Assembly: GCA_023898745.1 (NCBI GenBank) | Contig: CP060237.1 | Span: forward strand, 235,718-299,717 | Direction: 5' to 3' | From: Alphaproteobacteria bacterium | GTDB lineage: Bacteria; Pseudomonadota; Alphaproteobacteria; G02398745; G023898745 | Length of the DNA stretch: 64,000 nt | Shown: positions 1-64,000 of the stretch, piece after piece | How positions within the stretch are numbered: position 1 is the first letter of the stretch | Layout: each line of letters starts with the position of its first letter | Translations under genes and position numbers: made by a program | The notes under the pieces: model-generated | Told to the model about the DNA's origin: nothing | What the model saw: only the letters and a program-made list of their open reading frames with translations | The model's database searches: none

Positions 1-1
1 A

Positions 2-862
2 GGTGATTTTAAAGAGCCTGTCTTGATGAACAAGAAAGATAATTTCATGGCAATTGTTGGGCGTGACGGGCGTGTGGTTATTTTGGATCTGCAAACCGAA
101 AAAATTATCTTTGAAAAAGATCTGGGCATGGCTATAAGTTCGAAACCCCTTATTGAAAAAAATCGTATTTACATTCAAACCGCTGGCGATATGATTTTAT
201 GTTTTGACTTCAAACAAAATAAGGAGTTGTGGACCTATAAAAACAGATATGCTTCAGGATATCGCATAGGCTCTTCACCAATTTTATACAAAGAATTTTT
301 TATCACAGGCTTTACAAATGGTGACTTTAGTCTAATTAACAAAGACACGGGGCTTCTACATTGGAACGATTCGCTGTATGGGCAAATCAACTTAATGGGA
401 AACAACTTACTGCATGTCACATCACAACCTATTGTTGAGAATGATATTTTATATGCCGTGGGAACGGACAATAATTTATCTGCATACAAGGCGTATGATG
501 GGCAAGTGATATGGAGCAAGAATATTAGTAGCAATAGAGATTTGCTTTTAAATGGTGACTATATTTATATCTTAGATAAATACGGCATGCTTGTATCTGT
601 GAATAAGAAAGATGGTAATATTCGCATGGTGACAAACCTCAATCCGAAACTTGACACACCTATCAACTTTACGAATATGGTGTGTGTAAATGATCGTATT
701 TTTGTTTCCTCACTGCATAAATATTCATCCAAAGGTGCATTTATTGATCCAAAGACTGGTGCTATAGAGCGCGTTGTAGATTTTGGTGAAAAAGTGCATG
801 ATATTGGCGTTGCTGGCGAACAATTGTTTGCGTTAACGAAGGGTAATTTGTATGTCCTGTAG
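2..862 (+). CDS. bamB: PQQ-like beta-propeller protein, BamB-like outer-membrane assembly factor; 5' end truncated by the window edge, the ORF is open to position 2
   Basis: Repeated beta-propeller blade motifs (IYIQTAGDMILCFDFKQNKELWTY, LYAVGTDNNLSAYKAYDGQVIWSK, IYILDKYGMLVSVNKKDGNIRMV). It lies immediately upstream of der, which is the conserved bamB-der arrangement. Confidence 0.5.
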   Translation, partial: GDFKEPVLMNKKDNFMAIVGRDGRVVILDLQTEKIIFEKDLGMAISSKPLIEKNRIYIQTAGDMILCFDFKQNKELWTYKNRYASGYRIGSSPILYKEFFITGFTNGDFSLINKDTGLLHWNDSLYGQINLMGNNLLHVTSQPIVENDILYAVGTDNNLSAYKAYDGQVIWSKNISSNRDLLLNGDYIYILDKYGMLVSVNKKDGNIRMVTNLNPKLDTPINFTNMVCVNDRIFVSSLHKYSSKGAFIDPKTGAIERVVDFGEKVHDIGVAGEQLFALTKGNLYVL

Positions 863-980
863 ATCACGCGCATCGTCACAGACCGTCGTCATGGCGAGCG
901 AAGCGTTGCCATCCATGGATCACCACGAAGCTCAGCTCCTCGTGAGGACGATATACTGTGCACTCCTCATGATGACGACC
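863..980. repeat. Modular GC-rich hairpin repeat cluster (GTCATGGCGAGCG / GGCCATCCAT / GGATCACCACG...CTCGTGA modules)
   Basis: cgtcatggcgagcgaagcgttgccatccatggatcaccacgaagctcagctcctcgtgaggacg; the same modules recur in more than 25 intergenic regions. Confidence 0.75.
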
Positions 981-1008
981 ACCTTCGATACGGAAAAGGG
1001 GACAGTCC

Positions 1009-2340
1009 ATGATTAAAATCGCACTCGTAGGACGTGCCAACGTCGGAAAGTCCACACTATTCAACTGCTTTTCTAAAGAGAAATCTGCCATTGTGTATGA
1101 CCAACCTGGTGTAACGCGCGATCCAAAAAAAGAATTGATTCAATGGGGTGACTATTCATTCTATTTGACAGACACGCCGGGCATAGATCTTTATGAAGAT
1201 GAACTCTTAAAGCGACAAGTTTTAAAACGCATTGAAGAAGAAGCTGAAGACGCAGATTATTTGTGGCTCATGGTTGATGGGACAGTCGGATTAACAAGCA
1301 TTGATCGTGATGTCGTAAAATTAATTCGCAAATTTGGCAAGCCTGTCATTGTATTGGTTAATAAGGTTGATCGCAAAGATTTTGATGAGCTAACATTTTA
1401 TGAGCTAGGGTTTGAGCATGTAGTTGCCGTTTCCGCAGAACATCAAATTGGATTGCACGATATTTTTGCCCCTATGGACGCGCAACGTTTGATGGAGGGC
1501 TCTATAGCTGAGCGACGCAGTCAGATTGCTGTGCTAGGTCGTCCAAATGCTGGAAAATCCACGTTTATTAATGCCATTTTAGGTGAAGATCGACAACTCA
1601 CAGGAGATATGCCTGGATTAACACGCGAGTCCGTGAAATATCCATTTGATTTTCATGGCGAAGCCTATGAATTGATTGATACGGCTGGTATCAAGAAAAA
1701 AGCTAAGACCAAAGAAGACTTAGAGAAATTAAGTCTACGCGCAAGCTTTGATACGCTTCAGTTTGCTGAGTGTATTATTTATATGATTGATGGCAAGCAA
1801 GTTTCACAATTTGGACTGGATCAGCAGGATTTAGCTATGATTTACAAAATCCTAGAAGAAGGGCGTTGCCTTGTTGTATGTATGAGCAAATGGGACGAAG
1901 TTAAAGATCCAAAGATGGTACTCGATACTGTGAAACATACGCTTATGATTAAAGGGTTTTCATATGTTCCTATTGTGCCAATTTCATCGTTTGAACGCTT
2001 TGGTGTGAGTAAAATTTTTGATGTTGTAAAAAGAATGCTGCAGTTTTGGAATAAACGCATCAGCACAGGTAAATTAAACTCCTGGTTAAAAGAGAGCGCT
2101 TTAGAAGTTGCCCCACCCTCTCATGGCGGCCGCGCTGTAAAATTGAAGTTTGCTACACAAGTCAAAACACGTCCACCGCGCATATGTGTGTTTGTGAACG
2201 TTGTTCACGATGGATTGAAAAAATATGAGCGCTATTTGATGAATCGCTTTCATAAAGAGTTTGGATATGAGGGTGTACCTGTAAGAGTGTTTTTTAGAGC
2301 AACGAAAAATCCATATGTTGCTGAGCAAACATCATCTTAA
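1009..2340 (+). CDS. der: Ribosome-biogenesis GTPase Der/EngA, with tandem GTP-binding domains
   Basis: Two P-loops (GRANVGKST and GRPNAGKST), DTPG/DTAG and NKVD/SKWD motifs; 443 aa, full length. Confidence 0.93.
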   Translation: MIKIALVGRANVGKSTLFNCFSKEKSAIVYDQPGVTRDPKKELIQWGDYSFYLTDTPGIDLYEDELLKRQVLKRIEEEAEDADYLWLMVDGTVGLTSIDRDVVKLIRKFGKPVIVLVNKVDRKDFDELTFYELGFEHVVAVSAEHQIGLHDIFAPMDAQRLMEGSIAERRSQIAVLGRPNAGKSTFINAILGEDRQLTGDMPGLTRESVKYPFDFHGEAYELIDTAGIKKKAKTKEDLEKLSLRASFDTLQFAECIIYMIDGKQVSQFGLDQQDLAMIYKILEEGRCLVVCMSKWDEVKDPKMVLDTVKHTLMIKGFSYVPIVPISSFERFGVSKIFDVVKRMLQFWNKRISTGKLNSWLKESALEVAPPSHGGRAVKLKFATQVKTRPPRICVFVNVVHDGLKKYERYLMNRFHKEFGYEGVPVRVFFRATKNPYVAEQTSS

Positions 2341-2355
2341 ACAGAGCAAATTTGA

Positions 2356-3012
2356 TCACTTGGTAAAATGAAACCCAAAAAACAACCGAACAATAGATAA
2401 CTTTGAGTCAAACTTACAATCACATGTTCTATTTTTCCACGCACCTATGGGATGAATATAATATGATTTAATGCCTCTGACTTCTCCAGCAAAAGAACAC
2501 CAATCCGTTAGGCGATAACGGGCACCAATACCACCTAAAAATCCGACGTTAAAAACCAAAGAACATATACCTGCTATATTTCCAGCAAAAAGCGTTGCGG
2601 GATTAACAACGCCATACACACTCCAACGCTCATTAAAAAATTTACCGAAGCGAAATTGTGTTACACCTAGATCGCCCTCTATACCGCCTTTTAACAGAGT
2701 AACTTTCTCTGTACCTTGCACATCTTTAGGATGAAGAGTTGCCCAGTTAAAACCTGTAACTCGGCCAAGGTAGCTGTAATGAATTGAACCATGTGCACTC
2801 AAAAAATTCCATTCACAAAAATAAGTAGACCTTGAAAAAAACTGATACCCAGCTTCAAAACCAACACCACCTATGAAACCTTCTTCATCTTTGTATGATT
2901 CTTGAACTGCAGTAGACGGATGAATTTTAACAGTTGATCCATCAGCCTTTATAAAACCCTTGCCAAAATTTCCTAAAAGATCAAACGTAAAATTTCCCGC
3001 GAATAAAAACAT
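2356..3012 (-). CDS. Hypothetical Gly/aromatic-rich protein with an MFLF N-terminal leader; candidate outer-membrane or surface protein, downstream of rpsI
   Basis: Uninterrupted 218-aa ORF 4 bp downstream of rpsI on the same strand. Composition is rich in G/F/Y/W alternating segments, like beta-barrel OMPs. Paralog-like to the 4124..5068 and 12511..13311 ORFs. Confidence 0.5.
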   Translation of the reverse strand: MFLFAGNFTFDLLGNFGKGFIKADGSTVKIHPSTAVQESYKDEEGFIGGVGFEAGYQFFSRSTYFCEWNFLSAHGSIHYSYLGRVTGFNWATLHPKDVQGTEKVTLLKGGIEGDLGVTQFRFGKFFNERWSVYGVVNPATLFAGNIAGICSLVFNVGFLGGIGARYRLTDWCSFAGEVRGIKSYYIHPIGAWKNRTCDCKFDSKLSIVRLFFGFHFTK

Positions 3013-3015
3013 AAA

Positions 3016-3444
3016 TTAACGCTTGGAGAATTGGAACTTCTTACGTGCTTTTGGACGACCAGGTTTTTTACGCTCAACCTCACGTGCGTCACGCGTCAAG
3101 AAACCAGCTTGCTTCAATGTTGGGCGAAGCTCTGGGTTGAATAACGAAATGGCTTTGCTAATACCATGCCTCAAGGCACCAGCTTGACCAGATAATCCAC
3201 CACCTTCAATTGTTGCAAACACATCAAACTCTTGGTTTACACGCTCAAATGGTTGGTGAACCATCATTTGCAAAGTAGGGCGTACAAAATACTTATGCGC
3301 TTCTTGACCATTCACGCTCATTTTGCCTGTGCCTTTTTTGATCCAAACACGCGCAATGGAGCTTTTTCTTTTTCCTGTTGCATAACTTCTGCCAAGTTTG
3401 TCGAGCTTAGGTGCTGCAATTTCTTGATTATCAGATAAACTCAT
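3016..3444 (-). CDS. rpsI: 30S ribosomal protein S9
   Basis: [22 protein letters not shown] motif; the C-terminus ends in KR; it overlaps the rplM stop in an ATGA arrangement. Confidence 0.95.
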
Positions 3445-3926
3445 TATTGATCTCTCCTTATGTTCTTCTCATTCATCATAGCAACATTCAAAACTTCTGG
3501 TTTTTGCGCTACATGTGGATGATCTGCACCTGTGTAAACTTTCAGGTTACGCATTAATTGATTTCTCAATGGGCCTTTGGATAGCATTCTTTCAACAGCT
3601 TTTTTTACAAGAGTTTCAGGATGATGCCCTTGAAGACGCTCCTTCGCGTTCTCTTCCTTAATTCCGCCAGGATAACCTGTGTGACGATAGAATACTTTAT
3701 CTTCCATCTTTTTGCCTGTAAGATGCACTTTATCTGCATTAATTACAACAACATTATCACCACAATCCATGTGCGGTGTATAAGATGGTTTGTGCTTACC
3801 TTTAAGGCGCATTGCAATCACGCTTGCCATTCTGCCCAACACGAGATTCTCAGCGTCTACAAGCACCCATTTCTTGTCGATTTCTTTCGCTTTCAATGAC
3901 TTTGTATGCATTATTATAATTTTCAT
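3444..3926 (-). CDS. rplM: 50S ribosomal protein L13; an alternative start at Met6 (position 3911) is possible
   Basis: [47 protein letters not shown] is typical of L13; rplM-rpsI operon order. Confidence 0.93.
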
Positions 3927-4031
3927 ATGCGAGTACTAAGTCAGTATAGAGCATTTTATGTAAAGCATGCAAGAAAATTTAGAGACGTCATTATAGGGTG
4001 CAAATCTATCCCGTTATCACGAACGGCAAGT

Positions 4032-4115
4032 CAACCTCGTCATCACGAGGAGCTTCGCTCCGTGGTGATCCATAATAGATTGCCACACGCTCTAACGAGC
4101 GCTCGCAATGACGGA
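4032..4115. repeat. Modular hairpin repeat (GTCATCACGAGGAGC..GGTGATCCAT + GATTGCCACG..CGCTCGCAATGACG modules)
   Basis: Direct match to modules at 8628..8786, 24163..24242 and 27700..27762. Confidence 0.75.
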
Positions 4116-4123
4116 GTCCTACG

Positions 4124-5068
4124 TTACTCGTCGCGGGCTGAGCTGTGAAATTCTATCCCAAGAGATATTCGCTGACGAATTGTTCTTGAGGACAAAAACG
4201 GCTTAAATATAGGCTCTAGCTCTTTAATATCATCTAGTCCTTTTACATCCTTCGCCCATCGTTTCGCTAGGGCATAGGCCGCATAATAACCATCTAGATA
4301 ACTAATCTGAACATTATATTCTGCTACAAATGATGTTCGAGGAGAAAGTCTATACGATGCTCCAGCACCTAAACCAAAACCTAAACCTATAAATGGAAAC
4401 GTATATCCAAAACTTTTAAAAATAGCATTCACATCTTGAGTCGTAAAAGGCTCTTTGCGCGCAGCCTCCCAACGAAAACCACCACTTGAAAGAGTAGTTG
4501 TTTTCTCGGGAATAGTTCGTTTACTCTTATAAATCCGATAGATTCCATAAAGATCCTTAAGATTTGTTGACATCAATACACATGGGGAGACGCTGCCATA
4601 AAATGACCATTTGTCTGAATAAATCTTTCCCACTCTAAAGTTAGTGAAAAACGAAAAACCTTTAGAAAAGTCAAAAAATCCCCAATCTAAAAACCACTTT
4701 TGAGATAACATAAAGCGATATCCTAAACCGCAACCAACACTCCAATTAAAAAAATTCGACCATTTACCTAGCTGTTCCAAGGTCTTTTCGGCATTATCCA
4801 GCACAGTCATTGCCATTTCTTTTTCCTCTGCATTAGTACTCACGGCTGCAGAAGCGCGCGCTAAGTCTATACCCGTCTTAGACAAAAAATCATCGAGCGT
4901 TAAATCAACGTTAAATTTCTTTTTTAACTCTTCTTCAAAATCTTTTTTAAATTTGTTATCTGATGAAAGAGCTGAGGAAGGCCCAAACTTACGCGGCCCT
5001 TTGTGAAGCCCACCAAAGTTTCCGTTAACACCAAAATAAAACCCGTTTGCAAATAAAGTGAATAACAT
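4124..5068 (-). CDS. Hypothetical protein with an MLFTLF N-terminal leader and a W/F/Y/G-rich C-terminal half; candidate envelope beta-barrel-like protein
   Basis: 314-aa ORF. The N-terminal leader motif is shared with about 15 other ORFs. The C-terminal half has alternating aromatic/Gly composition (WSNFFNWSVGCGLGYRF...). Confidence 0.5.
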   Translation of the reverse strand: MLFTLFANGFYFGVNGNFGGLHKGPRKFGPSSALSSDNKFKKDFEEELKKKFNVDLTLDDFLSKTGIDLARASAAVSTNAEEKEMAMTVLDNAEKTLEQLGKWSNFFNWSVGCGLGYRFMLSQKWFLDWGFFDFSKGFSFFTNFRVGKIYSDKWSFYGSVSPCVLMSTNLKDLYGIYRIYKSKRTIPEKTTTLSSGGFRWEAARKEPFTTQDVNAIFKSFGYTFPFIGLGFGLGAGASYRLSPRTSFVAEYNVQISYLDGYYAAYALAKRWAKDVKGLDDIKELEPIFKPFLSSRTIRQRISLGIEFHSSARDE

Positions 5069-5104
5069 AAAATTTCAAATTTCCCTCTTTTTTTTTTCAA
5101 TGTA

Positions 5105-5515
5105 ACAGAAAACATTATAGATCACCAAGTTGCTATGCTCCTCGTGATCTGATTCATCCCCACGAATTTTCTAAAATCCAAAAAAGTCTTAAACGCTTAA
5201 CCATGCAAGCTTTTCTTCTAGAGAAATTGATAGAAAAATATAAGGACAACGACCGTCATGGCGAGATTTTCGAAAGAAAATCTTGGCCATCCATCCGTCT
5301 TCGCAAATTTTGCCTTCAGCAAAATTTAGCTACGACGAGATTGGTCGAGTCGAAGCGTGTGAAGTGGATGTCTCGCCGAAGCTCTTTAGAGCGTAGGCGG
5401 ACACCTCCACGGATCACCACGTCGCTGCGCTCCTCGTGATGACGCCTGCGCATCGTGGGGATGAATCAGCTCGTGATGACGGAAATAGTAGATTCTCGTG
5501 ATGACAGAAGTGGTA
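5105..5515. repeat. Composite repeat region: ~125-bp element C, ~120-bp element A, and hairpin modules plus CTCGTGATGAC iterations
   Basis: Element C (5142..5265) recurs inverted at 25485..25615 and 43365..43495. Element A (5282..5410) recurs at 7015..7140, 21176..21310, 36262..36400 and 53995..54125. Confidence 0.8.
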
Positions 5516-5571
5516 GATTTTTCAAATAAAAAGTCCTATACTGCCTATGTAAGGATATAAAAAATAATATT

Positions 5572-5862
5572 ATGGCTAATCATAAAAGTGCGGAAAAAAT
5601 GATCCGCAAGATCACAAAAAGAACGGCTGTGAATAAGAATAGAAGATCTTTGGTGAAGACGGCTGTGAAAAAAGCTGAGGTTGCATTAGGTATAAGAGTT
5701 GGTTCTACAGCTCCAGCTTTGGCGCCAACTGAAGCTAAGCCAGTTTTGGTAGCAGCAGAAAGGCAACTGATGCGCGCAGCACAAAAAGGTGCGATCAACA
5801 AAAAAGCAGCATCTCGCAAAGTTTCAAGATTGAACAAGAAGTTAAAAACTCTCGCGTCTTAA
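5572..5862 (+). CDS. rpsT: 30S ribosomal protein S20
   Basis: MANHKSAEKMIRKITKRTAVNKNRRS... basic 96-aa protein typical of S20. Confidence 0.9.
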   Translation: MANHKSAEKMIRKITKRTAVNKNRRSLVKTAVKKAEVALGIRVGSTAPALAPTEAKPVLVAAERQLMRAAQKGAINKKAASRKVSRLNKKLKTLAS

Positions 5863-5865
5863 CAC

Positions 5866-5948
5866 ATAACGTCATCACGAGGCACGAAGTTGCTGTGGTG
5901 ATCCATGGATGGCCACGCCACCTTCGCTGAAGCTGCGGCCGGCTCGCC
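5866..5948. repeat. Modular hairpin repeat downstream of rpsT
   Basis: cgtcatcacgaggcacgaagttgctgtggtgatccatggatggccacgccaccttcgctgaagctgcggccggctcgccatgacg. Confidence 0.7.
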
Positions 5949-5978
5949 ATGACGACCTTCATTAGAAAGAGGTCCAAT

Positions 5979-6986
5979 ATGTCGCAAAATTCTCCCGAAA
6001 TCGCAATCATCGGCGCAGGCCCTGTTGGATTATTCTCTGTTTATGCCAATGGCATGATGGGGTATCGCTCTTACCTCTTTGATTTCCAAGAAGAACTCGG
6101 TGGCCAATGTGTCTTATATAAAGACAAGCCAATTTACGACATCCCCGCCTACCCCAAAATCACAGCAGAAAAATTGGTGCGCAAGCTGAAAAAACAGCAC
6201 AAACCCTTTCGTCCTGAATATCGCTTAAAAGAGCAGGTTCTGGATATTCAAAAAACTGATGATGGATTCACGTTAACAACGGACAAAGACACAGTCAACG
6301 TAAAAGCTGTTGTGATTGCTGGTGGTATCGGGGCATTTGGCCCGCGCAAACCGCCATTGTCCAACATTGAAGAATTTGAAGATAAATCTGTGTTTTATCA
6401 TGTGTCAGATAAATCTATGTTTAAAGATAAAAATATTGTCATCGCCGGCGGAGGTGATTCTGCCGTCGATTGGGCGTTAGAATTATCTAAAATTGCTGGG
6501 CAAGTATATTTAGTACACCGACGCACAAAGTTTCGTTGCCACGATTCTAGTGAGCAAGCGTTAGATAAATTGATTGAATCTGGGAAAGTGATCTTAAAAG
6601 CACCTGGGCAAGTGAAAGCATTACATGGAAATGATGGTGTTTTAACGCAAGTGGATGTGCAAAACATTCAAGATGATAGCATTGATGCGATAAAAGCAGA
6701 TTTCTTTTTGCCTTTTTTTGGATTATCTGCTGATTTGGGGCCTATTTTGAAATGGGATTTGGATTTGAAAAAAGATATGATCCCTGTTGATGTTACAACC
6801 ATGCGCTCACCTAAAGAGGGTATTTACGCCATTGGCGACATTGCACATTATGACAATAAGCAAAAATTAATTGCGATTGGATTTACAGAAGCATTTACTG
6901 CTGCTCACAATATTCGTGCTTATTTGAATCCTGGAAAAGTGTTTCACTTTGAGTATTCTACGACGAAGGGTGTGAAGGAGTTGTAG
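5979..6986 (+). CDS. Thioredoxin-reductase-like ferredoxin-NADP+ reductase (FNR type 2, YumC/FenR family)
   Basis: N-terminal FAD Rossmann fold IAIIGAGPVGLFSVYA and a second NAD(P) Rossmann fold IVIAGGGDSAVDWAL. The start is chosen at MSQNSPE, which is preceded by AAGAGG; the longer ORF start at 5949 is less likely. Confidence 0.85.
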   Translation: MSQNSPEIAIIGAGPVGLFSVYANGMMGYRSYLFDFQEELGGQCVLYKDKPIYDIPAYPKITAEKLVRKLKKQHKPFRPEYRLKEQVLDIQKTDDGFTLTTDKDTVNVKAVVIAGGIGAFGPRKPPLSNIEEFEDKSVFYHVSDKSMFKDKNIVIAGGGDSAVDWALELSKIAGQVYLVHRRTKFRCHDSSEQALDKLIESGKVILKAPGQVKALHGNDGVLTQVDVQNIQDDSIDAIKADFFLPFFGLSADLGPILKWDLDLKKDMIPVDVTTMRSPKEGIYAIGDIAHYDNKQKLIAIGFTEAFTAAHNIRAYLNPGKVFHFEYSTTKGVKEL

Positions 6987-6987
6987 A

Positions 6988-7400
6988 AGCTTCGTCATGG
7001 CGAGCGAAGCGTGGCCATCCATCCGTCTTCGCTAATTTTGCCAAAGGCAAAATTTAGCTACGACGAGATTGGTCGAGTCGGAGCGTGCGGAGTGGATGTC
7101 TCGCCAAAGCTCAAAGAGCGTAGGCGGGCTATCTCTCTATGGATCACCACGTCGCTCCGCTCCTCGTGATGACGGCTCGACATTCGTCATTGCGAGATTT
7201 TCGAAAGAAAATCGTGGCCATCCATGTTTTTCTTGATCACCACGCCTTGCTACGCAAGGCTCGTGATGACGGTAAATTTTGTGCTCCTCGTGATGACGGT
7301 AAATTTTGCGCTCCTCGTGATGACGATACGCTGTATGCCCTTCGTGATGACGATATCATCGAGCGGCCCACCACGTTCCAAATTCTCCTGTCAAAACCAA
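6988..7400. repeat. Composite repeat region: hairpin modules, element A copy (7015..7140), and four iterations of CTCGTGATGACG at ~27-bp period (7258..7355)
   Basis: Direct sequence repetition; it generates the spurious ORFs 7139..7408 and 7224..7478. Confidence 0.8.
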
Positions 7401-8540
7401 CTCTGTAATCGCCCATACCAATGCATCCATGCGATCTGCTGCACGGCCAGGTTTGTAGCTAGTGAGTTGTGTTTCTAACGCATTGAAATATTTACGGTGA
7501 ACCACCCTACCCTGCTCATATAACGCAATCACAGGTTCTGCACGTGTTATTTTGCTGCGCTTTGCTACAACTTCTTTGATGGGAAGTTCAGCACCATTGT
7601 GAATGTGAAACAATTCTGTAATCAGCGAACCACCTTGATTGACTTCTACAACCGCAGCATCTGCTTGGTATTTGTGATACGCGTAGCATGCTTTTTGCAC
7701 CCACTGGCATGGAGTGTAATTTCCGCTGAGATCTTCCAAAACATACACATTACCTGCATGAGATAATCCACATACAATGATGCCTGTTTCACATCCATCT
7801 TTGGTGACAGCTGGATCTAAACCAATAACAATACGTTTCAATTCAGGAACTTTTGGATTGTGCTGAAAGTATGATTGTTTAAATAATGAAAACTCATCTT
7901 CATGAAATAACTCACCATATAACTCCTGCGCACCCAAACGCGTTTTTGCATAATGCGTTTCCATATTTTGGATAAATCGCGCACTAAGATGTTTCTTGTT
8001 TTCAAACGTGGAGCCTGTTGTCACAACTGTGCCACGCAGGCGCTGCAAATCATGCAGAAGTTTTATGGGTTTTGGAGTTGTTGTGATGATGCATTTGGGT
8101 TGAGCTGACATGCGAAGTGTTAACTCAACTTGTGTCCATAATTCCTCTGGATATTTGAATTTTGCTAACTCATCAATCCACACTGTATCAAACTGCGGAC
8201 CTCTCAAGGTTTCATACTGATCGCCACCAAATAGCTGAATTCTAATATCAGATTTTTTCCACGTAATGAGACCTTCAGTTTTGCGATAATGATATGCTTT
8301 TGGCATATTCGAACTACTGAGCAAACCGCTCACACCTGCTACCATTACACGATGCGCTTCTTTGATAGTTTGACCAATTAGGGCAATATTTTTAGCCTTA
8401 CCCTGCTCCATCAATGACACAATACTTTCTGCACCTGTTTTGGTTTTACCAAAACCACGCCCGGCCATAATAAGCCAGACATAAAAATCATTGGGCAACC
8501 TTTGCTTATCGCGTGGCTGCCACCTTTGCGCAAATGTCAT
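7356..8540 (-). CDS. Phage/GTA-type terminase large subunit; orphan, with no other phage genes nearby
   Basis: Walker A motif WLIMAGRGFGKTKTGAE as in alphaproteobacterial GTA g2 terminases. The C-terminal half reads as a nuclease-like domain (GLDPAVTKDG...). 394 aa with no internal stops. Confidence 0.8.
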   Translation of the reverse strand: MTFAQRWQPRDKQRLPNDFYVWLIMAGRGFGKTKTGAESIVSLMEQGKAKNIALIGQTIKEAHRVMVAGVSGLLSSSNMPKAYHYRKTEGLITWKKSDIRIQLFGGDQYETLRGPQFDTVWIDELAKFKYPEELWTQVELTLRMSAQPKCIITTTPKPIKLLHDLQRLRGTVVTTGSTFENKKHLSARFIQNMETHYAKTRLGAQELYGELFHEDEFSLFKQSYFQHNPKVPELKRIVIGLDPAVTKDGCETGIIVCGLSHAGNVYVLEDLSGNYTPCQWVQKACYAYHKYQADAAVVEVNQGGSLITELFHIHNGAELPIKEVVAKRSKITRAEPVIALYEQGRVVHRKYFNALETQLTSYKPGRAADRMDALVWAITELVLTGEFGTWWAAR

Positions 8541-8627
8541 TTGGTGAATTTATGAGGAAATGTTTGGATTTACGATATCATGAAATGAGATGTTTTTTTA
8601 TTGCTGAGAAATTTTTGGGCTATAGTC

Positions 8628-8786
8628 TGACGTCATCACGAGCCTTGTGTAGCAAGGCGTGGTGATCCATCACAGATTGCCACGCGTTCTTACGAACGCT
8701 CGCAATGACGGGCTCAGAGCCGTCATCACGAGGAGCTAAGCGACGCGGTGATCCATGGATGACCACACTCCGCTTGCCATGACGAA
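8628..8786. repeat. Modular hairpin repeat cluster between terminase and hisS
   Basis: cgtcatcacgagccttgtgtagcaaggcgtggtgatccat ... gattgccacgcgttcttacgaacgctcgcaatgacg ... ccatgacgaac. Confidence 0.75.
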
Positions 8787-8854
8787 CTCGATAGTTTTTG
8801 ACAACCCAACCACAAAAAAATCATAATACACTATACAATCTTCAACTTTTTCCT

Positions 8855-10081
8855 ATGCAGCCTATTCGTGGTTTTCGAGACCTTTTGCAAAACGATTTCA
8901 AAACATTTTCCGAAATCAAAACAATATGCGAAACGATTGCAAAGCTATATGGATATGAAGGCATTGAACTACCTATCGTAGAATCACTTGATGTGTTTAA
9001 GCGCACGTTGGGTGATGTCAGTGATGTGGTGAATAAAGAAATGTTCACACTAACAGATCGTCATGGGGAAATATTAGCCCTTCGACCTGAGGCAACTGCT
9101 AGTGTCGTGCGCGCATTAATTTCGAATAAGCTTACACAAGATTTGCCGCAAAAGTTTTTCTATCAAGGGCCGATGTTTCGTTATGAGCGTCCGCAAAAAG
9201 GTCGATATCGTCAGTTTTATCAATTTGGCATTGAGGCATTTGGTGAGAAAGATCCATATATTGATGCTGAGATTATTTTGCTGGCACATCGCATTCTTGA
9301 AGATTTAGGTGTGAAAGGATTTAAGTTTGAGATCAATACCATTGGTGATGTTGCATCACGAAAAGCTTACAATGATGCGCTGATTAAATATCTTACCCCG
9401 CAAAAAAACGAACTGTCTCAAGATAGCCAAGAGAGATTGCTTCGAAATCCTTTGCGTATTTTGGATTCTAAAGATATGCAGGATCAAAAGATTTTGATGA
9501 ATGCACCAAAGTTCGAGGGTTATTTAAATGAAGAATCTAAGGCGTTTTTTGAATCCGTTTGTGGATATTTGGATGCTTTTGATGTGACGTATCACGTGAA
9601 CTCCCGTTTGGTGCGTGGATTAGATTATTACACACATACGGTGTTTGAATTTACGCATGAAGATTTGGGTGCACAGTCAGCCTTTTTAGCTGGCGGACGA
9701 TACGATGGCTTGGTGTCCACCATGGGTGGGCCGGATATTCCTGGCATTGGATTTGCGATGGGGATAGACCGCGTGATGTTTTTAAGTGAAGTGGGTGATG
9801 TTAATGCGCCTGTTATTGTGATTCCGTTTTCTGATGATTGCTTAGCATATGCGATGGATGTATGCGAAACGTTACGTGATAACGGTGTGATGTGTGAAGT
9901 GTCGTTTAAAGGCAAGTTATCTAAAGATTTGAAATATGCTGAAAAACGTCAGGCTGAGTATGCTTTGTTGATTGGTGAAAATGAAGTTGAAGCGTCTACT
10001 GTGACGCTGAAATTTTTGGGGAGTGATGAGGGGAATCAGACAAAAAGTGTGGGTGAAATTCTTGATTTTCTAGCCTTGTAA
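8855..10081 (+). CDS. hisS: Histidine--tRNA ligase
   Basis: Class II aaRS motifs (FRYERPQKGRYRQFYQFG; GGGRYDGL) and a C-terminal anticodon-binding domain. The start is taken at MQPIRGFRDLL; the ORF's upstream extension is unlikely. Confidence 0.93.
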   Translation: MQPIRGFRDLLQNDFKTFSEIKTICETIAKLYGYEGIELPIVESLDVFKRTLGDVSDVVNKEMFTLTDRHGEILALRPEATASVVRALISNKLTQDLPQKFFYQGPMFRYERPQKGRYRQFYQFGIEAFGEKDPYIDAEIILLAHRILEDLGVKGFKFEINTIGDVASRKAYNDALIKYLTPQKNELSQDSQERLLRNPLRILDSKDMQDQKILMNAPKFEGYLNEESKAFFESVCGYLDAFDVTYHVNSRLVRGLDYYTHTVFEFTHEDLGAQSAFLAGGRYDGLVSTMGGPDIPGIGFAMGIDRVMFLSEVGDVNAPVIVIPFSDDCLAYAMDVCETLRDNGVMCEVSFKGKLSKDLKYAEKRQAEYALLIGENEVEASTVTLKFLGSDEGNQTKSVGEILDFLAL

Positions 10082-10082
10082 A

Positions 10083-12284
10083 TTACTGAGACCGCCCAGC
10101 ATCTCCACCCACAGAACTTGTTGAAACTGCTTCAAGCTGCAGCTGAAGTTGCAAGTGAGGGTCTGCGTTGAAGTGCTCTTGCGACTTTCCATTTCCTGGC
10201 GATGGAAGTAAATTATTTTGTTCCAACCTCTCTATCCCTATAAAGAATTCCTCAAAAGCAGCTAAATTTTGGGACGTTCCAAAAGCGTTAACTAACGCTT
10301 GAAGAGCGGGCGTATTCTGCGTTGTTCCTGTTAAACGAGCCAAAATAGGAGTCAAACCTTCCCTGGACGCAAAAGCTTGTTTAAAAGCTTCAATCAATTT
10401 TTTGGCAACTGTTCTTTTTAAAATGATAGTTTTTTTCGCAACCGCAGCTTTTGCGCCCTTAACTTCCGTTTCGCGATCTTCAATTTCTTTAATAAAAGAT
10501 AAACTCTCTTCAAGTAACCCAACCCACACATTGGGCAGAACGTATAAAGCAGGCAATTGAGCTATATCATCTTGGGTAAATTTAGTTGCATATGTATCTT
10601 TCAGGTAAGTTGAGAGATTTCTTAAACATGTTAATTCTTTGGCAGAAACTGAATCATTTGAGCACACTTCGTTAATAAATTTTTCCACAGCATTCTTTAG
10701 CGCTTGGTCGTTAGTTTTTAATTTTGCAGCATCTATTAACTGCGCTTTGGTTTTTCCCTCAGTCAATACAGGGAAAAATTCTTCAATAAAGCGTATAGTC
10801 TCATCTTTGTTGCTATTTAAGGAAGGATTAAATATTCTCTCTACATCATTTTGTATAGATAAATCTGTTAGCTTATCTATAATCCCTAATGCGCCAGTCA
10901 GTCCATTTTCCCATATTAATCTTGCTATCAAAGTACAAATCACCTTCCGCAATTCCGAATAATCATCAAAAAATCTCGCACCTTCACAATCAAAGCTACC
11001 CGCTTTGTTCTGTGGCATAATATCTGTTTGAACAAAATCAACCAGTTTTCCAAACGCAACATCTTGAACGTATCTAAATGCAGAGCTAACCCTATCCTGA
11101 AGCATTTGCGGTGTAAAAGTTTGCGCGCCCCATGCAATCCAACTCCCTATAGTGTTGCTTTGCTGCGCGACTTGTTGTGCGTCATTCGCCTCTTTGCGTA
11201 TTATATTTTCTATGTTTTGAACTATACCACTGCCTCTTTGATCTTCTATTTTAGCTTTTGCTTTCGTTAATTCTTTTGGCAATTGCTCAAGGAACTTCAA
11301 TGGAATAATTTTGCCTGGATCGAATTGATCTAACGTTTCATCTGATTGAGCGCCTAAAATTCCTCTTTGCTCAGCTGGTAAAGTCTTAATATGCGCTTTT
11401 ATTAAAGCAAGTGTAATAGCAAGAGAGGCTTGATTGAAATATTCCTGCAGTGCTGCAGTACAGTCCACAACTTTCGAAATATTAGCGGTTTCTTGGAATG
11501 AAACTTTTAGATTTCCTGCGTTTAGTTCTGCTTTTACAACTTCTATAACGCCTGCATCTATTAATCCTGCTGCAAGCTCGTGTGGCAATTTTATTAAGTA
11601 CTTAAAAAACTCAATACTGTTAATTTGCGTTCTTGCAGGCAAATCTGCAAATGTTTGTAAAAATTCTTGCAATCCATTGGTCTTTGATTGATAAAGAGTA
11701 TTATAAACATTCATAAACAAGGAGTTTGTCGGTTGGGGAGCTGCGTCAGCAAAGCTGGCTGCAACAACAGCCCTATGCATAAGCGGGGAACTGGATTGCA
11801 TTATAGCATGCTCTCTCAACGCATCGACGGACTCTTTTTTTGCAGCAGGAGAGTGAGGGTATCGATGAAGCATAGATGCAAGTTCAGCATGTATTCTTAA
11901 AAATCGATCTGAAGTTAAAAAATTCTCTGACGAGCTCTGAGCTAACGCATGAAAGGCATGCCACTGTGTTGCACGAGCTAGCACATGAGTATGATTATCT
12001 TTATACTTTTCAGGCTCCGTTAGATGGTGTTTTAATAACACTCTAAGCCCTTCCGCTCTTAAAAGACTAAAAGCCTCATTTGTTTCAGGGCTTGAATCGC
12101 TTTTCTTATACGCCTCACACCATTCAAAATAACGTGCAAATATCAATCTTTGTTGTTCAGGGCGCAAATTTTGCATTAAGTGATTATCCTCAACATTAAT
12201 GCCGACAGCCTCCTTAATATAGCCCATATCGTCTACGGTCGGAACTTGAGTTGTCGTTGTAGCTCCTAAAAAATATAAAAACAT
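10083..12284 (-). CDS. Large (733 aa) hypothetical, mostly helical protein with an MFLYFLGATTTT N-terminal leader; effector-like
   Basis: Long uninterrupted ORF with no recognisable catalytic motif. An upstream sigma70-like promoter (TTGACA-17-TATAAA) is present. Its stop codon is 1 bp from the hisS stop (convergent). Confidence 0.6.
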   Translation of the reverse strand: MFLYFLGATTTTQVPTVDDMGYIKEAVGINVEDNHLMQNLRPEQQRLIFARYFEWCEAYKKSDSSPETNEAFSLLRAEGLRVLLKHHLTEPEKYKDNHTHVLARATQWHAFHALAQSSSENFLTSDRFLRIHAELASMLHRYPHSPAAKKESVDALREHAIMQSSSPLMHRAVVAASFADAAPQPTNSLFMNVYNTLYQSKTNGLQEFLQTFADLPARTQINSIEFFKYLIKLPHELAAGLIDAGVIEVVKAELNAGNLKVSFQETANISKVVDCTAALQEYFNQASLAITLALIKAHIKTLPAEQRGILGAQSDETLDQFDPGKIIPLKFLEQLPKELTKAKAKIEDQRGSGIVQNIENIIRKEANDAQQVAQQSNTIGSWIAWGAQTFTPQMLQDRVSSAFRYVQDVAFGKLVDFVQTDIMPQNKAGSFDCEGARFFDDYSELRKVICTLIARLIWENGLTGALGIIDKLTDLSIQNDVERIFNPSLNSNKDETIRFIEEFFPVLTEGKTKAQLIDAAKLKTNDQALKNAVEKFINEVCSNDSVSAKELTCLRNLSTYLKDTYATKFTQDDIAQLPALYVLPNVWVGLLEESLSFIKEIEDRETEVKGAKAAVAKKTIILKRTVAKKLIEAFKQAFASREGLTPILARLTGTTQNTPALQALVNAFGTSQNLAAFEEFFIGIERLEQNNLLPSPGNGKSQEHFNADPHLQLQLQLEAVSTSSVGGDAGRSQ

Positions 12285-12326
12285 AATAACCTCCTTGGTT
12301 GTTTGTTATGACCAGAGTCTGCTTTG

Positions 12327-12355
12327 TTTATAGGTTTTTTTATTTACTCTGTCAA
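12327..12355 (-). promoter_or_regulatory. Sigma70-like promoter for the 10083..12284 gene (-35 TTGACA, 17-nt spacer, -10 TATAAA, read on the minus strand)
   Basis: The reverse complement of 12327..12355 is TTGACAGAGTAAATAAAAAAACCTATAAA; the -10 lies about 43 nt upstream of the ATG. Confidence 0.5.
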
Positions 12356-12409
12356 GTGTGTGGAAGAAATGCAGCGTTATCCTAAGAGACTTTCGCATAC
12401 AATAAGCAC

Positions 12410-12476
12410 CGTCATGGCGAGCAAAAGCGTAGCCATCCATATGGATCACCACGTCGCTTCGCTCCTCGTGATGACG
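12410..12476. repeat. Modular hairpin repeat
   Basis: cgtcatggcgagcaaaagcgtagccatccatatggatcaccacgtcgcttcgctcctcgtgatgacg. Confidence 0.75.
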
Positions 12477-12510
12477 ATATACGCGACAAGTTCACTGAAA
12501 AACAAGTGAA

Positions 12511-13311
12511 TTACATTGTAAACTCCACACCGATTAGTGCGCGAAATCCAGAATAACGGTATTTAGTATCATATGCATTTGATTCGGATTTTAACTCTCT
12601 TTTTCTGTCTTTTGTAGAAGTGCCATGAAGCTTAACAAACCAGCTTAAACGCTCTTGGATTTGATGCTTAAAGAGCACTCCTCCAAAAAGCCTTTGTCCA
12701 TAAGATTTATTGGTATCAAAGGTTAAGGATGTATTTGGACTTCCGCTTTCAAACTCTATTTTAGCTATCCTATCCCAGAGCATTTCTCCACCACCAGAAA
12801 AACCCAGTGTAATCTTGTTAAATTGCAAACCTGCAATTAATTCCCCTCCAACAAAATACGGCAAATTAAAAAATTCTTTATGCCAAAGAGGGGCTATGGC
12901 ATACCCGCCAAAAACGTTCAATTGCACCAAAAACTTTTCAAAAAAAGTATGACTTGCCCCCAAATAAGCGGAGGCAAAAAATTTAAATTGCTTATCCTCT
13001 TTTTTCAACTCATAGGACGGTTCAAGAGCAGTTGGTGTAGAAGATGGTACTGGTGCTACTACAACCGGCGTAGGAGCCGCCCCTCCTGGGATGGGCGCCA
13101 TCTTTTTTTTCCCCATGGGAAATGCAGAAGGAGCCTTAGGCACAGCACCTCCAGACGGTGGAGTTGGCACAGATGCAGGTGGTGTACCTGTAGAAGTAGC
13201 TGAAGTTTCTTTCTGCTTTTCAAACTCGCTAATCACGCGCAATAGCCTCTCAGCATCGCCTTGCAATCCAATATGAAAGTTTACTGCTTGTAGTAAAAAC
13301 ATAAAGCTCAT
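12511..13311 (-). CDS. Hypothetical protein with a Pro/Ala/Thr-rich linker and an aromatic/Gly-rich C-terminal domain; candidate envelope protein. An alternative start at MFLLQ (13302) is possible.
   Basis: 266-aa ORF. It has an (M)FLLQ leader-like N-terminus and a PPASVPTPPSGGAVPKAPSAFP low-complexity linker. The C-terminal composition resembles the 2356 and 4124 ORFs. Confidence 0.5.
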   Translation of the reverse strand: MSFMFLLQAVNFHIGLQGDAERLLRVISEFEKQKETSATSTGTPPASVPTPPSGGAVPKAPSAFPMGKKKMAPIPGGAAPTPVVVAPVPSSTPTALEPSYELKKEDKQFKFFASAYLGASHTFFEKFLVQLNVFGGYAIAPLWHKEFFNLPYFVGGELIAGLQFNKITLGFSGGGEMLWDRIAKIEFESGSPNTSLTFDTNKSYGQRLFGGVLFKHQIQERLSWFVKLHGTSTKDRKRELKSESNAYDTKYRYSGFRALIGVEFTM

Positions 13312-13643
13312 ACTTCCTCCTTATACCCCATTATACTATGCCTTTAATCAAAAGGCAAATTTCCTTGTTTCTAAAGGCTCATATAGCGTTTTTCATGGTA
13401 GATTGAAGGAAAAGCATACATAACATTGATTTATGTCTAAAACGGGCTCTAAAACGATTTATTTGACGTTTTTCGAGCTTGTAAATCCCGGATTTTTTTG
13501 TCACCCTAAAATAGAATCTCATAAAATTTTGGTGATGAGAGTCCGGACTTTGATTCTAGCCAAATGCAATGAGAGCTACAATAGGGATTGGTGAGAATTT
13601 TAATCTTTTTTCATACCCAATCCAATTGAATTTTAGGGATTTT

Positions 13644-14837
13644 ATGTTTTTTCTTTTTGCCCAACATCTCGTATTTGACGATGAAGTCGAGTTATTTTGC
13701 AATGAAATTGTCACCACGATGTCCAAAGAAATGGGGATTAAGAACAAAAAAATCCCCGTTTATCTCATGGATACCGAAGATGTGAATGCAGCAGCGGCAG
13801 GGCATGGCATCTTGCTAATTCACACAGGGCTCATTGCAGAATGTAAAAATGCAGATGAATTTATAGGTGTGCTTGCGCACGAACTTGGGCATATTCAAAA
13901 AGCGCATACGTTTTATTTTTACCAGGCTGGCAAAGCTATGAACATTGCTTTGAGCGCTGGATTTGGTCTTGGTCTTATCTTGGCGCCTCTTACAGGCGGT
14001 CTTTCGCTGCTTGTCTTACCAATTATGGGTGCAGGAGGTGCACAAAGCTCTATTTTATCTTACATGCGTGTTCATGAGTTTGAGGCAGATCAAATTGCTG
14101 TGCAAACTCTCAAAAAAATGAATTGGCCCACAGATGGACTACGCACATTTTTGCAACGCCTCAAAGAACATGATTATTTAATTGAACTGACTGGACTAAC
14201 GACGCATCCCTTAAGTAGTGACCGCATCAGAAGAATTGAAGAAATGTCAAGAGGCGCAAAAGGCACCCTCAGTTCTGATATACATAAAAAATTTTCACGC
14301 ATTCGCGCAAAAGTTATGGGCTACATGCGGAAAAACGAAAAAACTGAAGACTTATATGAAAAAACACAGGCTTTGTATGTGCGCCGTGATTTTGCAAACG
14401 CCTTAAAAACAATCGATCAACTGCTAGAAAAAGATAAAAATGATGTTTTTTATAAAGAAATGAAGGCTGACATTTTGTTTTTAAAGGGTGATATTGAAAA
14501 TGCACACATTATATATAAAGAGATTGCAGAGCAAAATAAAGATCTTAAATATGTACCCATGAAAATTGTGTCCTGCGTCATATTATTAAAGTCTGACCTT
14601 GATGCAGGATTGGCAATCTTGGCGCATGCACGCGCTAAAGAACGCGCCTCGCCTTATTTATGGCATTTAACAGGACATATATATAAGTTAAAGGGCGATA
14701 TCAAGACAATGTGGTTTTGTCGTTGTCAGGCTGCGTTTTTAGCGAAAGATATGACATTTGTGAAAAAGCATATTGATAAGGCAGATACGGATGTTTTTGT
14801 TGACTTATATAAAGAGATGAAAGAGCTTATACGTTGA
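13644..14837 (+). CDS. M48-family zinc metallopeptidase with C-terminal TPR-like repeats (BepA/YfgC-like)
   Basis: HEXXH zinc motif HELGHIQKAH, and tandem helical repeats in the C-terminal half. The start is taken at MFFLFAQHLVF (ATG at 13644) rather than the upstream ORF Met. Confidence 0.75.
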   Translation: MFFLFAQHLVFDDEVELFCNEIVTTMSKEMGIKNKKIPVYLMDTEDVNAAAAGHGILLIHTGLIAECKNADEFIGVLAHELGHIQKAHTFYFYQAGKAMNIALSAGFGLGLILAPLTGGLSLLVLPIMGAGGAQSSILSYMRVHEFEADQIAVQTLKKMNWPTDGLRTFLQRLKEHDYLIELTGLTTHPLSSDRIRRIEEMSRGAKGTLSSDIHKKFSRIRAKVMGYMRKNEKTEDLYEKTQALYVRRDFANALKTIDQLLEKDKNDVFYKEMKADILFLKGDIENAHIIYKEIAEQNKDLKYVPMKIVSCVILLKSDLDAGLAILAHARAKERASPYLWHLTGHIYKLKGDIKTMWFCRCQAAFLAKDMTFVKKHIDKADTDVFVDLYKEMKELIR

Positions 14838-16080
14838 GCTCAGGTCTTACGCGGCCACTTCTATCTGTGAGCGCTTGAAAAATTTTTACTAATTCAGGTC
14901 TTTCTTTGGGATCAAAACTTAGCATACGTTTGCAGAGCATTTGAATTTGGAAAGAATAATCTGGAATATATCCCTTTATAAAATCAAAATCCTTTCGTTC
15001 TTGGATCGCTTTAGTGATATTTCTTTCCTGAAAAGGAAATTCTCCATACATCATCACAAATAAAATTACACCTAATGAATATACATCACACTTATAATTG
15101 TACTCAGCGTCATTACTCAGAACCTCTGGCGCAGCAGTCGCTTTTGTTCCTACCCTTCGAGTAAGTTTTTGCAAATCTTCAGTTTCCGAATTTGTTGAAA
15201 GTCCCCAGTCTGCTAAAACAACTCTCTCCAAAATACCACCTTCTGCGAATGTTAAAAATATATTTTCAGGCTTAATATCTCTATGGATAATTCCACGAAG
15301 ATGTGCAGTAGCTAATATACTAGTCAATTGGGCTATAGCTGTTCTCACCATATTTTCTGGCAATATTCCAGTTTCACGCTCAAATATAAACTCATACAGA
15401 TCCATAGAATATCTAGGCATTACAAGAAGTGCTTGGAGAGGATCTAGATGCACTCTTAATGTCTGAACATTATAAGGGTGATCCTGCAAAAAAAGCTGGT
15501 TTTTAATTTCATTCATAGTATCGCTCGTGCGTTTTAAAGCTTTCACCACATTTCCATCAATTAAATAAAGAGGATATTTACTTAGAACGTTTAATTTTTG
15601 CACGCCAGTTTGAATTAAGCGATGGGTTGTATCTTCCTCCATATCTACCGTATCAAACCCTGCATCTGTGCTAAATGTTAGATTTGGATTTGATGCAAGC
15701 ATGCGTTGACGAAACGCACCAAAACTATGTTTAAAAGCAAAAGAAAGTTTTACCCCTCCAATAAAACAAAATGCTATGAATGGATTGGGGTTATTTACAT
15801 GCTGAACGTCTATGCAGCCATCTTGGATATGAGTCAAAAAAGCTGTGGCTTTTTGATGATCAAGCTCTAGAGAGTCTAAAACTGTGAGCATTTGAGGCCT
15901 TTGAATTTCTTCTCTTTCTTGCAATGCAGCAAACTCTAAATCCAATCTTGCCTGATATTCTGTTGCAAACAATGTCGCTACTCTAGAATCTTCTTGCGTT
16001 ATAGGCACGTTAGGAATCCTTGACTGCAAAGGCACTTTTACTTGCGTATCAACAACTGTTGTTGCAACTATAAAAAACAT
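14827..16080 (-). CDS. Eukaryotic-like (Hanks-type) Ser/Thr protein kinase, paralog 1 (417 aa), N-terminus MFFIVATT
   Basis: Catalytic loop IIHRDIKPENIF, activation segment ADWGLS (a DFG variant), APE motif, and the subdomain IX/XI pattern DVYSLGVILF. Confidence 0.85.
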   Translation of the reverse strand: MFFIVATTVVDTQVKVPLQSRIPNVPITQEDSRVATLFATEYQARLDLEFAALQEREEIQRPQMLTVLDSLELDHQKATAFLTHIQDGCIDVQHVNNPNPFIAFCFIGGVKLSFAFKHSFGAFRQRMLASNPNLTFSTDAGFDTVDMEEDTTHRLIQTGVQKLNVLSKYPLYLIDGNVVKALKRTSDTMNEIKNQLFLQDHPYNVQTLRVHLDPLQALLVMPRYSMDLYEFIFERETGILPENMVRTAIAQLTSILATAHLRGIIHRDIKPENIFLTFAEGGILERVVLADWGLSTNSETEDLQKLTRRVGTKATAAPEVLSNDAEYNYKCDVYSLGVILFVMMYGEFPFQERNITKAIQERKDFDFIKGYIPDYSFQIQMLCKRMLSFDPKERPELVKIFQALTDRSGRVRPELNV

Positions 16081-16113
16081 TATTTTTTTTATTTTTAAAG
16101 TGTGTGGACTTTT

Positions 16114-16141
16114 TTTATAGGAAATGTTTTTTAAGTTTCAA
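16114..16141 (-). promoter_or_regulatory. Sigma70-like promoter and leader of kinase paralog 1 (TTGAAA-16-TATAAA on the minus strand)
   Basis: The reverse complement reads TTGAAACTTAAAAAACATTTCCTATAAA. The same promoter and roughly 60-nt leader are conserved upstream of all three kinase paralogs. Confidence 0.55.
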
Positions 16142-16149
16142 GGAAAACA

Positions 16150-16240
16150 TTGTCATCCTGAATGAAACAAAGGATCTTTTTGAGTTTATCTGAAGAAGGG
16201 CCTTTACTCGCTACGCTCATTCAAGAGGACAGCGCCTAAC
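16150..16240. repeat. GTCATCCTGAA...-type palindromic repeat (variant of the GTCATCCTGAGCG hairpin family)
   Basis: cattgtcatcctgaatga...cgctcattcaagaggacag forms an imperfect inverted repeat. It is related to the copies at 30955, 48158, 55026, 60702 and 62596. Confidence 0.5.
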
Positions 16241-16538
16241 TAAAGGAGTTGCCGCACCCACATGAAACAGTTGCGTTTGGATTCTTAATCACAAATCGCT
16301 CACCCATAAGATCTTGAATAAAATCTATGGTACTGCCATTAATCAAATCTAAAGAGGCTTGGTCGGTAATGACACTCGCATCATTCTTTATATATATAAT
16401 GTCTTCATCTCGTTTTTCATCCAACTCAAACGTATATTGAAAACCAGCACATCCGCCTCCAAGTACGCGAAGACGCAAAGCTTTTCCCTTGCTAAGTTTT
16501 TTAATTTGTGCAGCGGCACTTTCTGTGATGTGGAGCAT
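16236..16538 (-). CDS. erpA: Iron-sulfur cluster insertion protein ErpA/IscA (HesB family)
   Basis: C-terminal CGCGNSF and an internal conserved Cys (GGGCAGFQY); 100 aa. Confidence 0.88.
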   Translation of the reverse strand: MLHITESAAAQIKKLSKGKALRLRVLGGGCAGFQYTFELDEKRDEDIIYIKNDASVITDQASLDLINGSTIDFIQDLMGERFVIKNPNATVSCGCGNSFS

Positions 16539-16577
16539 AGACTTATATGTATGTCTTTTTTTTATAGTACCAGAAAA

Positions 16578-18260
16578 TTACAGAGTTTTTGCAAAATCAT
16601 CGAGTTGTTGAGCGGTTGGTCTATCCTGTGGATGAAACTGCAACATGCGCGCTGTAAACTCCGCAATTCTTCTTGAGGTTGAACCAACAGCCAAGTTCTG
16701 AATTTGTGTACTCATATTGAAAGTTCTTCTTGCTTCCGTTGCCAATCCCATCCAGTCAGATTGTTTCATATCAGTTTTAAACGGAAACCCCAAAAATTGC
16801 ATCGCATAGAACACAATTCCGAGTGAGTAAATATCAATTGCTGGACCATAAAGCTCTGCAGATAAAATTTCAGGCGGCAAATACGCTGGTGTTCCACATC
16901 GTCTTCTAAGATTGTGAAAACCTTCATTTTCGGCATTTGCAAATCCATAATCCGCTAAAAACACATCTTCACCCTTCATAAATATATTGTCTAGTTTTAT
17001 ATCCCTGTGAAGCACTTGGTTTGAATGCAAATAATTCAAAACAGATGCTAACTGTTTTATCCATCGCACCATTGTGGCCTCAGACAGCTGTTTTCGCTGC
17101 AACATATAATTATATAAATCAGAATCACATTTTGGCATAACAAGCAAACCTCTTAATCCATCAAAAATAAATTGACCTTTAAGGCTGTGAGAATGCTTCG
17201 CCATCTTTAAATGACTTATAATCTCTGGAATCCCCCCTGAAGTAACATAAAACAACTTCTCAATAGTATCCTTAGATGTATTTATATACAACGCTTCTTT
17301 TCCATCTCTTCCTTCTCTTAATACTTTATAATCACGGGATTTTAACAGACCATAAACAGAGGAATCAAGTTCAGAAAATAATCCTTCTATATCTTCTGTT
17401 GCATTTATATCAGTGCTAAATTTAGCACTAGGATTTACAAATGTTGATATAGAATAAGAAAAGTGAGAAAACAAATCGGCAGATGTAAATAAAAGCACAA
17501 CTTTACCATCAATAGAACACGAACATGCAAAAGCTGAATGATGATCTTGATGCTCAACTCTAAAAAATGACTGAGCCGTAATTTCTATTTTTTGCTGACA
17601 TGCCCCCTGCTTAAGCACAATAAAATCTTCTTCAAACTCTATTTTCACTGACTCTCCGTCTAATTGGCGCAAAGGCCCAGAGGTTTTCAGGAATATACCG
17701 CCTTTTCCTAAAAAACGCTTTTCACTGTTAAAACGATCATGAAGTGCTTTCTCCTCTTGATCACGCTGATTACTGATAGTTTTGTACCCTTGATGCAATC
17801 CAGCCCCTTCTCGTGGTTTAAGCATATCTAATAAATGACAAGCAGAAGTTATAAGATAACCTCTGTATAACGCCATATAGTTAAGCTCTTCCATATACTT
17901 AAGTTCTTGACGTGAGTGTTTCTCTAAAATTTCAACGCTCCCCAATACAAACTGATTGTAAAAAGTCCTTATATTCAACGTCTCTTCATCAACAATTTCT
18001 TGCATTCGATCTACATGATCCTTCTCAAGCTTCGAAATTTCAGTAGCATAATCAATCGCAGGAGCTCTAAGAGCTAATATACTTTCCGGATCAAAATGCA
18101 AATGTTGTTGGTTTTCGCCAACTAAGCTCAAGGCTTTAGATTCACACCTTTTATAATCAGGAGTATTTATTGCTTTCCCTCCCAACGCCGGCCTTCTTGG
18201 AGTTGTTGGAACGCTTGAAGCGTGAACAACTTCAGCTGCATACAAAAAATCAAAAAACAT
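16578..18260 (-). CDS. Eukaryotic-like Ser/Thr protein kinase, paralog 2 (560 aa). N-terminal MFFDFLYAAE leader, then an ~330-aa domain of unknown function, then the kinase domain.
   Basis: VLHRDIKLDNIF, ADYGFA, GTPAYLPPE, DIYSLGIVFY. The N-terminal domain is paralogous to that of kinase 3 (RFLGKGGIFLK... versus RFLGKTGVFER...). Confidence 0.85.
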   Translation of the reverse strand: MFFDFLYAAEVVHASSVPTTPRRPALGGKAINTPDYKRCESKALSLVGENQQHLHFDPESILALRAPAIDYATEISKLEKDHVDRMQEIVDEETLNIRTFYNQFVLGSVEILEKHSRQELKYMEELNYMALYRGYLITSACHLLDMLKPREGAGLHQGYKTISNQRDQEEKALHDRFNSEKRFLGKGGIFLKTSGPLRQLDGESVKIEFEEDFIVLKQGACQQKIEITAQSFFRVEHQDHHSAFACSCSIDGKVVLLFTSADLFSHFSYSISTFVNPSAKFSTDINATEDIEGLFSELDSSVYGLLKSRDYKVLREGRDGKEALYINTSKDTIEKLFYVTSGGIPEIISHLKMAKHSHSLKGQFIFDGLRGLLVMPKCDSDLYNYMLQRKQLSEATMVRWIKQLASVLNYLHSNQVLHRDIKLDNIFMKGEDVFLADYGFANAENEGFHNLRRRCGTPAYLPPEILSAELYGPAIDIYSLGIVFYAMQFLGFPFKTDMKQSDWMGLATEARRTFNMSTQIQNLAVGSTSRRIAEFTARMLQFHPQDRPTAQQLDDFAKTL

Positions 18261-18289
18261 TAGTTCATTTTTAGAGTGAGTAGGTTTCT

Positions 18290-18318
18290 TTTTTAGGAAA
18301 TGGTTTTTAAGGTTTCAA
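18290..18318 (-). promoter_or_regulatory. Sigma70-like promoter of kinase paralog 2 (TTGAAA-17-TAAAAA)
   Basis: The reverse complement reads TTGAAACCTTAAAAACCATTTCCTAAAAA; about 22 nt from the -10 to the ATG at 18260. Confidence 0.55.
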
Positions 18319-18400
18319 GAGTAAAAGGAAAAAAAATTTCCTTAAAATTAAGCGCGCTATTCTGTATACGAATTTTGAAGCGCCCCAAACAAATAGAATG

Positions 18401-27858: not shown

Positions 27859-29007
27859 ATGTTTTTACTTTTTATCAATGCTTCCAGTTGGAACTGGCTT
27901 GTGCCACAATTTGTGTCAAACTGGTTAACCCCTACTCAACAACAGCAACAAGTCGCTATAGGACCTGGAATGACGGGCACAACACCAGTCCAAATTTCTG
28001 CTAGCACGGCAGCAAGTGCCCCCACCCAACAGCAAGCGGAAATTAACAAATTAAAAACCTTGCTAGACGCTAAAACACAAGAGGCTGAGACAGCAAGAAA
28101 AGAGAATCTCCAACTTGCCGAGCAATTAGGTGCAGCGAGAGCGATAGGAAGCAGCGCAGAAACTCACTTAGCCGCACTGCAAGCTGCAAATCAACAAATT
28201 GGCACCTTGAACACAATAAATGATGGAATTCTTAATGCATTAGAAGCTATGGCCGCTGGAAAAGAAAGCGCAGAGATGGTTTCAGGTCGTATTCGCGCAT
28301 TAAGTCAATCTTTAAGCGCCGAAAAACTTAGCAAACTGGAGTTGCTAGATGACACTTTAAAACAATACAAGGCAAAAGCAAGCGCATTAGAATCTCAAAT
28401 CGAAAAAGACAAAGCCAATGAAGAAACTTTACGAGAAGAGTTAAGACAGCAAAACTTACAAATTCGTGAAATCGAACAACAAAAAGAGCGTGTATCAACA
28501 GAAGCAAAACGCTATGAAATACGCTTACAAAATGTTCAAAAAGCATTAGATCGTCGAACATTTTATCATGAAGTTTTTGAGCCAAAATTAAATAAAGACC
28601 TCACAATTCAAGAGCTGGTTCACATGATTCAATCATGGTTTTCAGAACGAATGAAAAGAGAGGGTTCGGATAAAGTGACACAAGACTTTCCAATCGACAC
28701 AACAACACCGCCTAACGCATTTCTTAAAATGTTAGAAGAACATACAACGAGAGATCGCTTATGCACCAATCTATCACCTAACGTCTTTACTTTTCTCACC
28801 AATAGTTTTCAAGTTGTTCAAATGACGCGATTCTTAGATATGGTAGTAGCTAAAGCTATAGGAGACTTTCTTAATCCTTCTCAAACATATGAATTAGAAA
28901 TCAAAACATTTGATGCGCGATTAAAAGAGGTTCAAGCAGGGACGCAAATTATAGTTCCAGCAACTCACGGTTTTTACCCTTGCGGACATTCAGCAAGTAA
29001 GTGGTGA
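27859..29007 (+). CDS. Hypothetical coiled-coil protein with an MFLLFINASS leader and a Gln-rich segment; effector-like
   Basis: 382-aa ORF; long heptad-like stretches (residues ~60-230) and a poly-Q tract; no enzymatic motif. Confidence 0.55.
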   Translation: MFLLFINASSWNWLVPQFVSNWLTPTQQQQQVAIGPGMTGTTPVQISASTAASAPTQQQAEINKLKTLLDAKTQEAETARKENLQLAEQLGAARAIGSSAETHLAALQAANQQIGTLNTINDGILNALEAMAAGKESAEMVSGRIRALSQSLSAEKLSKLELLDDTLKQYKAKASALESQIEKDKANEETLREELRQQNLQIREIEQQKERVSTEAKRYEIRLQNVQKALDRRTFYHEVFEPKLNKDLTIQELVHMIQSWFSERMKREGSDKVTQDFPIDTTTPPNAFLKMLEEHTTRDRLCTNLSPNVFTFLTNSFQVVQMTRFLDMVVAKAIGDFLNPSQTYELEIKTFDARLKEVQAGTQIIVPATHGFYPCGHSASKW

Positions 29008-29214
29008 TCTTAACTACCACTCTCCGTCAAATTCTCAAAGTTAACAACTCATATCTCAAATTTGCCTTTTGTGACGCTGCCTTTATGCAATCACTGCCAA
29101 CTTATTGAGCTTGCTTTTGCGTTTAATATATAAAACCCACATAGTGCCTTTTGTTAACTTAATGTAAAGATTTTCTTAACCATTATTATTAGAACGCACC
29201 AAAAATAAAATATG

Positions 29215-29457
29215 ATGTTCATGTACTTTTTGTATACTTCAGCTTCAGATCCCTTAAAAAGCAATCTTAGCGAAACGCTTTGGCGCAGCTCAAACAATGT
29301 GGAATCGATTAACACTAACGAGGAAATGACTGACCCCTTTGCAGTAACACCTCAAGGGTTGGATATTATAGAGGACATACTAAACAACTCTAAAACCGGT
29401 GCTTCAACTAAAAAAACCAAGTCTATTTGCCATCTTCCAAATTCTCAAACTTCGTAA
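29215..29457 (+). CDS. Possible small protein (about 80 aa) with an MFMYFLYTSASDP leader
   Basis: An ORF carrying the same N-terminal leader motif as the kinases and the large unknowns. It overlaps the dnaB 3' end by about 35 bp on the opposite strand, so it is uncertain. Confidence 0.3.
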   Translation: MFMYFLYTSASDPLKSNLSETLWRSSNNVESINTNEEMTDPFAVTPQGLDIIEDILNNSKTGASTKKTKSICHLPNSQTS

Positions 29458-30844
29458 TTCTTCCATCAAACCCAAGTTTCACACTTCCTACAGGACCATG
29501 ACGTTGCTTTGCTACAATCAGCTCAGCTTTCTTGTGCAACTTGGCCATTTTATCTTTCCACTCAATATGCTTTGGGTCATTTTCATCTGCCGTTGGCATT
29601 TTGCGCGCTTCATAATATTCTGGACGGTATACAAACATTACAACGTCGGCATCTTGTTCGATGGTTCCAGATTCACGAAGGTCAGCCAATTGCGGGCGCT
29701 TATCTTCTCTTTGCTCAACCGCACGAGACAACTGGGATAGCGCTAAAATTGGAACATCCAATTCTTTAGCCAGGTTTTTCAACAACCTTGTAATCTCGGA
29801 AATTTCTTGCACACGGCTATCATTGCTTTTTCTTTGGGCTGATAGCAATTGCAAATAGTCGATCACAATCATACCAATACCATGCTGACGCTTTAATCTA
29901 CGCGCTCTGTTACGCAAAGCCATAATAGATAAACCAGGTGTATCATCAATATACAAAGGTAAGTTTTGTAAATCGAAACTTGTTTTGGTGATGGTTTTGA
30001 AATCATGCTCATGAATTTCACCACGACGCATTTTATCAGATGGAATGTGTGCTTCAGCTGATAAAATACGAAGCGCCAATTGTTCGGATGACATTTCCAG
30101 TGAGAAGAATGCCACAGGCGCACCCGTCTCCTTGAATCGTTTCGCTGAATTAAATGCAATGTTCGTTGCTAAAGCGGTTTTACCCATGGACGGACGTCCC
30201 GCTAAAATCAACAAGTCAGATTTATGAAATCCACCAAGCATATGATCCAAATCTTTAAAACCTGTGCCTACACCCACGATTTTATCTGGGCTTTTAAATG
30301 CATGTTCTGTACTTTCTACAGCTGCATTCAAAGCCTGTTTAAAAGAAATAATGCTGTTCGTTTTATGCGTCGCAAGATGGAATAATTTCTGCTCAGATTC
30401 TTCAATAATATCTTGAGAAGTTGTGTCTAGTTTAAAATCACGAGAATCGTTGACGATATGCTCACCAATATCAATCAATTCACGTCTTAAATAAAGATCA
30501 TAAATCGTGCGCGCATAATCTTCCACATTGATGACAGAAATCACATTGTTGGCTAAGGAGAATAAATATTCTTGACACTCTTTATCTCCAAAATAGTTTT
30601 GCAATGTCGTTGGATCAGCAATTTTATTGCGATCTGCAAAATGCATAATTGCTGCATAAATTTCCCCGTGAAACGCATCAGCAAAATGCTCTGGTGCTAG
30701 AAATTCAATGATACTTTCCAAGCTTTTATTGTTAATCAAAAGCGCAGCTAGTAATGCTTGCTCAGCTTGCAAGTTTTGAGGCGCAACAAATGCATGCTCT
30801 TGAGAGCTATGATTCTCTTGTTTCAATTCTTTCACTTGCGCCAT
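29423..30844 (-). CDS. dnaB: Replicative DNA helicase DnaB
   Basis: N-terminal domain QAEQALLAALLINNKSLE; Walker A GRPSMGKTA; Walker B/H3/H4 motifs (VIDYLQLL; SQLSRAVE). Confidence 0.95.
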   Translation of the reverse strand: MAQVKELKQENHSSQEHAFVAPQNLQAEQALLAALLINNKSLESIIEFLAPEHFADAFHGEIYAAIMHFADRNKIADPTTLQNYFGDKECQEYLFSLANNVISVINVEDYARTIYDLYLRRELIDIGEHIVNDSRDFKLDTTSQDIIEESEQKLFHLATHKTNSIISFKQALNAAVESTEHAFKSPDKIVGVGTGFKDLDHMLGGFHKSDLLILAGRPSMGKTALATNIAFNSAKRFKETGAPVAFFSLEMSSEQLALRILSAEAHIPSDKMRRGEIHEHDFKTITKTSFDLQNLPLYIDDTPGLSIMALRNRARRLKRQHGIGMIVIDYLQLLSAQRKSNDSRVQEISEITRLLKNLAKELDVPILALSQLSRAVEQREDKRPQLADLRESGTIEQDADVVMFVYRPEYYEARKMPTADENDPKHIEWKDKMAKLHKKAELIVAKQRHGPVGSVKLGFDGRITKFENLEDGK

Positions 30845-30954
30845 TTTTTATAAAAACTTGCTAACAACTTCCATAATAGGCGCAATTTTTGAATAAATCC
30901 ATCCTTGAATTTTGGTTAAATTTTTTGTATACATAAGTCATATAGCGACGCACC

Positions 30955-31030
30955 GTCATCCTGAGCGCAGCGAAGGACCTTCCTGAGACAAACTTGGGAA
31001 GATCCTTCGTTCAACGCTCACTCAGGATGA
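30955..31030. repeat. GTCATCCTGAGCG...CGCTCACTCAGGATGAC palindromic hairpin repeat
   Basis: An inverted repeat of about 76 bp with a variable centre. The same family occurs at 48158..48252, 55026..55110, 60702..60760 and 62596..62640. Confidence 0.6.
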
Positions 31031-31046
31031 CGACAGAGAAAGAACC

Positions 31047-32138
31047 ATGTTTTTTTTATTTTCCAAAGCCGCACCTGAAACAACAGGTCCACTCAAAATC
31101 AAAGCACCTCATGTCCTGATTATAGATTACCAAAGCCAAGATGTTATTGTAGAACGTGATGCAGATGCAAAAACTTATCCAGCGTCTATGACAAAAATCA
31201 TGACAGCGCTAGTCATATTTGAGGCATTGAAAAATAAACAAATTACATTGGAAACAATGCTCACCGTTCCAAAAGCCGCATATCGCGCACCAGGAACGTC
31301 TATGTTTTTAAAATTAGGACAAAAAGTATCTGTATTTGATTTGCTAAAAGGATTAATTTGCGTATCTGGAAATGATGCTGCGAAAACTTTGGCTATTGCC
31401 CTTGCTGGATCAGAAGAAAATTTTGCTGAACTCATGAATGATATGGCAGTGCGTATTGGCGCAGCAAACACGCATTTCACAAACGCCTCGGGCCTGTTTC
31501 ATAAAGAGCATTACACAACTGCACGAGATTTAATCAAAATAACTCATTATTTAATTACAAATTTCCCAGAATATTATTATTTATTTAAACAAAAAACATT
31601 TAATTTTAATGGTGTGCTTCAAACAAGTAAAAATAGCCTGCTAAAAAATGATTGGTTTGACGGCGTAAAGCCAGGATTTGATGACTCTTATGGCACTGTT
31701 GTGAGTATGGTAAATCCTGAAACCAAACGACGTATTCTTGTCTTTGCAAATGGATATCATTCTGAGCGCGATCGCGAATGGGATGTTGAACGGATGGCAC
31801 GTTTTGCAATGTATCAAACAAAAGCTTATTGTTTCTTAGAAGAAGGCGCAACAGCGCATAAAATACCTGTTTTATTTGGTGATAAACGGTCTGTTGATTT
31901 GGGAGCAAAAACGCCTGTGTGCGTAACATTGGGCATGAATTCTGAAGAGCCGACGTGCAATATCACAATAGCGAAAAAATATCTTAAAGGACCTGTGGAT
32001 AAAGGCACGCCTGTAGGAATTGCGACGATTAAAACGTCTAATGGTGAGAAGACTTACACACTTTATACAAAAGAAGATGTGAAAAAAGGGTCGTGGGCAC
32101 GATATGCTGTGGATTATGTGAAGGCATTGTTTTATTGA
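31047..32138 (+). CDS. D-alanyl-D-alanine carboxypeptidase (PBP5/6, DacC family) with a non-canonical MFFLFSKAA N-terminus
   Basis: Active-site SMTK (SXXK), SGN motif (CVSGNDAAK) and a C-terminal domain. The mature-domain alignment starts about residue 17; there is no classical hydrophobic signal peptide. Confidence 0.82.
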   Translation: MFFLFSKAAPETTGPLKIKAPHVLIIDYQSQDVIVERDADAKTYPASMTKIMTALVIFEALKNKQITLETMLTVPKAAYRAPGTSMFLKLGQKVSVFDLLKGLICVSGNDAAKTLAIALAGSEENFAELMNDMAVRIGAANTHFTNASGLFHKEHYTTARDLIKITHYLITNFPEYYYLFKQKTFNFNGVLQTSKNSLLKNDWFDGVKPGFDDSYGTVVSMVNPETKRRILVFANGYHSERDREWDVERMARFAMYQTKAYCFLEEGATAHKIPVLFGDKRSVDLGAKTPVCVTLGMNSEEPTCNITIAKKYLKGPVDKGTPVGIATIKTSNGEKTYTLYTKEDVKKGSWARYAVDYVKALFY

Positions 32139-32226
32139 TGGTGCATAGGTCGTCATCACAAGGAGTGTAACGACGTGGTGATTCATAGATGCGATGCTCC
32201 GCTCGCAATGACGATGTGCTAGGCAA

Positions 32227-32697
32227 TTATATGTAGCACAGTGCAACAGCCAACGCATCTGAAGAATCTTGCGTAATCGGCTCTTGAGGCGAAAGTAGCA
32301 ATTCCACCATTTTCATTATTTGCTCTTTATCTGCATGCCCGCTACCTGTCACAGTTTTTTTGATATAATTCGGACGATATTCAAAAAATGGCATGTTGAA
32401 AACAGAGGCTAGCATGATTAAAACACCGCGTGCCATGCCTAGCTTGAGAGTGGATTGTGGGTTGTTGTTCATAAAAATTTCTTCAATGCATAAAATATGC
32501 GGTTTATGTTCCTCAATAACAGCACTCATTTGTTGATGCAAACTTGTAAGGCGTATTGGCAAAGGATCTTTGATTTTGGTTTTTAACACACCATGCGCAA
32601 TCCAACGGGATTGATTATTTTTCTTTTCAATAACCCCAAAGCCTGTTTTTACAAGACCTGGATCTATGCCGAGAACGCGGATGGTTTCTGTTGTCAT
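32227..32697 (-). CDS. ruvC: Holliday junction resolvase RuvC
   Basis: IRVLGIDPGLVKTGFGVIE catalytic N-terminus. The start is at MTTETIR (ATG at 32697); the longer ORF extension is repeat-derived. Confidence 0.85.
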   Translation of the reverse strand: MTTETIRVLGIDPGLVKTGFGVIEKKNNQSRWIAHGVLKTKIKDPLPIRLTSLHQQMSAVIEEHKPHILCIEEIFMNNNPQSTLKLGMARGVLIMLASVFNMPFFEYRPNYIKKTVTGSGHADKEQIMKMVELLLSPQEPITQDSSDALAVALCYI

Positions 32698-32807
32698 AAA
32701 TAAACCTTCGGTTGAACAAACGTCATCACGAGGAGCGCAGCGACGTGGTGATCCATTATGGATGGCCACGCTTCGCTCGCCATGACGGACCCCCTGCACA
32801 TAAAATC

Positions 32808-32884
32808 TGGCGCGCCTGAGAAGACTCGAACTCCTGACCCACAGCTTAGAAGGCTGTTGCTCTATCCTGCTGAGCTACAGGCGC
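32808..32884 (-). tRNA. tRNA-Arg (anticodon UCU)
   Basis: Reverse complement GCGCCTGTAGCTCAGCAGGATAGAGCAACAGCcttctaaGCTGT...AGGAGTTCGAGTCTTCT...CCA. Confidence 0.8.
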
Positions 32885-33079
32885 TTATAAGTATTTTAGG
32901 GTGTTTTGGTTGTCTAGACAAGCCCGAGAGTGATAATATGGTGAAGATATAAATTACGTCATCTTGAGGTTTTTGCACTCCGCCATGGCGAGACCTGGAA
33001 GGTCGTGGCTATCCATAATGGATCACCACGTCGCTTCACTTCTCGTGATGACGACTTAGATGACAACGCACAGGATTTC

Positions 33080-34303
33080 ATGGTTCTCGTTCTTGTTTTT
33101 TTTCTTTTATTGCTCGCAGCACTTTTGGCATCATGCGAAACATCTTTAAATGTAGCATCAAAATCTAAAATTCATAAACTCGTTAAAGAAGGTAATAAAT
33201 CTGCAGTTGTTGTAAAAGAATTGCAAGATAACGCTGGGGAAGTTATCAGCGCTATATTGACAAGCGTCTCTATCGCAACAATGCTTATTCCATTTTTAAC
33301 TGCTATTTGGGCGGTGGCGCATTTTGGTGATTTAGGGCAAGCCATTGTGGGGGTTGTTGTATCCATTGTGTTCCTGATTTATGGAGAAACTGTGCCAAAA
33401 ATGATTGCATTAAGCAGTCCAGAAACTGTATTGTTAAAATCAGCAAGATTTCTACGATTGTTAACACGCATATGCAAAATCCCCAACATTCTTATGCGTT
33501 TTATTGCAGATGCAACCTTGAAAATGCTGCGCGTTAAACATTCTGACTCGCTAGATCCGTATGAAGAAATTCGTACTTATATTGACTTACAAATGCAGCA
33601 AATTTCTGAAGAAAAAAGCATGCTTAACAGCATCTTAGATTTATCTAAAGTTGAAGTCCAAGATATTATGACATTTCGTAAAAACGTGCAGATGTTAAAT
33701 GCTGACGACACACTTGAAAATATTATTAATACAATCAAAACGACACCTTACACCCGTTTACCTATCTGGAAAGAACAGCCTGATAATATTGTTGGTGTTG
33801 TGCATGCAAAAGCATTTTTGGAATTCTTTATCAAAAAAGGCAAATCGGCCAAAAATTTCGATGTATTAGAATTAGCAAAAGCTCCATGGTTCGTTCCTGA
33901 AACCACAAATCTCTTGGATCAATTGAAAGCGTTTCGCACAAAAAATGCACACTTTGCTGTAATCGTAGATGAGTTTGGTGTATTCCAAGGTATTGTGACA
34001 TTGGAAGATTTGATTGAGGAAATCGTGGGAGAAATCCACGATGAGTATGATATCAAATTAGGTCATGTTATGGTGCGCAAAGATGGTTCTATTTTACTAC
34101 CTGGTGATTTCACTATTCGCGATTTAAATCGTCAGTTTAACTTTGAGCTTGAGGACACCGAAGCAACTATTGCTGGTTTGTTGTTGCATGTTGCGCAAAA
34201 AATTCCTGAAGTTGGGCGTGTATATGATGTGCAAGGTGTGCGATTTGAAGTTATGAAACGAAATAAGAATTATATTAGCTTAGTGAAGGTGTCTTCGCAG
34301 TAG
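33080..34303 (+). CDS. tlyC: Hemolysin C-like CorC/TlyC family protein (DUF21 TM domain, CBS pair, CorC_HlyC domain)
   Basis: N-terminal polytopic TM region, tandem CBS domains (IMTFRKNV... / AVIVDEFGVFQGIVTLEDLIEEIVGEI) and a C-terminal transporter-associated domain. The start is at MVLVLVFF. Confidence 0.8.
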   Translation: MVLVLVFFLLLLAALLASCETSLNVASKSKIHKLVKEGNKSAVVVKELQDNAGEVISAILTSVSIATMLIPFLTAIWAVAHFGDLGQAIVGVVVSIVFLIYGETVPKMIALSSPETVLLKSARFLRLLTRICKIPNILMRFIADATLKMLRVKHSDSLDPYEEIRTYIDLQMQQISEEKSMLNSILDLSKVEVQDIMTFRKNVQMLNADDTLENIINTIKTTPYTRLPIWKEQPDNIVGVVHAKAFLEFFIKKGKSAKNFDVLELAKAPWFVPETTNLLDQLKAFRTKNAHFAVIVDEFGVFQGIVTLEDLIEEIVGEIHDEYDIKLGHVMVRKDGSILLPGDFTIRDLNRQFNFELEDTEATIAGLLLHVAQKIPEVGRVYDVQGVRFEVMKRNKNYISLVKVSSQ

Positions 34304-34304
34304 T

Positions 34305-34500
34305 CGCAGCGCCACCACCGTTATGGCGAGCGAAGCGTGGCCATCCATCGATCACCACGGGACTTCGTCCCTCGTGATGACGAAATTTATACACTCCTCA
34401 TGATCTAAATGACGGTCGTTGTCCTTATGGATTTTAGAAAATTCGTGGGGATATGGGTCAGCTCGTGATGACGTCAATTTTCACTCTTCGTAATGACGTT
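34305..34500. repeat. Composite repeat region (hairpin modules, partial element C, CTCGTGATGAC iterations)
   Basis: ccgttatggcgagcgaagcgtggccatccatcgatcaccacgggacttcgtccctcgtgatgacg... Confidence 0.75.
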
Positions 34501-34570
34501 CTGAAGTAAGTTGACATACTCTTATAAAATATCGTTCAATGTCTAGGGTTAACTTTTTTGAGTATTAAGC

Positions 34571-36202
34571 ATGTTGCAATGGATCTTTTTATCAAACATA
34601 CATGGTAGTGACTGGGAATTTATAGAAGAAAATCAACCAAGTGCTGTGGAAATCGCACAGGGGCATGACACTTGTATCAGAAAACATTTAATTCAAATCC
34701 ATAACTTACAAACAAGTGTGGATGAACACCTGCAAAGAAGACTCTCTAGAAAAGAACATACTTTTGCAAAACGATTAAGACGTATTCATGCAAAAGGCAA
34801 TACACATCAACTCCCAATATTGGAAAAAGAAGTAAAAAGTTTCGTTAGAGATATGAAGCTGATCAAAAAATTGGATGCATTTTTTGAGAATAAATTTGCA
34901 CAAGATTTGCAAGGACCATTAAATGGGCTGCAGCATTTCTCAAGGAGTTTAAAAGCTATTTGGTTTGAAGCAGCAACCAATTATAGTGATGGAAAAAAGC
35001 CTAAGTTTTTCTTACCAAAGAAAGCTAAGGTCAGAAAAAAAGATTTATCTTTTGCATCGTTGAATGATATCAGGGCAATTATGGCAAGCTTAAAAGATGT
35101 CTTGCCTCCAATTATAGGCGCGCTACCTCCTGGAAGTTTCACTGAAAAAAACCAAAGAGATAAGGTTAAATTAGCATTTATAGATTTATGTGATGCATTT
35201 TTGGTTTATTATTGTGATCTAAATGAATTTAGCAGATTTGGAACTCTTGATTTATTACAACTGCGCCGCTGGAATATTGAAGAATTGTATAGCATCTTTG
35301 ATCAACTGCTAATGGATCCAGATGCCTTTACTGTCAGTAGAGAAATTTTCTTTAAGACAAAGCATGTAGATGATGCCTATGGTCAAGAGGAACATGCGGC
35401 TGGATACTTAGGACGAACAGCTCAAGAAGAGTATCAAACTAAAACCAAGATCCCTTTCGCTCCTTCACGAGATAAAACCATAGCAAATATAACAGCTAGA
35501 TGGAAACCTTTAAAGCAAGCTATTGAGCATTATGGAACTGCATACAATATTGATGCTGATCCTGATATGTCTTGGGTTGATGAGTATTTCAATATGCTGA
35601 AAGAGCAACATAATATGAGGCTTATTTTTTGTGATGTTACTGAGCTAGATTATGCATTATCTCAAAGAACATTTTTGGCTGTTGAGGAGTATTATCAAAA
35701 CAAACAGCTCACAAAACCTTTAGATGCAAGTAATTTTGCTGAAATGGTTCATGCGGAAGAGCGAATGCTTTTGGATATTATTTCCGCAGAGAAAAAAGGA
35801 TACATGAAATTTGCTGGAAAAAAACCACAGCCTGGAACGTTAGATCACGTGTTAACAGAGAATCAATTTAAGTGTCAGCCCGACACAACGAATGGGCATA
35901 CGCAATATAGTGGAAGAGCTGCTCAACATATTTGGTATCGCAAGGATTTACCTTTCACCGTTAGAGTGAAAACAAATGGTGAGTTTAGTATAGGCATCAC
36001 AGACTTTGATCCTCAAAATCCCAAGTCGCTATGTGATATGACACAATTTCCTGAACTTATGAAAATTGCCAAAATAGATGGACATCTATACATAATTCCA
36101 GCAGGAACCCAAGGACCTTGGAGGAATGAGCTCAATTGGCTTGATGTACAAAATCGCCCTCTAGCCTTGCAAAAGGGAGAGGGGCATTTCGATTGGAAAT
36201 AA
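34571..36202 (+). CDS. Hypothetical 543-aa protein, no recognisable domains; effector-like
   Basis: Long uninterrupted ORF flanked by repeat clusters; no signal peptide, no motif recognised. Confidence 0.55.
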   Translation: MLQWIFLSNIHGSDWEFIEENQPSAVEIAQGHDTCIRKHLIQIHNLQTSVDEHLQRRLSRKEHTFAKRLRRIHAKGNTHQLPILEKEVKSFVRDMKLIKKLDAFFENKFAQDLQGPLNGLQHFSRSLKAIWFEAATNYSDGKKPKFFLPKKAKVRKKDLSFASLNDIRAIMASLKDVLPPIIGALPPGSFTEKNQRDKVKLAFIDLCDAFLVYYCDLNEFSRFGTLDLLQLRRWNIEELYSIFDQLLMDPDAFTVSREIFFKTKHVDDAYGQEEHAAGYLGRTAQEEYQTKTKIPFAPSRDKTIANITARWKPLKQAIEHYGTAYNIDADPDMSWVDEYFNMLKEQHNMRLIFCDVTELDYALSQRTFLAVEEYYQNKQLTKPLDASNFAEMVHAEERMLLDIISAEKKGYMKFAGKKPQPGTLDHVLTENQFKCQPDTTNGHTQYSGRAAQHIWYRKDLPFTVRVKTNGEFSIGITDFDPQNPKSLCDMTQFPELMKIAKIDGHLYIIPAGTQGPWRNELNWLDVQNRPLALQKGEGHFDWK

Positions 36203-36204
36203 TT

Positions 36205-36425
36205 TTCATCACGAAATACGCGCAGCAACTGCCGTCATCACGAGGAGCGTAGCAACGTGGTGATCCATTAGAGAGTCCGCCTACGCTCTTTGGGCTTCGG
36301 CGAGACACACACTCCTACTCGATGATAAATCATCTCGTCGTAGCTAAATTTTGCCTTTGGCAAAATTAGCGAAGACGGATGGATGGCCGCAGCACCTTCG
36401 CGGGGCTTCGCCATGACGGCGGCGC
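36205..36425. repeat. Composite repeat region with an inverted element A copy
   Basis: Reverse-complement match to 5282..5410, with a compensatory change in the internal hairpin loop. Confidence 0.8.
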
Positions 36426-36441
36426 GGCGTCTATGCTTGGA

Positions 36442-37950
36442 CTAGAATTGAATCTCCTGATACAGATAATCCACATCTTTCTCAATCTTGTGACGTGTGG
36501 ACAAGTGTTGCAAGAATGTGGACATAACCGTTTGATGCGCAGTTTGACCAAAGAATTGTGCAGCTTGTTTTGTTTCAAATGCACCGCCTTTGTATAGCTC
36601 ATCCTTAATAATACGCGCTAACGTTATACCTTTATCTGTATAAATGTAAACCATTTTTCCGTCTGCAGATGTTTGGAATACTCTAAACAACAACTCTGGG
36701 TTCAGACCTTCTGTCTTTTGCATTGCGCGGTTGATTGCAACATTACGTCTCACTTTAAATTTACGCTTTGCTACAAATTCATAAAATTCCTGAACCTTGC
36801 GTTCGAGTTGATACAAAGTTTCAAGATCTTGTTTAGCTTTTTCTTCTTTCTTTTTGACAGACCACATCTTCTTAGCGGCTTTTTGCAATTCTGCGCCTTT
36901 CATTTGTGTCTCTGGATCAATTTCATATACTTGCACAACAAACAGATCGCCTGTTGCTGGATCTTCAAACACATCCGATAAAACATTTAACTCTTGCTCA
37001 AACGCAAAATTCAAAACAGGTAAACTATAGGTAAATAACGTTTCTTTCGTCATTTTCTTAAAAGTTTCTTTTCTGTATCCTTGCGCTTCGATATCATCAA
37101 TATTGATTTCATCATTCTCAATGCGCGCTTTGAGATTTTTTGCAGCTTCAGCAATTTTTGCAAAACGAAGCTGCGCTTCAACCTCTGGCAAGGCTTTTGA
37201 AAAAATCAGTGGTTTTTTGTCAGATCCAATAAAGGCTTCTTTATGCTTCTTATAGTATGTTTGAAGTTCGTCTTGTGTAAAATTATATTTCTTGCGACTC
37301 AAGTTAATTAAATAGAATGAGCGCTTCTCTTGCGTCATAAACGCTTGTGGATTTTGTTCGATCACTGCTTGCAATTCATCTTCTGCTGGATTTTCAGAAA
37401 CATTTATACTGGAATAATCAATAGTTATCACATCAATCACACGATCTGAATTAAAACTTTGATGAATAAGCTTCTGATAGCCTTTTGGAAACTGATATGG
37501 CAATACCAATTGTTGCTCGACAATCTCACGCCTTACATCTTCAAGCATAACTTTTTTGCGCTCTGGATCCATCTGGTTGAAGTACAGGTTAAAGTTTTGA
37601 CCATATTGGTTAAGCTTTTTAATAAGCATATCTTCAGAAACAGTAAAACCTTGATGTCTTAACTCCAATATTCTCACCGTGCTTCCAATATATTCATCTA
37701 GCACTTGCTCTGGAAAGTGCGCCATTTTGAAATCGTCCATTGTGAGATGAGGTGATTTTTCCTTGATAGACTTAATTTGATGATCTAGCAATTGGAAAAA
37801 CTTTCTGTTGTTAATGGATTTGCCATCAATCTTTGCAAAATGCTTTTGTGTGGATGAGATGAGTCCATAGCGATCCTGCAAAACAAAACTTGCAATAATC
37901 AGAACTGTGAGAACAACAGATCCCCATTTAAGCCATTTACTTTGAACCAT
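36442..37950 (-). CDS. PpiD/SurA-like periplasmic chaperone (N-terminal TM anchor)
   Basis: N-terminal signal-anchor WLKWGSVVLTVLIIASFVL followed by a long chaperone-like domain with PpiD-like organisation; no intact PPIase signature checked. Confidence 0.55.
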   Translation of the reverse strand: MVQSKWLKWGSVVLTVLIIASFVLQDRYGLISSTQKHFAKIDGKSINNRKFFQLLDHQIKSIKEKSPHLTMDDFKMAHFPEQVLDEYIGSTVRILELRHQGFTVSEDMLIKKLNQYGQNFNLYFNQMDPERKKVMLEDVRREIVEQQLVLPYQFPKGYQKLIHQSFNSDRVIDVITIDYSSINVSENPAEDELQAVIEQNPQAFMTQEKRSFYLINLSRKKYNFTQDELQTYYKKHKEAFIGSDKKPLIFSKALPEVEAQLRFAKIAEAAKNLKARIENDEINIDDIEAQGYRKETFKKMTKETLFTYSLPVLNFAFEQELNVLSDVFEDPATGDLFVVQVYEIDPETQMKGAELQKAAKKMWSVKKKEEKAKQDLETLYQLERKVQEFYEFVAKRKFKVRRNVAINRAMQKTEGLNPELLFRVFQTSADGKMVYIYTDKGITLARIIKDELYKGGAFETKQAAQFFGQTAHQTVMSTFLQHLSTRHKIEKDVDYLYQEIQF

Positions 37951-38183
37951 AATTTATTGATGTCCGTATTTTACCTATTTACACTGTAATAAAAATTCTC
38001 CATTGTAACAATGGTTAGAGGGAAAATACTCGTCATCGTAGCAGAACTTTGGTCACCTATTTATGGATCGCCACGTTGCTACGCTCCTCGTGATGACGAT
38101 CTAAGCCCGTCATGGCGAGGTCCTGAAGGACCTTGACCATCCATCCATAGTAATGACGGACCTTTACAACAAGGAGTTCTAAA

Positions 38184-38777
38184 ATGATATACGTAGCAAA
38201 CTGGAAGATGAATGGAGATAAAGGGCTATGTGAATCTTATAAAAGACATCTCATGAACGTTATTGTCTGCCCGCCCTACCCCTTAATCCATCATTTTCAA
38301 AACAGTGCACTGACTGTTGGAGCGCAAAACTGTAGCCAATACTACAAAGGTTCTTATACAGGTGAGGTAAGTGCTGAAATGCTCAAAGATTCAGGATGCT
38401 CTTATGTTATTGTGGGACATTCTGAACGAAGAGCATTCGAGACAGAAGCTGTTGTATTGGAAAAAGCGCGTCGCGTCATTGAGGCAGGTATGACACCAAT
38501 TATCTGTAGTGCAGAACTTATGGATATCGACCTTGATCCAAAAAGCTATATGATTGCTTACGAACCTGTGTGGGCTATTGGAACTGGCAAAACACCTAAA
38601 CCATCTGAAATTTTCTTGATGGTGAATGCATTTAAAATGCGCACTGAATGCGAGACGGTTTTATATGGCGGTTCTGTGAACAGTAAAAATGCCGATAGTT
38701 TGCGTGATGCATGCGATGGATTTTTGATTGGGGGAGCGAGTTTGGATGTCATGGAAATGCAGAATATTATAAGATAA
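38184..38777 (+). CDS. tpiA: Triosephosphate isomerase (short form, 197 aa)
   Basis: ANWKMNG (Lys13/Asn11 region), IVGHSERR (His95), AYEPVWAIGTG (Glu165). Confidence 0.85.
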   Translation: MIYVANWKMNGDKGLCESYKRHLMNVIVCPPYPLIHHFQNSALTVGAQNCSQYYKGSYTGEVSAEMLKDSGCSYVIVGHSERRAFETEAVVLEKARRVIEAGMTPIICSAELMDIDLDPKSYMIAYEPVWAIGTGKTPKPSEIFLMVNAFKMRTECETVLYGGSVNSKNADSLRDACDGFLIGGASLDVMEMQNIIR

Positions 38778-38780
38778 CCG

Positions 38781-39332
38781 TTACGCTTTTTTGTCTTTCT
38801 CCACTCTCTTAGGAGACTCAGGATACTCTGAATCAGTAAGACTCTCTAAATACCCTAACCAAGTACTTTTTTTATACTCGTAAAGCGGTCGGAGAATCTC
38901 TATAAGATCCCAGATTAATTGATTGTCTCGATTCAATTGCACATCATACAACATACATGCATAGAAAAATAAATGACTTTCAGTATAATTTTGAGGCAAT
39001 GGGTAAATTTTTTTAAGACAATTCAAAACGTTAATTGATACATCGAAAAATAATTTGGTGCTTATTTCTAAAGTAAATCTATTGGATTCAAGATAAGATA
39101 AACATTTTACAATATGGTGTAACGCAACATCATTTTTATTTCTTTCATCCATTCCATCCGCAGACAAAAATGAAAAAACATATTTAGATTCAAGTTTCGC
39201 TAATATAACTTTCATCCCCTCAGATATATTAGTCAATGCAAGTTTTCTAGGAGTAGATATAGAAGAATTTAATAAAAGCTGGGTTTCTGGAATCTTATCA
39301 TCAGAAGAAGTATTTACAAAATAAAAAAACAT
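38781..39332 (-). CDS. Hypothetical protein with an MFFYFVNTSS leader (183 aa)
   Basis: The ORF is preceded by an AGGAGG RBS. It is the last gene of a three-gene minus-strand cluster. Confidence 0.45.
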   Translation of the reverse strand: MFFYFVNTSSDDKIPETQLLLNSSISTPRKLALTNISEGMKVILAKLESKYVFSFLSADGMDERNKNDVALHHIVKCLSYLESNRFTLEISTKLFFDVSINVLNCLKKIYPLPQNYTESHLFFYACMLYDVQLNRDNQLIWDLIEILRPLYEYKKSTWLGYLESLTDSEYPESPKRVEKDKKA

Positions 39333-39351
39333 TTTTGTGCCTCCTAGGATA

Positions 39352-39651
39352 TTATAAAAGTTCTTTTAGAGACTTGATACGAATTCGCAGTTCATACACA
39401 TCAGAGCTTTCTTTATAAAAAACATTAAATCCCTCTAAAACCAACTTCATTGCAGGAATTGCAGTAAATAACAGTAAAGAAAATGGTCCAGTTTTAACAA
39501 AATCGACAAAATCTTCATGGATAGATTTGTTTGAACCTGCTTTTAAATATAAATAATCAAGTACACAATATACAAAAGATATGCTCAGCGCCATAGTTAA
39601 ATAATCTGCCCAAGTTTTACGCTCTGCATAACGCTTTTCATATTTCATCAA
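39352..39651 (-). CDS. Hypothetical small membrane protein (99 aa, two TM)
   Basis: The ORF sits between two MFF-leader ORFs on the same strand with 20- to 27-bp spacers; it has two hydrophobic helices. Confidence 0.4.
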   Translation of the reverse strand: MMKYEKRYAERKTWADYLTMALSISFVYCVLDYLYLKAGSNKSIHEDFVDFVKTGPFSLLLFTAIPAMKLVLEGFNVFYKESSDVYELRIRIKSLKELL

Positions 39652-39678
39652 TAAATCAGATACATCTTTGTCAGATCT

Positions 39679-39999
39679 TTAAGGAGTTAAAGATTGTTGG
39701 CTTATGTAAGTCAAAGCCACTAGAAGATCTTTTCCTATATTTTTATCATCGTATAAAAATACTTCACTAGCCTCTAGAGAAAGTGGGGCTTGAAAGTATA
39801 AGCTCCAGGCATCTTGATGGCGGGATTTATTCAGCGCATCAACCAATCTATTAATACTTTTCTGACATCCAGAACTAGTGCCATCTAAGTTTTGAGAAGT
39901 AAACACACCTTGATGAAAATTTATACGCCTTGATAAAGTTGCCATATGTTGGACTACTTTATCTTGTGGTGGCTGCTGCGTAGCAAAAAGCATAAACAT
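39679..39999 (-). CDS. Hypothetical protein with an MFMLFATQQ leader (106 aa)
   Basis: First ORF of the three-gene cluster; the leader motif is shared. Confidence 0.4.
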   Translation of the reverse strand: MFMLFATQQPPQDKVVQHMATLSRRINFHQGVFTSQNLDGTSSGCQKSINRLVDALNKSRHQDAWSLYFQAPLSLEASEVFLYDDKNIGKDLLVALTYISQQSLTP

Positions 40000-40140
40000 A
40001 AATTTAATTCTCTATTTTGTATTCTGATTACTTGATAGGATATATTCTTAAAAAAGTCAATATAAAAATAACAAAAGGGGTAAATTGCATTTTCACACGA
40101 AGATAATAAATAATATGGTGATTCCTCAGAAATAAGCACA

Positions 40141-40728
40141 ATGAAATTTCCTAAAAATCTAAACCATAAAGCTCTGGAAACATATGTAAAGGACCCCTTA
40201 GAATTTGAAGCACGTTATATTTATGGATTGAAATCCAAAGAGCCGTTTAAGCGATTTGTGAAACGCATTGCCATAGGGAGGCTAGAGAGCCATGATGATC
40301 CAATGGATGGCCACGCTCCGCTCGCCATGACGGAGTCCATAGATTACGATGATGCCATATTTTGGCATTATCAAAAAAGTCGTATTCTTAACTCTCTCAA
40401 AGAGATTGCGCCATTATACCAAGCGATTTCTAAACCTTTGGGCGATCATGTTATTACAGAAACGATAGATTATGTCTATGACAAAACGTTGGTTTGCTTC
40501 ACAACAAAAACACCTCCCAAACAGAAAGATATAAAATCTTTAGAATCTTTACGAATGGTGTTTTGCGCCTACTGTGCAGAAGGTAAATATGATATTGAAT
40601 CTTATGAATACTGGCATTTAAAAGGGTATAAGGATATTGTGGAAAAAGTGAAATATCCACAGGAGTTGATTTTGGAAACGCTGGAGCATGTGAAAAATCT
40701 TTTGAACGAAAGCGCGGCATCATTATAG
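40141..40728 (+). CDS. Hypothetical protein carrying an in-frame palindromic-repeat insertion
   Basis: 195-aa ORF. Nucleotides ~40290..40336 (gatgatccaatggatggccacgctccgctcgccatgacggag) are a copy of the intergenic GGCCATCCAT/CTCGCCATGACG module, translated in-frame as DDPMDGHAPLAMTE. Confidence 0.4.
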   Translation: MKFPKNLNHKALETYVKDPLEFEARYIYGLKSKEPFKRFVKRIAIGRLESHDDPMDGHAPLAMTESIDYDDAIFWHYQKSRILNSLKEIAPLYQAISKPLGDHVITETIDYVYDKTLVCFTTKTPPKQKDIKSLESLRMVFCAYCAEGKYDIESYEYWHLKGYKDIVEKVKYPQELILETLEHVKNLLNESAASL

Positions 40729-40856
40729 CGCCGAAGTCACACATTATGGATCACCACACCTTGCTACGCAAGGTTCATGATGATGGAAATCGTCATTGCG
40801 AGCGGAGCCATTCATTGGATCACCATGGCGGTCTGCGCCTCGTAATGACATCTAAA

Positions 40857-41822
40857 CTAAGATGCGTGAGCCAAAAAGTATTCAGACCCCTTATCTGTTA
40901 AAACACGCCCTCTTGATGTGCGTTTCACAAGGCCTTTTTGGATAAGATATGGCTCAATAATATCTTCGATAGTGTCTTTTTGCTCTGATAACACAGCAGC
41001 TAATGTTTCAATTCCTACAGGCCCGCCATTATAAAATTCTTGAATAGACTTGATATATTTTAAATCTTGTAGATCTAAACCTAGTGCATTTACATTAAGT
41101 TCTTTCAAAGCATATTGAACCAATTCTTTATTGATAACTTTCACGTTATTCACTGTGGCAAAATCACGAATACGACGAATGAGACGGCCACATATACGTG
41201 GCGTTCCGCGTGAACATCTCGCTAACTCATACGCCCCCTCTTCTTCTATTTCAATGTTAAAGATGGAGGATGCGCGTTTAATAATTTTCACCAATTCATC
41301 TTCTTCATAAAACTGCAATCTTAAGGGAATTAGAAAGCGCTCTCTCAATGGCTGTGTCAACAAACCTGCACGTGTCGTAGCACCAACCAAAGTGAATTTT
41401 GGAAGGTCTAATGTGATAGATTTAGCCGCTGGACCCTCACCAATAATGATATCAATTTTAAAATCTTCCATGGCAGAATATAATAACTCTTCAACGCTGA
41501 TGTTGAGACGATGAATTTCATCAATAAACAAAACATCATAAGGATTCAAGTTTGTTAAAATTGCTGCAAGATCTCCGCTCTTTGTTAAGGCTGGTCCTGA
41601 TATTTCTTTGATATTAACGTTGCGCTCTGTTGCAATAATTTTGGCCAAAGTTGTTTTACCCAAACCTGGAGGGCCGTAGAGCAAAACATGGTCTAATGCC
41701 TCTTTTTTGAGTTTTGAGGCTTCAATAAACACCTTTAAATTTTTACACACTGGTTTTTGACCTACAAAGTCATCAAAATGACTGGGTCGTATGGTGTCAA
41801 TAATATCTTCGTCTCGTTGCAT
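40857..41822 (-). CDS. ruvB: Holliday junction branch-migration ATPase RuvB
   Basis: Walker [12 protein letters not shown], Walker [10 protein letters not shown], sensor motifs and a C-terminal winged helix; 321 aa. Confidence 0.95.
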
Positions 41823-41834
41823 AGTAACCTGTTA

Positions 41835-42030
41835 TGAGCCGCCGACCGTCATAGCGAGGTCCGAAGGACCGTGGCTATCCCTTATGGATCACCGCGTCGC
41901 TGCGCTCCTCGTGATGACGTTCCTGTGCGCCCTTATGTTTTTTATTTATTATGCCATAAAATGCCTGTACAATTATAATAATCAGATAAATGGATCACCA
42001 CGTCGTTTCACTCCTCGTTATGACGTGTAA
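41835..42030. repeat. Modular hairpin repeat cluster between ruvB and the SEDS gene
   Basis: ccgtcatagcgaggtccgaaggaccgtggctatccc ... atggatcaccgcgtcgctgcgctcctcgtgatgacg ... ggatcaccacgtcgtttcactcctcgttatgacg. Confidence 0.75.
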
Positions 42031-42035
42031 AAGAT

Positions 42036-43088
42036 ATGCCCTACATCCTAATCGTTTTCTTTGTCATTAGCATTGCAACTCTCTACTCTGCTGCAGATGG
42101 TAGTTTTCACCCATGGGCATTCAAACAAATCCTGCGCTACGGCATAGGCGTGATGGTTATGCTTTTAACATTAAGACTACCTAGACCATTTTTTTATGCA
42201 TGGTCCTACCCCTTTTATTTCATCTGTTTAATTGCGCTCATTCTCGTAGAACTTATGGGCTTTGTAGGAATGGGCGCCAAACGTTGGTTACATTTTGGCT
42301 CACTTTATGTGCAGCCATCTGAGTTTATGCGCATCGCGGTTATTCTTGCATTAGCCCGTTACTTTGGCGACTTCAAACATCAAATTACACAAATGCGCAC
42401 CCTTGTTGTGCCAGCATTTATGGTGATGATTCCTGTTCTGCTTATTGCAAAACAGCCTGATTTAGGGACAGCTCTGCTGATTATGGGCAGCAGTTTATTT
42501 ATGGCCTTATCATCCGGCATTCAGTTATGGAAATTTGGCGCAGCATTTTTAACATTGGGCGGATTATCACCAATTCTATGGAAATTTTTACATGAATATC
42601 AAAAAAAACGTATCTTGGTATTTTTATTTCCTGAAACAGATATTCAAAATGCTGGATACCATGTGATGCAATCCAAAATTGCTATTGGATCCAGTGGTTT
42701 GTTTGGGAAGGGGTTCATGCAAAGCACACAAGCACGTTTACAATTTTTGCCAGAGAAGCAAACAGATTTTATTTTTGCCATGATTGTTGAAGAATGGGGC
42801 AGCATTGCGGCTGTTGTATTAATTGTTCTTTATCTTTGGATCATTGTTTGGGGGCTAAACCGTGCGGATCGTCTCAAAAATCGCTTTGAAATGTTTACTG
42901 TATGCGGATTGATCTCATCCATTTTCGTTTACGCATTTGTGAATATGGGAATGTGCATGGGAATTTTGCCAATTGTGGGAATTCCTTTGCCTTTTTTATC
43001 TTATGGCGGCACATCACTTTTGAGTTTATTTTTATCTTTGGGAATTGTCTATCGTTTTCATCTGCCAAAAGTTAGACGGTTTGTTTAA
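42036..43088 (+). CDS. SEDS-family peptidoglycan glycosyltransferase (RodA/FtsW)
   Basis: About 10 TM helices; conserved SEDS segments (KQPDLGTALL; GSSGLFGKGF; MIVEEWG); at 350 aa its length is RodA-like. Confidence 0.78.
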   Translation: MPYILIVFFVISIATLYSAADGSFHPWAFKQILRYGIGVMVMLLTLRLPRPFFYAWSYPFYFICLIALILVELMGFVGMGAKRWLHFGSLYVQPSEFMRIAVILALARYFGDFKHQITQMRTLVVPAFMVMIPVLLIAKQPDLGTALLIMGSSLFMALSSGIQLWKFGAAFLTLGGLSPILWKFLHEYQKKRILVFLFPETDIQNAGYHVMQSKIAIGSSGLFGKGFMQSTQARLQFLPEKQTDFIFAMIVEEWGSIAAVVLIVLYLWIIVWGLNRADRLKNRFEMFTVCGLISSIFVYAFVNMGMCMGILPIVGIPLPFLSYGGTSLLSLFLSLGIVYRFHLPKVRRFV

Positions 43089-43107
43089 AAAGAATCTTTT
43101 GGATAGA

Positions 43108-43485
43108 TCGTCATGGCTAGCGAAGCATGGCCATCTATTATGGATCACCACGGGACTTCATCCCTCGTGATGACACCCCTGAGGTTGGCATGGCTAGCGA
43201 AGCATGGCCATCTATTGGATCGCCACGTCGCTCTGCGCTCCTCGTGATCTGATTCATTCCCACGAATTAAATATGCGCAGACGTCATCACGAGCCTTGCG
43301 TAGCAAGGCGTGGTAATCCAGAAAAACATGGATGGCCACGCCGCCTTCGCTAAAGCTAAGGCGCGCTCGCCATGACGGTAGCTGTCCTTATATTGTTCTA
43401 TCCATTTCTCTAGAAGAAAAGCTTGCATGGTTAAGCGTTTAAGACTTTTTGGATTTTAGAAAATTCGTGGGGATGGGTAAGCTTG
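43108..43485. repeat. Composite repeat region (two GTCATGGCTAGCG hairpins, hairpin modules, inverted element C)
   Basis: cgtcatggctagcgaagcatggccatcta occurs twice (43109, 43188); the element C copy is at 43365..43485. Confidence 0.8.
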
Positions 43486-43511
43486 TTATAACAGCTCCCC
43501 ACTAGATTTTT

Positions 43512-46397
43512 TTAGTAGAAACCGTTAGGGCCGTAATTGCAGCAACCTGATCTATCATAACAGTTGCTTTGAGAACATCCTTGACCTAAGTTGCAACACT
43601 CTTCTTCAAAATACTCATCATCATAGCATGTGCTTTTGCATTTAAAGTTTTTCTTTGGTTCTTTTTCTTCAGTGAAGCCACATCCTTCACTGTATCCACA
43701 ACTTTTTGTTGGTTTACCGCAATAATCTGCTTCATGATGATCATCATGATAAATACCTTCATCACATTTAGGTTTTGAGCAACATGTCTTTGGGCAGTGC
43801 ACAAGATCGCCGCATTTTGTTACTTTGTAAAGCTTTGGACGCTCATCGTAGAATCCTACTGTATATCTAAACACAACTTCAGTTTTTGACTCTTTGAATT
43901 GCAAATCAAACAAACGATATCTACATCCTTTTGAGTTATAAGCATAAAGTGTATAGCACTCTTTTTTGTGATTTTTGAATGTGAGCATTACATCATTGCT
44001 CTCATCATTTCTCACGCCACAGCATGACATGTTTACAAATTGCAAACCTTCATCTGAAATGTATTGGCAGAAACATCTATCACCATAACGATCATATACA
44101 ACCAAACGATAGCAACATGTTTTATCATTTCTAAACAAGAACGCAAGCTCTTTATTGTGATCATTATCTAGATCACAGCACAAGAAATCTACAAAACGCT
44201 CACATCGATCTGCAATGATACGGCTGAAAATTGGAACAGTTGTTCCTGTATCTGTCAAAACGTACAAGCGTGTTTGTCCATTTGCCTCTTTCATTGTAAC
44301 GATTAATTCGTTAAATCCGTTGTTATCGATATCGCAGAATCCAACATTTTGCACACGTCCATCAGGCAACTCCACTGGGCAAATTCTTGTTGTGCCGTCT
44401 GCATTCAAAATAAACAACACATTTGACCCGCCGGAAATCTTGTAAGCAAACACAACACCATCATCCACATATTGGAAATATTGTTGCAAAATTGCATCTT
44501 GCGCAATTTTTATTTTTTGACCCACTGTTGCTTGGGTTGTTGTTAGATCTAAGAAACTGTAAGCACTAAAATGACACTCGTTTTTCAAAACAAGAATGAG
44601 TCTCTTAATATCTGTTGTTTGCTCACAACATACAAGCGCAAAGAACTTATCTCCTTTTAGACCAAGTGTCTTAGGATACGTATGTCCATAAACTTCAGTT
44701 ACACCTGTTCCATTTTCACTAATATTATAAAGCTCAAGTTTATGAAGTCCTTGAGGTGTTTTTAACACTACAACGAACTCTTTATCACCTGAAGCTCCTG
44801 TTGTAATAATTTCTCTCGTGAAATCACAACACTCAATATGCGCAAGAGAATCGCCTGGAGTTCCTAAATTCATCGTTTGAGACAACAATGCTGGAATTCC
44901 CATTCCTGCTGGCGTCACAACTAGAACATGTAGGCGCAATTGATTTAGTCTCGCATCTCTCAACACAACGAAAATTGCACGCTTTTCAAATGCGCCTGTA
45001 TCTGAATTTTTTGCAATATCGCAGCATTCAATTCTCTCAACGATATCACCACAATACCCAACAGACGCTGGACAAATCACGTTTGTTCCATCTGGATCAA
45101 CGATGAAAATAAAGTTTTGCATATCATCATTTTGGAACACAAAAATTACTTCAGATTGCAAATCCATATCTGCATTACACTCATGCGCAAACAAAGTAAG
45201 TCCATTTGTGAATGTTCCACCTACGAGACCGCCTGCGTTATTAAATCCAAATAGTTTAAATTTACCGCTTGCATCTTTTAGTGTTACGAACACTTGATCA
45301 ACCTCTTCGCAACATGTGACACTCACAAACGCTTCATTTCCAGCACCGAAAGTAACGCCAGAAGCTTGTGTTGTTGCGCCAGTTGTTTCAAAAATATGGA
45401 ACTTGAATTTTCCATCAGTTCCTCTCATGATCACAACTATTTCAGAATCTGCTGCAGTTGTTACATCACAACACAACAAACTAACAAATTTATCACCTGA
45501 GGCACCTAAAACTAAATGATTTCCAGCTCCCGTATTGAGGTCAACTAACCCAACTTGATTCAAAACTGCTGCTGCTGCGCTCTTATAAACTCTATTTTGT
45601 CCATTCACTTCAAATACAGCAAAAAACTGGTTATTACAGCAGAATGTTTTTATAAAGCTCGCTGAAAGTGGCAAATCTGTAGGGGCTTCAAATTGCTCTA
45701 AATCAATAGGTGTAGCTGAAGGAGCTGCAGGATTTATAGCAGCTGAAACATATTCTTGATCAGTTATATCTCTTGCAATAACCTGCAAGAAACCTATATC
45801 AGTTAGGCCTGGCGTTGCTGTTCCGCAACAATTTAAATCAACTAATTCTAATACGTTACCTGGAAAGCCCATTTTTTGTAGCGTCAAAGGCCCTGTGTCT
45901 GGAGTATTCATACTGCCTACATTCACTGGACTACCTGTGTGAGTATAGCGATAAATAAGAATTTGACCATTTTCCTTCATTGCAACATAAATCTCTTTAA
46001 ACCCATCTTCTCCTTGAGTGTCGTCCGGAGAAGCTGGAGTAGCTGGAGGTGTTACTGTATCTAAAATATCGCAACATGTAAGTGCTAAAAACTCATCGCA
46101 AGTTCCGCACATAGTTTGCGCACCAAACTTACCACAACGTGGCACAAATGTTTGACTCACTTGCCCCATATGATTAAACTCAATCGCCTCATATTGACCT
46201 GCAGGATCAACTAAAAGCAAAAGAACAGTTTGACTGTCACTGCAACAGTAAAACTTATTATTCGCCCCAATGCTGATATTCTTGTTTACCAACTTTCCTG
46301 TTTGTGAAACGGGTCCTTTGAGTGTGTAATTCTTAGTTGAATCATCTACTTCAAGTGTAAAACCTTCGTTTTGACAACTATAAATAAACTTTGCCAT
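43512..46397 (-). CDS. Giant (961 aa) repeat protein of about 13 FG-GAP/VCBS-like ~65-aa repeats, each with a vicinal Cys-Cys dipeptide, plus a Cys/His-rich C-terminal tail
   Basis: 15 CC dipeptides at quasi-regular spacing (FYCCSD, LTCCDIL, LLCCDVT, VTCCEEVD, IECCDIA, IECCDFT, LVCCEQTT, FLCCDLD...). FCDIDNNGFNELIV resembles the FG-GAP calcium-binding loop. The tail is CPKTCCSKPKCDEG...CCNLGQGCSQSNCYDRSGCCNYG. Confidence 0.7.
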   Translation of the reverse strand: MAKFIYSCQNEGFTLEVDDSTKNYTLKGPVSQTGKLVNKNISIGANNKFYCCSDSQTVLLLLVDPAGQYEAIEFNHMGQVSQTFVPRCGKFGAQTMCGTCDEFLALTCCDILDTVTPPATPASPDDTQGEDGFKEIYVAMKENGQILIYRYTHTGSPVNVGSMNTPDTGPLTLQKMGFPGNVLELVDLNCCGTATPGLTDIGFLQVIARDITDQEYVSAAINPAAPSATPIDLEQFEAPTDLPLSASFIKTFCCNNQFFAVFEVNGQNRVYKSAAAAVLNQVGLVDLNTGAGNHLVLGASGDKFVSLLCCDVTTAADSEIVVIMRGTDGKFKFHIFETTGATTQASGVTFGAGNEAFVSVTCCEEVDQVFVTLKDASGKFKLFGFNNAGGLVGGTFTNGLTLFAHECNADMDLQSEVIFVFQNDDMQNFIFIVDPDGTNVICPASVGYCGDIVERIECCDIAKNSDTGAFEKRAIFVVLRDARLNQLRLHVLVVTPAGMGIPALLSQTMNLGTPGDSLAHIECCDFTREIITTGASGDKEFVVVLKTPQGLHKLELYNISENGTGVTEVYGHTYPKTLGLKGDKFFALVCCEQTTDIKRLILVLKNECHFSAYSFLDLTTTQATVGQKIKIAQDAILQQYFQYVDDGVVFAYKISGGSNVLFILNADGTTRICPVELPDGRVQNVGFCDIDNNGFNELIVTMKEANGQTRLYVLTDTGTTVPIFSRIIADRCERFVDFLCCDLDNDHNKELAFLFRNDKTCCYRLVVYDRYGDRCFCQYISDEGLQFVNMSCCGVRNDESNDVMLTFKNHKKECYTLYAYNSKGCRYRLFDLQFKESKTEVVFRYTVGFYDERPKLYKVTKCGDLVHCPKTCCSKPKCDEGIYHDDHHEADYCGKPTKSCGYSEGCGFTEEKEPKKNFKCKSTCYDDEYFEEECCNLGQGCSQSNCYDRSGCCNYGPNGFY

Positions 46398-46947
46398 AAT
46401 TTTTAATCATTAAGATTCTTTACCTTATTATATCATATTTAAGTAATATTAAAATATATATTTAAGTATTTTTGAAATATTTTTTCCGTCTTCGCTTTCG
46501 CCATCGCCCAAAGGGCTATGGCGAAATAGCTACGACGCGACTGCGTCGGAGCGTACGAAACGGAACCTCGCCGTAGCTTGAAGAGCGTAGGCGGGTTAAC
46601 CTTTTGTACACACTTTCTCCTTCCACAATGAAGCAGAAGCTCTTGATCAAGTGAGGTTTTTTGAAAAACTATATAAAATTCCTAGCGCTTAGTCTTGTGG
46701 AAGGCCTGGTGCATTATGATCTGAGAAAAACCTTGCTCACTGTAGTTTTAAGCTTTATATTAACGCATTTCTGCATGCATATGCATGAATATTATTATTT
46801 TTATATTCGCGAGAAGAATGAAAAAAAGATGTGCGCATTTTGGAAGCAGATGTCATCGTGACGTCATCACGAGGAGCGCAGCGACGTGGTGATCCATGGA
46901 GGTAGCCCGCCTACGCTCTTTGAGCTTCGGCGAGACTTCGAAGTCGC

Positions 46948-47610
46948 TCAATCCTTCGCAGCGTAATATACAAGCGGCGCAAAAGCTGCAATTGCCGCAA
47001 TCATCATACCAAAAATCCAAGTATAATCAGGGGGTTGCTGCACATAAATTGTTTGCACCTCAGGCTCTTTCATTTCAGGCAAAGTTGGGGGTTTAGGGCA
47101 CTCAAATCTCACAATATCAGGTACTTCAAGTGTTATTTTATGCCTCGGACTCAACTCAAGTGTTTTTTGATGGTCATAAATCAAATGTGCAAAATCTTTT
47201 TTCTTATCAACTCCAATGCCACCACTGTAACCATTGTAAAAGATATTCTTAAGATAAATCGGTGCGCCGCATTCATTTAATGCATTTGCACTAAAAACAT
47301 ACTGATTTAAAAATTGAGAAAAGTATGCGGCAACATCTTGAGCATACTGAGCAGAATGGCCAATTCTTTCACTAAAAAACAGACTAAAAGGCTTTTTATT
47401 ATCTGGATTCTCGATATTAAATGCTATCTGATTCTTAAGCATGCGACGCAAATCTGTGATTAAGCTTGCTGAGCTACTGTACAATAATTGTGTTGCGAAA
47501 GAATGTTCTGTACGCGGACCAAAGAAAATAGTTTTATCATCTCCAACCAATAAAAATAAACAAAATCCTCTGGGGTAATCCTCAAAAAAATTTCCGAATA
47601 AATTTGACAT
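46948..47610 (-). CDS. Hypothetical 220-aa protein with a C-terminal TM anchor
   Basis: Uninterrupted ORF ending in the hydrophobic IFGMMIAAIAAFAPLVYYAA; no motif recognised. Confidence 0.45.
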   Translation of the reverse strand: MSNLFGNFFEDYPRGFCLFLLVGDDKTIFFGPRTEHSFATQLLYSSSASLITDLRRMLKNQIAFNIENPDNKKPFSLFFSERIGHSAQYAQDVAAYFSQFLNQYVFSANALNECGAPIYLKNIFYNGYSGGIGVDKKKDFAHLIYDHQKTLELSPRHKITLEVPDIVRFECPKPPTLPEMKEPEVQTIYVQQPPDYTWIFGMMIAAIAAFAPLVYYAAKD

Positions 47611-47735
47611 TTCTCACCTCTTGACGGCGTGCGTCATGGCGAGACCTGGAAGTTCGTAGCCATCCATAATGGATCACCACGTCGCTACACTCCTCGTGAT
47701 GACGATGCGTTATGCAACAAATATCTATTATCTCA

Positions 47736-48197
47736 TTATATCATCAAAAGTGTAATATTAAAACGCTTTAATTCTTCTTTCAAAACACGCATCAAAATCT
47801 CATCGTCTTTTTTAATATCCGCTTTGGAAAGTTCTAATTTATGATGTTTAATTTTAAGATTCATGGGTGTATTCCTAAAAATAAATCCTAAAAGCACAAA
47901 AATTTTATTATATTCATCACCCTCCAGATTAATTTTGATATGCCTGGATAAATCTTGCGCCTCATGGGCTGGGATAGATGTACTGACAAAAATATGACGG
48001 AAACACTTAAACCGCCATGTCATATCATCAACAGCGTCTTTAATATCAGGGTGCGTTTCTGATAAAAAATTTAAAACCGTCAGGGGTGAGGCAAGGTCGT
48101 GTAAGATTTTTGAGATAACGGCAGTGTTAGAAGGTGCCACAGACTCGTCATCCTGAGCGAGCGTAGCGCGAGAGGAATCTTCCTGAGACATACTCAA
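47736..48197 (-). CDS. Possible ChpT-like histidine phosphotransferase / HisKA_2-type phosphoacceptor fragment. Its N-terminal 17 codons are supplied by a palindromic repeat.
   Basis: ILHDLASPLTVLNFL resembles the H-box of ChpT/HisKA_2 domains (RLCHDfiSPl). The start codon and the first ~17 codons (MSMSQEDSSRATLAQDD) lie inside the GTCATCCTGAGCG hairpin repeat at 48158..48252. Confidence 0.3.
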   Translation of the reverse strand: MSMSQEDSSRATLAQDDESVAPSNTAVISKILHDLASPLTVLNFLSETHPDIKDAVDDMTWRFKCFRHIFVSTSIPAHEAQDLSRHIKINLEGDEYNKIFVLLGFIFRNTPMNLKIKHHKLELSKADIKKDDEILMRVLKEELKRFNITLLMI

Positions 48198-48252
48198 GAA
48201 GCTCCTTCGCTACGCTCAGGATGACAGAGCGAGGACTCACGATGACGGAGCG
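48158..48252. repeat. GTCATCCTGAGCG...CGCTCAGGATGAC palindromic hairpin repeat overlapping the 5' end of the 47736..48197 ORF
   Basis: cgtcatcctgagcgagcgtagcgcgagaggaatcttcctgagacatactcaagaagctccttcgctacgctcaggatgac. Confidence 0.6.
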
Positions 48253-48254
48253 TT

Positions 48255-48668
48255 TTATGCATGACGTCTGGTTTGAAAACGCCTTAACTTCTCTTTTTTC
48301 TCTTGCGCTTCCAAACTCAGTGTTGCAATTGGTCTTGCAATGAGACGATTGATATCAATTGGCTCACCCGTCTCTTCACAGTACCCATAAGATCCATCTT
48401 CAATTTTGCTTAACGCTTGATCGATTTTCTCAATCAACAAGCTATCACGTTGCTTAGATGCTAGGGCTAAACTTTGTTCCGTTTCTTTCGCTGCAATATC
48501 CGCAATATCCGACTCTAGGGACGCTTCCACAATCTTCTCAGCCTTTTGACGCTCTTGCAATAAAGACTGTTTCCAGCTCACAAGTCTCTTCTTGAAATAA
48601 CTCTTTTGCTCTTCATTCATAAAATCATCCTCATTTTCTGGGGTGTAATCTTTTTGATTATTGTTCAT
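48255..48668 (-). CDS. dksA: DksA/TraR-family RNA polymerase-binding regulator lacking the C4 zinc finger
   Basis: A coiled-coil N-terminal half with acidic tip residues, and a C-terminal GSYGYCEETGEPIDINRLIARPIATLSLEAQE that aligns to the DksA zinc-finger region but has only one Cys. Confidence 0.65.
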   Translation of the reverse strand: MNNNQKDYTPENEDDFMNEEQKSYFKKRLVSWKQSLLQERQKAEKIVEASLESDIADIAAKETEQSLALASKQRDSLLIEKIDQALSKIEDGSYGYCEETGEPIDINRLIARPIATLSLEAQEKKEKLRRFQTRRHA

Positions 48669-48844
48669 TACCTTGCAAAATAATTTCCCAACTTCATAAA
48701 ATTATTAGAACACAAACAAGATCAAATTCTCAATAAAATTTATACAAAATTTTAATAAAAAAACATATATAACTATTGAAATTAACTTTTTATTTATTTT
48801 TCTCATTCCATTCTATTGGAAAGAAAATAAAATATGTTATTGGC

Positions 48845-49285
48845 ATGCGAGAAAATCATTTAGAAGCAATTTCCCTTGTTGAAGTTGTGTATAAACTCTA
48901 CTTAGATGTGCTAAAAACTGAGCTAAGCAAATTAGGAATTTTGGACATCAACAACATGCAAGCCATGATTATGTATCATATTGGTGATCGTAAGTTATCT
49001 ATAGGCGAAGTCATAGACAAAGGCTGCTTTATTGGCTCAAATGTCTCATATAATGTAAAAAAACTCACATCTGCAGGATATTTAAAACAAGAGCCATCTC
49101 AATTTGATCGACGCTCTGTATATTTGACACTTACAAAACAAGGAAAAGAAGTGTATACGAAGCTTCATAAGGCAATTCAGGAGCAAAAGAAGGTGTTGTT
49201 GAAATATGGTTTGTCTGATCAAGATTTCGAAAATTTGAAAGAGACCTTGACGAAGCTTGAATATGTTCTTATAAGAATGGTGTAA
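48845..49285 (+). CDS. MarR-family winged-helix transcriptional regulator
   Basis: wHTH with the wing motif DRRSVYLTLTKQGKEV. The start is at MRENHLE; it lies divergent from the dksA-like gene. Confidence 0.6.
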   Translation: MRENHLEAISLVEVVYKLYLDVLKTELSKLGILDINNMQAMIMYHIGDRKLSIGEVIDKGCFIGSNVSYNVKKLTSAGYLKQEPSQFDRRSVYLTLTKQGKEVYTKLHKAIQEQKKVLLKYGLSDQDFENLKETLTKLEYVLIRMV

Positions 49286-49316
49286 GAATATATTTTATTG
49301 ATAATTTAGGAGAAGC

Positions 49317-49709
49317 ATGTTTTTTTTATTCAGTTCTGCTGAGCAAACACAAGCCGTTGCAGCTGTAGTGTTTTCATATTCAATCCAGGAGGGATCTACA
49401 GTTGATATACCTCAGGCGTTTCCAAATGGCACAAAAACTTTAGAACTGCGCTCAACGACCGGTCAATGGAATAAGTTAATAATAGATCAATTGGAAAATA
49501 TTTTAAGTCAGCCAGGCTTGGAGAGCTTAGAAAAAATACGCCTCATTAATGTTAGAAGTCTAACCGAAAATCAGATAAAGGAGCTCTCTGAAAAATTATG
49601 GCAACACTCTAAAACAGTGCAAGAAATCGTATGGGGGGATTATTCTTGGAAACGTGACAAACCGCTTTTGATGTCTGCTCAGGAAAAATCCCTACCTATT
49701 TCCGGTTAA
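49317..49709 (+). CDS. Hypothetical 130-aa protein with an MFFLFSSAEQ leader
   Basis: The ORF is preceded by an AGGAG RBS; the leader is nearly identical to that of the DacC-like PBP (MFFLFSKA). Confidence 0.45.
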   Translation: MFFLFSSAEQTQAVAAVVFSYSIQEGSTVDIPQAFPNGTKTLELRSTTGQWNKLIIDQLENILSQPGLESLEKIRLINVRSLTENQIKELSEKLWQHSKTVQEIVWGDYSWKRDKPLLMSAQEKSLPISG

Positions 49710-51028
49710 AAAAGAGGATACGAGTTCGTATGGCTCATGATCATCTGAGAAACAAAACTCTCTGAATCGTCTATTTCAGACACGTAATTTACCAAAAAAT
49801 TATGAATAACAGGATGTAATCTTTCTTTACCTTCAGGGCTAAATGCTAGCATGCCGATAGAGTCTGCAAATTTTTTTACATCTTCTATAAAAAGATACTC
49901 TTCAAACATTTTATCTTTCAATGGTTGGGGTACTGCTGCTAAACTCTGCTCCACAAAATCTTTGCGCCTCATAAGAGCTCTGTATGGTCTAAGAAATCTA
50001 ATACTCTCATTATGCCTACATAAACGATAAAAATAATCCGTAAATGCTTGGCTATTTCGATATTGATCAAGCTCAAAACCCATGTCTAACTCCTGCACAA
50101 TTCCAGAAAATTCCTGTCGAAACTCTGCGTCTTCTCCAAGTTTTTTATATAGCACCGCAATAAATTCTGGCCGAAAGATAAATACATCAAAAAGAAGGTC
50201 TTGCTTGCAGACTTCATCGTATGAAAAATTCATCGACTGCACATCGATTAAACTAAACACGCCTGTCTCTTTGTCATAAAACACATTATTCGCGTTTAAA
50301 TCATTATGCGCCCCATGCATAAATTTATGAAATTTTCTCAATCTTCGTCCGAAATCTGCTAAGACATTTGAAGCATCTGCATCATTCCTACGATCTCGCA
50401 GAAAGGCTATTATAGAAACTCCTGGCGCACATGGCATAATGACCCACGATCGATTAATATCTCTCCGGGAAACAACTTGTACAGGCATAATTACCCTTAA
50501 GGCATTCTGCGCTACAAGAAACGGGTTCATTTCATTTAAATGCTTTAAATTATAAAGCTCTGACTCTGGAGATGATCTCGCAAGCAATATACTTTCGATT
50601 GTTACAGAATACGCCTGCCTGGCTTGCTGAGCAGCTACCGCATTTTCTTGCAAAACTTTTATAATATAATCATTCACTCTTCGACTTGGATCCATCACAT
50701 GAACACCTTTGACTTTCCATAAAGCTTCTGTAAAAGAACCTTGCGCCTCCATTACCTGTGCATTTGGAACTGGATTAGGCAAAAAATATGGCTGAATTAA
50801 AATTTCGGGTCCAATTGCTGGATCTTGATCTCCATCACTGTCAACCATCGGAGCTCCATACTCACCCTCGCCTGCTATTGCCATAACTATTTCATCTGAC
50901 TGCACATCCTCTCCAGAATCATCAGATTCTTTGCGAAAAAAATACCCACCTACAAATGTTATTGTGGGAAAAATCAACGCACTCCCTAAAAAAACCGCCC
51001 CATGAATAACGCCATAATTTTTGCTCAT
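49706..51028 (-). CDS. Membrane-anchored protein-kinase-like (PKL) fold protein (aminoglycoside/choline/Kdo-kinase-like)
   Basis: N-terminal TM helix (GVIHGAVFLGSALIFPTITFVGGYFF) and an acidic linker. A Brenner-type catalytic loop HGAHNDLNANNVFYD and the metal-binding LIDVQS, analogous to HGDLHPGN...IDFE of APH/Kdo kinases. Confidence 0.5.
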   Translation of the reverse strand: MSKNYGVIHGAVFLGSALIFPTITFVGGYFFRKESDDSGEDVQSDEIVMAIAGEGEYGAPMVDSDGDQDPAIGPEILIQPYFLPNPVPNAQVMEAQGSFTEALWKVKGVHVMDPSRRVNDYIIKVLQENAVAAQQARQAYSVTIESILLARSSPESELYNLKHLNEMNPFLVAQNALRVIMPVQVVSRRDINRSWVIMPCAPGVSIIAFLRDRRNDADASNVLADFGRRLRKFHKFMHGAHNDLNANNVFYDKETGVFSLIDVQSMNFSYDEVCKQDLLFDVFIFRPEFIAVLYKKLGEDAEFRQEFSGIVQELDMGFELDQYRNSQAFTDYFYRLCRHNESIRFLRPYRALMRRKDFVEQSLAAVPQPLKDKMFEEYLFIEDVKKFADSIGMLAFSPEGKERLHPVIHNFLVNYVSEIDDSESFVSQMIMSHTNSYPLF

Positions 51029-51145
51029 ATTTTATAAATTTAGGTACGTTTATAGCTTGAGTATATCACACATATCAAACTTCTGCACTATAGAACACAA
51101 AATGCAAAAATGTTATAATGAAGAAATTAAAAAACAAATACCCTC

Positions 51146-52459
51146 ATGTCTAAAAATAATTTTGCTGGAAAACTTGTGTTGGCTATATGTGTCTCTTGGG
51201 CGCTGCCTTTACTGCTTTGGATAGGTTCCTATAGCACAACATCACAGGTTTCTTCCAATGTTTCGTATGCATCTTTGTATGCTGCGCCAGATGATGAAAA
51301 CATGCAACTTAAACTTTTTTATAAGGGAAGAGAATTAGGTATTGTAACGCGTCAAACCATAATAAATGCACAAATGGAAGAACTGGCGAAAATAACCGAT
51401 CCCACAACTTGGTTAGATGATCATCCAGACCCTGATGGAACATATACTGTCAGAATACCAACGCAAAACTCAAACGGCATAACTTTGTCAATTGAGGCAG
51501 ATCGTCTCATATTTAATGACCTCATGAATTATATAAATGGAAATAATGTTGAATTTAAAAGAGAAGATCAAACATTTTGGAAAAATATAGCAATTTTCTT
51601 GGGTGCAAAAAACTTAATAAAAAATATAGAAATGCATGAATTATTTCCAAACTTAAGTACGGAAAAAATTAACCACTTAAAAGCTTCTGCAATCGGGCAA
51701 AAACTCACAGAATTACGTGAAATGTCACCAGAGGCACGTGCGTGGCTTGAAGAACTGCTAAATAACAATACACTTGACTTTTCTATGAACTATCCTTATC
51801 CATCTCAGTCTGCAGATGATTTGCTTCGCTCTCTGAGCCCTTTCATCACAAACAAGGATGACAATGAAATAAAACGCTTAAGAACAAGAGTCACACCTTT
51901 AATTGCTAAACTCATGAGCAAATCTCATGACCGCAGACTATCTTATGCACTTACTCTGTTTGCTTATTTAGAAGAATCTTATTGGGATAAAATTGTTGCT
52001 GATGCAGAGAAATTATACGCAATAGACCCGTCAGAAGATCTTGTGATACTCGCTTCTTATCTTAATAACACGCCCTATAAAAACGACCCAGATAAATTTA
52101 TAAATTTCGTTATTGAAGTAAAAAAAATTATATCGGATGGTATGGACGCACTCATAACAGCACTGTCTCAAGGTGTTGAAATGATGGGTCGCATGACTTC
52201 TAACCCAGAAAAAGCAATCATAAACGACCTGAAACTTTTAACCGAATCCCGACCAAACGCAAAAGTAGGAAGCTTGTGGCGTAGTTATCTTGCACTCATC
52301 AACGATAGCCAACAAGTGGGTCCCGAAAATTTAAAAGACCAGTGGCTTGAAATAATTTATCAAAAGCTAAAAGATGACCCCAATTTGCCTCTTGACGAGG
52401 CATGGATCGGAGTGCGCCTTAACCGAACAGGAAACGGTTATGTGTTGGAGCAACTCTAA
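51146..52459 (+). CDS. Hypothetical 437-aa protein with a classical N-terminal signal/anchor sequence
   Basis: LVLAICVSWALPLLLWIGS hydrophobic N-terminus; no motif recognised. Confidence 0.5.
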   Translation: MSKNNFAGKLVLAICVSWALPLLLWIGSYSTTSQVSSNVSYASLYAAPDDENMQLKLFYKGRELGIVTRQTIINAQMEELAKITDPTTWLDDHPDPDGTYTVRIPTQNSNGITLSIEADRLIFNDLMNYINGNNVEFKREDQTFWKNIAIFLGAKNLIKNIEMHELFPNLSTEKINHLKASAIGQKLTELREMSPEARAWLEELLNNNTLDFSMNYPYPSQSADDLLRSLSPFITNKDDNEIKRLRTRVTPLIAKLMSKSHDRRLSYALTLFAYLEESYWDKIVADAEKLYAIDPSEDLVILASYLNNTPYKNDPDKFINFVIEVKKIISDGMDALITALSQGVEMMGRMTSNPEKAIINDLKLLTESRPNAKVGSLWRSYLALINDSQQVGPENLKDQWLEIIYQKLKDDPNLPLDEAWIGVRLNRTGNGYVLEQL

Positions 52460-52708
52460 AATTATTAAAAGCTATGGCAAGTAACACATATCTAATATCT
52501 AACTTTGGTAACGCAGACCTAAATTACCAAGATAGGTTTATGCACAAGACTAACCACCTTTCTTCTGATTTAACACGCTGGATGAAATAGCTGCGCAGTT
52601 GGATAGATAGCAGATTGTCCATATTCGATAACTAAAAAAGCCCTTCACACTTCTATCTTTAAGAAGAAATGGAATGATCTGATATAGTAAAAAAGATTCA
52701 CTCATATT

Positions 52709-53155
52709 TTGTGTCACATGAAATCCTTCATCCCCTCTCCTGCAGCAAAACCCAAACCAACGCCAACAAAAATATCTTTTAAGGGTGAGCTAAACCTCAC
52801 CACAGATCCACACTTAGAACTTACATTTGAAATGCGACCAGAATTTGATGCGAAAGGGCGTTTATTATCACTATCTTTCATTCATGAAAATCTCACTCAC
52901 AAACATACATTTGCGATTGAAGACCCGCTTACAGAAAACAGTCCGTGTGGTGGAGTTTATAGCGATACTTTACCACTATCACACATTGCACAGGCGTATT
53001 TTAAAAATGATGACCGTGTCATTGATATCACACAAAATCTTTTGTCGGGCATAGAAAGTGGCGCGATACAATATGGTGATCTTGTATCTTACAGAGGTTA
53101 CAAAAAAGATGCTGCAAGTAAGTTTGTACAAATTTGTTTCAAAGGGAGAGTATAA
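52709..53155 (+). CDS. Hypothetical 148-aa protein, translationally coupled to the downstream ORF
   Basis: The stop TAA overlaps the next ATG (TAATG at 53153..53157). Confidence 0.4.
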   Translation: MCHMKSFIPSPAAKPKPTPTKISFKGELNLTTDPHLELTFEMRPEFDAKGRLLSLSFIHENLTHKHTFAIEDPLTENSPCGGVYSDTLPLSHIAQAYFKNDDRVIDITQNLLSGIESGAIQYGDLVSYRGYKKDAASKFVQICFKGRV

Positions 53156-53577
53156 TGGACTGGATAACGTTAGCCTTAGAAACAGCAAAATTTTTCACCA
53201 AACATTTTCCTGGATTGCTACAAACCAAAGATCCGTTAGAACTATCTCGCATCCTAAAAGAGCATCCTGATAAAGCGCTTGAACTTTATAAACACTTGAT
53301 GACGCTTGAGCAAGAAATGCATAAGATGGTTTTAATTGATAGGCAAAAAGCGCGCCTCACCAATAAATCTTTCTACAGACGATTTCTCTTTTTTAGTTTT
53401 GTTTGTTTAGGGTTAGGAGGGTGTTTTTGGTTAATGCAAAAACCAAATCTTTCCAGTGAAATATTGGTTATTATATCTACTTTGGCTGGTATTTTGGGAT
53501 CGTGCTTAAAAGATATTTATGCATTTGAGTTTGGGGGAGATGCGCCTAAGAGGTCAATTAAACCGCCAGGGTTTTGA
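53155..53577 (+). CDS. Hypothetical 140-aa membrane protein (two TM)
   Basis: The start is at MDWITLALE, preceded by AAGGGAGAG; hydrophobic helices FLFFSFVCLGLGGCFWL and ILVIISTLAGILGSCL. Confidence 0.4.
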   Translation: MDWITLALETAKFFTKHFPGLLQTKDPLELSRILKEHPDKALELYKHLMTLEQEMHKMVLIDRQKARLTNKSFYRRFLFFSFVCLGLGGCFWLMQKPNLSSEILVIISTLAGILGSCLKDIYAFEFGGDAPKRSIKPPGF

Positions 53578-53584
53578 AATGCAC

Positions 53585-53702
53585 CGCGGGACATCATGGC
53601 CATCCACAAGGGATCACCACGATCTGCTTCGCAGATCTCGTGATGACGACAGATATAACACTCCTCGTGATGACGAAAAATATAGCGCTCCTCGTAATGA
53701 CA
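53585..53702. repeat. Modular hairpin repeat plus three CTCGTGATGACG-type iterations
   Basis: ggatcaccacgatctgcttcgcagatctcgtgatgacgacagatataacactcctcgtgatgacgaaaaatatagcgctcctcgtaatgac. Confidence 0.75.
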
Positions 53703-53942
53703 CCCCTGCCGCCATAAACTTTTCTTAACCTTTTTCATGCTGTCCTAAAGAAAACAGGTGTTATTTTATATGAAACACAGCCTCAAGCTCAGAATGAAAC
53801 CTATGCCCCAACCTATCAATAACGAGCTAATTCCTTATAAAAGGCGCGATAAATTACTGGTGAAGTATTATATTGGATTATATGTTGTTTTAAGGGTATG
53901 TGTGGAGTTATTGAGTCGGCCGAGTATTGTTTCTTAGCGCTT

Positions 53943-54152
53943 ACATCATCACGAGGAGTGTTATATCTGTCGTCATCACGAGGAGCGCAGCGACGCGGTG
54001 ATCTATGGAGGTGCCCGCCTTCGCTCTTTGAGCTTCGGCGAGGCATCCATTTCACACGCTCCGACTCAACCAATCTCGTCGTAGCTAAATTTTGCTGAAA
54101 GCAAAATTTGCGAAGACGGATGGATAGCCACGCTACGCTCACCATGACGACG
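53943..54152. repeat. Composite repeat region with an inverted element A copy
   Basis: Reverse-complement match to element A, including the gcaaattttgc-tgaaa-gcaaaatttgc hairpin. Confidence 0.8.
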
Positions 54153-54157
54153 CCGCA

Positions 54158-54952
54158 CTATGCAGTCAACACTGACGCACTCTTCGCAGCTTCCAAGTCT
54201 ACCAAATCCGCAAAATACCCTATAAAATCCCCAACATCCTCAGCTGTGGAGCGAATCTTCCAAGGTGCAAGTGGTAAAATTTGCCCTTGGCTCATTTGCG
54301 TTAAAGGCTCAAAAGTTTCACGCCAATTGCTATCCACAATCAATGTGCGATTTTTCAACATAGATTTTGTAAACTTACCTAAGTTAGAAAAATGATTCAC
54401 TAAACCAGTCTTCAAATCAATATATAACTCTTTAAGATTATCATTCGTATTCAACAGTCTTGTATCAATCGTTCTAGATTTATTTGCATCTTTTAATACA
54501 TAATTTTCTGCCAAAATATTAGGAATATCCAAGCTAATGCGTCCATTTTTCACTGTAAATACATCTTGATCAAAGGCTTCTAGCTGAACAACGTTATCAA
54601 GATTGATACGCTTTACTTCGCCAGTTTGCTCAGGAATATTATGCTCTCTTGCAATATGATCCCAATTTAAAACAATCTTGCCTTTTTCTTTTTTGAATTC
54701 GTCATATCCAAAGTCTTCATACGTGATCAACTTATCTGCATTGAAACTTCTAATATTGCCTTGATTGTAAATTAACTTATCGTAATTCGGAACGGTTGCT
54801 TGTAGTGATTCTAAGAATTTTTTATGAAAATTCGCCATTTGAATTCTATAAAACATGAGGCTGACAGCAAATGAAACCGCTAGGCTCACGCTTAGAATTG
54901 TCATGATATTTTGAGGCAGAGTACTTCTTACGGGCAGTGCTGCAGTTGTCAT
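54158..54952 (-). CDS. Hypothetical 264-aa protein with an N-terminal TM anchor
   Basis: IMTILSVSLAVSFAVSLMFY signal-anchor; no motif recognised. Confidence 0.45.
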   Translation of the reverse strand: MTTAALPVRSTLPQNIMTILSVSLAVSFAVSLMFYRIQMANFHKKFLESLQATVPNYDKLIYNQGNIRSFNADKLITYEDFGYDEFKKEKGKIVLNWDHIAREHNIPEQTGEVKRINLDNVVQLEAFDQDVFTVKNGRISLDIPNILAENYVLKDANKSRTIDTRLLNTNDNLKELYIDLKTGLVNHFSNLGKFTKSMLKNRTLIVDSNWRETFEPLTQMSQGQILPLAPWKIRSTAEDVGDFIGYFADLVDLEAAKSASVLTA

Positions 54953-55025
54953 AGTAAAAGAAAATATATACTTCTATTTTATTTTGACAAATATTTAAGT
55001 ATTATTCAAATTTACTTTTTTAAAT

Positions 55026-55357
55026 CGTCATCCTGAGCCGAAGGCGAAGGATCTTCTCAAGTCTGTCTCAGGAAGATCCTTCATTCGCTTCGCTCATTCA
55101 GGATGACGGTGCACGGAAAGCACGTCATGGCGAGCGAAGGTGGGCTATCTCAATGGATCACCATGTCGCTGCGCTCCTCGTGATGACGACTCTGAGCCCG
55201 TCATGGCGAGATTTTCGAAAGAAAATCGTGGCCATCCATGTTTTTCTGGATCACCACGCCTTGCTACGCAAGGCTCGTGATGACGTCTGCGCATATTTTT
55301 CGTGGGGATGAATCAGCTCAGGATGATGAAATTCATGCGCTCCTCGTGATGACGGCG
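55026..55357. repeat. Composite repeat region (GTCATCCTGAGCC hairpin, GTCATGGCGAGCG hairpins, hairpin modules)
   Basis: Direct repeats of modules seen elsewhere; it generates the spurious MFFWITTPCYARLVMT ORF. Confidence 0.8.
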
Positions 55358-55379
55358 CAATTTTCCCCTTCGCTCACAC

Positions 55380-64000: not shown

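What the first reader, a model, noticed from the sequence alone, without database searches (positions are those of the whole stretch)
5282..5410. ~120-bp composite element present in at least 7 copies, with a structure-preserving internal hairpin; candidate sRNA or MITE
The element reads CCATCCATCCGTCTTCGCAAATTTTGCC-loop-GCAAAATTTAGCTACGACGAGATTGGTCGAGTCGAAGCGTGTGAAGTGGATGTCTCGCCGAAGCTCTTTAGAGCGTAGGCGG. Full or partial copies in both orientations occur at 5282, 7015, 21176, 36262 (inverted), 53995 (inverted), 46486 (divergent) and 27160 (divergent).

The internal 11-12-bp stem (gcaaattttgc / gcaaaatttgc) is kept in every copy. The loop and closing pairs differ between copies (cc-ttcag-c, cc-aaa-gg, c-ttt-gg, c-tgaaa-g). 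The element sits between the hairpin modules described above. A defined length, conserved ends and preserved secondary structure fit either a non-autonomous mobile element or a repeated small RNA gene.
Basis: seen in the sequence. Interest (0 to 1): 0.55.

Follow-up and report, generated by a model that had tools for sequence, protein, structure and literature searches.

The report
Hairpin-doublet repeat abutting tRNA CCA ends
This is a new family of about 105-base, non-coding, strongly folding repeats in an uncultured alphaproteobacterium; it looks like the selfish REP/REPIN- or MITE-type repeats of other bacteria rather than a small-RNA gene, and it lands again and again just after a hairpin that ends in CCA, including three tRNA genes.

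Summary
The window holds five full copies, two variant copies and two 3'-half copies of a 102-114-nt element (TCCGTCTTCGC ... GCGWAGGCGGR). All are intergenic and none is expected by chance. One detail is wrong: the AT-rich stem is replaced by a different GC-rich hairpin in the copies at 27166 and 46485.

The element is an inverted doublet of one about 40-nt hairpin unit around a roughly 30-nt spacer, which is REPIN-like. It has 7-9/11 imperfect terminal inverted repeats and no target-site duplication.

In five copies it sits exactly at the centre of a doublet of another, far more abundant hairpin family. That family has about 50 units in 64 kb.

In eight of 11 copies the 5' end abuts CCA. This includes the 3' CCA of tRNA-Leu here and of tRNA-Thr and tRNA-Met in the only other genome that carries the element, a distant MAG.

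The sense strand folds better than the antisense strand in 11 of 11 copies. The element usually follows a co-oriented gene. It has no promoter or terminator of its own and no Rfam match.

Best reading, at about 50% confidence: a non-autonomous, site-specific structured repeat carried in 3' trailers. It is a new member of a known kind and of moderate interest.

The parts
5294..5401 (+). Core element, reference copy (108 nt). Sits in the divergent intergenic region upstream of rpsT.
   Evidence: (127.9 bits)
5294..5304 (+). X arm TCCGTCTTCGC, the left terminal inverted repeat. It forms the 5' strand of helix P1 in the sense-strand fold, or of the outer stem of the local 'A' hairpin.
   Evidence: nearly invariant in all 11 copies
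5305..5327 (+). Its loop is variable, and the whole hairpin is swapped for a GC-rich one in two copies.
5329..5356 (+). Y arm GCTACGACGAG plus the 5' part of spacer B. Together they form helix P3 (GCU-A-CGAC / GUCG-A-AGC), with a different spacer sequence in the other MAG.
5359..5368 (+). 3' part of spacer B (GTGAAGTGGA), which pairs with X to close the three-way junction (P1).
   Evidence: G-U/G-C and U-A/U-G one-sided changes
5370..5402 (+). P4, the 'C' hairpin: GTC-T-CGCC-GAA-GCTC-loop-GAGC-GTA-GGCG-GAC. It is the same unit type as the A hairpin, inverted. Its 3' arm is the right terminal inverted repeat.
   Evidence: compensatory changes at two pairs
5254..5293 (+). Flanking H2-type hairpin unit CGTCATGGCGAG-[ATTTTCGAAAGAAAAT]-CTTGGCCATCCA. 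The element starts right after its terminal CCA.
5411..5444 (-). Flanking inverted H1-type hairpin unit (CGTCATCACGAGGAGCGCAGCGACGTGGTGATCC on the minus strand).
21187..21294 (+). Full copy. Its composite starts 11 nt after the prs stop codon and it lies between H2 (21158-21185) and H1' (21304-21341).
7022..7128 (+). Full copy. H2 (6993-7020) starts 7 nt after the stop of the oxidoreductase gene 5949-6986, and H1' lies at 7141-7174.
54014..54120 (-). Full copy, inverted. Its composite begins 9 nt after the stop of gene 54158-54952(-).
36276..36379 (-). Full copy, inverted, with a divergent spacer B. It lies downstream of the SurA/PpiD-like gene 36442-37950(-).
27166..27279 (-). Variant copy with a swapped inner hairpin. 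It is fused directly to the 3' CCA of tRNA-Leu (27280-27364, -) and ends 29 nt before the tig start codon.
46485..46595 (+). Variant copy with a swapped inner hairpin. It has no CCA and no flanking H units and is antisense to both neighbouring genes. A TTGACA-18-CATAAT promoter-like site lies about 85 nt upstream.
25677..25730 (-). Half copy: the C hairpin joined to the 5' half of an H unit (CGTCATTGCGAGCGTAGCGGATG). It lies 15 nt after the tig stop codon.
46897..46939 (-). Half copy: the C hairpin plus H1' only, directly after the stop of gene 46948-47610(-).

Best explanation
The element is a non-autonomous, structured, dispersed repeat of the REP/REPIN-MITE kind. It is two copies of one roughly 40-nt imperfect-hairpin unit (CGYC-NWN-GC...GC-NWN-GRCG) in inverted orientation around a roughly 30-nt spacer.

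It has spread by insertion at one preferred kind of site, immediately 3' of a stem that ends in CCA(T). That site is either the acceptor end of a tRNA gene or the ATCCA end of the genome's abundant 'H2' hairpin, at the centre of H2/H1 hairpin doublets. Short-homology recombination with neighbouring hairpin modules then reshuffled it, giving the half copies, hairpin swaps and nested units.

The enzyme is inferred, not seen. The absence of target duplication, the subterminal hairpins, the fixed 5' target and the strand-specific wobble pairs fit a single-strand (HUH/RAYT- or IS200/IS605-like) mechanism better than a DDE transposase.

Because it lands just behind stop codons and tRNA ends in the sense orientation, it is carried in the 3' trailer or inter-cistronic RNA of the upstream gene. 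There its sense-strand fold (a three-way junction plus a hairpin) most likely acts as a passive 3' protecting or processing structure. It is not a terminator and not an independent sRNA gene.

**Shown:** the copies, the anatomy, the junctions, the fold bias and presence of the full element in one other genome (a third carries only the related H2/U hairpin module).

**Inferred:** mobility, the enzyme class and the RNA role.
For: - **Copies and specificity:**
- **Inverted-doublet anatomy:** the A arms TCCGTCTTCGC...GCTACGACGAG and the reverse complement of the C arms TCCGCCTACGC...GCTTCGGCGAG share 9/11 and 9/11 bases, and every unit fits one template.
- **5' junction:** 8 of 11 copies are preceded by CCA, including tRNA-Leu and tRNA-Thr and tRNA-Met in MAG JABDBN01.
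- **Independent insertions:** five copies sit at the same position of H2/H1' doublets whose inner stems all differ. At least 12 such doublets are 'empty', e.g. GCCATCCATGGATCACC at 883-958.
- **Independent family:** the element occurs without the CGTCAT-type H units in the other MAG.
- **Signs of insertion and recombination:** a 5'-truncated MAG copy supplies the stop codon of dsbD. Half copies and hybrid junctions lie at the shared motifs CTCGC/GCGWAG.
- **Independent assembly:** the sequence is confirmed in a separate contig.
- **Fold:** z-scores run from -2.5 to -5.1. The sense strand is more stable than the antisense in 11/11 copies. 91% of cells are paired against 36-42% in slid controls, and compensatory changes occur in P2/P4.
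- **Position relative to genes:** the composite starts within about 25 nt of the stop codon or CCA of a co-oriented upstream gene in 7 of 9 window copies, and likewise in 3 MAG copies whose context is known. Orientation is 4 plus to 5 minus along a window of one GC-skew sign.
Against: - No transposase of any kind lies in the window or the MAG loci, and the rest of the 953-kb contig could not be read.
- No orthologous empty site in a close relative was available, so mobility is inferred only from paralogous sites.
- Copies are 74-96% identical, so there has been no recent burst.
- The mixed orientation relative to the replication strand is not what IS200/IS605-type lagging-strand insertion predicts.
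- Three of 11 copies lack the CCA flank.
- The H2/element/H1' composite could in part have spread as a unit, with later turnover of the H inner stems.
- Similarity of about 80% between two very distant MAGs, as high as within one genome, could instead reflect purifying selection on a function.
Confidence: 0.5

Rival explanations
1. This is a cis-acting or processed functional RNA, not a currently mobile element. The three-way-junction-plus-hairpin RNA is selected in the trailers of tRNAs and mRNAs. It would be either a 3'-end stabiliser or processing signal, or a roughly 105-nt trailer-derived small RNA released when the tRNA (or the CCA-ended H2 hairpin) is matured. The copies would then be kept by selection.
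For: - The sense strand folds better in 11/11 copies.
- P1 keeps pairing through G-U/G-C and U-A/U-G changes that would be mismatches on the other strand.
- Arms and internal loops are nearly invariant across two distant genomes while inner stems and loops vary.
- The element is fused directly to three different tRNA 3' ends.
- It is co-oriented with upstream genes.
- An H2 unit with a nested U hairpin lies in the same place after tig in a relative with only 63% Tig identity.
Against: - P1 and P3 show only one-sided changes and no compensatory double changes.
- The same helices can form in single-stranded DNA.
- Two copies (5294 and 46485) have no co-oriented upstream gene.
- Truncated, hybrid and hairpin-swapped copies look like decay and recombination rather than a conserved RNA.
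- Rfam has no relative.
- No expression data are available.
Confidence: 0.25
2. This is a classical MITE: an internally deleted insertion sequence with terminal inverted repeats, moved in trans by a DDE transposase encoded elsewhere in the genome.
For: - Imperfect 11-bp terminal inverted repeats, 7-9 of 11.
- Size of 102-114 nt, non-coding, intergenic, multi-copy and a stable fold.
- These match general MITE features as reviewed in PMC10969869.
Against: - No target-site duplication of any fixed length flanks the copies.
- The 'TIRs' are explained by the two inverted hairpin units.
- The element is GC-rich (49-61%) in a roughly 38% GC genome, whereas MITEs are typically AT-rich.
- The fixed CCA flank on one side only is not DDE-like.
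- No IS lies in the window.
Confidence: 0.1
3. This is a DNA-level structural or binding module of a BIME-like mosaic. It would act as a site for gyrase, IHF or a nucleoid protein, or as a replication or recombination signal, maintained by the host rather than spread selfishly.
For: - The organisation with alternating hairpin orientation mirrors enterobacterial BIMEs.
- The neighbouring H units carry GCGNAGC-type loops, 31/50 on one strand against 1/50 on the other. That motif is known as an extraordinarily stable DNA mini-hairpin (PMC13037366, PMC3201870).
- The elements fill nearly every intergenic region, including promoter regions.
Against: - No binding protein or motif has been identified.
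- The element itself lacks the GNA-loop signature.
- The hypothesis does not explain the exact CCA junction at tRNA genes.
Confidence: 0.1
4. This is an assembly artefact or a set of recent segmental duplications.
For: Repeat-rich MAGs are prone to mis-assembly. The copies at 5294 and 21187 are 96% identical over 146 nt.
Against: - Flanks outside the hairpin units are unrelated, and the inner stems of the flanking units differ.
- An independent Logan contig matches at 100% across the tRNA-Leu/element/tig junction.
- Related copies exist in a different MAG.
Confidence: 0.02

Closest known systems
REPINs (inverted REP doublets) and their RAYT transposases, e.g. Pseudomonas fluorescens SBW25 (PMC3116915, PMC3337134)
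   Same: Both have two imperfect-palindrome units of one type in inverted orientation around a less conserved spacer that itself forms a hairpin. Both are about 100 nt, extragenic, present in many copies that are rarely identical, and lack a target duplication. A G(T/A)AG tetranucleotide lies next to the inner hairpins.
   Different: There is no sequence similarity. The G(T/A)AG sits inside the unit's arms rather than 5' of the whole palindrome. No RAYT gene has been seen, though only 64 kb of 953 kb is readable. The element is nested at the centre of doublets of a second hairpin family and abuts tRNA CCA ends. Neither feature is described in the two REPIN papers consulted here (PMC3116915, PMC3337134); the wider REPIN literature was not searched for them.
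BIMEs of Escherichia coli (mosaics of REP/PU units with linker motifs; REPtron, PMC3479197)
   Same: Both are mosaics of hairpin units in alternating orientation with defined 'filler' motifs between them. Both lie mostly behind genes and are probably co-transcribed. Both show many combinatorial variants.
   Different: The unit sequences differ, and here the filler is itself an inverted hairpin doublet. The density is far higher: about 50 H units plus 9 elements in 64 kb of a genome under 1 Mb.
Pneumococcal BOX elements (boxA-boxB(n)-boxC) and other bacterial MITE-like repeats such as Correia, ERIC and RPE (PMC3049150, PMC3184786, PMC10969869)
   Same: Modular, non-coding, roughly 100-150 nt, with strongly folding transcripts. 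They are intergenic, have inverted-repeat ends and can alter neighbouring gene ends.
   Different: Correia elements have TA duplications and 26-bp TIRs, and BOX modules are unrelated in sequence. Rickettsia RPEs insert in frame inside genes, whereas this element stays outside genes apart from providing one stop codon in the MAG.
IS200/IS605-derived non-autonomous elements (PATEs) and single-strand 'peel and paste' transposition
   Same: Subterminal imperfect hairpins at both ends, no target duplication, and insertion directly 3' of a short fixed sequence. The structure is favoured on one strand.
   Different: Orientation is not biased with the replication strand (4 plus, 5 minus). There is no room for a guide tetranucleotide between the CCA(T) flank and the left hairpin. 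No TnpA has been seen.

Membership tests
REP/REPIN-RAYT system | Short imperfect palindromic units, extragenic, in many copies | tested here: met
   The unit template CG[CT]C-NNN-GC..GC-NNN-G[GA]CG was found in every copy, and all copies are intergenic.
REP/REPIN-RAYT system | [quoted passage not shown] | tested here: met
   The A arms and the reverse complement of the C arms match at 9/11 and 9/11 bases. X can pair with X', and does so in the minimum-free-energy fold of 2/11 copies.
REP/REPIN-RAYT system | Conserved GTAG-type tetranucleotide 5' of the hairpin foot (PMC3479197) | tested here: inconclusive
   GTAG/GAAG flanks the inner hairpins (CGTC-GTAG-C... on the antisense of A; CGCC-GAAG-C...C-GTAG-GCG in C). 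However, it lies inside the outer stem.
REP/REPIN-RAYT system | A RAYT (Y1 HUH transposase) gene in the same genome, flanked by the repeats | not testable with these tools
   Pfam found no Y1_Tnp or other transposase in about 56 window ORFs or 10 MAG ORFs.
MITE (DDE-type) | Terminal inverted repeats | tested here: met
   TCCGTCTTCGC against the reverse complement of GCGWAGGCGGR: 7-9 of 11 in all 11 copies.
MITE (DDE-type) | Target-site duplication flanking the element | tested here: not met
   The flanks share no direct repeat of fixed length. The CCA/TCCA seen on the right in some copies belongs to the H1' unit or lies at variable distance.
MITE (DDE-type) | AT-rich, integrating in AT-rich DNA (PMC10969869) | tested here: not met
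   Copies are 49-61% GC in a roughly 38% GC window. Insertion sites are GC-rich hairpins or tRNA ends.
MITE (DDE-type) | A parent IS with matching ends | not testable with these tools
   None in the window. The rest of the genome is unavailable.
Stand-alone small-RNA gene | Own promoter and terminator | tested here: not met
   Promoter and terminator scans around copies are no better than shuffles. No T-run follows the last hairpin. Only the copy at 46485 has a good promoter-like site about 85 nt upstream.
Stand-alone small-RNA gene | Match to a described RNA family | tested here: not met
   Rfam 15 gave only tRNAs at gathering threshold. At E<=10 it gave only chance-level hits.
Stand-alone small-RNA gene | Conserved structure supported by covariation | tested here: inconclusive
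   91% of cells are paired against 36-42% in slid controls. Double changes occur in P2 and P4, but P1 and P3 show one-sided changes only, and the sequences are related.
Intrinsic terminator | GC-rich hairpin followed by a U-tract that ends transcription | tested here: not met
   There is no T-run. The tig start codon lies 29 nt after the copy at 27166, so tig must be read through it.
IS200/IS605-type non-autonomous element | Insertion 3' of a fixed short target, with no TSD and subterminal hairpins | tested here: inconclusive
   8/11 copies follow CCA(T), there is no TSD, and hairpins lie at both ends. But 3 copies lack the target.
IS200/IS605-type non-autonomous element | Orientation bias with the replication strand | tested here: not met
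   There are 4 plus and 5 minus copies in a window whose cumulative GC skew falls almost monotonically.

The most novel reading that the evidence does not exclude
The element may be an RNA-level device that exploits tRNA-maturation machinery. A stem ending in CCA (a real tRNA acceptor arm or the H2 hairpin mimic) would direct a processing cut that releases a roughly 105-nt three-way-junction RNA. That RNA could be a trailer-derived regulatory RNA, or the RNA intermediate, possibly even a new self-cleaving motif, of a repeat that copies itself onto CCA 3' ends.
Probability: 0.07. Interest if true: 0.75.

Novelty: new member of a known kind. Interest (0 to 1): 0.36.

Why it matters
The repeat family has no relatives in Rfam and none in the plasmid or phage collections. 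Across 185,579 species genomes and the JGI metagenomes, only one other MAG carries it.

Three features make it useful for studying how small structured repeats choose their targets and build mosaics in reduced genomes:
- It is nested exactly at the centre of another hairpin doublet.
- It is fused to the CCA end of three different tRNA genes in two distant genomes.
- Its inner hairpins are swapped for other hairpins.

Practically, these repeats break short-read assemblies. They also create spurious ORFs and false gene starts and stops in such MAGs.

Tried and rejected
- **Exact look-ups.** The RpsT look-up found nothing. The Tig look-up gave only a 1.7-kb Logan contig, so the rest of the 953-kb source contig could not be read.
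- **Genome and metagenome scans.** Both returned only MAG JABDBN01, using up both caps.
- **Viral-contig scan with the loose A-hairpin pattern.** It gave 7 hits, none confirmed by the covariance model, so they are treated as chance.
- **BLAST of the composite.** No match against plasmids or phages.
- **Literature search.** The hairpin 12-mers were found only in unrelated plant microsatellite papers.
- **Synteny between window and MAG loci.** tblastn found no shared genes, so genome divergence could not be measured directly.
- **Target-site duplication.** A 3-5-bp 'CCA/TCCAT' repeat was considered and rejected. On the right it belongs to the H1' unit or sits at variable distance, and it is absent in most MAG copies.
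- **Long-range X:X' pairing as the main fold.** Only 2/11 minimum-free-energy folds use it, and the T/A variation in X' is not compensated.
- **Mis-registered structure string.** One search used a string off by one for the local A hairpin. Its helices 1-3 should be ignored; the correct counts for that hairpin are, and all of its pairs are invariant.
- **Nearest-neighbour folding of H units.** It could not see their G-A-mismatch stems, so loop statistics were taken from a direct palindrome search instead.
- **Known small ribozymes.** Hammerhead and others were considered for the three-way junction and rejected, because there is no conserved core and no Rfam hit.

Full report
**Source**

The window is about 38% GC. 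It carries ordinary bacterial housekeeping genes: rpsT, rpsI/rplM, hisS, prs, tig, dnaB, ruvB/ruvC, tpiA and tyrS. Its trigger factor is identical to a protein of an NCBI MAG named 'Alphaproteobacteria bacterium' (locus tags H6850_, contig 953,497 bp). Only the window itself could be read. A 1.7-kb Logan contig from a different sequencing run is 100% identical across tRNA-Leu, the element and tig, so the sequence is not an assembly artefact.

**The observation**

- Five full copies have cores at 5294-5401+, 21187-21294+, 7022-7128+, 54014-54120- and 36276-36379-.
- Two variant copies lie at 27166-27279- and 46485-46595+.
- Two copies that keep only the 3' module lie at 25677-25723- and 46897-46939-.

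A 42-nt core pattern with up to three mismatches matches four times against none in 100 shuffles. A covariance model built from ten copies and run without filters finds the same set and nothing more. All copies lie between genes.

The statement that the AT-rich stem is present in every copy is not. The copies at 27166 and 46485 have a GC-rich hairpin in its place, CGCC(G/A)TC-GCCC-AAA-GGGC-TAT-GGCG.

**Anatomy**

The core is 102-114 nt. It reads X (TCCGTCTTCGC), an inner hairpin, Y (GCTACGACGAG), a roughly 30-nt spacer B, Y' (CTCGCCGAAGC), a short inner hairpin, and X' (GCGWAGGCGGR).
- X matches the reverse complement of X' at 7-9 of 11 positions.
- Y matches the reverse complement of Y' at 9 of 11 positions.

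So the element is two copies of one hairpin unit in inverted orientation. The unit has a 4-bp outer stem, three nucleotides on each side that can form G-A, A-T, A-G, a GC/GC step and a variable inner stem-loop. The same unit type also occurs nested inside other hairpins (25456-25503, 43330-43377, 5907-5954) and as the swapped inner hairpin of the two variant copies.

**Context**

The window holds about 50 units of a second hairpin family that I call H, in about 11 kb of intergenic DNA. Their form is CGTCAT-xxx-CGAG-[variable stem-loop]-CGTGG-xxx'-ATCCAT, and they typically occur as H2/H1 doublets in inverted orientation.

In the five full copies the element lies exactly between the two halves of such a doublet, as ...GCCATCCA|TCCGTC...GGCGGR-(4-10 nt)-ATGGATCACC.... 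At least 12 doublets have nothing there, for example GCCATCCATGGATCACC at 883-958. The inner stems of the flanking H units differ between the five sites. This argues for separate arrivals at the same kind of site rather than copying of one large block.

**Relatives**

One scan of 185,579 species genomes and one of the JGI metagenomes found the element only in MAG JABDBN01, which is about 42% GC. Its copies are about 80% identical to the window's copies, while nothing else in those loci aligns. About 21 kb of that MAG holds four full copies and one partial copy, and no CGTCAT-type H units by the same pattern. The element is therefore a family of its own.

A contig from a third organism, whose trigger factor is 63% identical, has an H2 unit with a nested unit of the element's type right after the tig stop codon. 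That unit is about 90% identical to one in the same intergenic region here. H-type hairpins also occur in two unrelated contigs of 54% and 67% GC.

**The CCA junction**

This is the most striking new fact.
- In the window, the copy at 27166-27279 begins at the base after the CCA of tRNA-Leu.
- In the MAG, two copies begin at the base after the CCA of tRNA-Thr and tRNA-Met.
- With the five copies that follow the ATCCA end of an H2 hairpin, eight of 11 copies share the junction CCA|TCC(G/T)TCTTCGC.

Chance cannot place three copies on tRNA ends. The right-hand flanks share no direct repeat with the left, so there is no target-site duplication. One MAG copy is truncated at its 5' end and supplies the last codons and the stop of dsbD.

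**Folding**

Each copy folds well beyond shuffled controls, with z from -2.5 to -5.1. In nine of 11 copies the sense-strand optimum is the same:
- X pairs with the 3' part of the spacer (P1).
- The inner hairpin forms P2.
- Y pairs with the 5' part of the spacer (P3).
- The C hairpin stands alone (P4).

On the alignment, 91% of cells pair, against 36-42% when partners are slid by one to three columns. P2 and P4 contain pairs changed on both sides. P1 and P3 change on one side only, G-U to G-C and U-A to U-G.

The sense strand is more stable than the antisense in all 11 copies, by about 4-5 kcal/mol on average. The copies are related, so this is a trend and not a probability. It cannot separate RNA from single-stranded DNA.

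**Position relative to genes**

In seven of nine window copies, the composite starts within about 25 nt of the stop codon or CCA of a gene on the same strand. The same holds for the three MAG copies whose context is known. The copies at 5294 (divergent region before rpsT) and 46485 are the exceptions.

Orientation is four plus to five minus along a window with one GC-skew sign, so it follows genes rather than the replication strand.

The element is not a terminator. No T-run follows it, scans find nothing above shuffles, and tig starts 29 nt after the tRNA-Leu copy, so tig must be read through it. No Rfam family matches.

**Interpretation**

The anatomy matches what Bertels and Rainey call a REPIN: two inverted REP units and a spacer (PMC3337134). 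It sits inside a BIME-like mosaic. The single-strand HUH enzymes that process REPs recognise imperfect hairpins with an adjacent GTAG (PMC3479197), and G(T/A)AG flanks the inner hairpins here.

I could not test the defining partner, a RAYT gene. None lies in the window or the MAG loci, and the rest of the genome is out of reach. A DDE-type MITE fits less well, because there is no duplication and the element is GC-rich. A stand-alone sRNA gene is not supported. A role as part of upstream transcripts is plausible and is my main rival reading.

I put about 0.5 on a site-specific, non-autonomous structured repeat carried passively in 3' trailers. I put 0.25 on a selected RNA element, and about 0.1 each on a classical MITE and on a DNA-level host module.

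**Verdict**

It is a new family of a known kind of bacterial repeat. It has one unexplained and testable oddity, the CCA junction, which keeps it moderately interesting.

Noticed in passing
whole window, e.g. 883-958, 12410-12476, 32721-32787, 47632-47704: There are about 50 'H' hairpin units (CGTCAT-xxx-CGAG-[variable perfectly paired inner stem]-CGTGG-xxx'-ATCCAT) in about 11 kb of intergenic DNA, mostly as inverted doublets. 31 of 50 have GNA/GNNA apical loops (GCGAAGC, GCGCAGC, GCGTAGC) on the CGTCAT strand, against 1 of 50 with TNC loops. This is the known ultra-stable DNA mini-hairpin motif and hints at a single-stranded DNA role.
   Followed up: partly
L014 6678-6785 and 8649-8683; L015 33-114; L006 1130-1176: Near-identical H-type hairpins (CGTCATCGCGAGG..CGTGGCGATCCAT, CGTCATTGCGAGC..GCGGCAATCC) occur in unrelated contigs of 54% and 67% GC and in a relative with 63% Tig identity. 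The hairpin family therefore spans very different genomes. No paper in the library quotes these sequences.
   Followed up: partly
16152-16230, 30955-31031, 48147-48225, 55027-55107; half sites at 21138, 60709, 62618: A third repeat family: palindromic elements of about 77-81 nt with the ends GTCATCCTGA...TCAGGATGAC.
   Followed up: no
21137-21147: The stop codon of prs (..ELKILSSS*) lies inside a CGTCATCCTGA half site. Repeat DNA appears to have remodelled the 3' end of the gene.
   Followed up: partly
5137-5265 (+), 25492-25620 (-), 43366-43457 (-), partial 34404-34450: A separate AT-rich repeat of about 129 nt, with copies 92-98% identical. It is always flanked by H units, and one copy lies directly left of the reference element. 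It could itself be a mobile element or an RNA gene.
   Followed up: no
7262-7355 and 53640-53701: Tandem arrays of half H units (CTCCTCGTGATGACG plus a 12-nt spacer, period 27 nt), with three to four copies in each array.
   Followed up: no
14827-20104 (-): Three adjacent genes encode eukaryote-like Ser/Thr protein kinase domains (Pkinase, E of 1e-30 to 1e-37). Each is preceded by a conserved upstream repeat of about 61 nt (16097, 18273, 20120). They look like an expanded effector family of a host-associated bacterium.
   Followed up: no
32227-32799 (-) and 20257, 33005: Hairpin repeats create false N-terminal ORF extensions. The RuvC Pfam match starts at residue 42 of the ORF, and H units overlap the called start codons of prs and the CNNM/CorC gene.
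   Followed up: partly
L003 7063-7079: In MAG JABDBN01 the last five codons and the TAA stop of dsbD lie inside a 5'-truncated copy of the element.
   Followed up: partly
46371-46400 (+): A near-consensus promoter-like site (TTGACA, 18 nt, TG-CATAAT; 11 of 12) points at the orphan copy 46485-46595. This is the only copy that could be an independent transcription unit.
   Followed up: no
25138-25398 (+) and 7356-8540 (-): An 86-aa RRM-domain RNA-binding protein sits in a repeat-dense region. A lone T4-type large terminase gene, with no other phage genes recognised nearby, may belong to a gene transfer agent.
   Followed up: no

What the first reader, a model, noticed from the sequence alone, without database searches (positions are those of the whole stretch)
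7356..8540. Intact orphan GTA/phage terminase large subunit flanked on both sides by dense repeat arrays
This is a 394-aa ORF with a perfect terminase Walker A motif (AGRGFGKTKTG) and a C-terminal nuclease-like domain. No portal, capsid or other phage genes lie within the surrounding 25 kb. Its neighbours are housekeeping genes (an FNR-like gene and hisS), and it is bracketed by the 6988..7400 and 8628..8786 repeat mosaics.

In alphaproteobacteria a conserved GTA-type terminase is often retained as a vertically inherited remnant. An intact copy in a reduced genome suggests either a dispersed GTA locus or domestication.
Basis: partly seen in the sequence, partly recalled or inferred. Interest (0 to 1): 0.5.

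Follow-up and report, generated by a model that had tools for sequence, protein, structure and literature searches.

The report
Lone GTA-type terminase in endosymbiont
An intact phage-derived DNA-packaging enzyme gene sits alone among housekeeping genes of a Holosporales-like intracellular bacterium; this pattern is already described for the reduced gene-transfer-agent remnants of such endosymbionts, so it is a new example of a known thing.

Summary
The ORF at 7356..8540 (-), 394 aa, is real. It is an intact two-domain large terminase (TerL): Pfam Terminase_6N plus Terminase_6C, a confident AlphaFold model (pLDDT 92), and best PDB fold matches that are all phage TerLs. Every residue invariant across 57 homologues is present.

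No other GTA or phage structural gene is detectable anywhere in the 64-kb window. There is no nearby integrase or tRNA, and GC3 matches the housekeeping genes. dN/dS against the closest homologue is at most about 0.14.

The protein nests with 96% bootstrap support in a clade of Holosporales/Paracaedibacteraceae-type TerLs. Most of these are also solitary among housekeeping genes. In Ca. Bealeia the portal-protease-capsid cluster has no TerL within 10 kb. George et al. 2022 (PMC9254644) already report that Holosporaceae TerL lies apart from the tail-less GTA head cluster.

The flanking repeat arrays are real but not specific to TerL. The same palindromic elements occupy 25 of 39 intergenic regions.

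Verdict: a new member of a known kind. Two points remain open. I could not test whether this genome keeps the head genes elsewhere, because the source contig is masked. My tree also does not resolve whether the clade is sister to true RcGTA g2 (32% bootstrap).

The parts
7356..8540 (-). Large terminase subunit (TerL) gene, 394 aa, intact, solitary
   Evidence: ORF. Pfam Terminase_6N plus Terminase_6C. PHROG TerL. AF2 model with pLDDT 92 and pTM 0.78. Foldseek top PDB hits are D6E, T4 gp17, Sf6 gp2 and HK97 TerLs, E 8e-17 to 2e-11.
7866..8474 (-). N-terminal ASCE ATPase (motor) domain, residues 23-225
   Evidence: Terminase_6N match. Invariant G27-R-G-x-G-K32-T33, R113/G114/Q116, D123-E124 and T153-T155. 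The profile aligns the WIDE and TTT region to the Walker B and C-motif region of T4/RB49 gp17.
8442..8465 (-). Walker A / P-loop, AGRGFGKT
   Evidence: Translation. Invariant in 57 homologues.
8169..8186 (-). Walker B plus catalytic glutamate, TVWIDE (D123, E124)
   Evidence: Translation. Aligned to the gp17 IYIDE segment.
7404..7826 (-). C-terminal RNase H-like nuclease domain, residues 239-379
   Evidence: Terminase_6C match. Invariant acidic residues D242, D270, E299, D369 and D372 are retained. Fold matches to the G20c TerL nuclease and to RuvC.
6991..7355 (.). Left mosaic of palindromic intergenic repeats, including 27-nt tandem copies at 7260-7355. It abuts the TerL stop codon. It is not TerL-specific.
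   Evidence: Best partners are distant copies, such as 55148-55285 (91% over 138 nt). RNA fold z-score is -7.2.
8630..8786 (.). Right mosaic of the same repeat family, in the divergent TerL-hisS intergenic region. It is not TerL-specific.
   Evidence: RNA fold z-score is -3.35.

Best explanation
The gene encodes a functional large terminase of the lineage carried by Holosporales-type (Holosporaceae/Paracaedibacteraceae-like) alphaproteobacterial endosymbionts. In this lineage a reduced, apparently tail-less, GTA-like head module is retained and TerL typically sits as a singlet away from the other head genes.

Mechanism, inferred from the TerL family: an N-terminal P-loop ATPase (Walker A K32/T33, Walker B D123, catalytic E124, coupling motif T153-155) assembles on the portal vertex of a procapsid and pumps dsDNA in. 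The C-terminal RNase H-fold nuclease (D242, E299, D369/D372) cuts the DNA when the head is full.

Shown here:
- the domain architecture and the fold;
- conservation of all invariant residues;
- purifying selection and host-like composition;
- membership in the endosymbiont TerL clade;
- the solitary state here and in most relatives.

Inferred:
- portal, protease and capsid genes lie elsewhere in this genome;
- TerL works with those genes.

The flanking repeats are unrelated genome-wide intergenic palindromic elements.
For: Identity as TerL.

Intact motifs: every column invariant across 24 and 57 homologues is kept.

Long residence and selection: GC 0.42 and GC3 0.35 fall within the housekeeping range of 0.30-0.38. 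Against the closest homologue (L001, 64% aa identity), pN is 0.25 and pS is 0.71 (saturated), so dN/dS is at most about 0.14.

No prophage hallmarks: no integrase and no other structural genes in 64 kb, and the nearest tRNA is 13 kb away.

Clade: the NJ bootstrap is 96% for the Holosporales-type clade including the window, with the window nested inside it rather than basal.

The solitary state is the rule in that clade. Only 3 of the roughly 40 loci outside the full-cluster GTA clade and the prophage-like clade (L010, L013, L044) have portal, protease or capsid within 10 kb. The three closest relatives (L001, L095, L096/97) also show no head genes on their short contigs.

Dispersal in one genome: in the complete Ca. 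Bealeia genome the portal-protease-capsid-adaptor cluster has no TerL within 10 kb, yet a Bealeia TerL exists (P0031).

Literature: George et al. [quoted passage not shown] They also report that head genes are conserved under purifying selection and that tails are missing. Shakya et al. 2017 report that Rickettsiales and Rhodospirillales carry only small clusters, mostly singletons.
Against: Head genes could not be searched for in the rest of this genome. The source MAG contig (953 kb, identified through a 100%-identical RuvB) is masked in the context tools and absent from genome contigs.

The GTA-plus-Holosporales sister grouping has only 32% bootstrap. Identity to true GTA g2 proteins (40-44%) is about the same as identity to phage and prophage TerLs (36-45%). 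GTA ancestry, as opposed to generic phage ancestry, therefore rests on context in relatives and on the literature.

No TerS-like gene lies next to TerL. No CtrA box or clear promoter is seen upstream.

The window's subclade (387-394 aa) lacks the N-terminal extension of other members.

No particles have been seen in any Holosporaceae.
Confidence: 0.68

Rival explanations
1. Domesticated stand-alone TerL. The head genes have been lost in this lineage, and the ATPase-nuclease is kept for a non-packaging job such as DNA processing, repair, defence or host interaction.
For: The gene is intact and under purifying selection. No head genes were seen in 64 kb here or on the contigs of the three closest relatives. 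The subclade has a shortened N-terminus. No TerS is adjacent.
Against: The contigs of the close relatives are only 2.7-6.9 kb, so absence of head genes there means little. In better-sampled members of the same clade the head genes exist, either at another locus (Bealeia) or nearby (L010, L013, L044). No TerL is known to me that works without a portal and capsid (my own knowledge of the family). All motor-coupling motifs are conserved, as expected for a packaging enzyme.
Confidence: 0.14
2. TerL works with the capsid genes of a different, non-GTA prophage resident elsewhere in the genome. On this reading it is a displaced prophage gene, not a GTA-lineage gene.
For: TerL identity to phage TerLs (36-41%) is close to its identity to GTA g2 (40-44%). 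The sister relationship to GTA g2 is unresolved (32%). Shakya et al. argue that small clusters may be viral.
Against: There is 96% support for a clade made of endosymbiont TerLs that track the host lineage. Composition is ameliorated. George et al. found no GTA proteins in intact prophage regions, and found intact prophages in only three of the surveyed taxa, none of them Holosporaceae.
Confidence: 0.1
3. A neutral relic of a decayed prophage that simply has not yet been disrupted.
For: The gene is solitary, with no partner genes nearby. The genome region is repeat-rich and rearranged.
Against: It is a 394-aa open frame with all invariant residues kept, despite about 36% amino-acid divergence and saturated synonymous sites relative to the nearest homologue (dN/dS at most 0.14). 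Orthologues are intact across a deep clade. GC3 is host-like.
Confidence: 0.04
4. TerL is cargo of a mobile unit bounded by the flanking inverted repeat arrays, or was recently acquired through them.
For: Nested inverted repeats link the two flanks: 61 nt at 84%, 37 nt at 97%, and 32 nt at 88%.
Against: Each flank matches distant copies much better than it matches the other flank, for example 138 nt at 91% with 55148-55285 and 183 nt at 86% with 53971-54150. The motifs occur in 25 of 39 intergenic regions. No transposase is present, and composition is host-like.
Confidence: 0.03

Closest known systems
Singlet large terminase of the reduced GTA of Holosporaceae endosymbionts (Cytomitobacter, Nesciobacter and relatives; George et al. 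2022, PMC9254644)
   Same: Both are TerL encoded apart from the head cluster, in a host-associated alphaproteobacterium. Both are intact and under purifying selection, with no tail genes recognisable. The window protein nests in the Holosporales-type TerL clade (96%).
   Different: This genome's head cluster has not been seen. The window's subclade is a long branch (64% identity or less to anything in the databases) with a shorter N-terminus. The host organism is labelled only 'MAG: Alphaproteobacteria bacterium'.
RcGTA g2 (rcc01683)-type TerL of full alphaproteobacterial GTA head-tail clusters (for example L078 Pseudochrobactrum, L047, L080, L083)
   Same: Same Pfam architecture, 40-44% identity over the full length, and the same invariant motifs.
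   Different: Those genes are the second gene of a contiguous g1-g15 cluster, whereas this one is solitary. The sister relationship is unresolved (32% bootstrap).
GTA 'small clusters' and singletons of Rickettsiales and Rhodospirillales (Shakya et al. 2017, PMC5721377; Christensen & Serbus 2020 as cited in PMC9254644)
   Same: Scattered single GTA homologues in deep-branching alphaproteobacteria, with little conservation of flanking genes.
   Different: Shakya et al. found small clusters more often associated with viral genes or an integrase than large clusters (45 of 383 near an integrase). None is present here.
Structurally solved phage TerLs (D6E 5oe8, T4 gp17 3cpe/3ezk, Sf6 gp2 4idh, HK97 6z6d)
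   Same: Two-domain ATPase plus RNase H-like nuclease fold. Foldseek E 8e-17 to 2e-11 over the full length. Walker B and C-motif align to gp17.
   Different: Only 10-16% sequence identity. Those enzymes are encoded in complete phage genomes next to portal genes.

Membership tests
Large terminase subunit (Terminase_6N/6C type) | N-terminal ASCE ATPase with Walker A, Walker B plus catalytic Glu, and a coupling (C) motif | tested here: met
   Pfam E 5e-21. AGRGFGKT, WIDE and TTT are all invariant and present and align to gp17.
Large terminase subunit (Terminase_6N/6C type) | C-terminal RNase H-fold nuclease with conserved acidic residues | tested here: met
   Pfam Terminase_6C E 2.3e-11. D242, D270, E299, D369 and D372 are invariant and present. 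Fold hits to TerL nucleases and RuvC. The catalytic role of each residue is inferred from conservation and was not mapped on a solved structure.
Large terminase subunit (Terminase_6N/6C type) | Full-length two-domain TerL fold | tested here: met
   AF2 pLDDT 92 and pTM 0.78. The top 26 PDB matches are all large terminases.
RcGTA-like GTA terminase (g2) | Groups with g2 of bona fide GTA clusters to the exclusion of phage and prophage TerLs | tested here: inconclusive
   The NJ topology puts the Holosporales-type clade sister to the GTA clade, but with 32% bootstrap. No ML program was available.
RcGTA-like GTA terminase (g2) | Encoded within a g1-g15 head-tail cluster | tested here: not met
   No g3-g14 homologue anywhere in the 64 kb.
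RcGTA-like GTA terminase (g2) | No integration, replication or lysogeny genes; host-like composition; purifying selection | tested here: met
RcGTA-like GTA terminase (g2) | Particles that package random host DNA | not testable with these tools
   This needs experiments. No particles were seen by TEM in Holosporaceae (George et al.).
Reduced GTA of Holosporaceae/Holosporales endosymbionts with singlet TerL | TerL belongs to the Holosporales-type TerL clade | tested here: met
   96% bootstrap, nested in the clade. The best named hits are Holosporales, Paracaedibacteraceae, Bealeia, Odyssella and Finniella.
Reduced GTA of Holosporaceae/Holosporales endosymbionts with singlet TerL | TerL located away from the head cluster | tested here: met
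   No head gene within 7.3 kb on one side and 55 kb on the other. An extra roughly 3 kb beyond the right edge (L093) also has none.
Reduced GTA of Holosporaceae/Holosporales endosymbionts with singlet TerL | A portal-protease-capsid-adaptor cluster is present elsewhere in the same genome | not testable with these tools
   The source contig is masked or absent. The arrangement was shown only in a relative, Ca. Bealeia.
Reduced GTA of Holosporaceae/Holosporales endosymbionts with singlet TerL | The host is an obligate intracellular Holosporales bacterium | tested here: inconclusive
   The RuvB 100% match is labelled only 'MAG: Alphaproteobacteria bacterium'. Three eukaryote-like Ser/Thr kinases and an adjacent LRR protein suggest host association. 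No 16S rRNA gene is in the window.
Prophage or prophage remnant | Integrase or att/tRNA junction, further phage genes, atypical composition | tested here: not met
   None was found. The only phage-family hit elsewhere is a small phrog_1544-like gene 45 kb away.

The most novel reading that the evidence does not exclude
In this long-branch subclade (window, L001, L095, L096/97; TerL of 387-394 aa without the usual N-terminal extension) the capsid, portal and protease genes may have been lost. TerL would then be maintained alone by selection as a chromosomal ATP-driven nuclease or translocase with a non-packaging cellular role. That would be the first domesticated stand-alone large terminase.
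Probability: 0.1. Interest if true: 0.65.

Novelty: new member of a known kind. Interest (0 to 1): 0.22.

Why it matters
The finding adds one more, rather divergent, example to the published observation that Holosporales and Rickettsiales endosymbionts keep GTA-like head and packaging genes under selection despite genome reduction, with TerL split from the head cluster. The open biological question is what a tail-less capsid plus an active DNA-packaging motor does inside an obligate endosymbiont: gene exchange, protein or DNA delivery to the host, or storage. This window does not advance that question. Its value would rise only if the complete genome turned out to lack capsid genes, which would make this TerL a stand-alone domesticated enzyme.

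Tried and rejected
- A phmmer search of TerL against PDB sequences gave nothing. The profile search hit only the gp17 Walker B region, so I used structure prediction plus Foldseek instead.
- I looked for a CtrA box (TTAA-N7-TTAA) upstream of TerL. There is none, and the 5 sites in the window equal chance expectation.
- The promoter scan found no sigma-70-like site for TerL.
- I tested whether the flanking inverted repeats define a mobile unit and rejected the idea.
- I tried to locate the source genome. The genome-contig scan gave at best 49% identity. RuvB revealed a 100% match on an NCBI MAG contig of 953 kb, but that record is masked for context look-up. Logan contigs from SRR12358676 extend the window by only about 3 kb.
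- The context of Bealeia TerL P0031 is not on record.
- hhalign of unknown window ORFs against my GTA family alignments timed out. I replaced it with hmmsearch --max, which found nothing significant.
- The first Biopython bootstrap run timed out and was redone with numpy distances.
- The George et al. supplements and the Christensen & Serbus 2020 chapter are not held.
- Micro-synteny: only L007 shares der-bamB near TerL, which is too weak to count as evidence.

Full report
**Observation**

The minus-strand ORF 7356..8540 (ATG start, 394 aa) exists as described. It matches Pfam Terminase_6N (E 5e-21, residues 23-225) and Terminase_6C (E 2.3e-11, residues 239-379). It also matches PHROG large-terminase families (E 1e-30 to 3e-25). 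The Walker A stretch AGRGFGKT is at nt 8442-8465 and the Walker B/catalytic stretch TVWIDE at nt 8169-8186.

An AlphaFold2 model built on 57 homologues is confident (mean pLDDT 92, pTM 0.78). Its best PDB matches are all full-length phage large terminases: D6E, PhiV-1, T4 gp17, Sf6 gp2 and HK97, with E 8e-17 to 2e-11. A profile of the family aligns the WIDE...TTT segment to the Walker B and C-motif segment of T4/RB49 gp17.

In alignments of 24 and 57 homologues, every invariant column is retained in the window protein:
- ATPase: G27, R28, G29, G31, K32, T33, R113, G114, Q116, D123, E124, T153-T155.
- Nuclease: D242, D270, E299, N301, D369, D372.

The 'disrupted catalytic residues' refutation condition is therefore not met.

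**Surroundings**

Pfam scans of all ORFs of at least 120 aa show housekeeping genes and likely effectors:
- bamB, der, rpsI, rplM, an OMP, and an FNR/TrxR-like oxidoreductase at 5949-6986;
- hisS at 8798-10081;
- three eukaryote-like Ser/Thr kinases;
- prs, rpe, tig, dnaB, dacC-like, ruvC, corC-like, surA-like, tpiA, ruvB, ftsW/rodA, dksA, marR, tamB, a Lon N-terminal-domain protein and tyrS.

For comparison I took a canonical RcGTA-like g1-g14 cluster from Pseudochrobactrum (L078). Pfam verified it as portal, S78 protease, HK97 capsid, connector, DUF2460, BR0599 hub and NlpC/P60. tblastn with these proteins found only TerL in the window. HMMs I built for g3-g14 from 7-23 homologues each gave no window hit at E<=0.01. 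With filters off, none was better than E=0.02. A PHROG scan of ten unknown ORFs gave no structural hit.

The nearest tRNA is 13 kb away, and no integrase is present. TerL GC (0.42) and GC3 (0.35) match the housekeeping genes, whose GC3 is 0.30-0.38. The 'complete prophage nearby' condition is not met within the window or within about 3 kb beyond its right edge.

**The repeats**

The left array spans 6991-7355. It ends exactly at the TerL stop codon and includes 27-nt tandem copies at 7260-7355. The right array spans 8630-8786. Both are strongly self-complementary, with RNA-fold z-scores of -7.2 and -3.35.

They belong to a family that fills the intergenic space of the whole window:
- CTCGTGATGACGG occurs 36 times against 0.03 expected.
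- CGTGGCCATCCAT occurs 45 times against 0.7 expected.
- 25 of 39 intergenic regions carry the motifs, at 28 times the density seen in coding sequence.

Each TerL flank matches distant copies far better than it matches the opposite flank. Examples are 138 nt at 91% with 55148-55285 and 183 nt at 86% with 53971-54150. The bracketing is therefore real but carries no information about TerL.

**Relatives**

The closest proteins in 5.8 billion clusters are three 387-aa metagenomic TerLs at 64%, 59% and 57% identity. After those come hundreds at 44-50% identity. Those that carry names are labelled Holosporales, Paracaedibacteraceae, Ca. Bealeia, Ca. Odyssella, Ca. Finniella, or simply 'Alphaproteobacteria bacterium'.

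An NJ tree gave these bootstrap values (378 columns, Kimura distances, 300 replicates):

| Grouping | Bootstrap |
|---|---|
| Holosporales-type clade including the window (nested, not basal) | 96% |
| Window + L001 | 100% |
| Clade of g2 genes from full GTA clusters | 100% |
| Sister grouping of the Holosporales-type and GTA clades | 32% |

Identity to GTA g2 (40-44%) is about the same as identity to prophage-like TerLs (39-45%) and to deposited phage TerLs (36-41%). Membership in the endosymbiont clade is therefore solid. Specific GTA ancestry is not resolved by my data.

**The solitary state is the norm in this clade**

Among the roughly 40 fetched loci that fall outside the full-cluster GTA clade and the prophage-like clade, only L010, L013 and L044 have portal, protease or capsid within 10 kb, and in rearranged orders. 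All the others have TerL alone among unrelated housekeeping genes. Neighbours are not conserved. The three closest relatives (L001, L095, L096/97) also show no head genes, but their contigs are short.

Conversely, in the complete genome of Ca. Bealeia paramacronuclearis the portal-protease-capsid-connector cluster has no TerL within 10 kb, while a Bealeia TerL exists (P0031). The same TerL-less cluster occurs in MAG L086.

**Selection**

Against L001 (387 codons), pN is 0.246 and pS is 0.709, which is near saturation. This gives dN/dS of at most about 0.14. The value is an upper bound and indicates purifying selection.

**Literature**

George et al. 2022 (PMC9254644) describe this situation. 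Holosporaceae and Rickettsiales endosymbionts retain GTA head and portal genes without recognisable tails. [quoted passage not shown] Head-related domains, terminase included, are under purifying selection. Transcripts were detected but no particles were seen. The function is unknown, and proposals include gene transfer, host interaction or storage.

Shakya et al. 2017 (PMC5721377) found only small clusters, mostly singletons, in Rickettsiales and Rhodospirillales, and cautioned that some may be viral.

**Source organism**

The window's RuvB is 100% identical to a protein of an NCBI 'MAG: Alphaproteobacteria bacterium' on a 953,497-bp contig. That record is masked in the context tool. It is also absent from the genome collection. 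Fragments of the same organism occur in SRA run SRR12358676. I could therefore not test whether head genes exist elsewhere in this genome. That test is what separates the 'dispersed' reading from the 'domesticated' one.

**Conclusion**

The best-supported reading (confidence about 0.68) is this. The gene is a functional DNA-packaging ATPase-nuclease of the Holosporales-type reduced GTA-like system. It was inherited within the lineage and lies apart from the head genes, which are expected elsewhere in the genome.

The rivals are:
- stand-alone domestication (about 0.14);
- partnership with an unrelated prophage elsewhere (about 0.10);
- a neutral relic (about 0.04);
- cargo of a repeat-bounded mobile unit (about 0.03).

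The finding is a new, divergent member of a published pattern, so interest is modest.

Noticed in passing
window 53134-53577 (+), with upstream ORF 52709-53155 (+): A 147-aa protein with two hydrophobic C-terminal segments hits phrog_1544 (E 3.6e-6). It is 32-36% identical (E 6e-14 and 2e-15) to the gene that directly follows a PF07486 cell-wall hydrolase, about 7 kb downstream of the GTA-like capsid gene, in Ca. Bealeia (L084 18952-19485) and in MAG L086 (18765-19283). They share the motif IISTxAGIxGSCLKDxYAFEFG. It may be a holin-like partner, and thus a second dispersed GTA-associated gene in this window. The upstream window ORF has no hydrolase domain.
   Followed up: partly
L084 13877-19485 and L086 13269-19283: Downstream of the tail-less head cluster, both genomes share the same gene order. 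First comes EamA on the opposite strand, then a 578-614-aa protein, then a 286-292-aa protein. A 121/174-aa homologous pair (38% identity), Hydrolase_2 and a 172-177-aa membrane protein follow; L086 also has an extra 255-aa ORF before that pair. The homologous pairs are 26-62% identical. None has a Pfam or NCBIfam name. These could be the divergent 'missing' tail or lysis genes of Holosporales GTAs.
   Followed up: partly
whole window; e.g. 5250-5510, 6991-7355, 8630-8786, 25400-25720, 53590-54150, 55140-55360, 59860-60050: A mosaic family of nested palindromic intergenic repeats. Units reach about 140-185 nt at 86-91% identity between copies, and some carry 27-nt tandem tails. They occupy 25 of 39 intergenic regions and create many spurious ORFs with peptides such as '...PRDDG...' and '...ITTSLRSS'.
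   Followed up: partly
window 14827-16080, 16578-18260, 18401-20104 (all -): Three consecutive genes carry eukaryote-type Ser/Thr protein kinase domains (Pkinase E 1e-29 to 3e-37). They are likely secreted effectors of a host-associated bacterium. An LRR_5 protein lies just beyond the right edge of the window (L093).
   Followed up: no
L037, L060, L067, L071 (OZ252229.1); L030, L051, L069 (OY762210.1); L070, L072 (OZ244564.1): Several long-read Dehalococcoidia MAGs carry 2-4 or more copies of a related TerL (39-44% identity to the window). Many of these copies have no GTA-type portal within 10 kb. This could be a multi-copy element or a different portal type.
   Followed up: no
L092 (MW091529.1, 'Bacteriophage sp. 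103231', 18 kb partial genome): This is the best 'phage' database hit to the window TerL (41%). It has the complete g1-g15-like GTA gene order: TerL, portal, protease, capsid, connector, tail, short tape measure, hub, peptidase, glycoside hydrolase. It groups with Pseudochrobactrum GTA g2 in the tree. It looks like a GTA cluster deposited as a phage.
   Followed up: partly
L096 155-1771 and L097 348-1313: In two ENA metagenome contigs, the 59%-identical TerL (P0002) is directly preceded by one or two PDDEXK_2 (Rpn-like recombination-promoting nuclease) genes.
   Followed up: no
L007 1493-5627 versus window 23-8540: In Holosporales MAG L007, TerL is convergent with and adjacent to der-bamB. In the window, bamB-der lie 5 kb from TerL in the same relative orientation. 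This is the only hint of shared neighbourhood among about 40 loci, and it could be chance.
   Followed up: partly
window 8798-8857: The mechanical hisS ORF starts at TTG 8798. However, a near-consensus sigma-70-like site (TTGACA-18-CATAAT, 11 of 12) occupies 8798-8827, and an in-frame ATG at 8855 precedes the conserved MQPIRGFRD N-terminus. The real hisS start is probably 8855. That would make the divergent TerL-hisS spacer 314 bp.
   Followed up: partly

Follow-up and report, generated by a model that had tools for sequence, protein, structure and literature searches.

The window, by which we mean the whole 64,000-nucleotide stretch of DNA that was analysed, encodes a D-Ala-D-Ala carboxypeptidase of the PBP5/DacC type whose product starts with the residues MFFLF, together with a set of unrelated genes whose products start in a similar way (hereafter the MFF leader; Table 1). 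Rfam and tRNA scans of the window returned three tRNAs and nothing bearing on the leader.

Table 1. Features of the window, with position, strand and basis of assignment (a slash within a start marks the putative end of the leader)
Feature	Position	Strand	Basis
PBP5/DacC-like D-Ala-D-Ala carboxypeptidase, 363 aa, start MFFLFSKA/APE, KTG box = KPG	31047..32138	+	Pfam S11 and PBP5_C; PDB alignment to mature PBP5/6; orthologue alignment
PBP leader, codons 1-8 (MFFLFSKA), putative cleavage after Ala8	31047..31070	+	consensus of 37 leaders; upstream start absent
Palindromic repeat element (hairpin), noncoding, outside the leader, ending 14 nt 5′ of the PBP start	30954..31032	.	RNA fold -47.8 kcal/mol, z = -8.4; repeat families across the window
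M48 metallopeptidase, 397 aa, start MFFLFA/QHLVFDDEVE	13644..14837	+	Pfam M48; NCBI start; orthologues P0127-P0129; upstream stops in orthologues
DUF547 protein, start MLFFFFTLFA/QS	59071..59859	+	Pfam DUF547 E 1.2e-25; homologues with classical signals
TamB-like protein, start MFRRLFLVFLFFQLPP, not MFF class	55380..58073	-	Pfam TamB; N-terminus read
Small OMP-like beta-barrel candidate, start MFLFAG/NFTFDL, C-terminus FGFHFTK	2356..3012	-	weak OMP_b-brl match; AF2 model; Foldseek
OMP-like paralogue, start MLFTLFANG/FYFGVNG	4124..5068	-	OMP_b-brl E 2.5e-4, below gathering score; paralogue alignment
OMP-like paralogue, start MSFMFLLQA/VNFHIG	12511..13311	-	paralogue alignment; strong SD ahead of ATG
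Eukaryote-like Ser/Thr kinase, start MFFIVATT	14827..16080	-	Pfam Pkinase E 3.5e-34
Eukaryote-like Ser/Thr kinase, start MFFDFLYAA	16578..18260	-	Pfam Pkinase E 2.8e-37; NCBI start identical
Eukaryote-like Ser/Thr kinase, start MFFAFLQTA	18401..20104	-	Pfam Pkinase E 1.1e-29
Orphan protein, 733 aa, start MFLYFLGA	10083..12284	-	SD aaggagg ahead of ATG
Orphan protein, 724 aa, start MLFSILFAA	21917..24091	-	N-terminus read
Orphan protein, 382 aa, start MFLLFINA	27859..29007	+	N-terminus read
Orphan protein, 183 aa, start MFFYFVNT	38781..39332	-	SD taggagg
Orphan protein, 106 aa, start MFMLFAT	39679..39999	-	N-terminus read
Orphan protein, 130 aa, start MFFLFSSA	49317..49709	+	SD taggag; NCBI start identical
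Possible further MFF member, 543 aa, start MLQWIFLSN	34571..36202	+	N-terminus classifier; Pfam match absent

A PBP5-type carboxypeptidase with a short N-terminus

The carboxypeptidase matched Peptidase_S11 (PF00768, E 1.3e-53) and PBP5_C (PF07943, E 4.6e-10) in Pfam, and PBP5/6 entries of the PDB at E values down to 7e-49. Its active-site boxes, listed as SXXK, SGN and KPG by a previous sequence-only reading of this DNA, were located at S47-M-T-K50, S107-G-N109 and K208-P-G210. The third box is KTG in all nine of the other aligned sequences, including all five clade orthologues, and the own activity of the KPG-bearing protein is uncertain.

The protein begins MFFLFSKAAPETTGPL. Against the mature form of E. 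coli PBP5 (1nzo), residue 16 falls opposite residue 13, and there is therefore no room for a normal signal peptide, in agreement with the same reading, which had described the enzyme as lacking both a classical signal and a Tat RR motif. The in-frame 5′ sequence consists of a stop codon (TGA) followed by DKLGKILRSTLTQDDDRERT; the stop lies 20 codons before the ATG, no ATG, GTG or TTG occurs between them, and this sequence falls within the palindromic repeat. The NCBI annotation uses the identical start (USO02621.1). An independent Logan assembly was identical over 4,701 bp, including the T8 run immediately 3′ of the ATG at 31047. Orthologues from other metagenomes (46-51% identical) have equally short N-termini, and in two of them (L083 and L084) a stop codon lies at the called ATG or one codon to its 5′ side. 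The clade PBP5s have an uncharged run of 6-7 residues with no K or R ahead of it; among 114 other PBP5 homologues the median run is 12, and 109 of them carry K or R within the first eight residues.

Several other origins of the short N-terminus were considered and rejected. A hidden upstream start or frameshift was sought by translating the three upstream frames of the PBP gene and the in-frame upstream codons of 21 genes, and no hydrophobic extension was possible. Insertion of the repeat element directly upstream could have truncated the PBP, yet orthologues that do not have the element are equally short. A mobile promoter-plus-leader cassette was dismissed because the 5′ DNA is unrelated among 16 MFF genes, and a homopolymer or assembly error because the independent contig is identical.

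The MFF leader in other genes and in relatives

The M48 gene also admits a longer ORF, beginning with the ATG at 13569, but the NCBI annotation has the 397-aa protein, and in two orthologues (L085 and L087) in-frame stops occur 1-3 codons 5′ of the MFF start, confirming the MFFLFAQHLVF beginning already proposed for this protein. The earlier inspection of 5′ sequence was likewise upheld, since no start adding a normal signal peptide was found and the PBP5 and M48 orthologues have stops close by on the 5′ side. Members of the clade carry MFFLFAQ(H/Q), MFLWFFLQADN or MFICSFLFGLEC immediately ahead of a conserved xDDEIE, whereas distant M48 homologues place signals of 20-35 residues ahead of this position. 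The TPR part of M48 homologues is absent from the window protein. DUF547 homologues have classical signals, with N-termini 11-32 residues longer than that of the window protein. Taken together, the M48 and DUF547 leaders are Phe-rich and 6-12 residues long where more distant homologues have classical signal peptides, and in three families, PBP5 among them, the MFF leader replaces a classical signal. Among the GTDB matches listed, homologues were at most 40% identical, mostly carried classical signals and were used as controls only.

The TamB-like protein, previously put forward as another example, has a different kind of N-terminus (MFRRLFLVFLFF): it starts MFRR, contains two Arg, and its apolar run, at 8-10 residues, exceeds that of the MFF leaders. 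It falls outside the MFF class and looks like a short Arg-containing signal-anchor. For the OMP-like product of 2356..3012, the AF2 model was all-beta at low confidence (pLDDT 52.6), and the top Foldseek matches were all outer-membrane barrels but weak (E 0.025-0.2); the model is no more than supportive of the OMP assignment.

The pattern is real, well outside what chance would give, and wider than had been reported. Approximately 15-16 of the 55 ORFs in the window start in the MFF style, compared with 0.5-2% in control alphaproteobacterial loci. A simple N-terminus rule selected 14/55 window ORFs and 29/1332 (2.2%) in control loci, and a stricter classifier selected 9/55 and 7/1332, respectively (Fisher p = 1.2e-9). 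The carriers are PBP5, M48, DUF547, three OMP-like proteins, three eukaryote-like kinases and many orphans, while none of the 17 tabulated cytoplasmic-type genes (mostly housekeeping, ribosomal-protein genes included) has an MFF start. Pfam scans of ten MFF-type proteins of relatives gave no match above the gathering score, leaving the 642-aa protein of L083 unconfirmed as LptD and outside the evidence used here.

Thirty-seven leaders, drawn from the window and from loci and proteins of relatives (L082-L085, L087, L090, P0004, P0006 and P0129), yielded the consensus M-F-F-L-F-[L/A]-x-A-A, after which the sequence is rich in S/T/D; the motif is conserved in relatives. The leaders are Phe-rich and 6-10 residues long, of which 4-6 are strongly hydrophobic, and the median apolar N-segment is eight residues when Ala and Gly are counted. 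No K or R occurs in positions 1-6 of any of them. Positions 8 and 9 are most often Ala, with L, I or S usual at -3, although some leaders present poor -3/+1 residues for SPase I (LQTA/T, and SQA/P of P0004). The leaders use TTT as well as TTC for Phe, and TTA, CTT and CTG for Leu, indicating selection on the peptide rather than on a U-run. Early-mature-region charge (+25/-33 in the MFF set, +53/-41 in the cytoplasmic set) follows the expected trend but is not decisive.

The starts themselves are genuine. In most MFF genes and their orthologues in-frame stops lie 0-9 codons to the 5′ side, and several window genes have a strong Shine-Dalgarno sequence directly ahead of the ATG.

Readings of the leader

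We favour, with a probability of about 0.6, the reading that the MFF start represents a type-I export signal, drastically shortened and specific to one lineage, a Holosporales-related clade whose DnaB is 61% identical to that of Ca. Finniella. Under this model, proteins bound for outside the cytoplasm (periplasmic PBP5, M48 and DUF547, OMP-like barrels and probable secreted effectors) would carry M-F-F-L-F-[L/A]-x-A; the apolar N-terminus would engage the Sec translocon; signal peptidase I would remove the leader after the conserved Ala, usually with L, I or S at -3; and the mature protein would be released with a polar, S/T/D/P-rich start. Export, a role for Sec and the place of cleavage are all inferred, Sec dependence and a cut after the conserved Ala being the probable case. 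MFF starts occur only on envelope, secreted-type and orphan proteins and on none of the tabulated cytoplasmic-type genes, as a targeting function predicts, and homologues in three families have classical signals at the same place; the suggestion that the leader has such a function, made in the sequence-only reading, is supported to this extent, with export as its presumed form. The remaining targeting machinery looks normal, with the anchors and the lipoprotein signal described below all of classical form. Several points count against the reading: the kinases and orphans show no independent sign of an extracytoplasmic location, the OMP assignments rest on weak matches and a low-confidence model, some leaders suit SPase I poorly at -3/+1, the hydrophobic core is shorter than Sec or SRP would usually need, and lipoprotein signals in a relative are still full length.

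In a broader version, towards which we lean slightly, the whole clade would have abandoned the tripartite type-I signal peptide in favour of an eight-residue, n-region-free MFFLF-x-x-A as its general exit ticket. Either the translocon and signal peptidase would then have been re-tuned, or a new N-terminal sorting route would also carry host-directed effectors such as the three eukaryote-like kinases. Classical signals do exist in the Holosporales lineage of Bodocaedibacter, for which 158 proteins are reported as positive in SignalP. A search of the literature for signal-peptide findings did not return a description of such leaders.

An alternative that we rate as unlikely, but the most serious of those considered, is that the leader is no shortened classical signal but a sorting signal of a new class, read by a route or factor other than standard Sec/SPase I. 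The N-terminus might, for instance, cross head first through YidC or SecY with no hairpin inserted, or a receptor or peptidase might be dedicated to it. The consensus is position-specific, always begins at Met1 and lacks a basic n-region, unlike degenerate classical signals. As is textbook knowledge, a core of 4-6 residues without a basic n-region is below the usual Sec/SRP requirement, and a helix of this length is too short to reach the signal peptidase site. The lipoprotein signals and transmembrane anchors of the clade are still classical, so that Sec/SRP still sees normal substrates: PpiD and other anchors in the window span approximately 17-20 residues with basic n-regions, the PBP1a of one relative has a classical anchor and the SBP lipoprotein of another a classical lipobox signal. 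The full-length lipoprotein signals of a relative argue against a general relaxation of Sec specificity, leaving room for a distinct route. Moreover, many carriers are effector-like orphans or eukaryote-like kinases. However, candidate machinery was not identified in the window or related loci, some carriers (PBP5, M48 and the OMP-like proteins) are of kinds that Sec ordinarily exports, and a leader ending in Ala would, some exceptions apart, suit the -1/-3 rule of signal peptidase I.

It is considerably less probable that the leader is an uncleaved membrane-association tag acting on the cytoplasmic face. Short Met-Phe N-terminal peptides can bind membranes unaided, as the eight-residue MFSKQAKS of the bactofilin BacA does (PMC12448750), and the kinases and orphans could work at the inner face. 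PBP5, the BepA-like M48 peptidase, DUF547 and OMP-like barrels nevertheless act outside the cytoplasm, with the cleavable signals of their homologues at exactly the position of the leader, and the bactofilin peptide needs Lys residues, which positions 1-6 of the MFF leaders do not have.

Little credence is given to a further possibility, that the leaders are relics of signal peptides which decayed in a reduced endosymbiont and that the proteins are no longer exported or functional. The small genome (a 953-kb contig), the KPG box of the PBP and the absence of the TPR part from the M48 protein would suit such decay. Decay would not, however, bring 37 unrelated leaders, in the window and in several relatives, to a single consensus, nor keep the leader between orthologues only 46-61% identical, and the catalytic motifs are otherwise conserved. 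An artefact, whether of wrong starts (a non-canonical start, a T-run frameshift or a homopolymer error) or of a U-rich mRNA initiation feature, is very improbable and already largely refuted: the T8 run, the longer ORFs available to the M48 gene and the L082 PBP, and an enrichment of ATGTTTTTTTTATTT-like strings (9 observed against 2.4 expected) speak for it, whereas stops at the called ATG or within three codons on its 5′ side in several orthologues, upstream PBP frames without a hydrophobic segment, the identical independent assembly, a single peptide pattern written in differing codons and its absence from the tabulated cytoplasmic-type genes, those for ribosomal proteins included, speak against it.

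To our knowledge, signal peptides are taken to have the n-h-c form universally, and all predictors and secretome surveys build on this. Predictors of this type may miss MFF leaders, and the secretomes of such endosymbionts could be under-called, likely host-directed effectors included. If the MFF start is a minimal export signal, the lower limit of what a translocon can recognise would have to be redrawn. The clade would then let signal recognition and proofreading by SecY, SecA and LepB be studied in a natural setting, or bring a new route to light, and the leader could be tried as a very compact secretion tag in biotechnology.

Comparison with known signals

The window PBP resembles PBP5/PBP6 (DacA/DacC; MEROPS S11) in its S11 plus PBP5_C architecture, its SxxK and SxN boxes and its C-terminal amphipathic tail; it differs in having an eight-residue leader in place of a 29-residue-type signal peptide, and KPG in place of KTG.

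Other signal classes were compared with the leaders by motif. None of the MFF leaders has a Cys in the context of the lipobox [LVI][ASTVI][GAS]C or the G/F-T-L-x-E of type IV prepilin-like (class III) signals. RR, as in the Tat motif S/T-R-R-x-F-L-K, occurs in no MFF leader and only in the TamB-like protein (MFRRLF), outside a Tat consensus.

[quoted passage not shown] It is similar to the MFF leaders in being an N-terminal peptide of approximately eight residues with a Met-Phe start, but it acts at the cytoplasmic face, depends on Lys, is uncleaved and belongs to one family, whereas the MFF leaders, in which Lys is absent from positions 1-6, are found on many unrelated, mostly extracytoplasmic-type proteins, none of them with a bactofilin domain. 

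A conceptual precedent for the weak-signal export proposed here comes from E. coli prlA (secY) suppressors, in which an altered SecY can export proteins whose signal sequence is very weak or missing. The prlA phenotype is, however, that of laboratory mutants, whereas the MFF leader would be a natural signal used across the proteome and conserved in its consensus.

The leader can also be set beside Sec/SPase I signals. As in these, the MFF leader is apolar, lies at the extreme N-terminus and is followed by a polar early mature region; some exceptions apart, its putative end is a small residue, Ala, usually with an aliphatic residue or Ser at -3, and it occupies the exact site of the classical signals in PBP5, M48 and DUF547 homologues. 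It differs in having no basic n-region, a core of 4-6 rather than approximately 7-15 residues and a total length of 6-10 rather than approximately 18-30, and in its strong Phe bias and position-specific MFFLF, where classical signals have no sequence consensus.

PBP5 start and short N-termini in three families

The DacC-like D-Ala-D-Ala carboxypeptidase (PBP5) carries S47-M-T-K50, S107-G-N109 and K208-P-G210 and matches the S11 and PBP5_C domains, consistent with its assignment in the sequence-only reading as a PBP5-type enzyme with SXXK, SGN and KPG motifs. Its N-terminus is MFFLFSKAAPETTGPLKIKAPHVLIIDY. The in-frame DNA upstream reads *(TGA)DKLGKILRSTLTQDDDRERT, in which ATG, GTG and TTG are all absent, and a search of both other upstream frames found no hydrophobic segment. 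Comparison with solved structures placed residue 16 opposite residue 13 of the mature E. coli enzyme (1nzo), indicating that the window protein is just ~3 residues longer at its N-terminus than mature PBP5. The NCBI annotation has the identical start (USO02621.1), and an independent Logan assembly shows no difference across 4,701 bp that take in the T8 run following the ATG. The PBP5 start is genuine. The third active-site box (31668-31676) is KPG, where 9/9 other aligned sequences, including five orthologues from the clade (the window organism and its leader-bearing relatives), have KTG; a two-residue deletion follows the box. Judged from these residues, PBP5 activity may be changed, impaired or lost.

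The sequence upstream of PBP5 lies within a palindromic repeat (fold -47.8 kcal/mol, z = -8.4). Palindromic REP/MITE-like families (CGTCATCACGAGG...GTGATCCAT and variants) fill most intergenic spacers of the window, several of them with 13-16 copies. They yield spurious N-terminal ORF extensions (RuvC GTG 32799, CorC GTG 33005, TamB GTG 58112) whose translations resemble HNGSPRR...RDD.

The five closest PBP5 homologues, from other metagenomes and 46-51% identical, begin MMFLLLANLCAQ, MLSLFAKAF, MFFLLSQAPA, MFILVAHT and (MINTLAIK)MFFVMAQN. At two relatives' loci (L083, L084) there is a stop codon at the called ATG or one codon 5' of it, and at L082 the DnaB-PBP5 synteny is maintained. In a set of 114 further homologues the median uncharged run is 12 and 109 carry K/R in residues 1-8, whereas in clade PBP5 the run is 6-7 with no K/R ahead of it. 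On these comparisons, the short N-terminus is no local accident.

The BepA-like M48 peptidase begins MFFLFAQHLVF, as had been read previously; a longer ORF is possible from 13569, and the NCBI call agrees with the shorter form. Three clade orthologues (P0127-P0129) begin MFFLFAQQ, MFLWFFLQADN and MFICSFLFGLEC, with a conserved (I/L)xDDEIE following at once, while more distant homologues have 20-35-residue signal peptides at the same place. Stops lie 1-3 codons 5' of the start in the L085 and L087 orthologues. BepA-like homologues exceed both the window M48 protein (397 aa) and its clade orthologues (396-409 aa) in length; most of them (445-470 aa) have several TPR families, whereas precomputed Pfam gives the clade proteins at most a faint TPR_14 match, in one orthologue (P0127). 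In the third family, DUF547, homologues have classical signals and N-termini 11-32 residues longer than the window protein. The TamB-like protein, previously cited as another example, falls outside the class, since its N-terminus reads MFRRLFLVFLFF.

Features of the window
Feature	Coordinates	Strand	Remarks
OMP-like paralogues, MFF-type start	2356-3012, 4124-5068, 12511-13311	-	weak OMP_b-brl matches
Phage terminase large-subunit-like gene	7356-8540	-	Terminase_6N, Terminase_6C
BepA-like M48 peptidase	13644-14837	+	397 aa
Three tandem eukaryote-like Ser/Thr kinases	14827-20104	-	Pkinase E 1e-29 to 3e-37
REP/MITE-like repeats (examples)	30954-31032, 32151-32201, 32721-32790, 32981-33061, 58095-58165
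PBP5-type protein	31047-32138	+	363 aa; Peptidase_S11 E 1.3e-53, PBP5_C E 4.6e-10
FG-GAP-repeat protein	43512-46397	-	961 aa; starts MAKFIYSCQNEG
Divergent orphan	49706-51028	-	440 aa; MSKN start
Divergent orphan	51146-52459	+	437 aa; MSKN start
DUF547 protein	59071-59859		starts MLFFFFTLFAQS

Carriers and anatomy of the MFF leader

The Phe-rich MFF motif begins ~15-16 of the 55 window ORFs (non-overlapping, at least 90 aa): PBP5, M48, DUF547, three OMP-like proteins, three kinases and 6 or 7 orphans. It was found on none of the recognisable cytoplasmic-type window genes, which include Der, HisS, PrsA, Rpe, Tig, DnaB, RuvC, RuvB, DksA, TpiA, TyrS and ribosomal proteins S9, L13 and S20. A simple rule recovered 14/55 window ORFs versus 29/1332 (2.2%) control ORFs from 80 alphaproteobacterial loci, and a stricter classifier 9/55 versus 7/1332 (Fisher p = 1.2e-9). 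Classical-like N-terminal signals or anchors made up 9% of the window versus 21% of controls, the five window cases being TM anchors or a spurious ORF. Both divergent orphans, similar in size, have a classical basic n-region and a ~20-residue hydrophobic anchor, so normal-length N-terminal anchors coexist with short leaders in the window.

Across 37 leaders, Met is invariant at position 1 (37/37), and the commonest residues are then Phe at positions 2 (24) and 3 (21), Leu at 4 (16), Phe at 5 (17), L or A at 6, and Ala at 8 (10) and 9 (8); position 7 is variable, and S/T/D are abundant from 10 onward. K/R was absent from positions 1-6 in all 37, and the first charged residue has a median position of 12. 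By inspection, an Ala at position 6-10 closes nearly all leaders, and position -3 is usually L, I or S, an ending compatible with signal peptidase I. In several MFF genes a strong SD precedes the ATG by 6-9 nt. Codons for the peptide vary (Phe TTT/TTC; Leu TTA/CTT/CTG), so it is the peptide that is under selection. A mobile cassette was ruled out, as the DNA 5' of MFF genes is mutually unrelated.

The OMP-like proteins have beta-signal-like C-termini (FGFHFTK, IGVEFTM, LGIEFHSSARDE), and related members occur in L085 (6075-6734 and 6840-7505). An AF2 model was all-beta at low confidence, and its best 50 Foldseek PDB matches were outer-membrane barrels only, with weak E-values; the indications that this lineage-specific family of small proteins is OMP-like are thus weak but consistent. 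Each kinase combines an MFF-type leader with a long N-terminal region rich in S/T/P/R; the three are candidate host-directed effectors. The FG-GAP protein has neither an MFF leader nor a hydrophobic N-terminus; such proteins are usually extracellular, and this one may be exported by another secretion route. No obvious phage genes adjoin the terminase-like gene, which could be left over from a prophage or a gene-transfer agent.

Distribution among relatives

Relatives' loci (L082, which shares a contig with L088 and is near-identical to L089; L085/L086; L087; L090) contain further MFF-type starts: MFFHFYLMGSS, MFFLFINATQ, MFIYALDF, MFFLIYNEILAS and MLFLIGAAEE. DnaB is 76% identical to that of the window in L082 and 63% in L090. 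Both L087 and L090 carry MFF-type leaders, together with a classical K-rich signal-anchor on L087 PBP1a (1692-3593, -) and a classical lipobox signal, MKFAKFLTFLGIFSLVAGC, on an L090 SBP_bac_3 solute-binding lipoprotein (3645-4421, -), which suggests that the type-I signal class alone is altered. Among named relatives, DnaB is closest to that of Ca. Finniella inopinata (61%), Holosporales MAGs (58%) and Ca. Odyssella (57%). Because Finniella PBP5 has a classical signal (MFIKLLITVLLLSVSNYVSA) and Bodocaedibacter is reported to have 158 SignalP-positive proteins (PMC8163844), the MFF trait seems to define a subclade.

Readings of the leader and known signal types

PBP5, the M48 peptidase and the beta-barrel proteins have to pass the inner membrane, their homologues have a signal peptide at exactly the leader's position, the leader is their sole N-terminal feature, and it is common to unrelated proteins and several organisms. 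Together these points suggest that the MFF leader is a minimal type-I export signal, probably Sec-dependent and cut after the conserved Ala (probability roughly 0.6). The sequence-only reading had posed an unusually short signal against another export route; that alternative stands, with the short signal favoured. The main rival, a distinct route or recognition factor, seems unlikely, although the fixed consensus, the missing n-region and the clade's normal lipoprotein signals and TM anchors speak for it. Weaker still is a membrane tag on the cytoplasmic face: it is at odds with the envelope enzymes, and the bactofilin membrane-targeting tag it would resemble, MFSKQAKS, requires its Lys (PMC12448750). 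Decay of signal peptides, likewise weaker, leaves the convergence on one consensus unexplained. An annotation, frameshift or mRNA artefact is excluded by the identical independent assembly, the upstream in-frame stops and the varied codons.

The MFF leader does not belong to the lipoprotein, Tat or prepilin signals. Of the defining features of a classical signal peptide it lacks two, the basic n-region and an h-region 7 or more residues long, while plausibly conforming to the -1/-3 rule. The full-text literature searched, of partial coverage, gave no account of such leaders, and earlier knowledge of them is possible. If a separate route were proven, the MFF leader would be categorically new.

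What the first reader, a model, noticed from the sequence alone, without database searches (positions are those of the whole stretch)
43512..46397. 961-aa protein built from ~13 FG-GAP-like repeats, each carrying a vicinal Cys-Cys, plus a Cys/His-rich tail
There are fifteen CC dipeptides spaced about 50-70 residues apart, each in a similar context (hydrophobic-x-CC-D/E...D...E-L/I-V-V...GKFK). One repeat keeps the canonical FG-GAP calcium-loop form, FCDIDNNGFNELIV. This suggests a beta-propeller/VCBS-like scaffold in which the usual G-D has been replaced by C-C.

The C-terminal 100 aa contain about 20 Cys and several His (CPKTCCSKPKCDEG...HDDHHEADYCGKP...CCNLGQGCSQSNCYDRSGCCNYG). No signal peptide is obvious.

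Proteins this Cys-rich are unusual in bacteria. They recall the disulfide-cross-linked envelope proteins of chlamydiae, or metal-binding and adhesin modules. It could be a structural surface or adhesin protein of the symbiont.
Basis: partly seen in the sequence, partly recalled or inferred. Interest (0 to 1): 0.65.

Follow-up and report, generated by a model that had tools for sequence, protein, structure and literature searches.

The report
Cysteine-pair beta-propeller protein, orphan family
A real, conserved 961-residue gene in a small-genome alphaproteobacterium encodes two beta-propellers built from FG-GAP-like blades, almost every one of which ends its first strand in a strictly conserved Cys-Cys pair; this variant was found in only three of about 15 billion proteins searched, and its chemistry (metal staple or disulfide) is still open.

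Summary
Window 43512-46397(-) is an intact 961-aa ORF with 55 Cys (5.7%, against about 1% in neighbouring ORFs) and 15 CC dipeptides (shuffles give about 3).

Eleven CCs occupy one fixed position: the last two residues of the first strand of a roughly 50-aa, four-strand unit. There are 16 such units, 14 found by a blade HMM plus two terminal ones.

Cys is the most conserved residue type: 83% against 44% for all others, in a 45-49%-identical ortholog. All 12 CCs in the repeat region are kept.

An exhaustive search found only that ortholog and one distant 1536-aa relative with 21 CCs. None of the three has a signal peptide.

The function is inferred, not shown. My best reading is a rigid binding scaffold whose blades are stapled by metal-thiolate links. 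Its main rival is a disulfide-linked exported protein. This is a new variant of a known fold.

The parts
43512..46397 (-). Complete ORF, 961 aa plus stop (GenBank protein USO02633.1, 'hypothetical protein H6850_01435')
   Evidence: The start is confirmed by the identical N-terminus MAKFIY in the ortholog.
45054..46397 (-). N-terminal propeller half, residues 1-448: blades B0-B7. The dipeptide at the CC position runs SC7-8, CC51, CC108, CC190, CC253, CC309, CC362, EC406-407.
43788..45053 (-). C-terminal propeller half, residues 449-870: blades B8-B15. The dipeptide at the CC position runs CC458, CC523, CC590, YV643-644, FC687-688, CC740, CC792, then none in B15.
   Evidence: The full-length AF2 model shows four-strand units. 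The halves align to each other.
44142..44333 (-). Residues 689-752: the only stretch still recognised by Pfam FG-GAP_3. It has near-canonical Ca2+-loop motifs DIDNNGFNE (B12) and DLDNDHNKE (B13).
   Evidence: 32.7 bits against a 26.9 cutoff; alignments to a canonical FG-GAP protein.
45072..45077 (-). C442-P443, the 'CP' motif after the third strand of blade B7. Equivalent CP motifs are C673-P674 in B11 and C868-P869 in B15. CP occurs only in blades that lack the first Cys of the pair.
   Evidence: Fisher p = 0.018. The same holds in the distant relative P0003 (4 of 4 blades, p = 0.002).
43515..43787 (-). Cys/His-rich tail, residues 871-961. The last 100 residues hold 16 Cys and 4 His. The tail is predicted disordered and is absent from the ortholog.
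   Evidence: pLDDT about 25; the ortholog ends at the aligned position of about residue 883.
43713..43829 (-). Residues 857-895: weak resemblance to the eS31/S27a zinc ribbon (CCSKPKC...YCGKP against CSNPTC...YCGKC).
   Evidence: E = 0.45. This is not significant and is a hint only.
46398..46947 (-). 550-nt upstream intergenic region. The 100 nt nearest the start are AT-rich. Further up are GC-rich dispersed-repeat copies. The gene stands alone and converges on rodA downstream.
   Evidence: The promoter scan was not above chance.

Best explanation
**Shown**
- The gene encodes a large soluble protein with no signal peptide. It consists of two consecutive beta-propellers with about 16 FG-GAP/VCBS-derived four-strand blades in total.
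- In 11 blades the last two residues of the first strand are Cys-Cys. In 3 more blades only the second Cys is present.
- This dipeptide aligns with the "F/I-G/A/S" that directly precedes the first Asp of the Ca2+ loop in canonical repeats.
- These cysteines are the most strongly conserved residues in the protein.

**Inferred**
- In integrin-type propellers this position is the end of the innermost strand, on the bottom face near the central pore. Each propeller would therefore carry a ring of about 14 thiols around its hub.
- No family member has an export signal, so the protein most likely works in a reducing compartment: the bacterial cytoplasm, or the host cytosol after non-Sec delivery.
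- There the thiol pairs would act as ligands for bridging metal ions (Zn2+, Cu+ or Fe). These would staple neighbouring blades together and take over the stabilising role of the aromatic/small-residue packing and the Ca2+ loops, which have decayed in 14 of 16 blades.
- The Cys/His tail would be a further, dispensable metal-binding appendage.
- The stapled double propeller would serve as a rigid, non-enzymatic binding platform, plausibly for a host or envelope partner.
For: **Fold and repeat architecture**
- Fold.
- Blade definition and count.

**Register of CC against canonical FG-GAP blades**
- phmmer alignments to P0004 and hhalign of 39 CC blades against 24 canonical blades (E 1.7e-4).
- In both AF2 models each CC sits within the last three residues of the first strand of its unit for most blades; in B8 and B13 the strand runs a little further.

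**Selection on the cysteines**
- 35 of 42 Cys are conserved, against 365 of 830 other residues, in an ortholog of 45-49% identity (Fisher p = 6e-7). All 12 repeat-region CCs are conserved.
- The same CCD(L/I)NxDGxNE context occurs about 19 times in the distant relative P0003.

**Location**
- There is no signal peptide or TM segment. The N-termini of P0002 and P0003 likewise lack one.

**Decay of the Ca2+ loops**
- Only B12 and B13 keep a DxDxD/N-like loop.

**Tail**
- 16 Cys and 4 His in 100 aa, with a weak Zn-ribbon-like match.

**Established knowledge**
- Integrin alpha propellers have four-strand blades around a central pore, with Ca2+ sites on the bottom face (PMC12383024, read). That these sites lie in the hairpins between strands 1 and 2 is from my own memory of the integrin crystal structures.
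Against: - No metal-binding family is detected. CC is not a classical Zn motif.
- I could not read model coordinates. The hub location and the S-S distances are therefore inferred from homology, not measured.
- Model confidence is only moderate (pLDDT 57-64).
- Canonical FG-GAP/VCBS proteins are overwhelmingly extracellular. The nearest canonical hits carry type IX secretion (T9SS) sorting domains. An export route may therefore exist, and disulfides would then be the simpler chemistry.
- Lineage-specific Cys appear to be gained or lost in twos (732/775, 814/825 and 862/872 in this protein; 800/813 in the ortholog). That pattern is more typical of disulfide pairs.
- The ortholog lacks the tail, so the tail cannot be essential to the shared function.
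Confidence: 0.38

Rival explanations
1. Exported, disulfide-cross-linked surface or adhesin protein, essentially the first reader's reading. The protein leaves the cytoplasm by a non-Sec route (type I or type IV secretion (T1SS, T4SS), or release in an infectious stage). The CC cysteines then oxidise. They form either bonds between neighbouring blades (second Cys of blade n-1 with first Cys of blade n) or eight-membered vicinal disulfide rings. The result is a very rigid propeller and, through the tail, intermolecular cross-links.
For: - FG-GAP/VCBS relatives are extracellular (T9SS tails in P0004-P0006).
- If the 'CP' cysteines count as substitutes for a missing first Cys, pairing pos2(n-1) with pos1(n) leaves zero unpaired cysteines across all 16 blades. 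This includes the co-absence of V644 and F687 and non-Cys residues at both chain ends. The permutation p is 0.007, against 4 mismatches for either alternative model.
- Non-conserved Cys come in twos.
- The window encodes Gram-negative envelope machinery: BamB, TamB and a SurA-like protein.
Against: - All three family members lack a signal peptide.
- The pairing test is post hoc (six models tried). Without the CP rule, the vicinal and n-1 models tie at 3 mismatches (p = 0.08).
- C673 of the CP motif is predicted in the outermost strand of its blade (residues 670-677). That is too far from the hub to reach C591.
- The link between CP and a missing first Cys may simply reflect a blade subtype inherited by duplication (B7-B11 similarity score 63).
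- T1SS substrates are usually Cys-poor (my own knowledge).
- No Dsb or secretion genes were seen in this window.
Confidence: 0.3
2. Metal storage or sequestration protein. The Cys rings and the Cys/His tail would bind many soft metal ions (Cu+, Cd2+, Zn2+) as a buffer. This would be analogous in principle to the Cys-lined copper storage proteins (Csp) or to metallothioneins, rather than using metal only as a structural staple.
For: - High Cys content with CC motifs.
- A Cys/His-rich disordered tail.
- The distant relative P0003 carries many extra CSC motifs in helical inserts.
- There is no export signal.
Against: - 5.7% Cys is far below the Cys content of metallothioneins.
- Most of the 961 residues are ordinary propeller scaffold, which is costly for a 0.95-Mb genome.
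- The tail is missing in the ortholog.
- No metal-homeostasis genes lie next to the gene.
Confidence: 0.1
3. Redox-active vicinal dithiols. The CC pairs would cycle between dithiol and vicinal disulfide, or bind arsenite-like or electrophilic ligands. The propeller would then be a redox sensor or sink.
For: - Vicinal Cys-Cys disulfides with a functional role are known in one propeller enzyme, PQQ methanol dehydrogenase (my own knowledge; one search retrieved two papers on PQQ/methanol dehydrogenases that contain both search terms, but I did not read them).
- The intra-blade pairing model fits as well as the inter-blade one when CP is ignored.
Against: - Eleven such strained rings in one protein would be unprecedented.
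- Three blades keep only one Cys of the pair (C8, C407, C688).
- There is no redox partner or regulator domain in the protein or next to it.
Confidence: 0.08
4. Nothing special: a decaying or spurious ORF whose CC dipeptides are a chance or compositional effect.
For: - The family is tiny.
- Most blades no longer match Pfam.
Against: - The 961-codon frame is intact.
- An ortholog at 45-49% identity has the same start and all 12 repeat-region CCs.
- Cys is the most conserved residue type.
- There are 15 CCs against about 3 expected.
- The identical protein occurs in an independent run.
Confidence: 0.01

Closest known systems
FG-GAP / VCBS repeat beta-propellers (Pfam PF13517 FG-GAP_3, PF01839 FG-GAP; integrin alpha-type propellers)
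   Same: - Blades of about 50 aa with four strands.
- The same register: hydrophobic first strand, then a D-x-D/N-x-D/N-G-x-x-D/E loop, then a hydrophobic second strand, then a (K/R)-L-Y-x-N-x-G turn.
- The Pfam score is above the gathering threshold on two blades.
- phmmer and hhalign both give homology.
- Propeller fold.
   Different: - The F/I-G/A/S dipeptide before the loop is Cys-Cys in 11 of 16 blades.
- Ca2+ loops are degenerate in 14 of 16 blades.
- Cys content is about 5.7%, against 0.4-1.3% in the canonical hits.
- There is no signal peptide or sorting domain.
- There are possibly 8 rather than 7 blades per propeller.
- In integrin propellers the cysteines lie within individual blades in non-homologous strands or linkers, not at a repeated position (PMC12383024).
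P0003, an unnamed 1536-aa protein from Logan run SRR22387913: the only distant member of the same CC-blade family
   Same: - 21 CC dipeptides, about 19 of them in the same CCD(L/I)NxDGxNE(I/L)(L/V) blade context.
- 'CP'-type blades that lack the first Cys.
- No signal peptide.
   Different: - About 22 blades, interrupted by two helical regions full of (G)CSCxEI repeats.
- Ca2+ loops are mostly intact.
- A basic C-terminus (HKKRKL) replaces the Cys/His tail.
- CP-type blades recur every third blade rather than every fourth.
- It comes from the same sample as the ortholog P0002, with matching GC content (33%). It is therefore probably a paralog within one organism.
PQQ-dependent methanol dehydrogenase (8-bladed propeller with one functional vicinal Cys-Cys disulfide)
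   Same: - A propeller that uses an adjacent Cys-Cys pair.
- A weak strand-3/4 motif resemblance to PQQ-like and 'Bagel' 8-blade repeats.
   Different: - It has one CC per protein, not one per blade.
- It is periplasmic with a signal peptide.
- It has Trp-docking motifs, whereas this protein has no Trp at all.
- There is no Pfam PQQ hit.
Nitrous oxide reductase NosZ (7-bladed propeller holding the CuZ cluster at its hub through His ligands). A functional analogy only, from my own knowledge.
   Same: Ligands contributed by successive blades near the propeller axis bind a multinuclear metal centre. This is the geometry proposed here for the Cys ring.
   Different: - The ligands are His, not Cys.
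- There is no sequence or family relationship.
- NosZ is periplasmic.
- Nothing here shows that metal is bound.
Chlamydial cysteine-rich envelope proteins (OmcA/OmcB)
   Same: Cys-rich proteins of an intracellular bacterium.
   Different: - There is no homology.
- There is no signal peptide or lipobox.
- The fold is different.
- The organism is an alphaproteobacterium, not a chlamydia.

Membership tests
FG-GAP / VCBS repeat proteins (Pfam PF13517) | Match to the family HMM above the curated gathering score | tested here: met
   32.7 bits against 26.9, residues 689-752. Only blades 12-13 are recognised. The ortholog P0002 does not reach threshold.
FG-GAP / VCBS repeat proteins (Pfam PF13517) | All repeats homologous to canonical blades in the same register | tested here: met
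   hhalign of 39 CC blades against 24 canonical blades gives E 1.7e-4 and probability 49%, with the second Cys aligned to the residue before the first Asp. phmmer gives E from 6e-4 down to 9e-11 to four bona fide FG-GAP proteins.
FG-GAP / VCBS repeat proteins (Pfam PF13517) | Beta-propeller fold made of four-strand blades | tested here: met
FG-GAP / VCBS repeat proteins (Pfam PF13517) | DxDxDGxxD Ca2+-binding loop between the first and second strands | tested here: inconclusive
   The loop is near-intact in 2 of 16 blades (DIDNNGFNE, DLDNDHNKE). It is degenerate, shortened or expanded in the rest.
FG-GAP / VCBS repeat proteins (Pfam PF13517) | Hydrophobic plus small dipeptide (F/I-G/A/S) ending the first strand | tested here: not met
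   It is replaced by C-C in 11 blades and by x-C in 3. This is the feature that makes the protein a variant.
Chlamydial Cys-rich outer-membrane-complex proteins (OmcA/OmcB) | Sequence homology to the family, plus a signal peptide or lipobox | tested here: not met
   No Pfam or NCBIfam hit. No hydrophobic N-terminus.
Metallothionein-like metal-binding modules (C-terminal tail) | Very high Cys density (roughly 20-30%) in CxC/CxxC/CC clusters, with few aromatic residues | tested here: not met
   16% Cys in the last 100 aa, with several Tyr and Phe. No family hit.
Zinc ribbon (eS31/S27a-like), for residues 857-895 | Two CxxC-type knuckles with a significant sequence match | tested here: inconclusive
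   Best PDB matches have E = 0.45-1.8. In the printed alignment three of the four zinc-ligand cysteines, as I recall them for eS31, line up.
PQQ-dependent dehydrogenase propellers | PQQ repeat or Trp-docking motifs and a single active-site vicinal disulfide | tested here: not met
   No Pfam PQQ hit. Zero Trp in 961 aa. Only a short LYAxNxxG-type resemblance to PQQ-like and designer 8-blade repeats.

The most novel reading that the evidence does not exclude
Each propeller hub carries a closed ring of about 14 cysteine thiolates contributed blade by blade. These would assemble a multinuclear metal-thiolate cluster, or else a continuous chain of inter-blade disulfides that covalently links the blades around the propeller. 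Either would be a previously undescribed way to build and lock a beta-propeller, defining a new 'CC-blade' repeat class.
Probability: 0.22. Interest if true: 0.85.

Novelty: new variant of a known kind. Interest (0 to 1): 0.58.

Why it matters
Beta-propellers are among the most studied repeat folds. Their blades are normally held together by hydrophobic packing, a "velcro" closure and, in FG-GAP types, Ca2+ loops.

A family in which nearly every blade has swapped the conserved dipeptide ending its first strand for a strictly conserved Cys-Cys would point to a different stabilising or cofactor-binding principle. By inference, this dipeptide lies at the hub. The principle could be a metal-thiolate ring or an inter-blade disulfide chain. 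That is of interest for protein design and for metalloprotein discovery.

Biologically, this is one of the large orphan proteins kept under purifying selection in a roughly 0.95-Mb alphaproteobacterial genome that is probably host-associated. Such proteins are prime candidates for host-interaction factors.

The hypothesis can be tested directly with recombinant protein.

Tried and rejected
1. **Repeat-profile search for more family members.** A search of the 5.8-billion-cluster database with the alignment of 39 CC blades gave only 94 word-sharing candidates, none significant. Searching with P0003 returned only itself.

2. **Genome collection scans.**
   - Scanning GTDB species representatives with the ortholog alignment found no relative.
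   - A RuvB scan gave only distant relatives (61% identity or less), so there is no close reference genome.
   - tblastn of the three family proteins against all fetched loci found nothing new.

3. **Inter-blade pairing rule.** I tested a Cys bookkeeping rule (pos2 of blade n-1 pairs with pos1 or CP of blade n). It gives zero mismatches (p = 0.007). I do not adopt it, for three reasons:
   - it is post hoc;
   - it needs the CP cysteines, and C673 is predicted in an outer strand far from the hub;
   - the CP/pos1 correlation can be explained by blade subtypes that arose by duplication.

4. **Four-blade super-repeat.** Offset-4 blade similarity (mean 37.1) is no better than offset-1 (36.8). This is not established.

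5. **Blade number per propeller.** Both 7-bladed (PLL lectin, WD40) and 8-bladed (DPP-IV, NirF/NirN) structures match similarly. This is unresolved.

6. **NCBIfam hit.** The hit to the 'Cys-Cys-COOH protein SaoC' family (E 0.02, 14.7 bits against an 80-bit cutoff) is dismissed as noise.

7. **Literature.** Searches for vicinal Cys in FG-GAP or other propellers found nothing describing this motif. The run accessions were not found in any paper.

8. **Synteny with the distant relative.** Neighbours of P0003 (a MacB/FtsX-domain protein, a short-chain dehydrogenase, a peptidase S49 protein, an exonuclease VII small-subunit protein and a PF1765-like protein) have no counterparts in this window.

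9. **Promoter and terminator scans.** Scans around the gene were not above shuffled expectation.
Full report
**1. The observation**

Window 43512-46397 (minus strand) is an uninterrupted ATG-initiated ORF of 961 aa. It has 55 Cys (5.7%) and 15 CC dipeptides. Residue shuffles give 3.1 CC on average and never more than 10.

No other stop-to-stop reading frame of 150 aa or more in the 64-kb window has a single CC. Their Cys content is 0-3.4%.

The first 40 residues have no hydrophobic stretch, there is no TM-like segment, and the protein has no Trp at all. The last 100 residues hold 16 Cys and 4 His.

**2. Repeat anatomy**

Anchoring on CC exposes one recurring unit. Its family consensus is sdGDeFVdLfCCDLNNDGkNEILVILKDntGqYKLYaFNnkG.

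An HMM built from 39 such units finds 14 blades in this protein and the same 14 in its ortholog.

The AF2 models add a short N-terminal four-strand unit (ending SC7-8) and a C-terminal unit (residues 828-870). That gives 16 four-strand units, B0-B15.

The dipeptide at the CC position reads as follows:

| Half | B0/B8 | B1/B9 | B2/B10 | B3/B11 | B4/B12 | B5/B13 | B6/B14 | B7/B15 |
|---|---|---|---|---|---|---|---|---|
| B0-B7 | SC | CC | CC | CC | CC | CC | CC | EC |
| B8-B15 | CC | CC | CC | YV | FC | CC | CC | no Cys |

Eleven of the 15 CCs are therefore "blade" CCs. CC761 lies just before the third strand of B13, and three CCs are in the tail.

In both models each CC sits at or within two to five residues of the end of the first strand of its unit.

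A second blade subtype (B7, B11, B15) lacks the first Cys. It carries a Cys-Pro after the third strand instead (C442, C673, C868).

**3. Fold**

| Model | Alignment depth | pLDDT | pTM | Notes |
|---|---|---|---|---|
| Full length | 2 sequences | 56.6 | 0.46 | All-beta; tail disordered |
| Residues 1-450 | 4 sequences | 64.2 | 0.67 | Strand blocks at pLDDT 70-87 |

- Foldseek matches the full-length model to multi-propeller proteins (DDB1, EMC1, Elp1) at probability 1.0 but low TM-score.
- A propeller fold is therefore supported. The blade number per ring is not resolved. Sixteen units suggest 2 x 8.
- I could not read coordinates, so no Cys-Cys distances were measured.

**4. Relationship to FG-GAP**

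Pfam FG-GAP_3 passes its gathering cutoff, but only on residues 689-752.

An exhaustive HMMER scan of 1.84 billion cluster representatives gave seven hits in all:
- the protein itself;
- one ortholog;
- one distant CC-rich relative;
- four ordinary FG-GAP/VCBS proteins, three of them with T9SS sorting domains.

Residue-level alignments to a canonical protein put FC687-688, CC740-741 and CC792-793 on "FA", "FI" and "FA". In each case this is directly before D-I-D/N-x-D-G.

A profile-profile comparison of all CC blades with 24 canonical blades gives the same register (E 1.7e-4).

CC therefore replaces the F/I-G/A/S dipeptide that ends the first strand, not "G-D". The following Asp is kept in 16 of the 39 family blades.

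Only B12 and B13 retain a plausible Ca2+ loop.

In integrin propellers the Ca2+ sites lie on the bottom face, and the blades surround a central pore (PMC12383024). That these sites sit in the hairpins between strands 1 and 2 is from my own knowledge. By homology, the CC pairs sit at the bottom end of the innermost strands, around the hub. This step is an inference.

**5. Conservation and distribution**

The word-index search of 5.8 billion clusters and the exhaustive scan agree that the family has three known members:
- this protein (GenBank USO02633.1, "MAG: Alphaproteobacteria bacterium", on a 953-kb contig);
- P0002 (848 aa, 45-49% identical, from Logan run SRR22387913);
- P0003 (1536 aa, from the same run, with 21 CCs).

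P0002 starts with the same MAKFIY. It keeps all 12 repeat-region CCs and lacks the Cys/His tail.

Cys is the best-conserved residue class. It is 83% conserved, against 44% for all other residues combined (Fisher p = 6e-7).

P0003 sits in an ordinary bacterial gene context. It has largely intact CCDLNxDGxNE loops plus helical CSCxEI repeats.

The identical 961-aa protein was also assembled from an independent run. The ORF is therefore a functional gene, not a pseudogene.

**6. Genomic setting**

The gene stands alone. It converges on rodA (42036-43088) and follows a 550-nt intergenic region. Nearby genes are ruvB, dksA, a MarR-type regulator and several orphans.

The window is otherwise made up of housekeeping genes plus host-interaction-like genes: three tandem Ser/Thr-kinase-domain ORFs and a TPR protein.

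The closest RuvB sequences among GTDB species representatives are 58-61% identical. They come from a 1.33-Mb alphaproteobacterial MAG and a Holosporaceae-labelled MAG. A reduced-genome, probably host-associated lineage is plausible but not proven.

**7. Mechanism**

*Shown.* A double propeller in which conserved Cys pairs end the first strand of nearly every blade.

*Inferred.* The thiols form rings near each hub and link neighbouring blades.

*Metal against disulfide.* None of the three members has an export signal, so I favour metal-thiolate stapling in a reducing compartment (confidence 0.38). Disulfide cross-linking after non-Sec export is the main rival (0.30).

*Pairing test.* Pairing pos2 of blade n-1 with pos1 or CP of blade n leaves no unpaired Cys (p = 0.007). 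I treat this only as a lead, for three reasons:
- it is post hoc;
- it ties with the vicinal model when the CP cysteines are ignored (3 mismatches each, p = 0.08);
- it would pair C591 with C673, which the model places in an outer strand.

*Other readings.* Storage-type metal binding and redox-switch readings remain possible at low probability. Chance or a pseudogene is excluded.

**8. Novelty**

The fold and the repeat family are known. The per-blade Cys-Cys substitution is not described in any library searched or in the literature searches. Neither are its strict conservation, the loss of the Ca2+ loops, or the lack of an export signal.

I class this as a new variant of a known kind. It has a concrete, testable structural hypothesis.

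Noticed in passing
window 46567-46598 and 46903-46934; also 5389, 7116, 21282, 36276, 54014; hairpin at 46496-46526; 43109-43377: There is a dispersed GC-rich intergenic repeat with core GAGCGTAGGCGGG. It has 7 copies in 64 kb, against 0.02 expected. One pair forms a 32-nt inverted repeat in the intergenic region just upstream of the gene. The 64-aa 'ORF' at 43145-43339 downstream of the gene lies between two further 14-nt inverted-repeat arms (43109-43122 and 43364-43377) and looks like repeat-associated sequence rather than a gene. These resemble the palindromic REP/MITE-like elements of reduced genomes.
   Followed up: partly
window 14830-16137, 16581-18314, 18404-20137 (all minus strand): Three tandem ORFs (436, 578 and 578 aa) each carry a C-terminal eukaryotic-type Ser/Thr protein kinase domain (Pfam Pkinase, E from 1e-29 to 3e-37), with N-terminal regions that have no Pfam match. 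They could be host-targeting effectors.
   Followed up: partly
window 7359-8549 (-): An isolated phage-type terminase large subunit gene (Terminase_6N and Terminase_6C) sits among housekeeping genes. It could be a prophage or gene-transfer-agent remnant.
   Followed up: no
L002 4925-9535 (protein P0003), residues about 190-480 and 830-990: The distant CC-blade relative contains two helical inserts. These are made of roughly 40-50-aa repeats with a (G)CSCxEI(A/S)xAL motif. The protein ends in HKKRKL, which resembles a basic export or nuclear-localisation-type tail. Pfam reported no family for these regions.
   Followed up: partly
window 10086-12305 (-), 21920-24118 (-), 49706-51028 (-), 51146-52459 (+), 34571-36202 (+): Several large ORFs (437-740 aa) have no Pfam family at E <= 1e-5 (E <= 1e-3 for 49706-51028). 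The window is rich in lineage-specific orphan proteins besides the one studied.
   Followed up: no
window 46948-47610 (-): The 220-aa ORF immediately upstream, on the same strand, has no Pfam match. It ends in a hydrophobic stretch (WIFGMMIAAIAAFAPLVYYAA) and may be a tail-anchored membrane protein. Any link to the propeller gene is unknown.
   Followed up: no
window 43512-46397 (-), whole protein: The 961-aa protein contains no tryptophan at all. This is unusual for a propeller of this size.
   Followed up: no
window 38184-38777 (+): The triosephosphate isomerase ORF is only 197 aa, yet it aligns across positions 2-242 of the 245-position Pfam profile. This implies internal deletions, or possibly a reduced or degenerating enzyme.
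   Followed up: no

What the first reader, a model, noticed from the sequence alone, without database searches (positions are those of the whole stretch)
48255..53577. Repeat-free 5.3-kb block encoding regulators and secreted or membrane unknowns
Hairpin modules occur every few hundred bp elsewhere, but this stretch has none between 48252 and 53585. It encodes the following genes.
- A DksA-like protein without the Cys4 zinc finger.
- A divergently transcribed MarR-type regulator.
- An MFFLFSS-leader small protein.
- A TM-anchored atypical-kinase-fold protein.
- A signal-peptide protein of 437 aa.
- A translationally coupled pair (a 148-aa soluble protein plus a 140-aa 2-TM protein, joined by a TAATG overlap).

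The different repeat density and the mix of regulators with exported unknowns suggest a distinct unit. It could be a recently acquired island, or an operon set under selection against repeat insertion.
Basis: inference. Interest (0 to 1): 0.5.

Follow-up and report, generated by a model that had tools for sequence, protein, structure and literature searches.

The report
Ordinary repeat-free stretch of seven genes
The 5.3-kb stretch really lacks the genome's short hairpin repeats, but it is not a separate island: it joins the end of an inherited regulator gene cluster to five tightly packed lineage-specific genes, and its composition matches the rest of the genome.

Summary
The gap is real. No copy of any repeat core lies between 48226/48252 and 53585/53596, and it is the longest such gap in the window. 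It is not clearly beyond chance. Repeat clusters lie a median of 1.0 kb apart, not "every few hundred bp". Uniform placement gives a gap this long in 61% of trials, and a window-wide shuffle of gene junctions gives P=0.07. GC, GC3, codon usage and tetranucleotides match the rest of the window. There is no tRNA, integrase or Rfam hit.

In the closest relative found (60-72% protein identity), the order g220–g153–dksA|marR is conserved. The block's left border therefore cuts through an inherited cluster into which repeats have inserted.

- dksA is the normal one-cysteine alphaproteobacterial type.
- marR is LdtR-like.
- The remaining five genes (49317-53577) have no homologue beside marR in that relative. 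The two searched against 5.8 billion proteins found only themselves.
- The 440-aa protein belongs to a sparse, divergent protein-kinase-like family.

The "island" reading does not. Selection against insertion is plausible only for the dksA–marR promoter spacer. Low interest.

The parts
46948..47610 (-). g220, a conserved hypothetical protein with a C-terminal TM segment. It lies outside the finding but belongs to the same syntenic cluster.
   Evidence: 60% identical to the gene at the same relative position in L082/L083. No Pfam or NCBIfam hit. Hydrophobic segment at residues 196-218.
47632..47706 (.). Repeat module inserted between g220 and g153, inside the conserved cluster.
   Evidence: The corresponding spacer in L082 is 35 bp, and none of the four relative contigs L082-L085 contains the repeat core.
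47736..48197 (-). g153, a conserved hypothetical protein. Its HDLASPL motif recalls a histidine phosphotransfer/DHp site, but that is read from the sequence only and was not tested.
   Evidence: 59% identical to the L082 gene directly downstream of dksA. No family hit.
48145..48252 (.). Left-border repeat module, overlapping the 5' end of g153.
48255..48668 (-). dksA, an RNA polymerase-binding factor of the one-cysteine (C-T-S-A) alphaproteobacterial type, with a DIADIA (DxxDxA) tip.
   Evidence: Pfam DksA_N 48.7 bits and zf-dskA_traR 45.2 bits, both above cut-off. TIGR02420 scores 113.2 against a cut-off of 115.5. C-T-S-A is found in 81 of 81 homologues. 72% identical to the L082 gene.
48669..48844 (.). 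Divergent dksA/marR promoter spacer, 81% A+T, collinearly conserved with the relative. Candidate operator and promoter blocks lie at about 48700-48718, 48727-48739 and 48781-48806.
   Evidence: 67% identity over 153 aligned columns. The alignment score is z=6.8 above dinucleotide shuffles, and 0 of 1000 shuffles reach it.
48845..49285 (+). marR-family regulator, closest to the LdtR subfamily. The ATG at 48845 gives 146 aa. The annotated TTG start at 48776 gives 169 aa.
   Evidence: Pfam HTH_27 45 bits and MarR_2 32.3 bits. NCBIfam LdtR scores 123 bits against a cut-off of 250. Homologues align only from residue 24.
49317..49709 (+). g130, a small soluble protein with no family hit. It probably forms a two-gene operon with marR: the spacer is 31 bp and an AGGAG lies upstream of the ATG.
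   Evidence: No family hit. No hydrophobic segment. Its GC1>GC2>GC3 pattern resembles that of housekeeping genes.
49706..51028 (-). g440. It has an N-terminal TM helix (residues 6-30), an acidic linker, a divergent protein-kinase-like domain (about 96-335, with IIK, HNDLNANN and LID motifs) and a helical C-terminal domain.
   Evidence: Only a self hit in the word-indexed search. Eight remote homologues by HMMER. The family profile matches 257 PDB protein-kinase sequences, best E=3e-5. The top Foldseek hits are all kinases. TM segment.
51146..52459 (+). g437, an ORFan with an N-terminal hydrophobic segment (residues 5-30), either a signal peptide or a signal anchor. It is divergent from g440 across a 117-bp spacer.
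   Evidence: Only a self hit among 5.8 billion proteins. No family hit. Hydropathy.
52718..53155 (+). g145/148, a soluble protein with no family hit. The ATG at 52718 gives 145 aa and the TTG at 52709 gives 148 aa. A 258-bp spacer precedes it.
53155..53577 (+). g140, a protein with two TM segments. Its ATG overlaps the upstream TAA (TAATG), with GGGAGAG 7 nt upstream, so translational coupling is plausible.
   Evidence: Sequence. Two hydrophobic segments. Weak match to phrog_1544, a family of unknown function (E=3e-6), and to a Vibrio phage TM protein.
53585..53701 (.). Right-border repeat modules, the first of a cluster that runs to 54152.

Best explanation
The block is not one unit. It is a tightly packed run of seven genes in a repeat-rich alphaproteobacterial genome, and it has two parts of different history.

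1. Left part. dksA and the divergent marR are the right end of a vertically inherited cluster, g220–g153–dksA|marR. That cluster extends beyond the block's left border, and two repeat modules have inserted into it in this lineage.

2. Right part. Five lineage-specific genes (49317-53577) encode membrane or possibly exported proteins in native codon usage. One of them is a membrane-anchored, divergent protein-kinase-like enzyme.

The lack of repeats is best explained by little permissive space plus chance. Only 582 of 5323 bp are non-coding. Three of the six internal junctions are 31 bp or less, or overlap. Two of the other three are divergent promoter spacers, and the dksA/marR spacer is demonstrably under sequence constraint.

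Functional reading, inferred from family knowledge:
- DksA binds the RNA polymerase secondary channel together with ppGpp.
- The MarR regulator autoregulates from the shared spacer and probably controls the marR–g130 operon.
- g440 phosphorylates an unknown substrate at the membrane.
- g145/148 and g140 are made in coupled fashion.
For: Gap statistics:
- Uniform null P=0.61.
- Window-wide junction-run test P=0.07.

Composition:
- Block GC is 0.377 and GC3 0.326, against 0.380 and 0.323 for the rest (Mann-Whitney p=0.96 and 0.94).
- 22% of equally long windows have a tetranucleotide distance as large or larger.
- All five unknowns show the same GC1>GC2~GC3 pattern as housekeeping genes.

Mobility signatures:
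- No tRNA or Rfam element lies in the block.
- No integrase, phage or defence family hit.

Synteny:
- L082/L083 carry g220 (60% identity), g153 (59%), dksA (72%) and marR (72%) in the same order and orientation. Their spacers are 35 and 13 bp, and the contigs lack the repeat core.
- The dksA–marR spacer is conserved (z=6.8).

Gene identities:
- DksA type: and PMC4010833.
- Kinase-like fold of g440.
- TAATG overlap.

Independent assembly: contig L001 (5982 bp) reproduces the block and ends in the flanking repeats.
Against: - Taken on its own, the block is nominally depleted. About 3.6 occupied junctions are expected and none is seen (P=0.027). Outside the block, 19 of 24 roomy spacers are occupied, against 0 of 3 inside (P=0.009). 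Some real cause beyond chance is therefore possible.
- Genes without a Pfam hit are somewhat enriched: 5 of 7 in the block against 14 of 43 outside (Fisher p=0.089).
- The five right-hand genes have no homologue next to marR in the relative.
- Only 64 kb of the genome and one informative relative were available.
- The functions of g130, g437, g145/148 and g140 are unknown.
Confidence: 0.7

Rival explanations
1. The right-hand 4.3 kb (g130 to g140, 49317-53577) is a young, lineage-specific gene gain. It arrived, or arose, after the main burst of repeat spread and has not yet been colonised. It might be a host-interaction module of membrane or exported proteins.
For: - g440 and g437 have no close homologue among 5.8 billion proteins.
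- None of the five genes has a match next to marR in L082-L085.
- Its three spacers are empty although 19 of 24 roomy spacers elsewhere are occupied.
- Some repeat copies are 94-98% identical, which suggests recent spread.
- A remote g440 homologue sits on a plasmid-like contig with F-type T4SS, Fic and Rep3 genes.
- The window also carries three eukaryote-like Ser/Thr kinases.
Against: - Composition and codon usage are native.
- There are no mobility genes, tRNA or flanking direct repeats.
- Genes without a Pfam hit are common all over the window, 14 of 43 outside the block.
- Synteny with the only relative also breaks to the left of g220, so absence there is weak evidence.
- g130 looks operonic with the inherited marR.
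Confidence: 0.17
2. The whole 5.3-kb block is kept free of repeats by purifying selection, because it is one regulatory unit: MarR and DksA controlling the neighbouring membrane or exported proteins.
For: - The dksA–marR spacer is conserved with the relative.
- Two of the three roomy spacers are divergent promoter regions.
- The block is nominally depleted of repeats.
Against: - Outside the block, 10 of 12 divergent spacers carry repeats, so promoter regions tolerate them in general.
- dksA and marR are adjacent only in the closest relative. They are not adjacent in the two other MarR-relative contigs, at 58% identity, nor in 80 other alphaproteobacteria.
- The genes to the right of marR differ in every relative, which argues against a conserved regulon.
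- There are no expression or binding data.
Confidence: 0.1
3. The whole block 48255-53577 is a recently acquired genomic island bounded by the repeat modules.
For: Repeat modules lie at both ends. The block mixes regulators with genes of unknown function.
Against: - The left border cuts the syntenic g220–g153–dksA|marR cluster.
- DksA is the standard alphaproteobacterial type, and the best MarR matches are alphaproteobacterial (Skermanella, Azospirillum).
- Composition is identical to the rest of the window.
- The bordering repeats are ordinary members of a family that occupies 33 of 54 junctions.
- There is no integrase or tRNA.
Confidence: 0.03

Closest known systems
Intergenic palindromic repeat families (REP/BIME of enterobacteria, Rickettsia palindromic elements, Correia/MITE-like elements). 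This comparison rests on general knowledge.
   Same: The background against which the block stands out is a family of short GC-rich hairpin modules. They occupy 61% of gene junctions, sometimes in tandem or composite arrays, and sometimes overlap gene ends.
   Different: The block is defined by the absence of these modules. Rfam has no match for them. No transposase or RAYT was looked for. The same 34-nt module occurs in metagenome contigs with GC from 0.33 to 0.66, an unusually broad range.
Rhodobacter sphaeroides DksA (RSP2654), a one-cysteine, zinc-independent DksA (PMC4010833)
   Same: It has the coiled-coil DxxDxA tip. Only the first of the four zinc-finger cysteines is kept, with Thr and Ala at the second and fourth positions.
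   Different: The third position is Ser here and Thr in RSP2654. The tip reads DIADIA rather than the common DLADRA.
LdtR, a MarR-family regulator of 'Candidatus Liberibacter asiaticus' and Rhizobiales (NCBIfam NF047395)
   Same: LdtR is the best-scoring named subfamily (E=1e-35, 123 bits). The winged-helix MarR domain is complete.
   Different: The score is far below the equivalog cut-off of 250. No L,D-transpeptidase gene lies next to it. Its neighbours here are dksA and a gene of unknown function.
Atypical protein-kinase-like families (Kdo/WaaP, APH, ABC1/UbiB) and eukaryote-like Ser/Thr kinases of intracellular bacteria
   Same: g440 keeps the beta3 Lys (IIK), the HxDxxxxN catalytic loop (HNDLNANN) and the metal-binding Asp (LID). 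The family profile aligns to the hinge, catalytic loop and DFG region of solved kinases.
   Different: No Pfam kinase model reaches its cut-off. There are only 8 remote relatives among 1.84 billion cluster representatives. It has an N-terminal TM anchor and a roughly 100-aa helical C-terminal extension. The substrate is unknown.
Genomic islands
   Same: The block is a cluster of lineage-specific genes with a sporadic distribution, lying beside conserved genes.
   Different: There is no compositional deviation, no tRNA or integrase, and no bounding direct repeats specific to the segment.

Membership tests
Genomic island (recent horizontal acquisition) | Base composition or codon usage deviates from the host genome | tested here: not met
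   GC, GC3 and codon-bias distance do not differ from the other 48 genes (p=0.96, 0.94 and 0.16). The tetranucleotide distance is within the range of 22% of equal-sized windows.
Genomic island (recent horizontal acquisition) | Mobility hallmarks: integrase or transposase, tRNA target, flanking direct repeats | tested here: not met
   No such Pfam, NCBIfam or PHROG hit. The nearest tRNA is at 32808. The only flanking repeats are ordinary members of the genome-wide family.
Genomic island (recent horizontal acquisition) | Present or absent as a block in related genomes | tested here: inconclusive
   dksA–marR are syntenic with the left flank in L082/L083, so the block as drawn is not one insertion. 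The five right-hand genes are absent there. Only one relative, at 60-72% identity and with 1.9 kb beyond marR, was available.
DksA (RNA polymerase-binding factor) | DksA_N coiled coil plus the DksA/TraR C-terminal domain, above curated cut-offs | tested here: met
   PF21157 scores 48.7 bits (cut-off 27) and PF01258 scores 45.2 bits (cut-off 24.9). TIGR02420 scores 113.2, just under its cut-off of 115.5.
DksA (RNA polymerase-binding factor) | DxxDxA motif at the coiled-coil tip | tested here: met
   DIADIA aligns with DLADRA and DIADRA of 80 alphaproteobacterial homologues. The motif is defined in PMC4010833.
DksA (RNA polymerase-binding factor) | Cys4 zinc finger (canonical E. coli type) | tested here: not met
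   The pattern is C-T-S-A. The same pattern is found in 81 of 81 homologues, so this is the alphaproteobacterial one-cysteine type, which is functional in R. sphaeroides.
MarR family transcription regulator | Winged-helix MarR domain above the curated cut-off | tested here: met
   PF13463 scores 45 bits (cut-off 22.2) and PF12802 scores 32.3 bits (cut-off 27).
LdtR equivalog (NF047395) | Score at or above the NCBIfam cut-off | tested here: not met
   123 bits against a cut-off of 250. No transpeptidase family hit in any block or adjacent flank gene scanned.
Protein-kinase-like superfamily (for g440) | Match to a curated kinase-family model above its cut-off | tested here: not met
   APH scores 17.7 (cut-off 23.2) and Kdo scores 14.0 (cut-off 21.3).
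Protein-kinase-like superfamily (for g440) | Catalytic residues: beta3 Lys, HxDxxxxN loop and DFG-type Asp | tested here: met
   IIK, HNDLNANN and LID fall in conserved columns of alignment A2. The profile aligns these to HRDLKPEN and IDFG of MELK and others (E=3e-5, 257 PDB sequences).
Protein-kinase-like superfamily (for g440) | Bilobal kinase fold | tested here: inconclusive
   The AF2 model built on 9 sequences has pLDDT 50.8 and pTM 0.51. The top 50 Foldseek PDB hits are all protein kinases (E down to 6e-6), but TM-scores are only 0.2-0.4.
Protein-kinase-like superfamily (for g440) | Phosphotransfer activity | not testable with these tools
   This needs a biochemical assay.
Translationally coupled gene pair (g145/148–g140) | Overlapping stop and start codons, with a ribosome-binding site inside the upstream gene | tested here: met
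   The TAATG lies at 53153-57, with GGGAGAG 7 nt upstream. Actual coupling was not tested.

The most novel reading that the evidence does not exclude
The right-hand 4.3 kb (49317-53577) is a young, lineage-specific module that post-dates the spread of the hairpin repeats. On this reading it encodes a host-interaction set, and the presence or absence of repeats could serve as a relative clock for gene gain in this genome. The set would comprise:
- a membrane-anchored kinase from a very sparse family, also seen on a T4SS plasmid-like contig;
- exported or membrane partner proteins;
- the adjacent marR, to which the module is wired through the marR–g130 operon.
Probability: 0.12. Interest if true: 0.45.

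Novelty: new member of a known kind. Interest (0 to 1): 0.15.

Why it matters
It matters little as it stands. The result shows that in this repeat-saturated genome the presence or absence of hairpin modules does not mark functional or evolutionary units. Repeats have inserted inside a conserved four-gene cluster, while a neighbouring run of lineage-specific genes happens to lack them.

Two by-products may be worth more than the block itself:
- a very sparse family of divergent, membrane-anchored protein-kinase-like proteins, with 9 cluster representatives (the query plus 8 relatives) among 1.84 billion;
- the finding that one exact 34-nt repeat module is shared by metagenome contigs of very different GC content.

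Tried and rejected
- Single-sequence AlphaFold of g440 gave pLDDT 34 and was unusable.
- A single-sequence phmmer search of g440 against PDB sequences found nothing significant.
- PADLOC and PHROGs scans of the block proteins gave no defence or phage assignment, apart from a weak match of g140 to a family of unknown function.
- Rfam at permissive E-values found only two chance snoRNA-like matches.
- The promoter and terminator scans gave counts no higher than in shuffles.
- The genome-contig scan with DksA returned only distant alphaproteobacteria (47-55% identity) and not the source genome. None has a MarR homologue, or any other block gene, within 10 kb.
- No paralogues of the block proteins exist elsewhere in the window.
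- I first claimed conservation of the dksA–marR spacer from shared exact words. That did not hold: the longest shared word is 11 nt (P=0.18). The claim now rests on the global-alignment test.
- A literature search for the repeat core strings found nothing relevant.
Their description as ORFans rests only on family libraries and the fetched loci.

Full report
**Source and setting**

The window comes from an uncultured alphaproteobacterium. NCBI names two of its proteins [quoted passage not shown], on a 953,497-bp contig. GC is about 38%.

The window mixes three kinds of gene:
- Housekeeping genes: bamB, der, rpsI, rplM, hisS, tig, dnaB, ruvC, ruvB, ftsW/rodA, tpiA and tamB.
- Many genes with no family hit.
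- Three tandem eukaryote-like Ser/Thr kinases.

The window is littered with short GC-rich palindromic modules, with cores such as CTCGTGATGACG, GGATCACCACG and CGTCATGGCGAG. The first core occurs 45 times with up to one mismatch, against 0.09 expected by chance.

**Check of the observation**

The gap is real.
- Self-BLAST of the window gives 41 repeat clusters covering 4970 bp. The longest repeat-free interval is 48226-53596, 5371 bp.
- Seven repeat cores searched with up to 2 mismatches give nothing inside 48255-53577, apart from one 2-mismatch hit at 53293.

- The median gap between clusters is 1037 bp. Only 11 of 40 gaps are under 500 bp, and 10 exceed 2 kb.
- With a stricter repeat definition, 12481-20219 (7.7 kb) is a longer gap.

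Whether the gap exceeds chance depends on the null model.
- With 41 clusters placed uniformly, a gap of at least 5371 bp appears in 61% of simulations, and the mean longest gap is 6.0 kb.
- Repeats lodge at gene junctions, and 33 of 54 junctions are occupied. The block is a run of six empty junctions. Shuffling occupancy yields such a run somewhere in the window with P=0.07.
- Pointwise, the block's 582 bp of spacer would be expected to carry 3.6 occupied junctions (Poisson P(0)=0.027). Its three roomy spacers (176, 117 and 258 bp) being empty has P=0.009, given that 19 of 24 roomy spacers are occupied elsewhere.
- The region was picked because it is the extreme of the window, so the window-wide figure is the fair one. 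The depletion is suggestive but not established.

**Composition**

Nothing in the composition sets the block apart.
- Block genes have GC 0.377 and GC3 0.326, against 0.380 and 0.323 for the other 48 genes. Mann-Whitney p is 0.96 and 0.94. The codon-bias distance does not differ either (p=0.16).
- 22% of equally long windows have a tetranucleotide distance to the whole window as large or larger.
- All seven genes show the GC1>GC2~GC3 pattern of the Pfam-supported housekeeping genes, so the unknowns look like real, native-style coding sequences.
- No tRNA lies nearer than 32808, and there is no credible Rfam match.
- No integrase, transposase, phage or defence family was hit.

**Synteny**

The MarR protein has only three close relatives among 5.8 billion proteins, at 72%, 58% and 58% identity.

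The 72% relative lies on contigs L082 and L083.
- They carry homologues of g220 (60%), g153 (59%), dksA (72%) and marR (72%), in the same order and orientation as window 46948-49285.
- The spacers there are 35 and 13 bp. The window has repeat modules at the same two places, 47632-47706 and 48145-48252.
- None of the four relative contigs contains the repeat core.
- The left border of the "block" therefore cuts through an inherited four-gene cluster that repeats have invaded in this lineage.

To the right of marR, the relative has unrelated genes. One is a paralogue of window gene 4124-5068. Nothing there resembles g130, g440, g437, g145/148 or g140. Synteny also ends to the left of g220, so the conserved core is only these four genes, and the break at marR says little about the block specifically.

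In the two 58% relatives, marR has yet other neighbours. In 80 other alphaproteobacteria, no marR homologue lies within 10 kb of dksA.

The dksA–marR spacer (48669-48844, 81% A+T) is collinearly conserved with L082. Identity is 67% over 153 aligned columns. The alignment score is z=6.8 above dinucleotide shuffles, and 0 of 1000 shuffles reach it. This is direct evidence of constraint on that one spacer.

An independent Logan assembly contig, L001 (5982 bp), reproduces the block exactly and ends in the flanking repeats. The block is therefore not an assembly artefact. It also shows why relatives are hard to find on long contigs.

**The genes**

dksA (48255-48668, minus strand)
- Both Pfam domains score above their cut-offs.
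- The DxxDxA tip motif reads DIADIA.
- The four zinc-finger positions read C-T-S-A, the same as in all 81 homologues examined.
- This is the known one-cysteine type, which is functional in Rhodobacter sphaeroides (PMC4010833).

marR (48845-49285, plus strand; the annotated TTG start is at 48776)
- It is a MarR-family regulator closest to LdtR, but far below that equivalog's cut-off: 123 bits against 250.

g130 (49317-49709, plus strand)
- It follows marR after 31 bp, with an AGGAG upstream of its ATG, so it is probably co-transcribed with marR.
- It has no hydrophobic segment. The "MFFLFSS leader" is therefore not a signal sequence.

g440 (49706-51028, minus strand)
- It has an N-terminal TM helix at residues 6-30.
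- The word-indexed search found only the protein itself.
- Full HMMER against 1.84 billion cluster representatives found eight remote relatives, with E from 1e-13 to 1e-3.
- They share the motif FH…HGDxxxxNVFYD…F(T/S)LID and hit APH, Kdo, ABC1 or Pkinase models weakly.
- A profile of the family matches 257 solved protein-kinase sequences (best E=3e-5). It aligns HNDLNANN and LID with the catalytic loop and the DFG Asp.
- An AF2 model built from the 9-sequence alignment has modest confidence (pLDDT 50.8, pTM 0.51). Its core around residues 200-260 scores 60-83.
- Foldseek returns only protein kinases at the top (E down to 6e-6), but TM-scores are low.
- The "atypical kinase fold" reading is supported at the sequence-motif level. 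Structural support is weaker.

Two of the g440 relatives have informative contexts.
- P0125 lies in L108, a contig from a distant relative (trigger factor 40% identical). That contig carries the same repeat module about 200 bp upstream of the gene. The gene's neighbour there is an M23 peptidase, not marR.
- P0127 lies on a plasmid-like contig with F-type T4SS genes, a Fic protein and Rep3.

g437 (51146-52459, plus strand)
- It matched only itself among 5.8 billion proteins.
- It has an N-terminal hydrophobic segment at residues 5-30. A signal peptide and a signal anchor cannot be told apart here.

g145/148 and g140
- They overlap in TAATG, with GGGAGAG 7 nt upstream.
- g140 has two TM segments.
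- It matches phrog_1544, a family of unknown function, only weakly (E=3e-6).

**Interpretation**

The block is a composite of two parts: the end of an inherited regulator cluster, and five lineage-specific genes for membrane or possibly exported proteins.

Its lack of repeats is adequately explained by three things:
- tight packing, with only 11% of the block non-coding and three junctions of 31 bp or less;
- constraint on at least one promoter spacer;
- chance.

Genes without a Pfam hit are somewhat enriched in the block, 5 of 7 against 14 of 43 outside, but not significantly (Fisher p=0.089). Such genes occur throughout the window.

A residual possibility, about 0.1-0.2, is that the right-hand 4.3 kb is younger than the repeat expansion. 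The whole-block island reading is contradicted.

**Verdict**

Interest is low.

Noticed in passing
window-wide, e.g. 47670-47704, 12442-12476, 55154-55188; loci L087-L117: The exact 34-nt module GGATCACCACGNNGCTNNGCTCCTCGTGATGACG occurs in 31 JGI/ENA metagenome contigs whose GC ranges from 0.33 to 0.66. It often lies next to another hairpin module (cgtcattgcgagc…ggcaatcc). The range is surprisingly broad for a short intergenic repeat. There is no Rfam family for it, and no paper was found by searching the sequence strings.
   Followed up: partly
window 14827-20104 (- strand): Three tandem paralogous eukaryote-like Ser/Thr protein kinases (Pkinase E from 1e-29 to 1e-37, 26-31% identical to each other) lie in the other long repeat-poor stretch. 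Two tandem homologues occur on L104, from the same metagenome as L108.
   Followed up: partly
window 38781-40140: There is a second run of four repeat-free junctions around small genes with no Pfam hit. Two of these genes have clearly low GC (0.30-0.31) and GC3 (0.21-0.25). By composition this is a better island candidate than the reported block.
   Followed up: no
window 43512-46397 (- strand): A 961-aa protein has a periodic Cys-Cys motif (…CCD/CCE… roughly every 60 residues), one FG-GAP-like repeat hit and a Cys-rich C-terminal tail. No close family was found.
   Followed up: no
window 7356-8540 (- strand): A lone large terminase subunit gene (Terminase_6N/6C) is flanked by dense repeat arrays. 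It may be a gene-transfer-agent or prophage remnant.
   Followed up: no
window 47736-48197 (- strand): g153, directly downstream of dksA and conserved with it in the relative, carries an HDLASPL motif that recalls histidine-phosphotransfer/DHp sites. It has no Pfam or NCBIfam hit, and a repeat module overlaps its 5' end.
   Followed up: no
L119 6997-7839 (ENA ERZ21831150 contig_9): A remote homologue of the g440 kinase-like protein sits on a 31.8-kb plasmid-like contig, together with F-type T4SS genes (TraN, TrbC), a Fic protein, HepT, Rep3 and transposases.
   Followed up: partly
window 53816-54145, 7139-7408, 3906-4148: ORFs of 80-109 aa are made largely of repeat modules (peptides such as HHVAALLVMT and PRDDD). 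They are almost certainly spurious and would inflate gene counts.
   Followed up: partly
L001 (Logan SRR12358676 contig, 5982 bp): An independent short-read assembly yields a contig that is essentially the repeat-free block and stops in the flanking repeats. The repeats fragment short-read assemblies of this organism, which biases which relatives can be recovered.
   Followed up: yes
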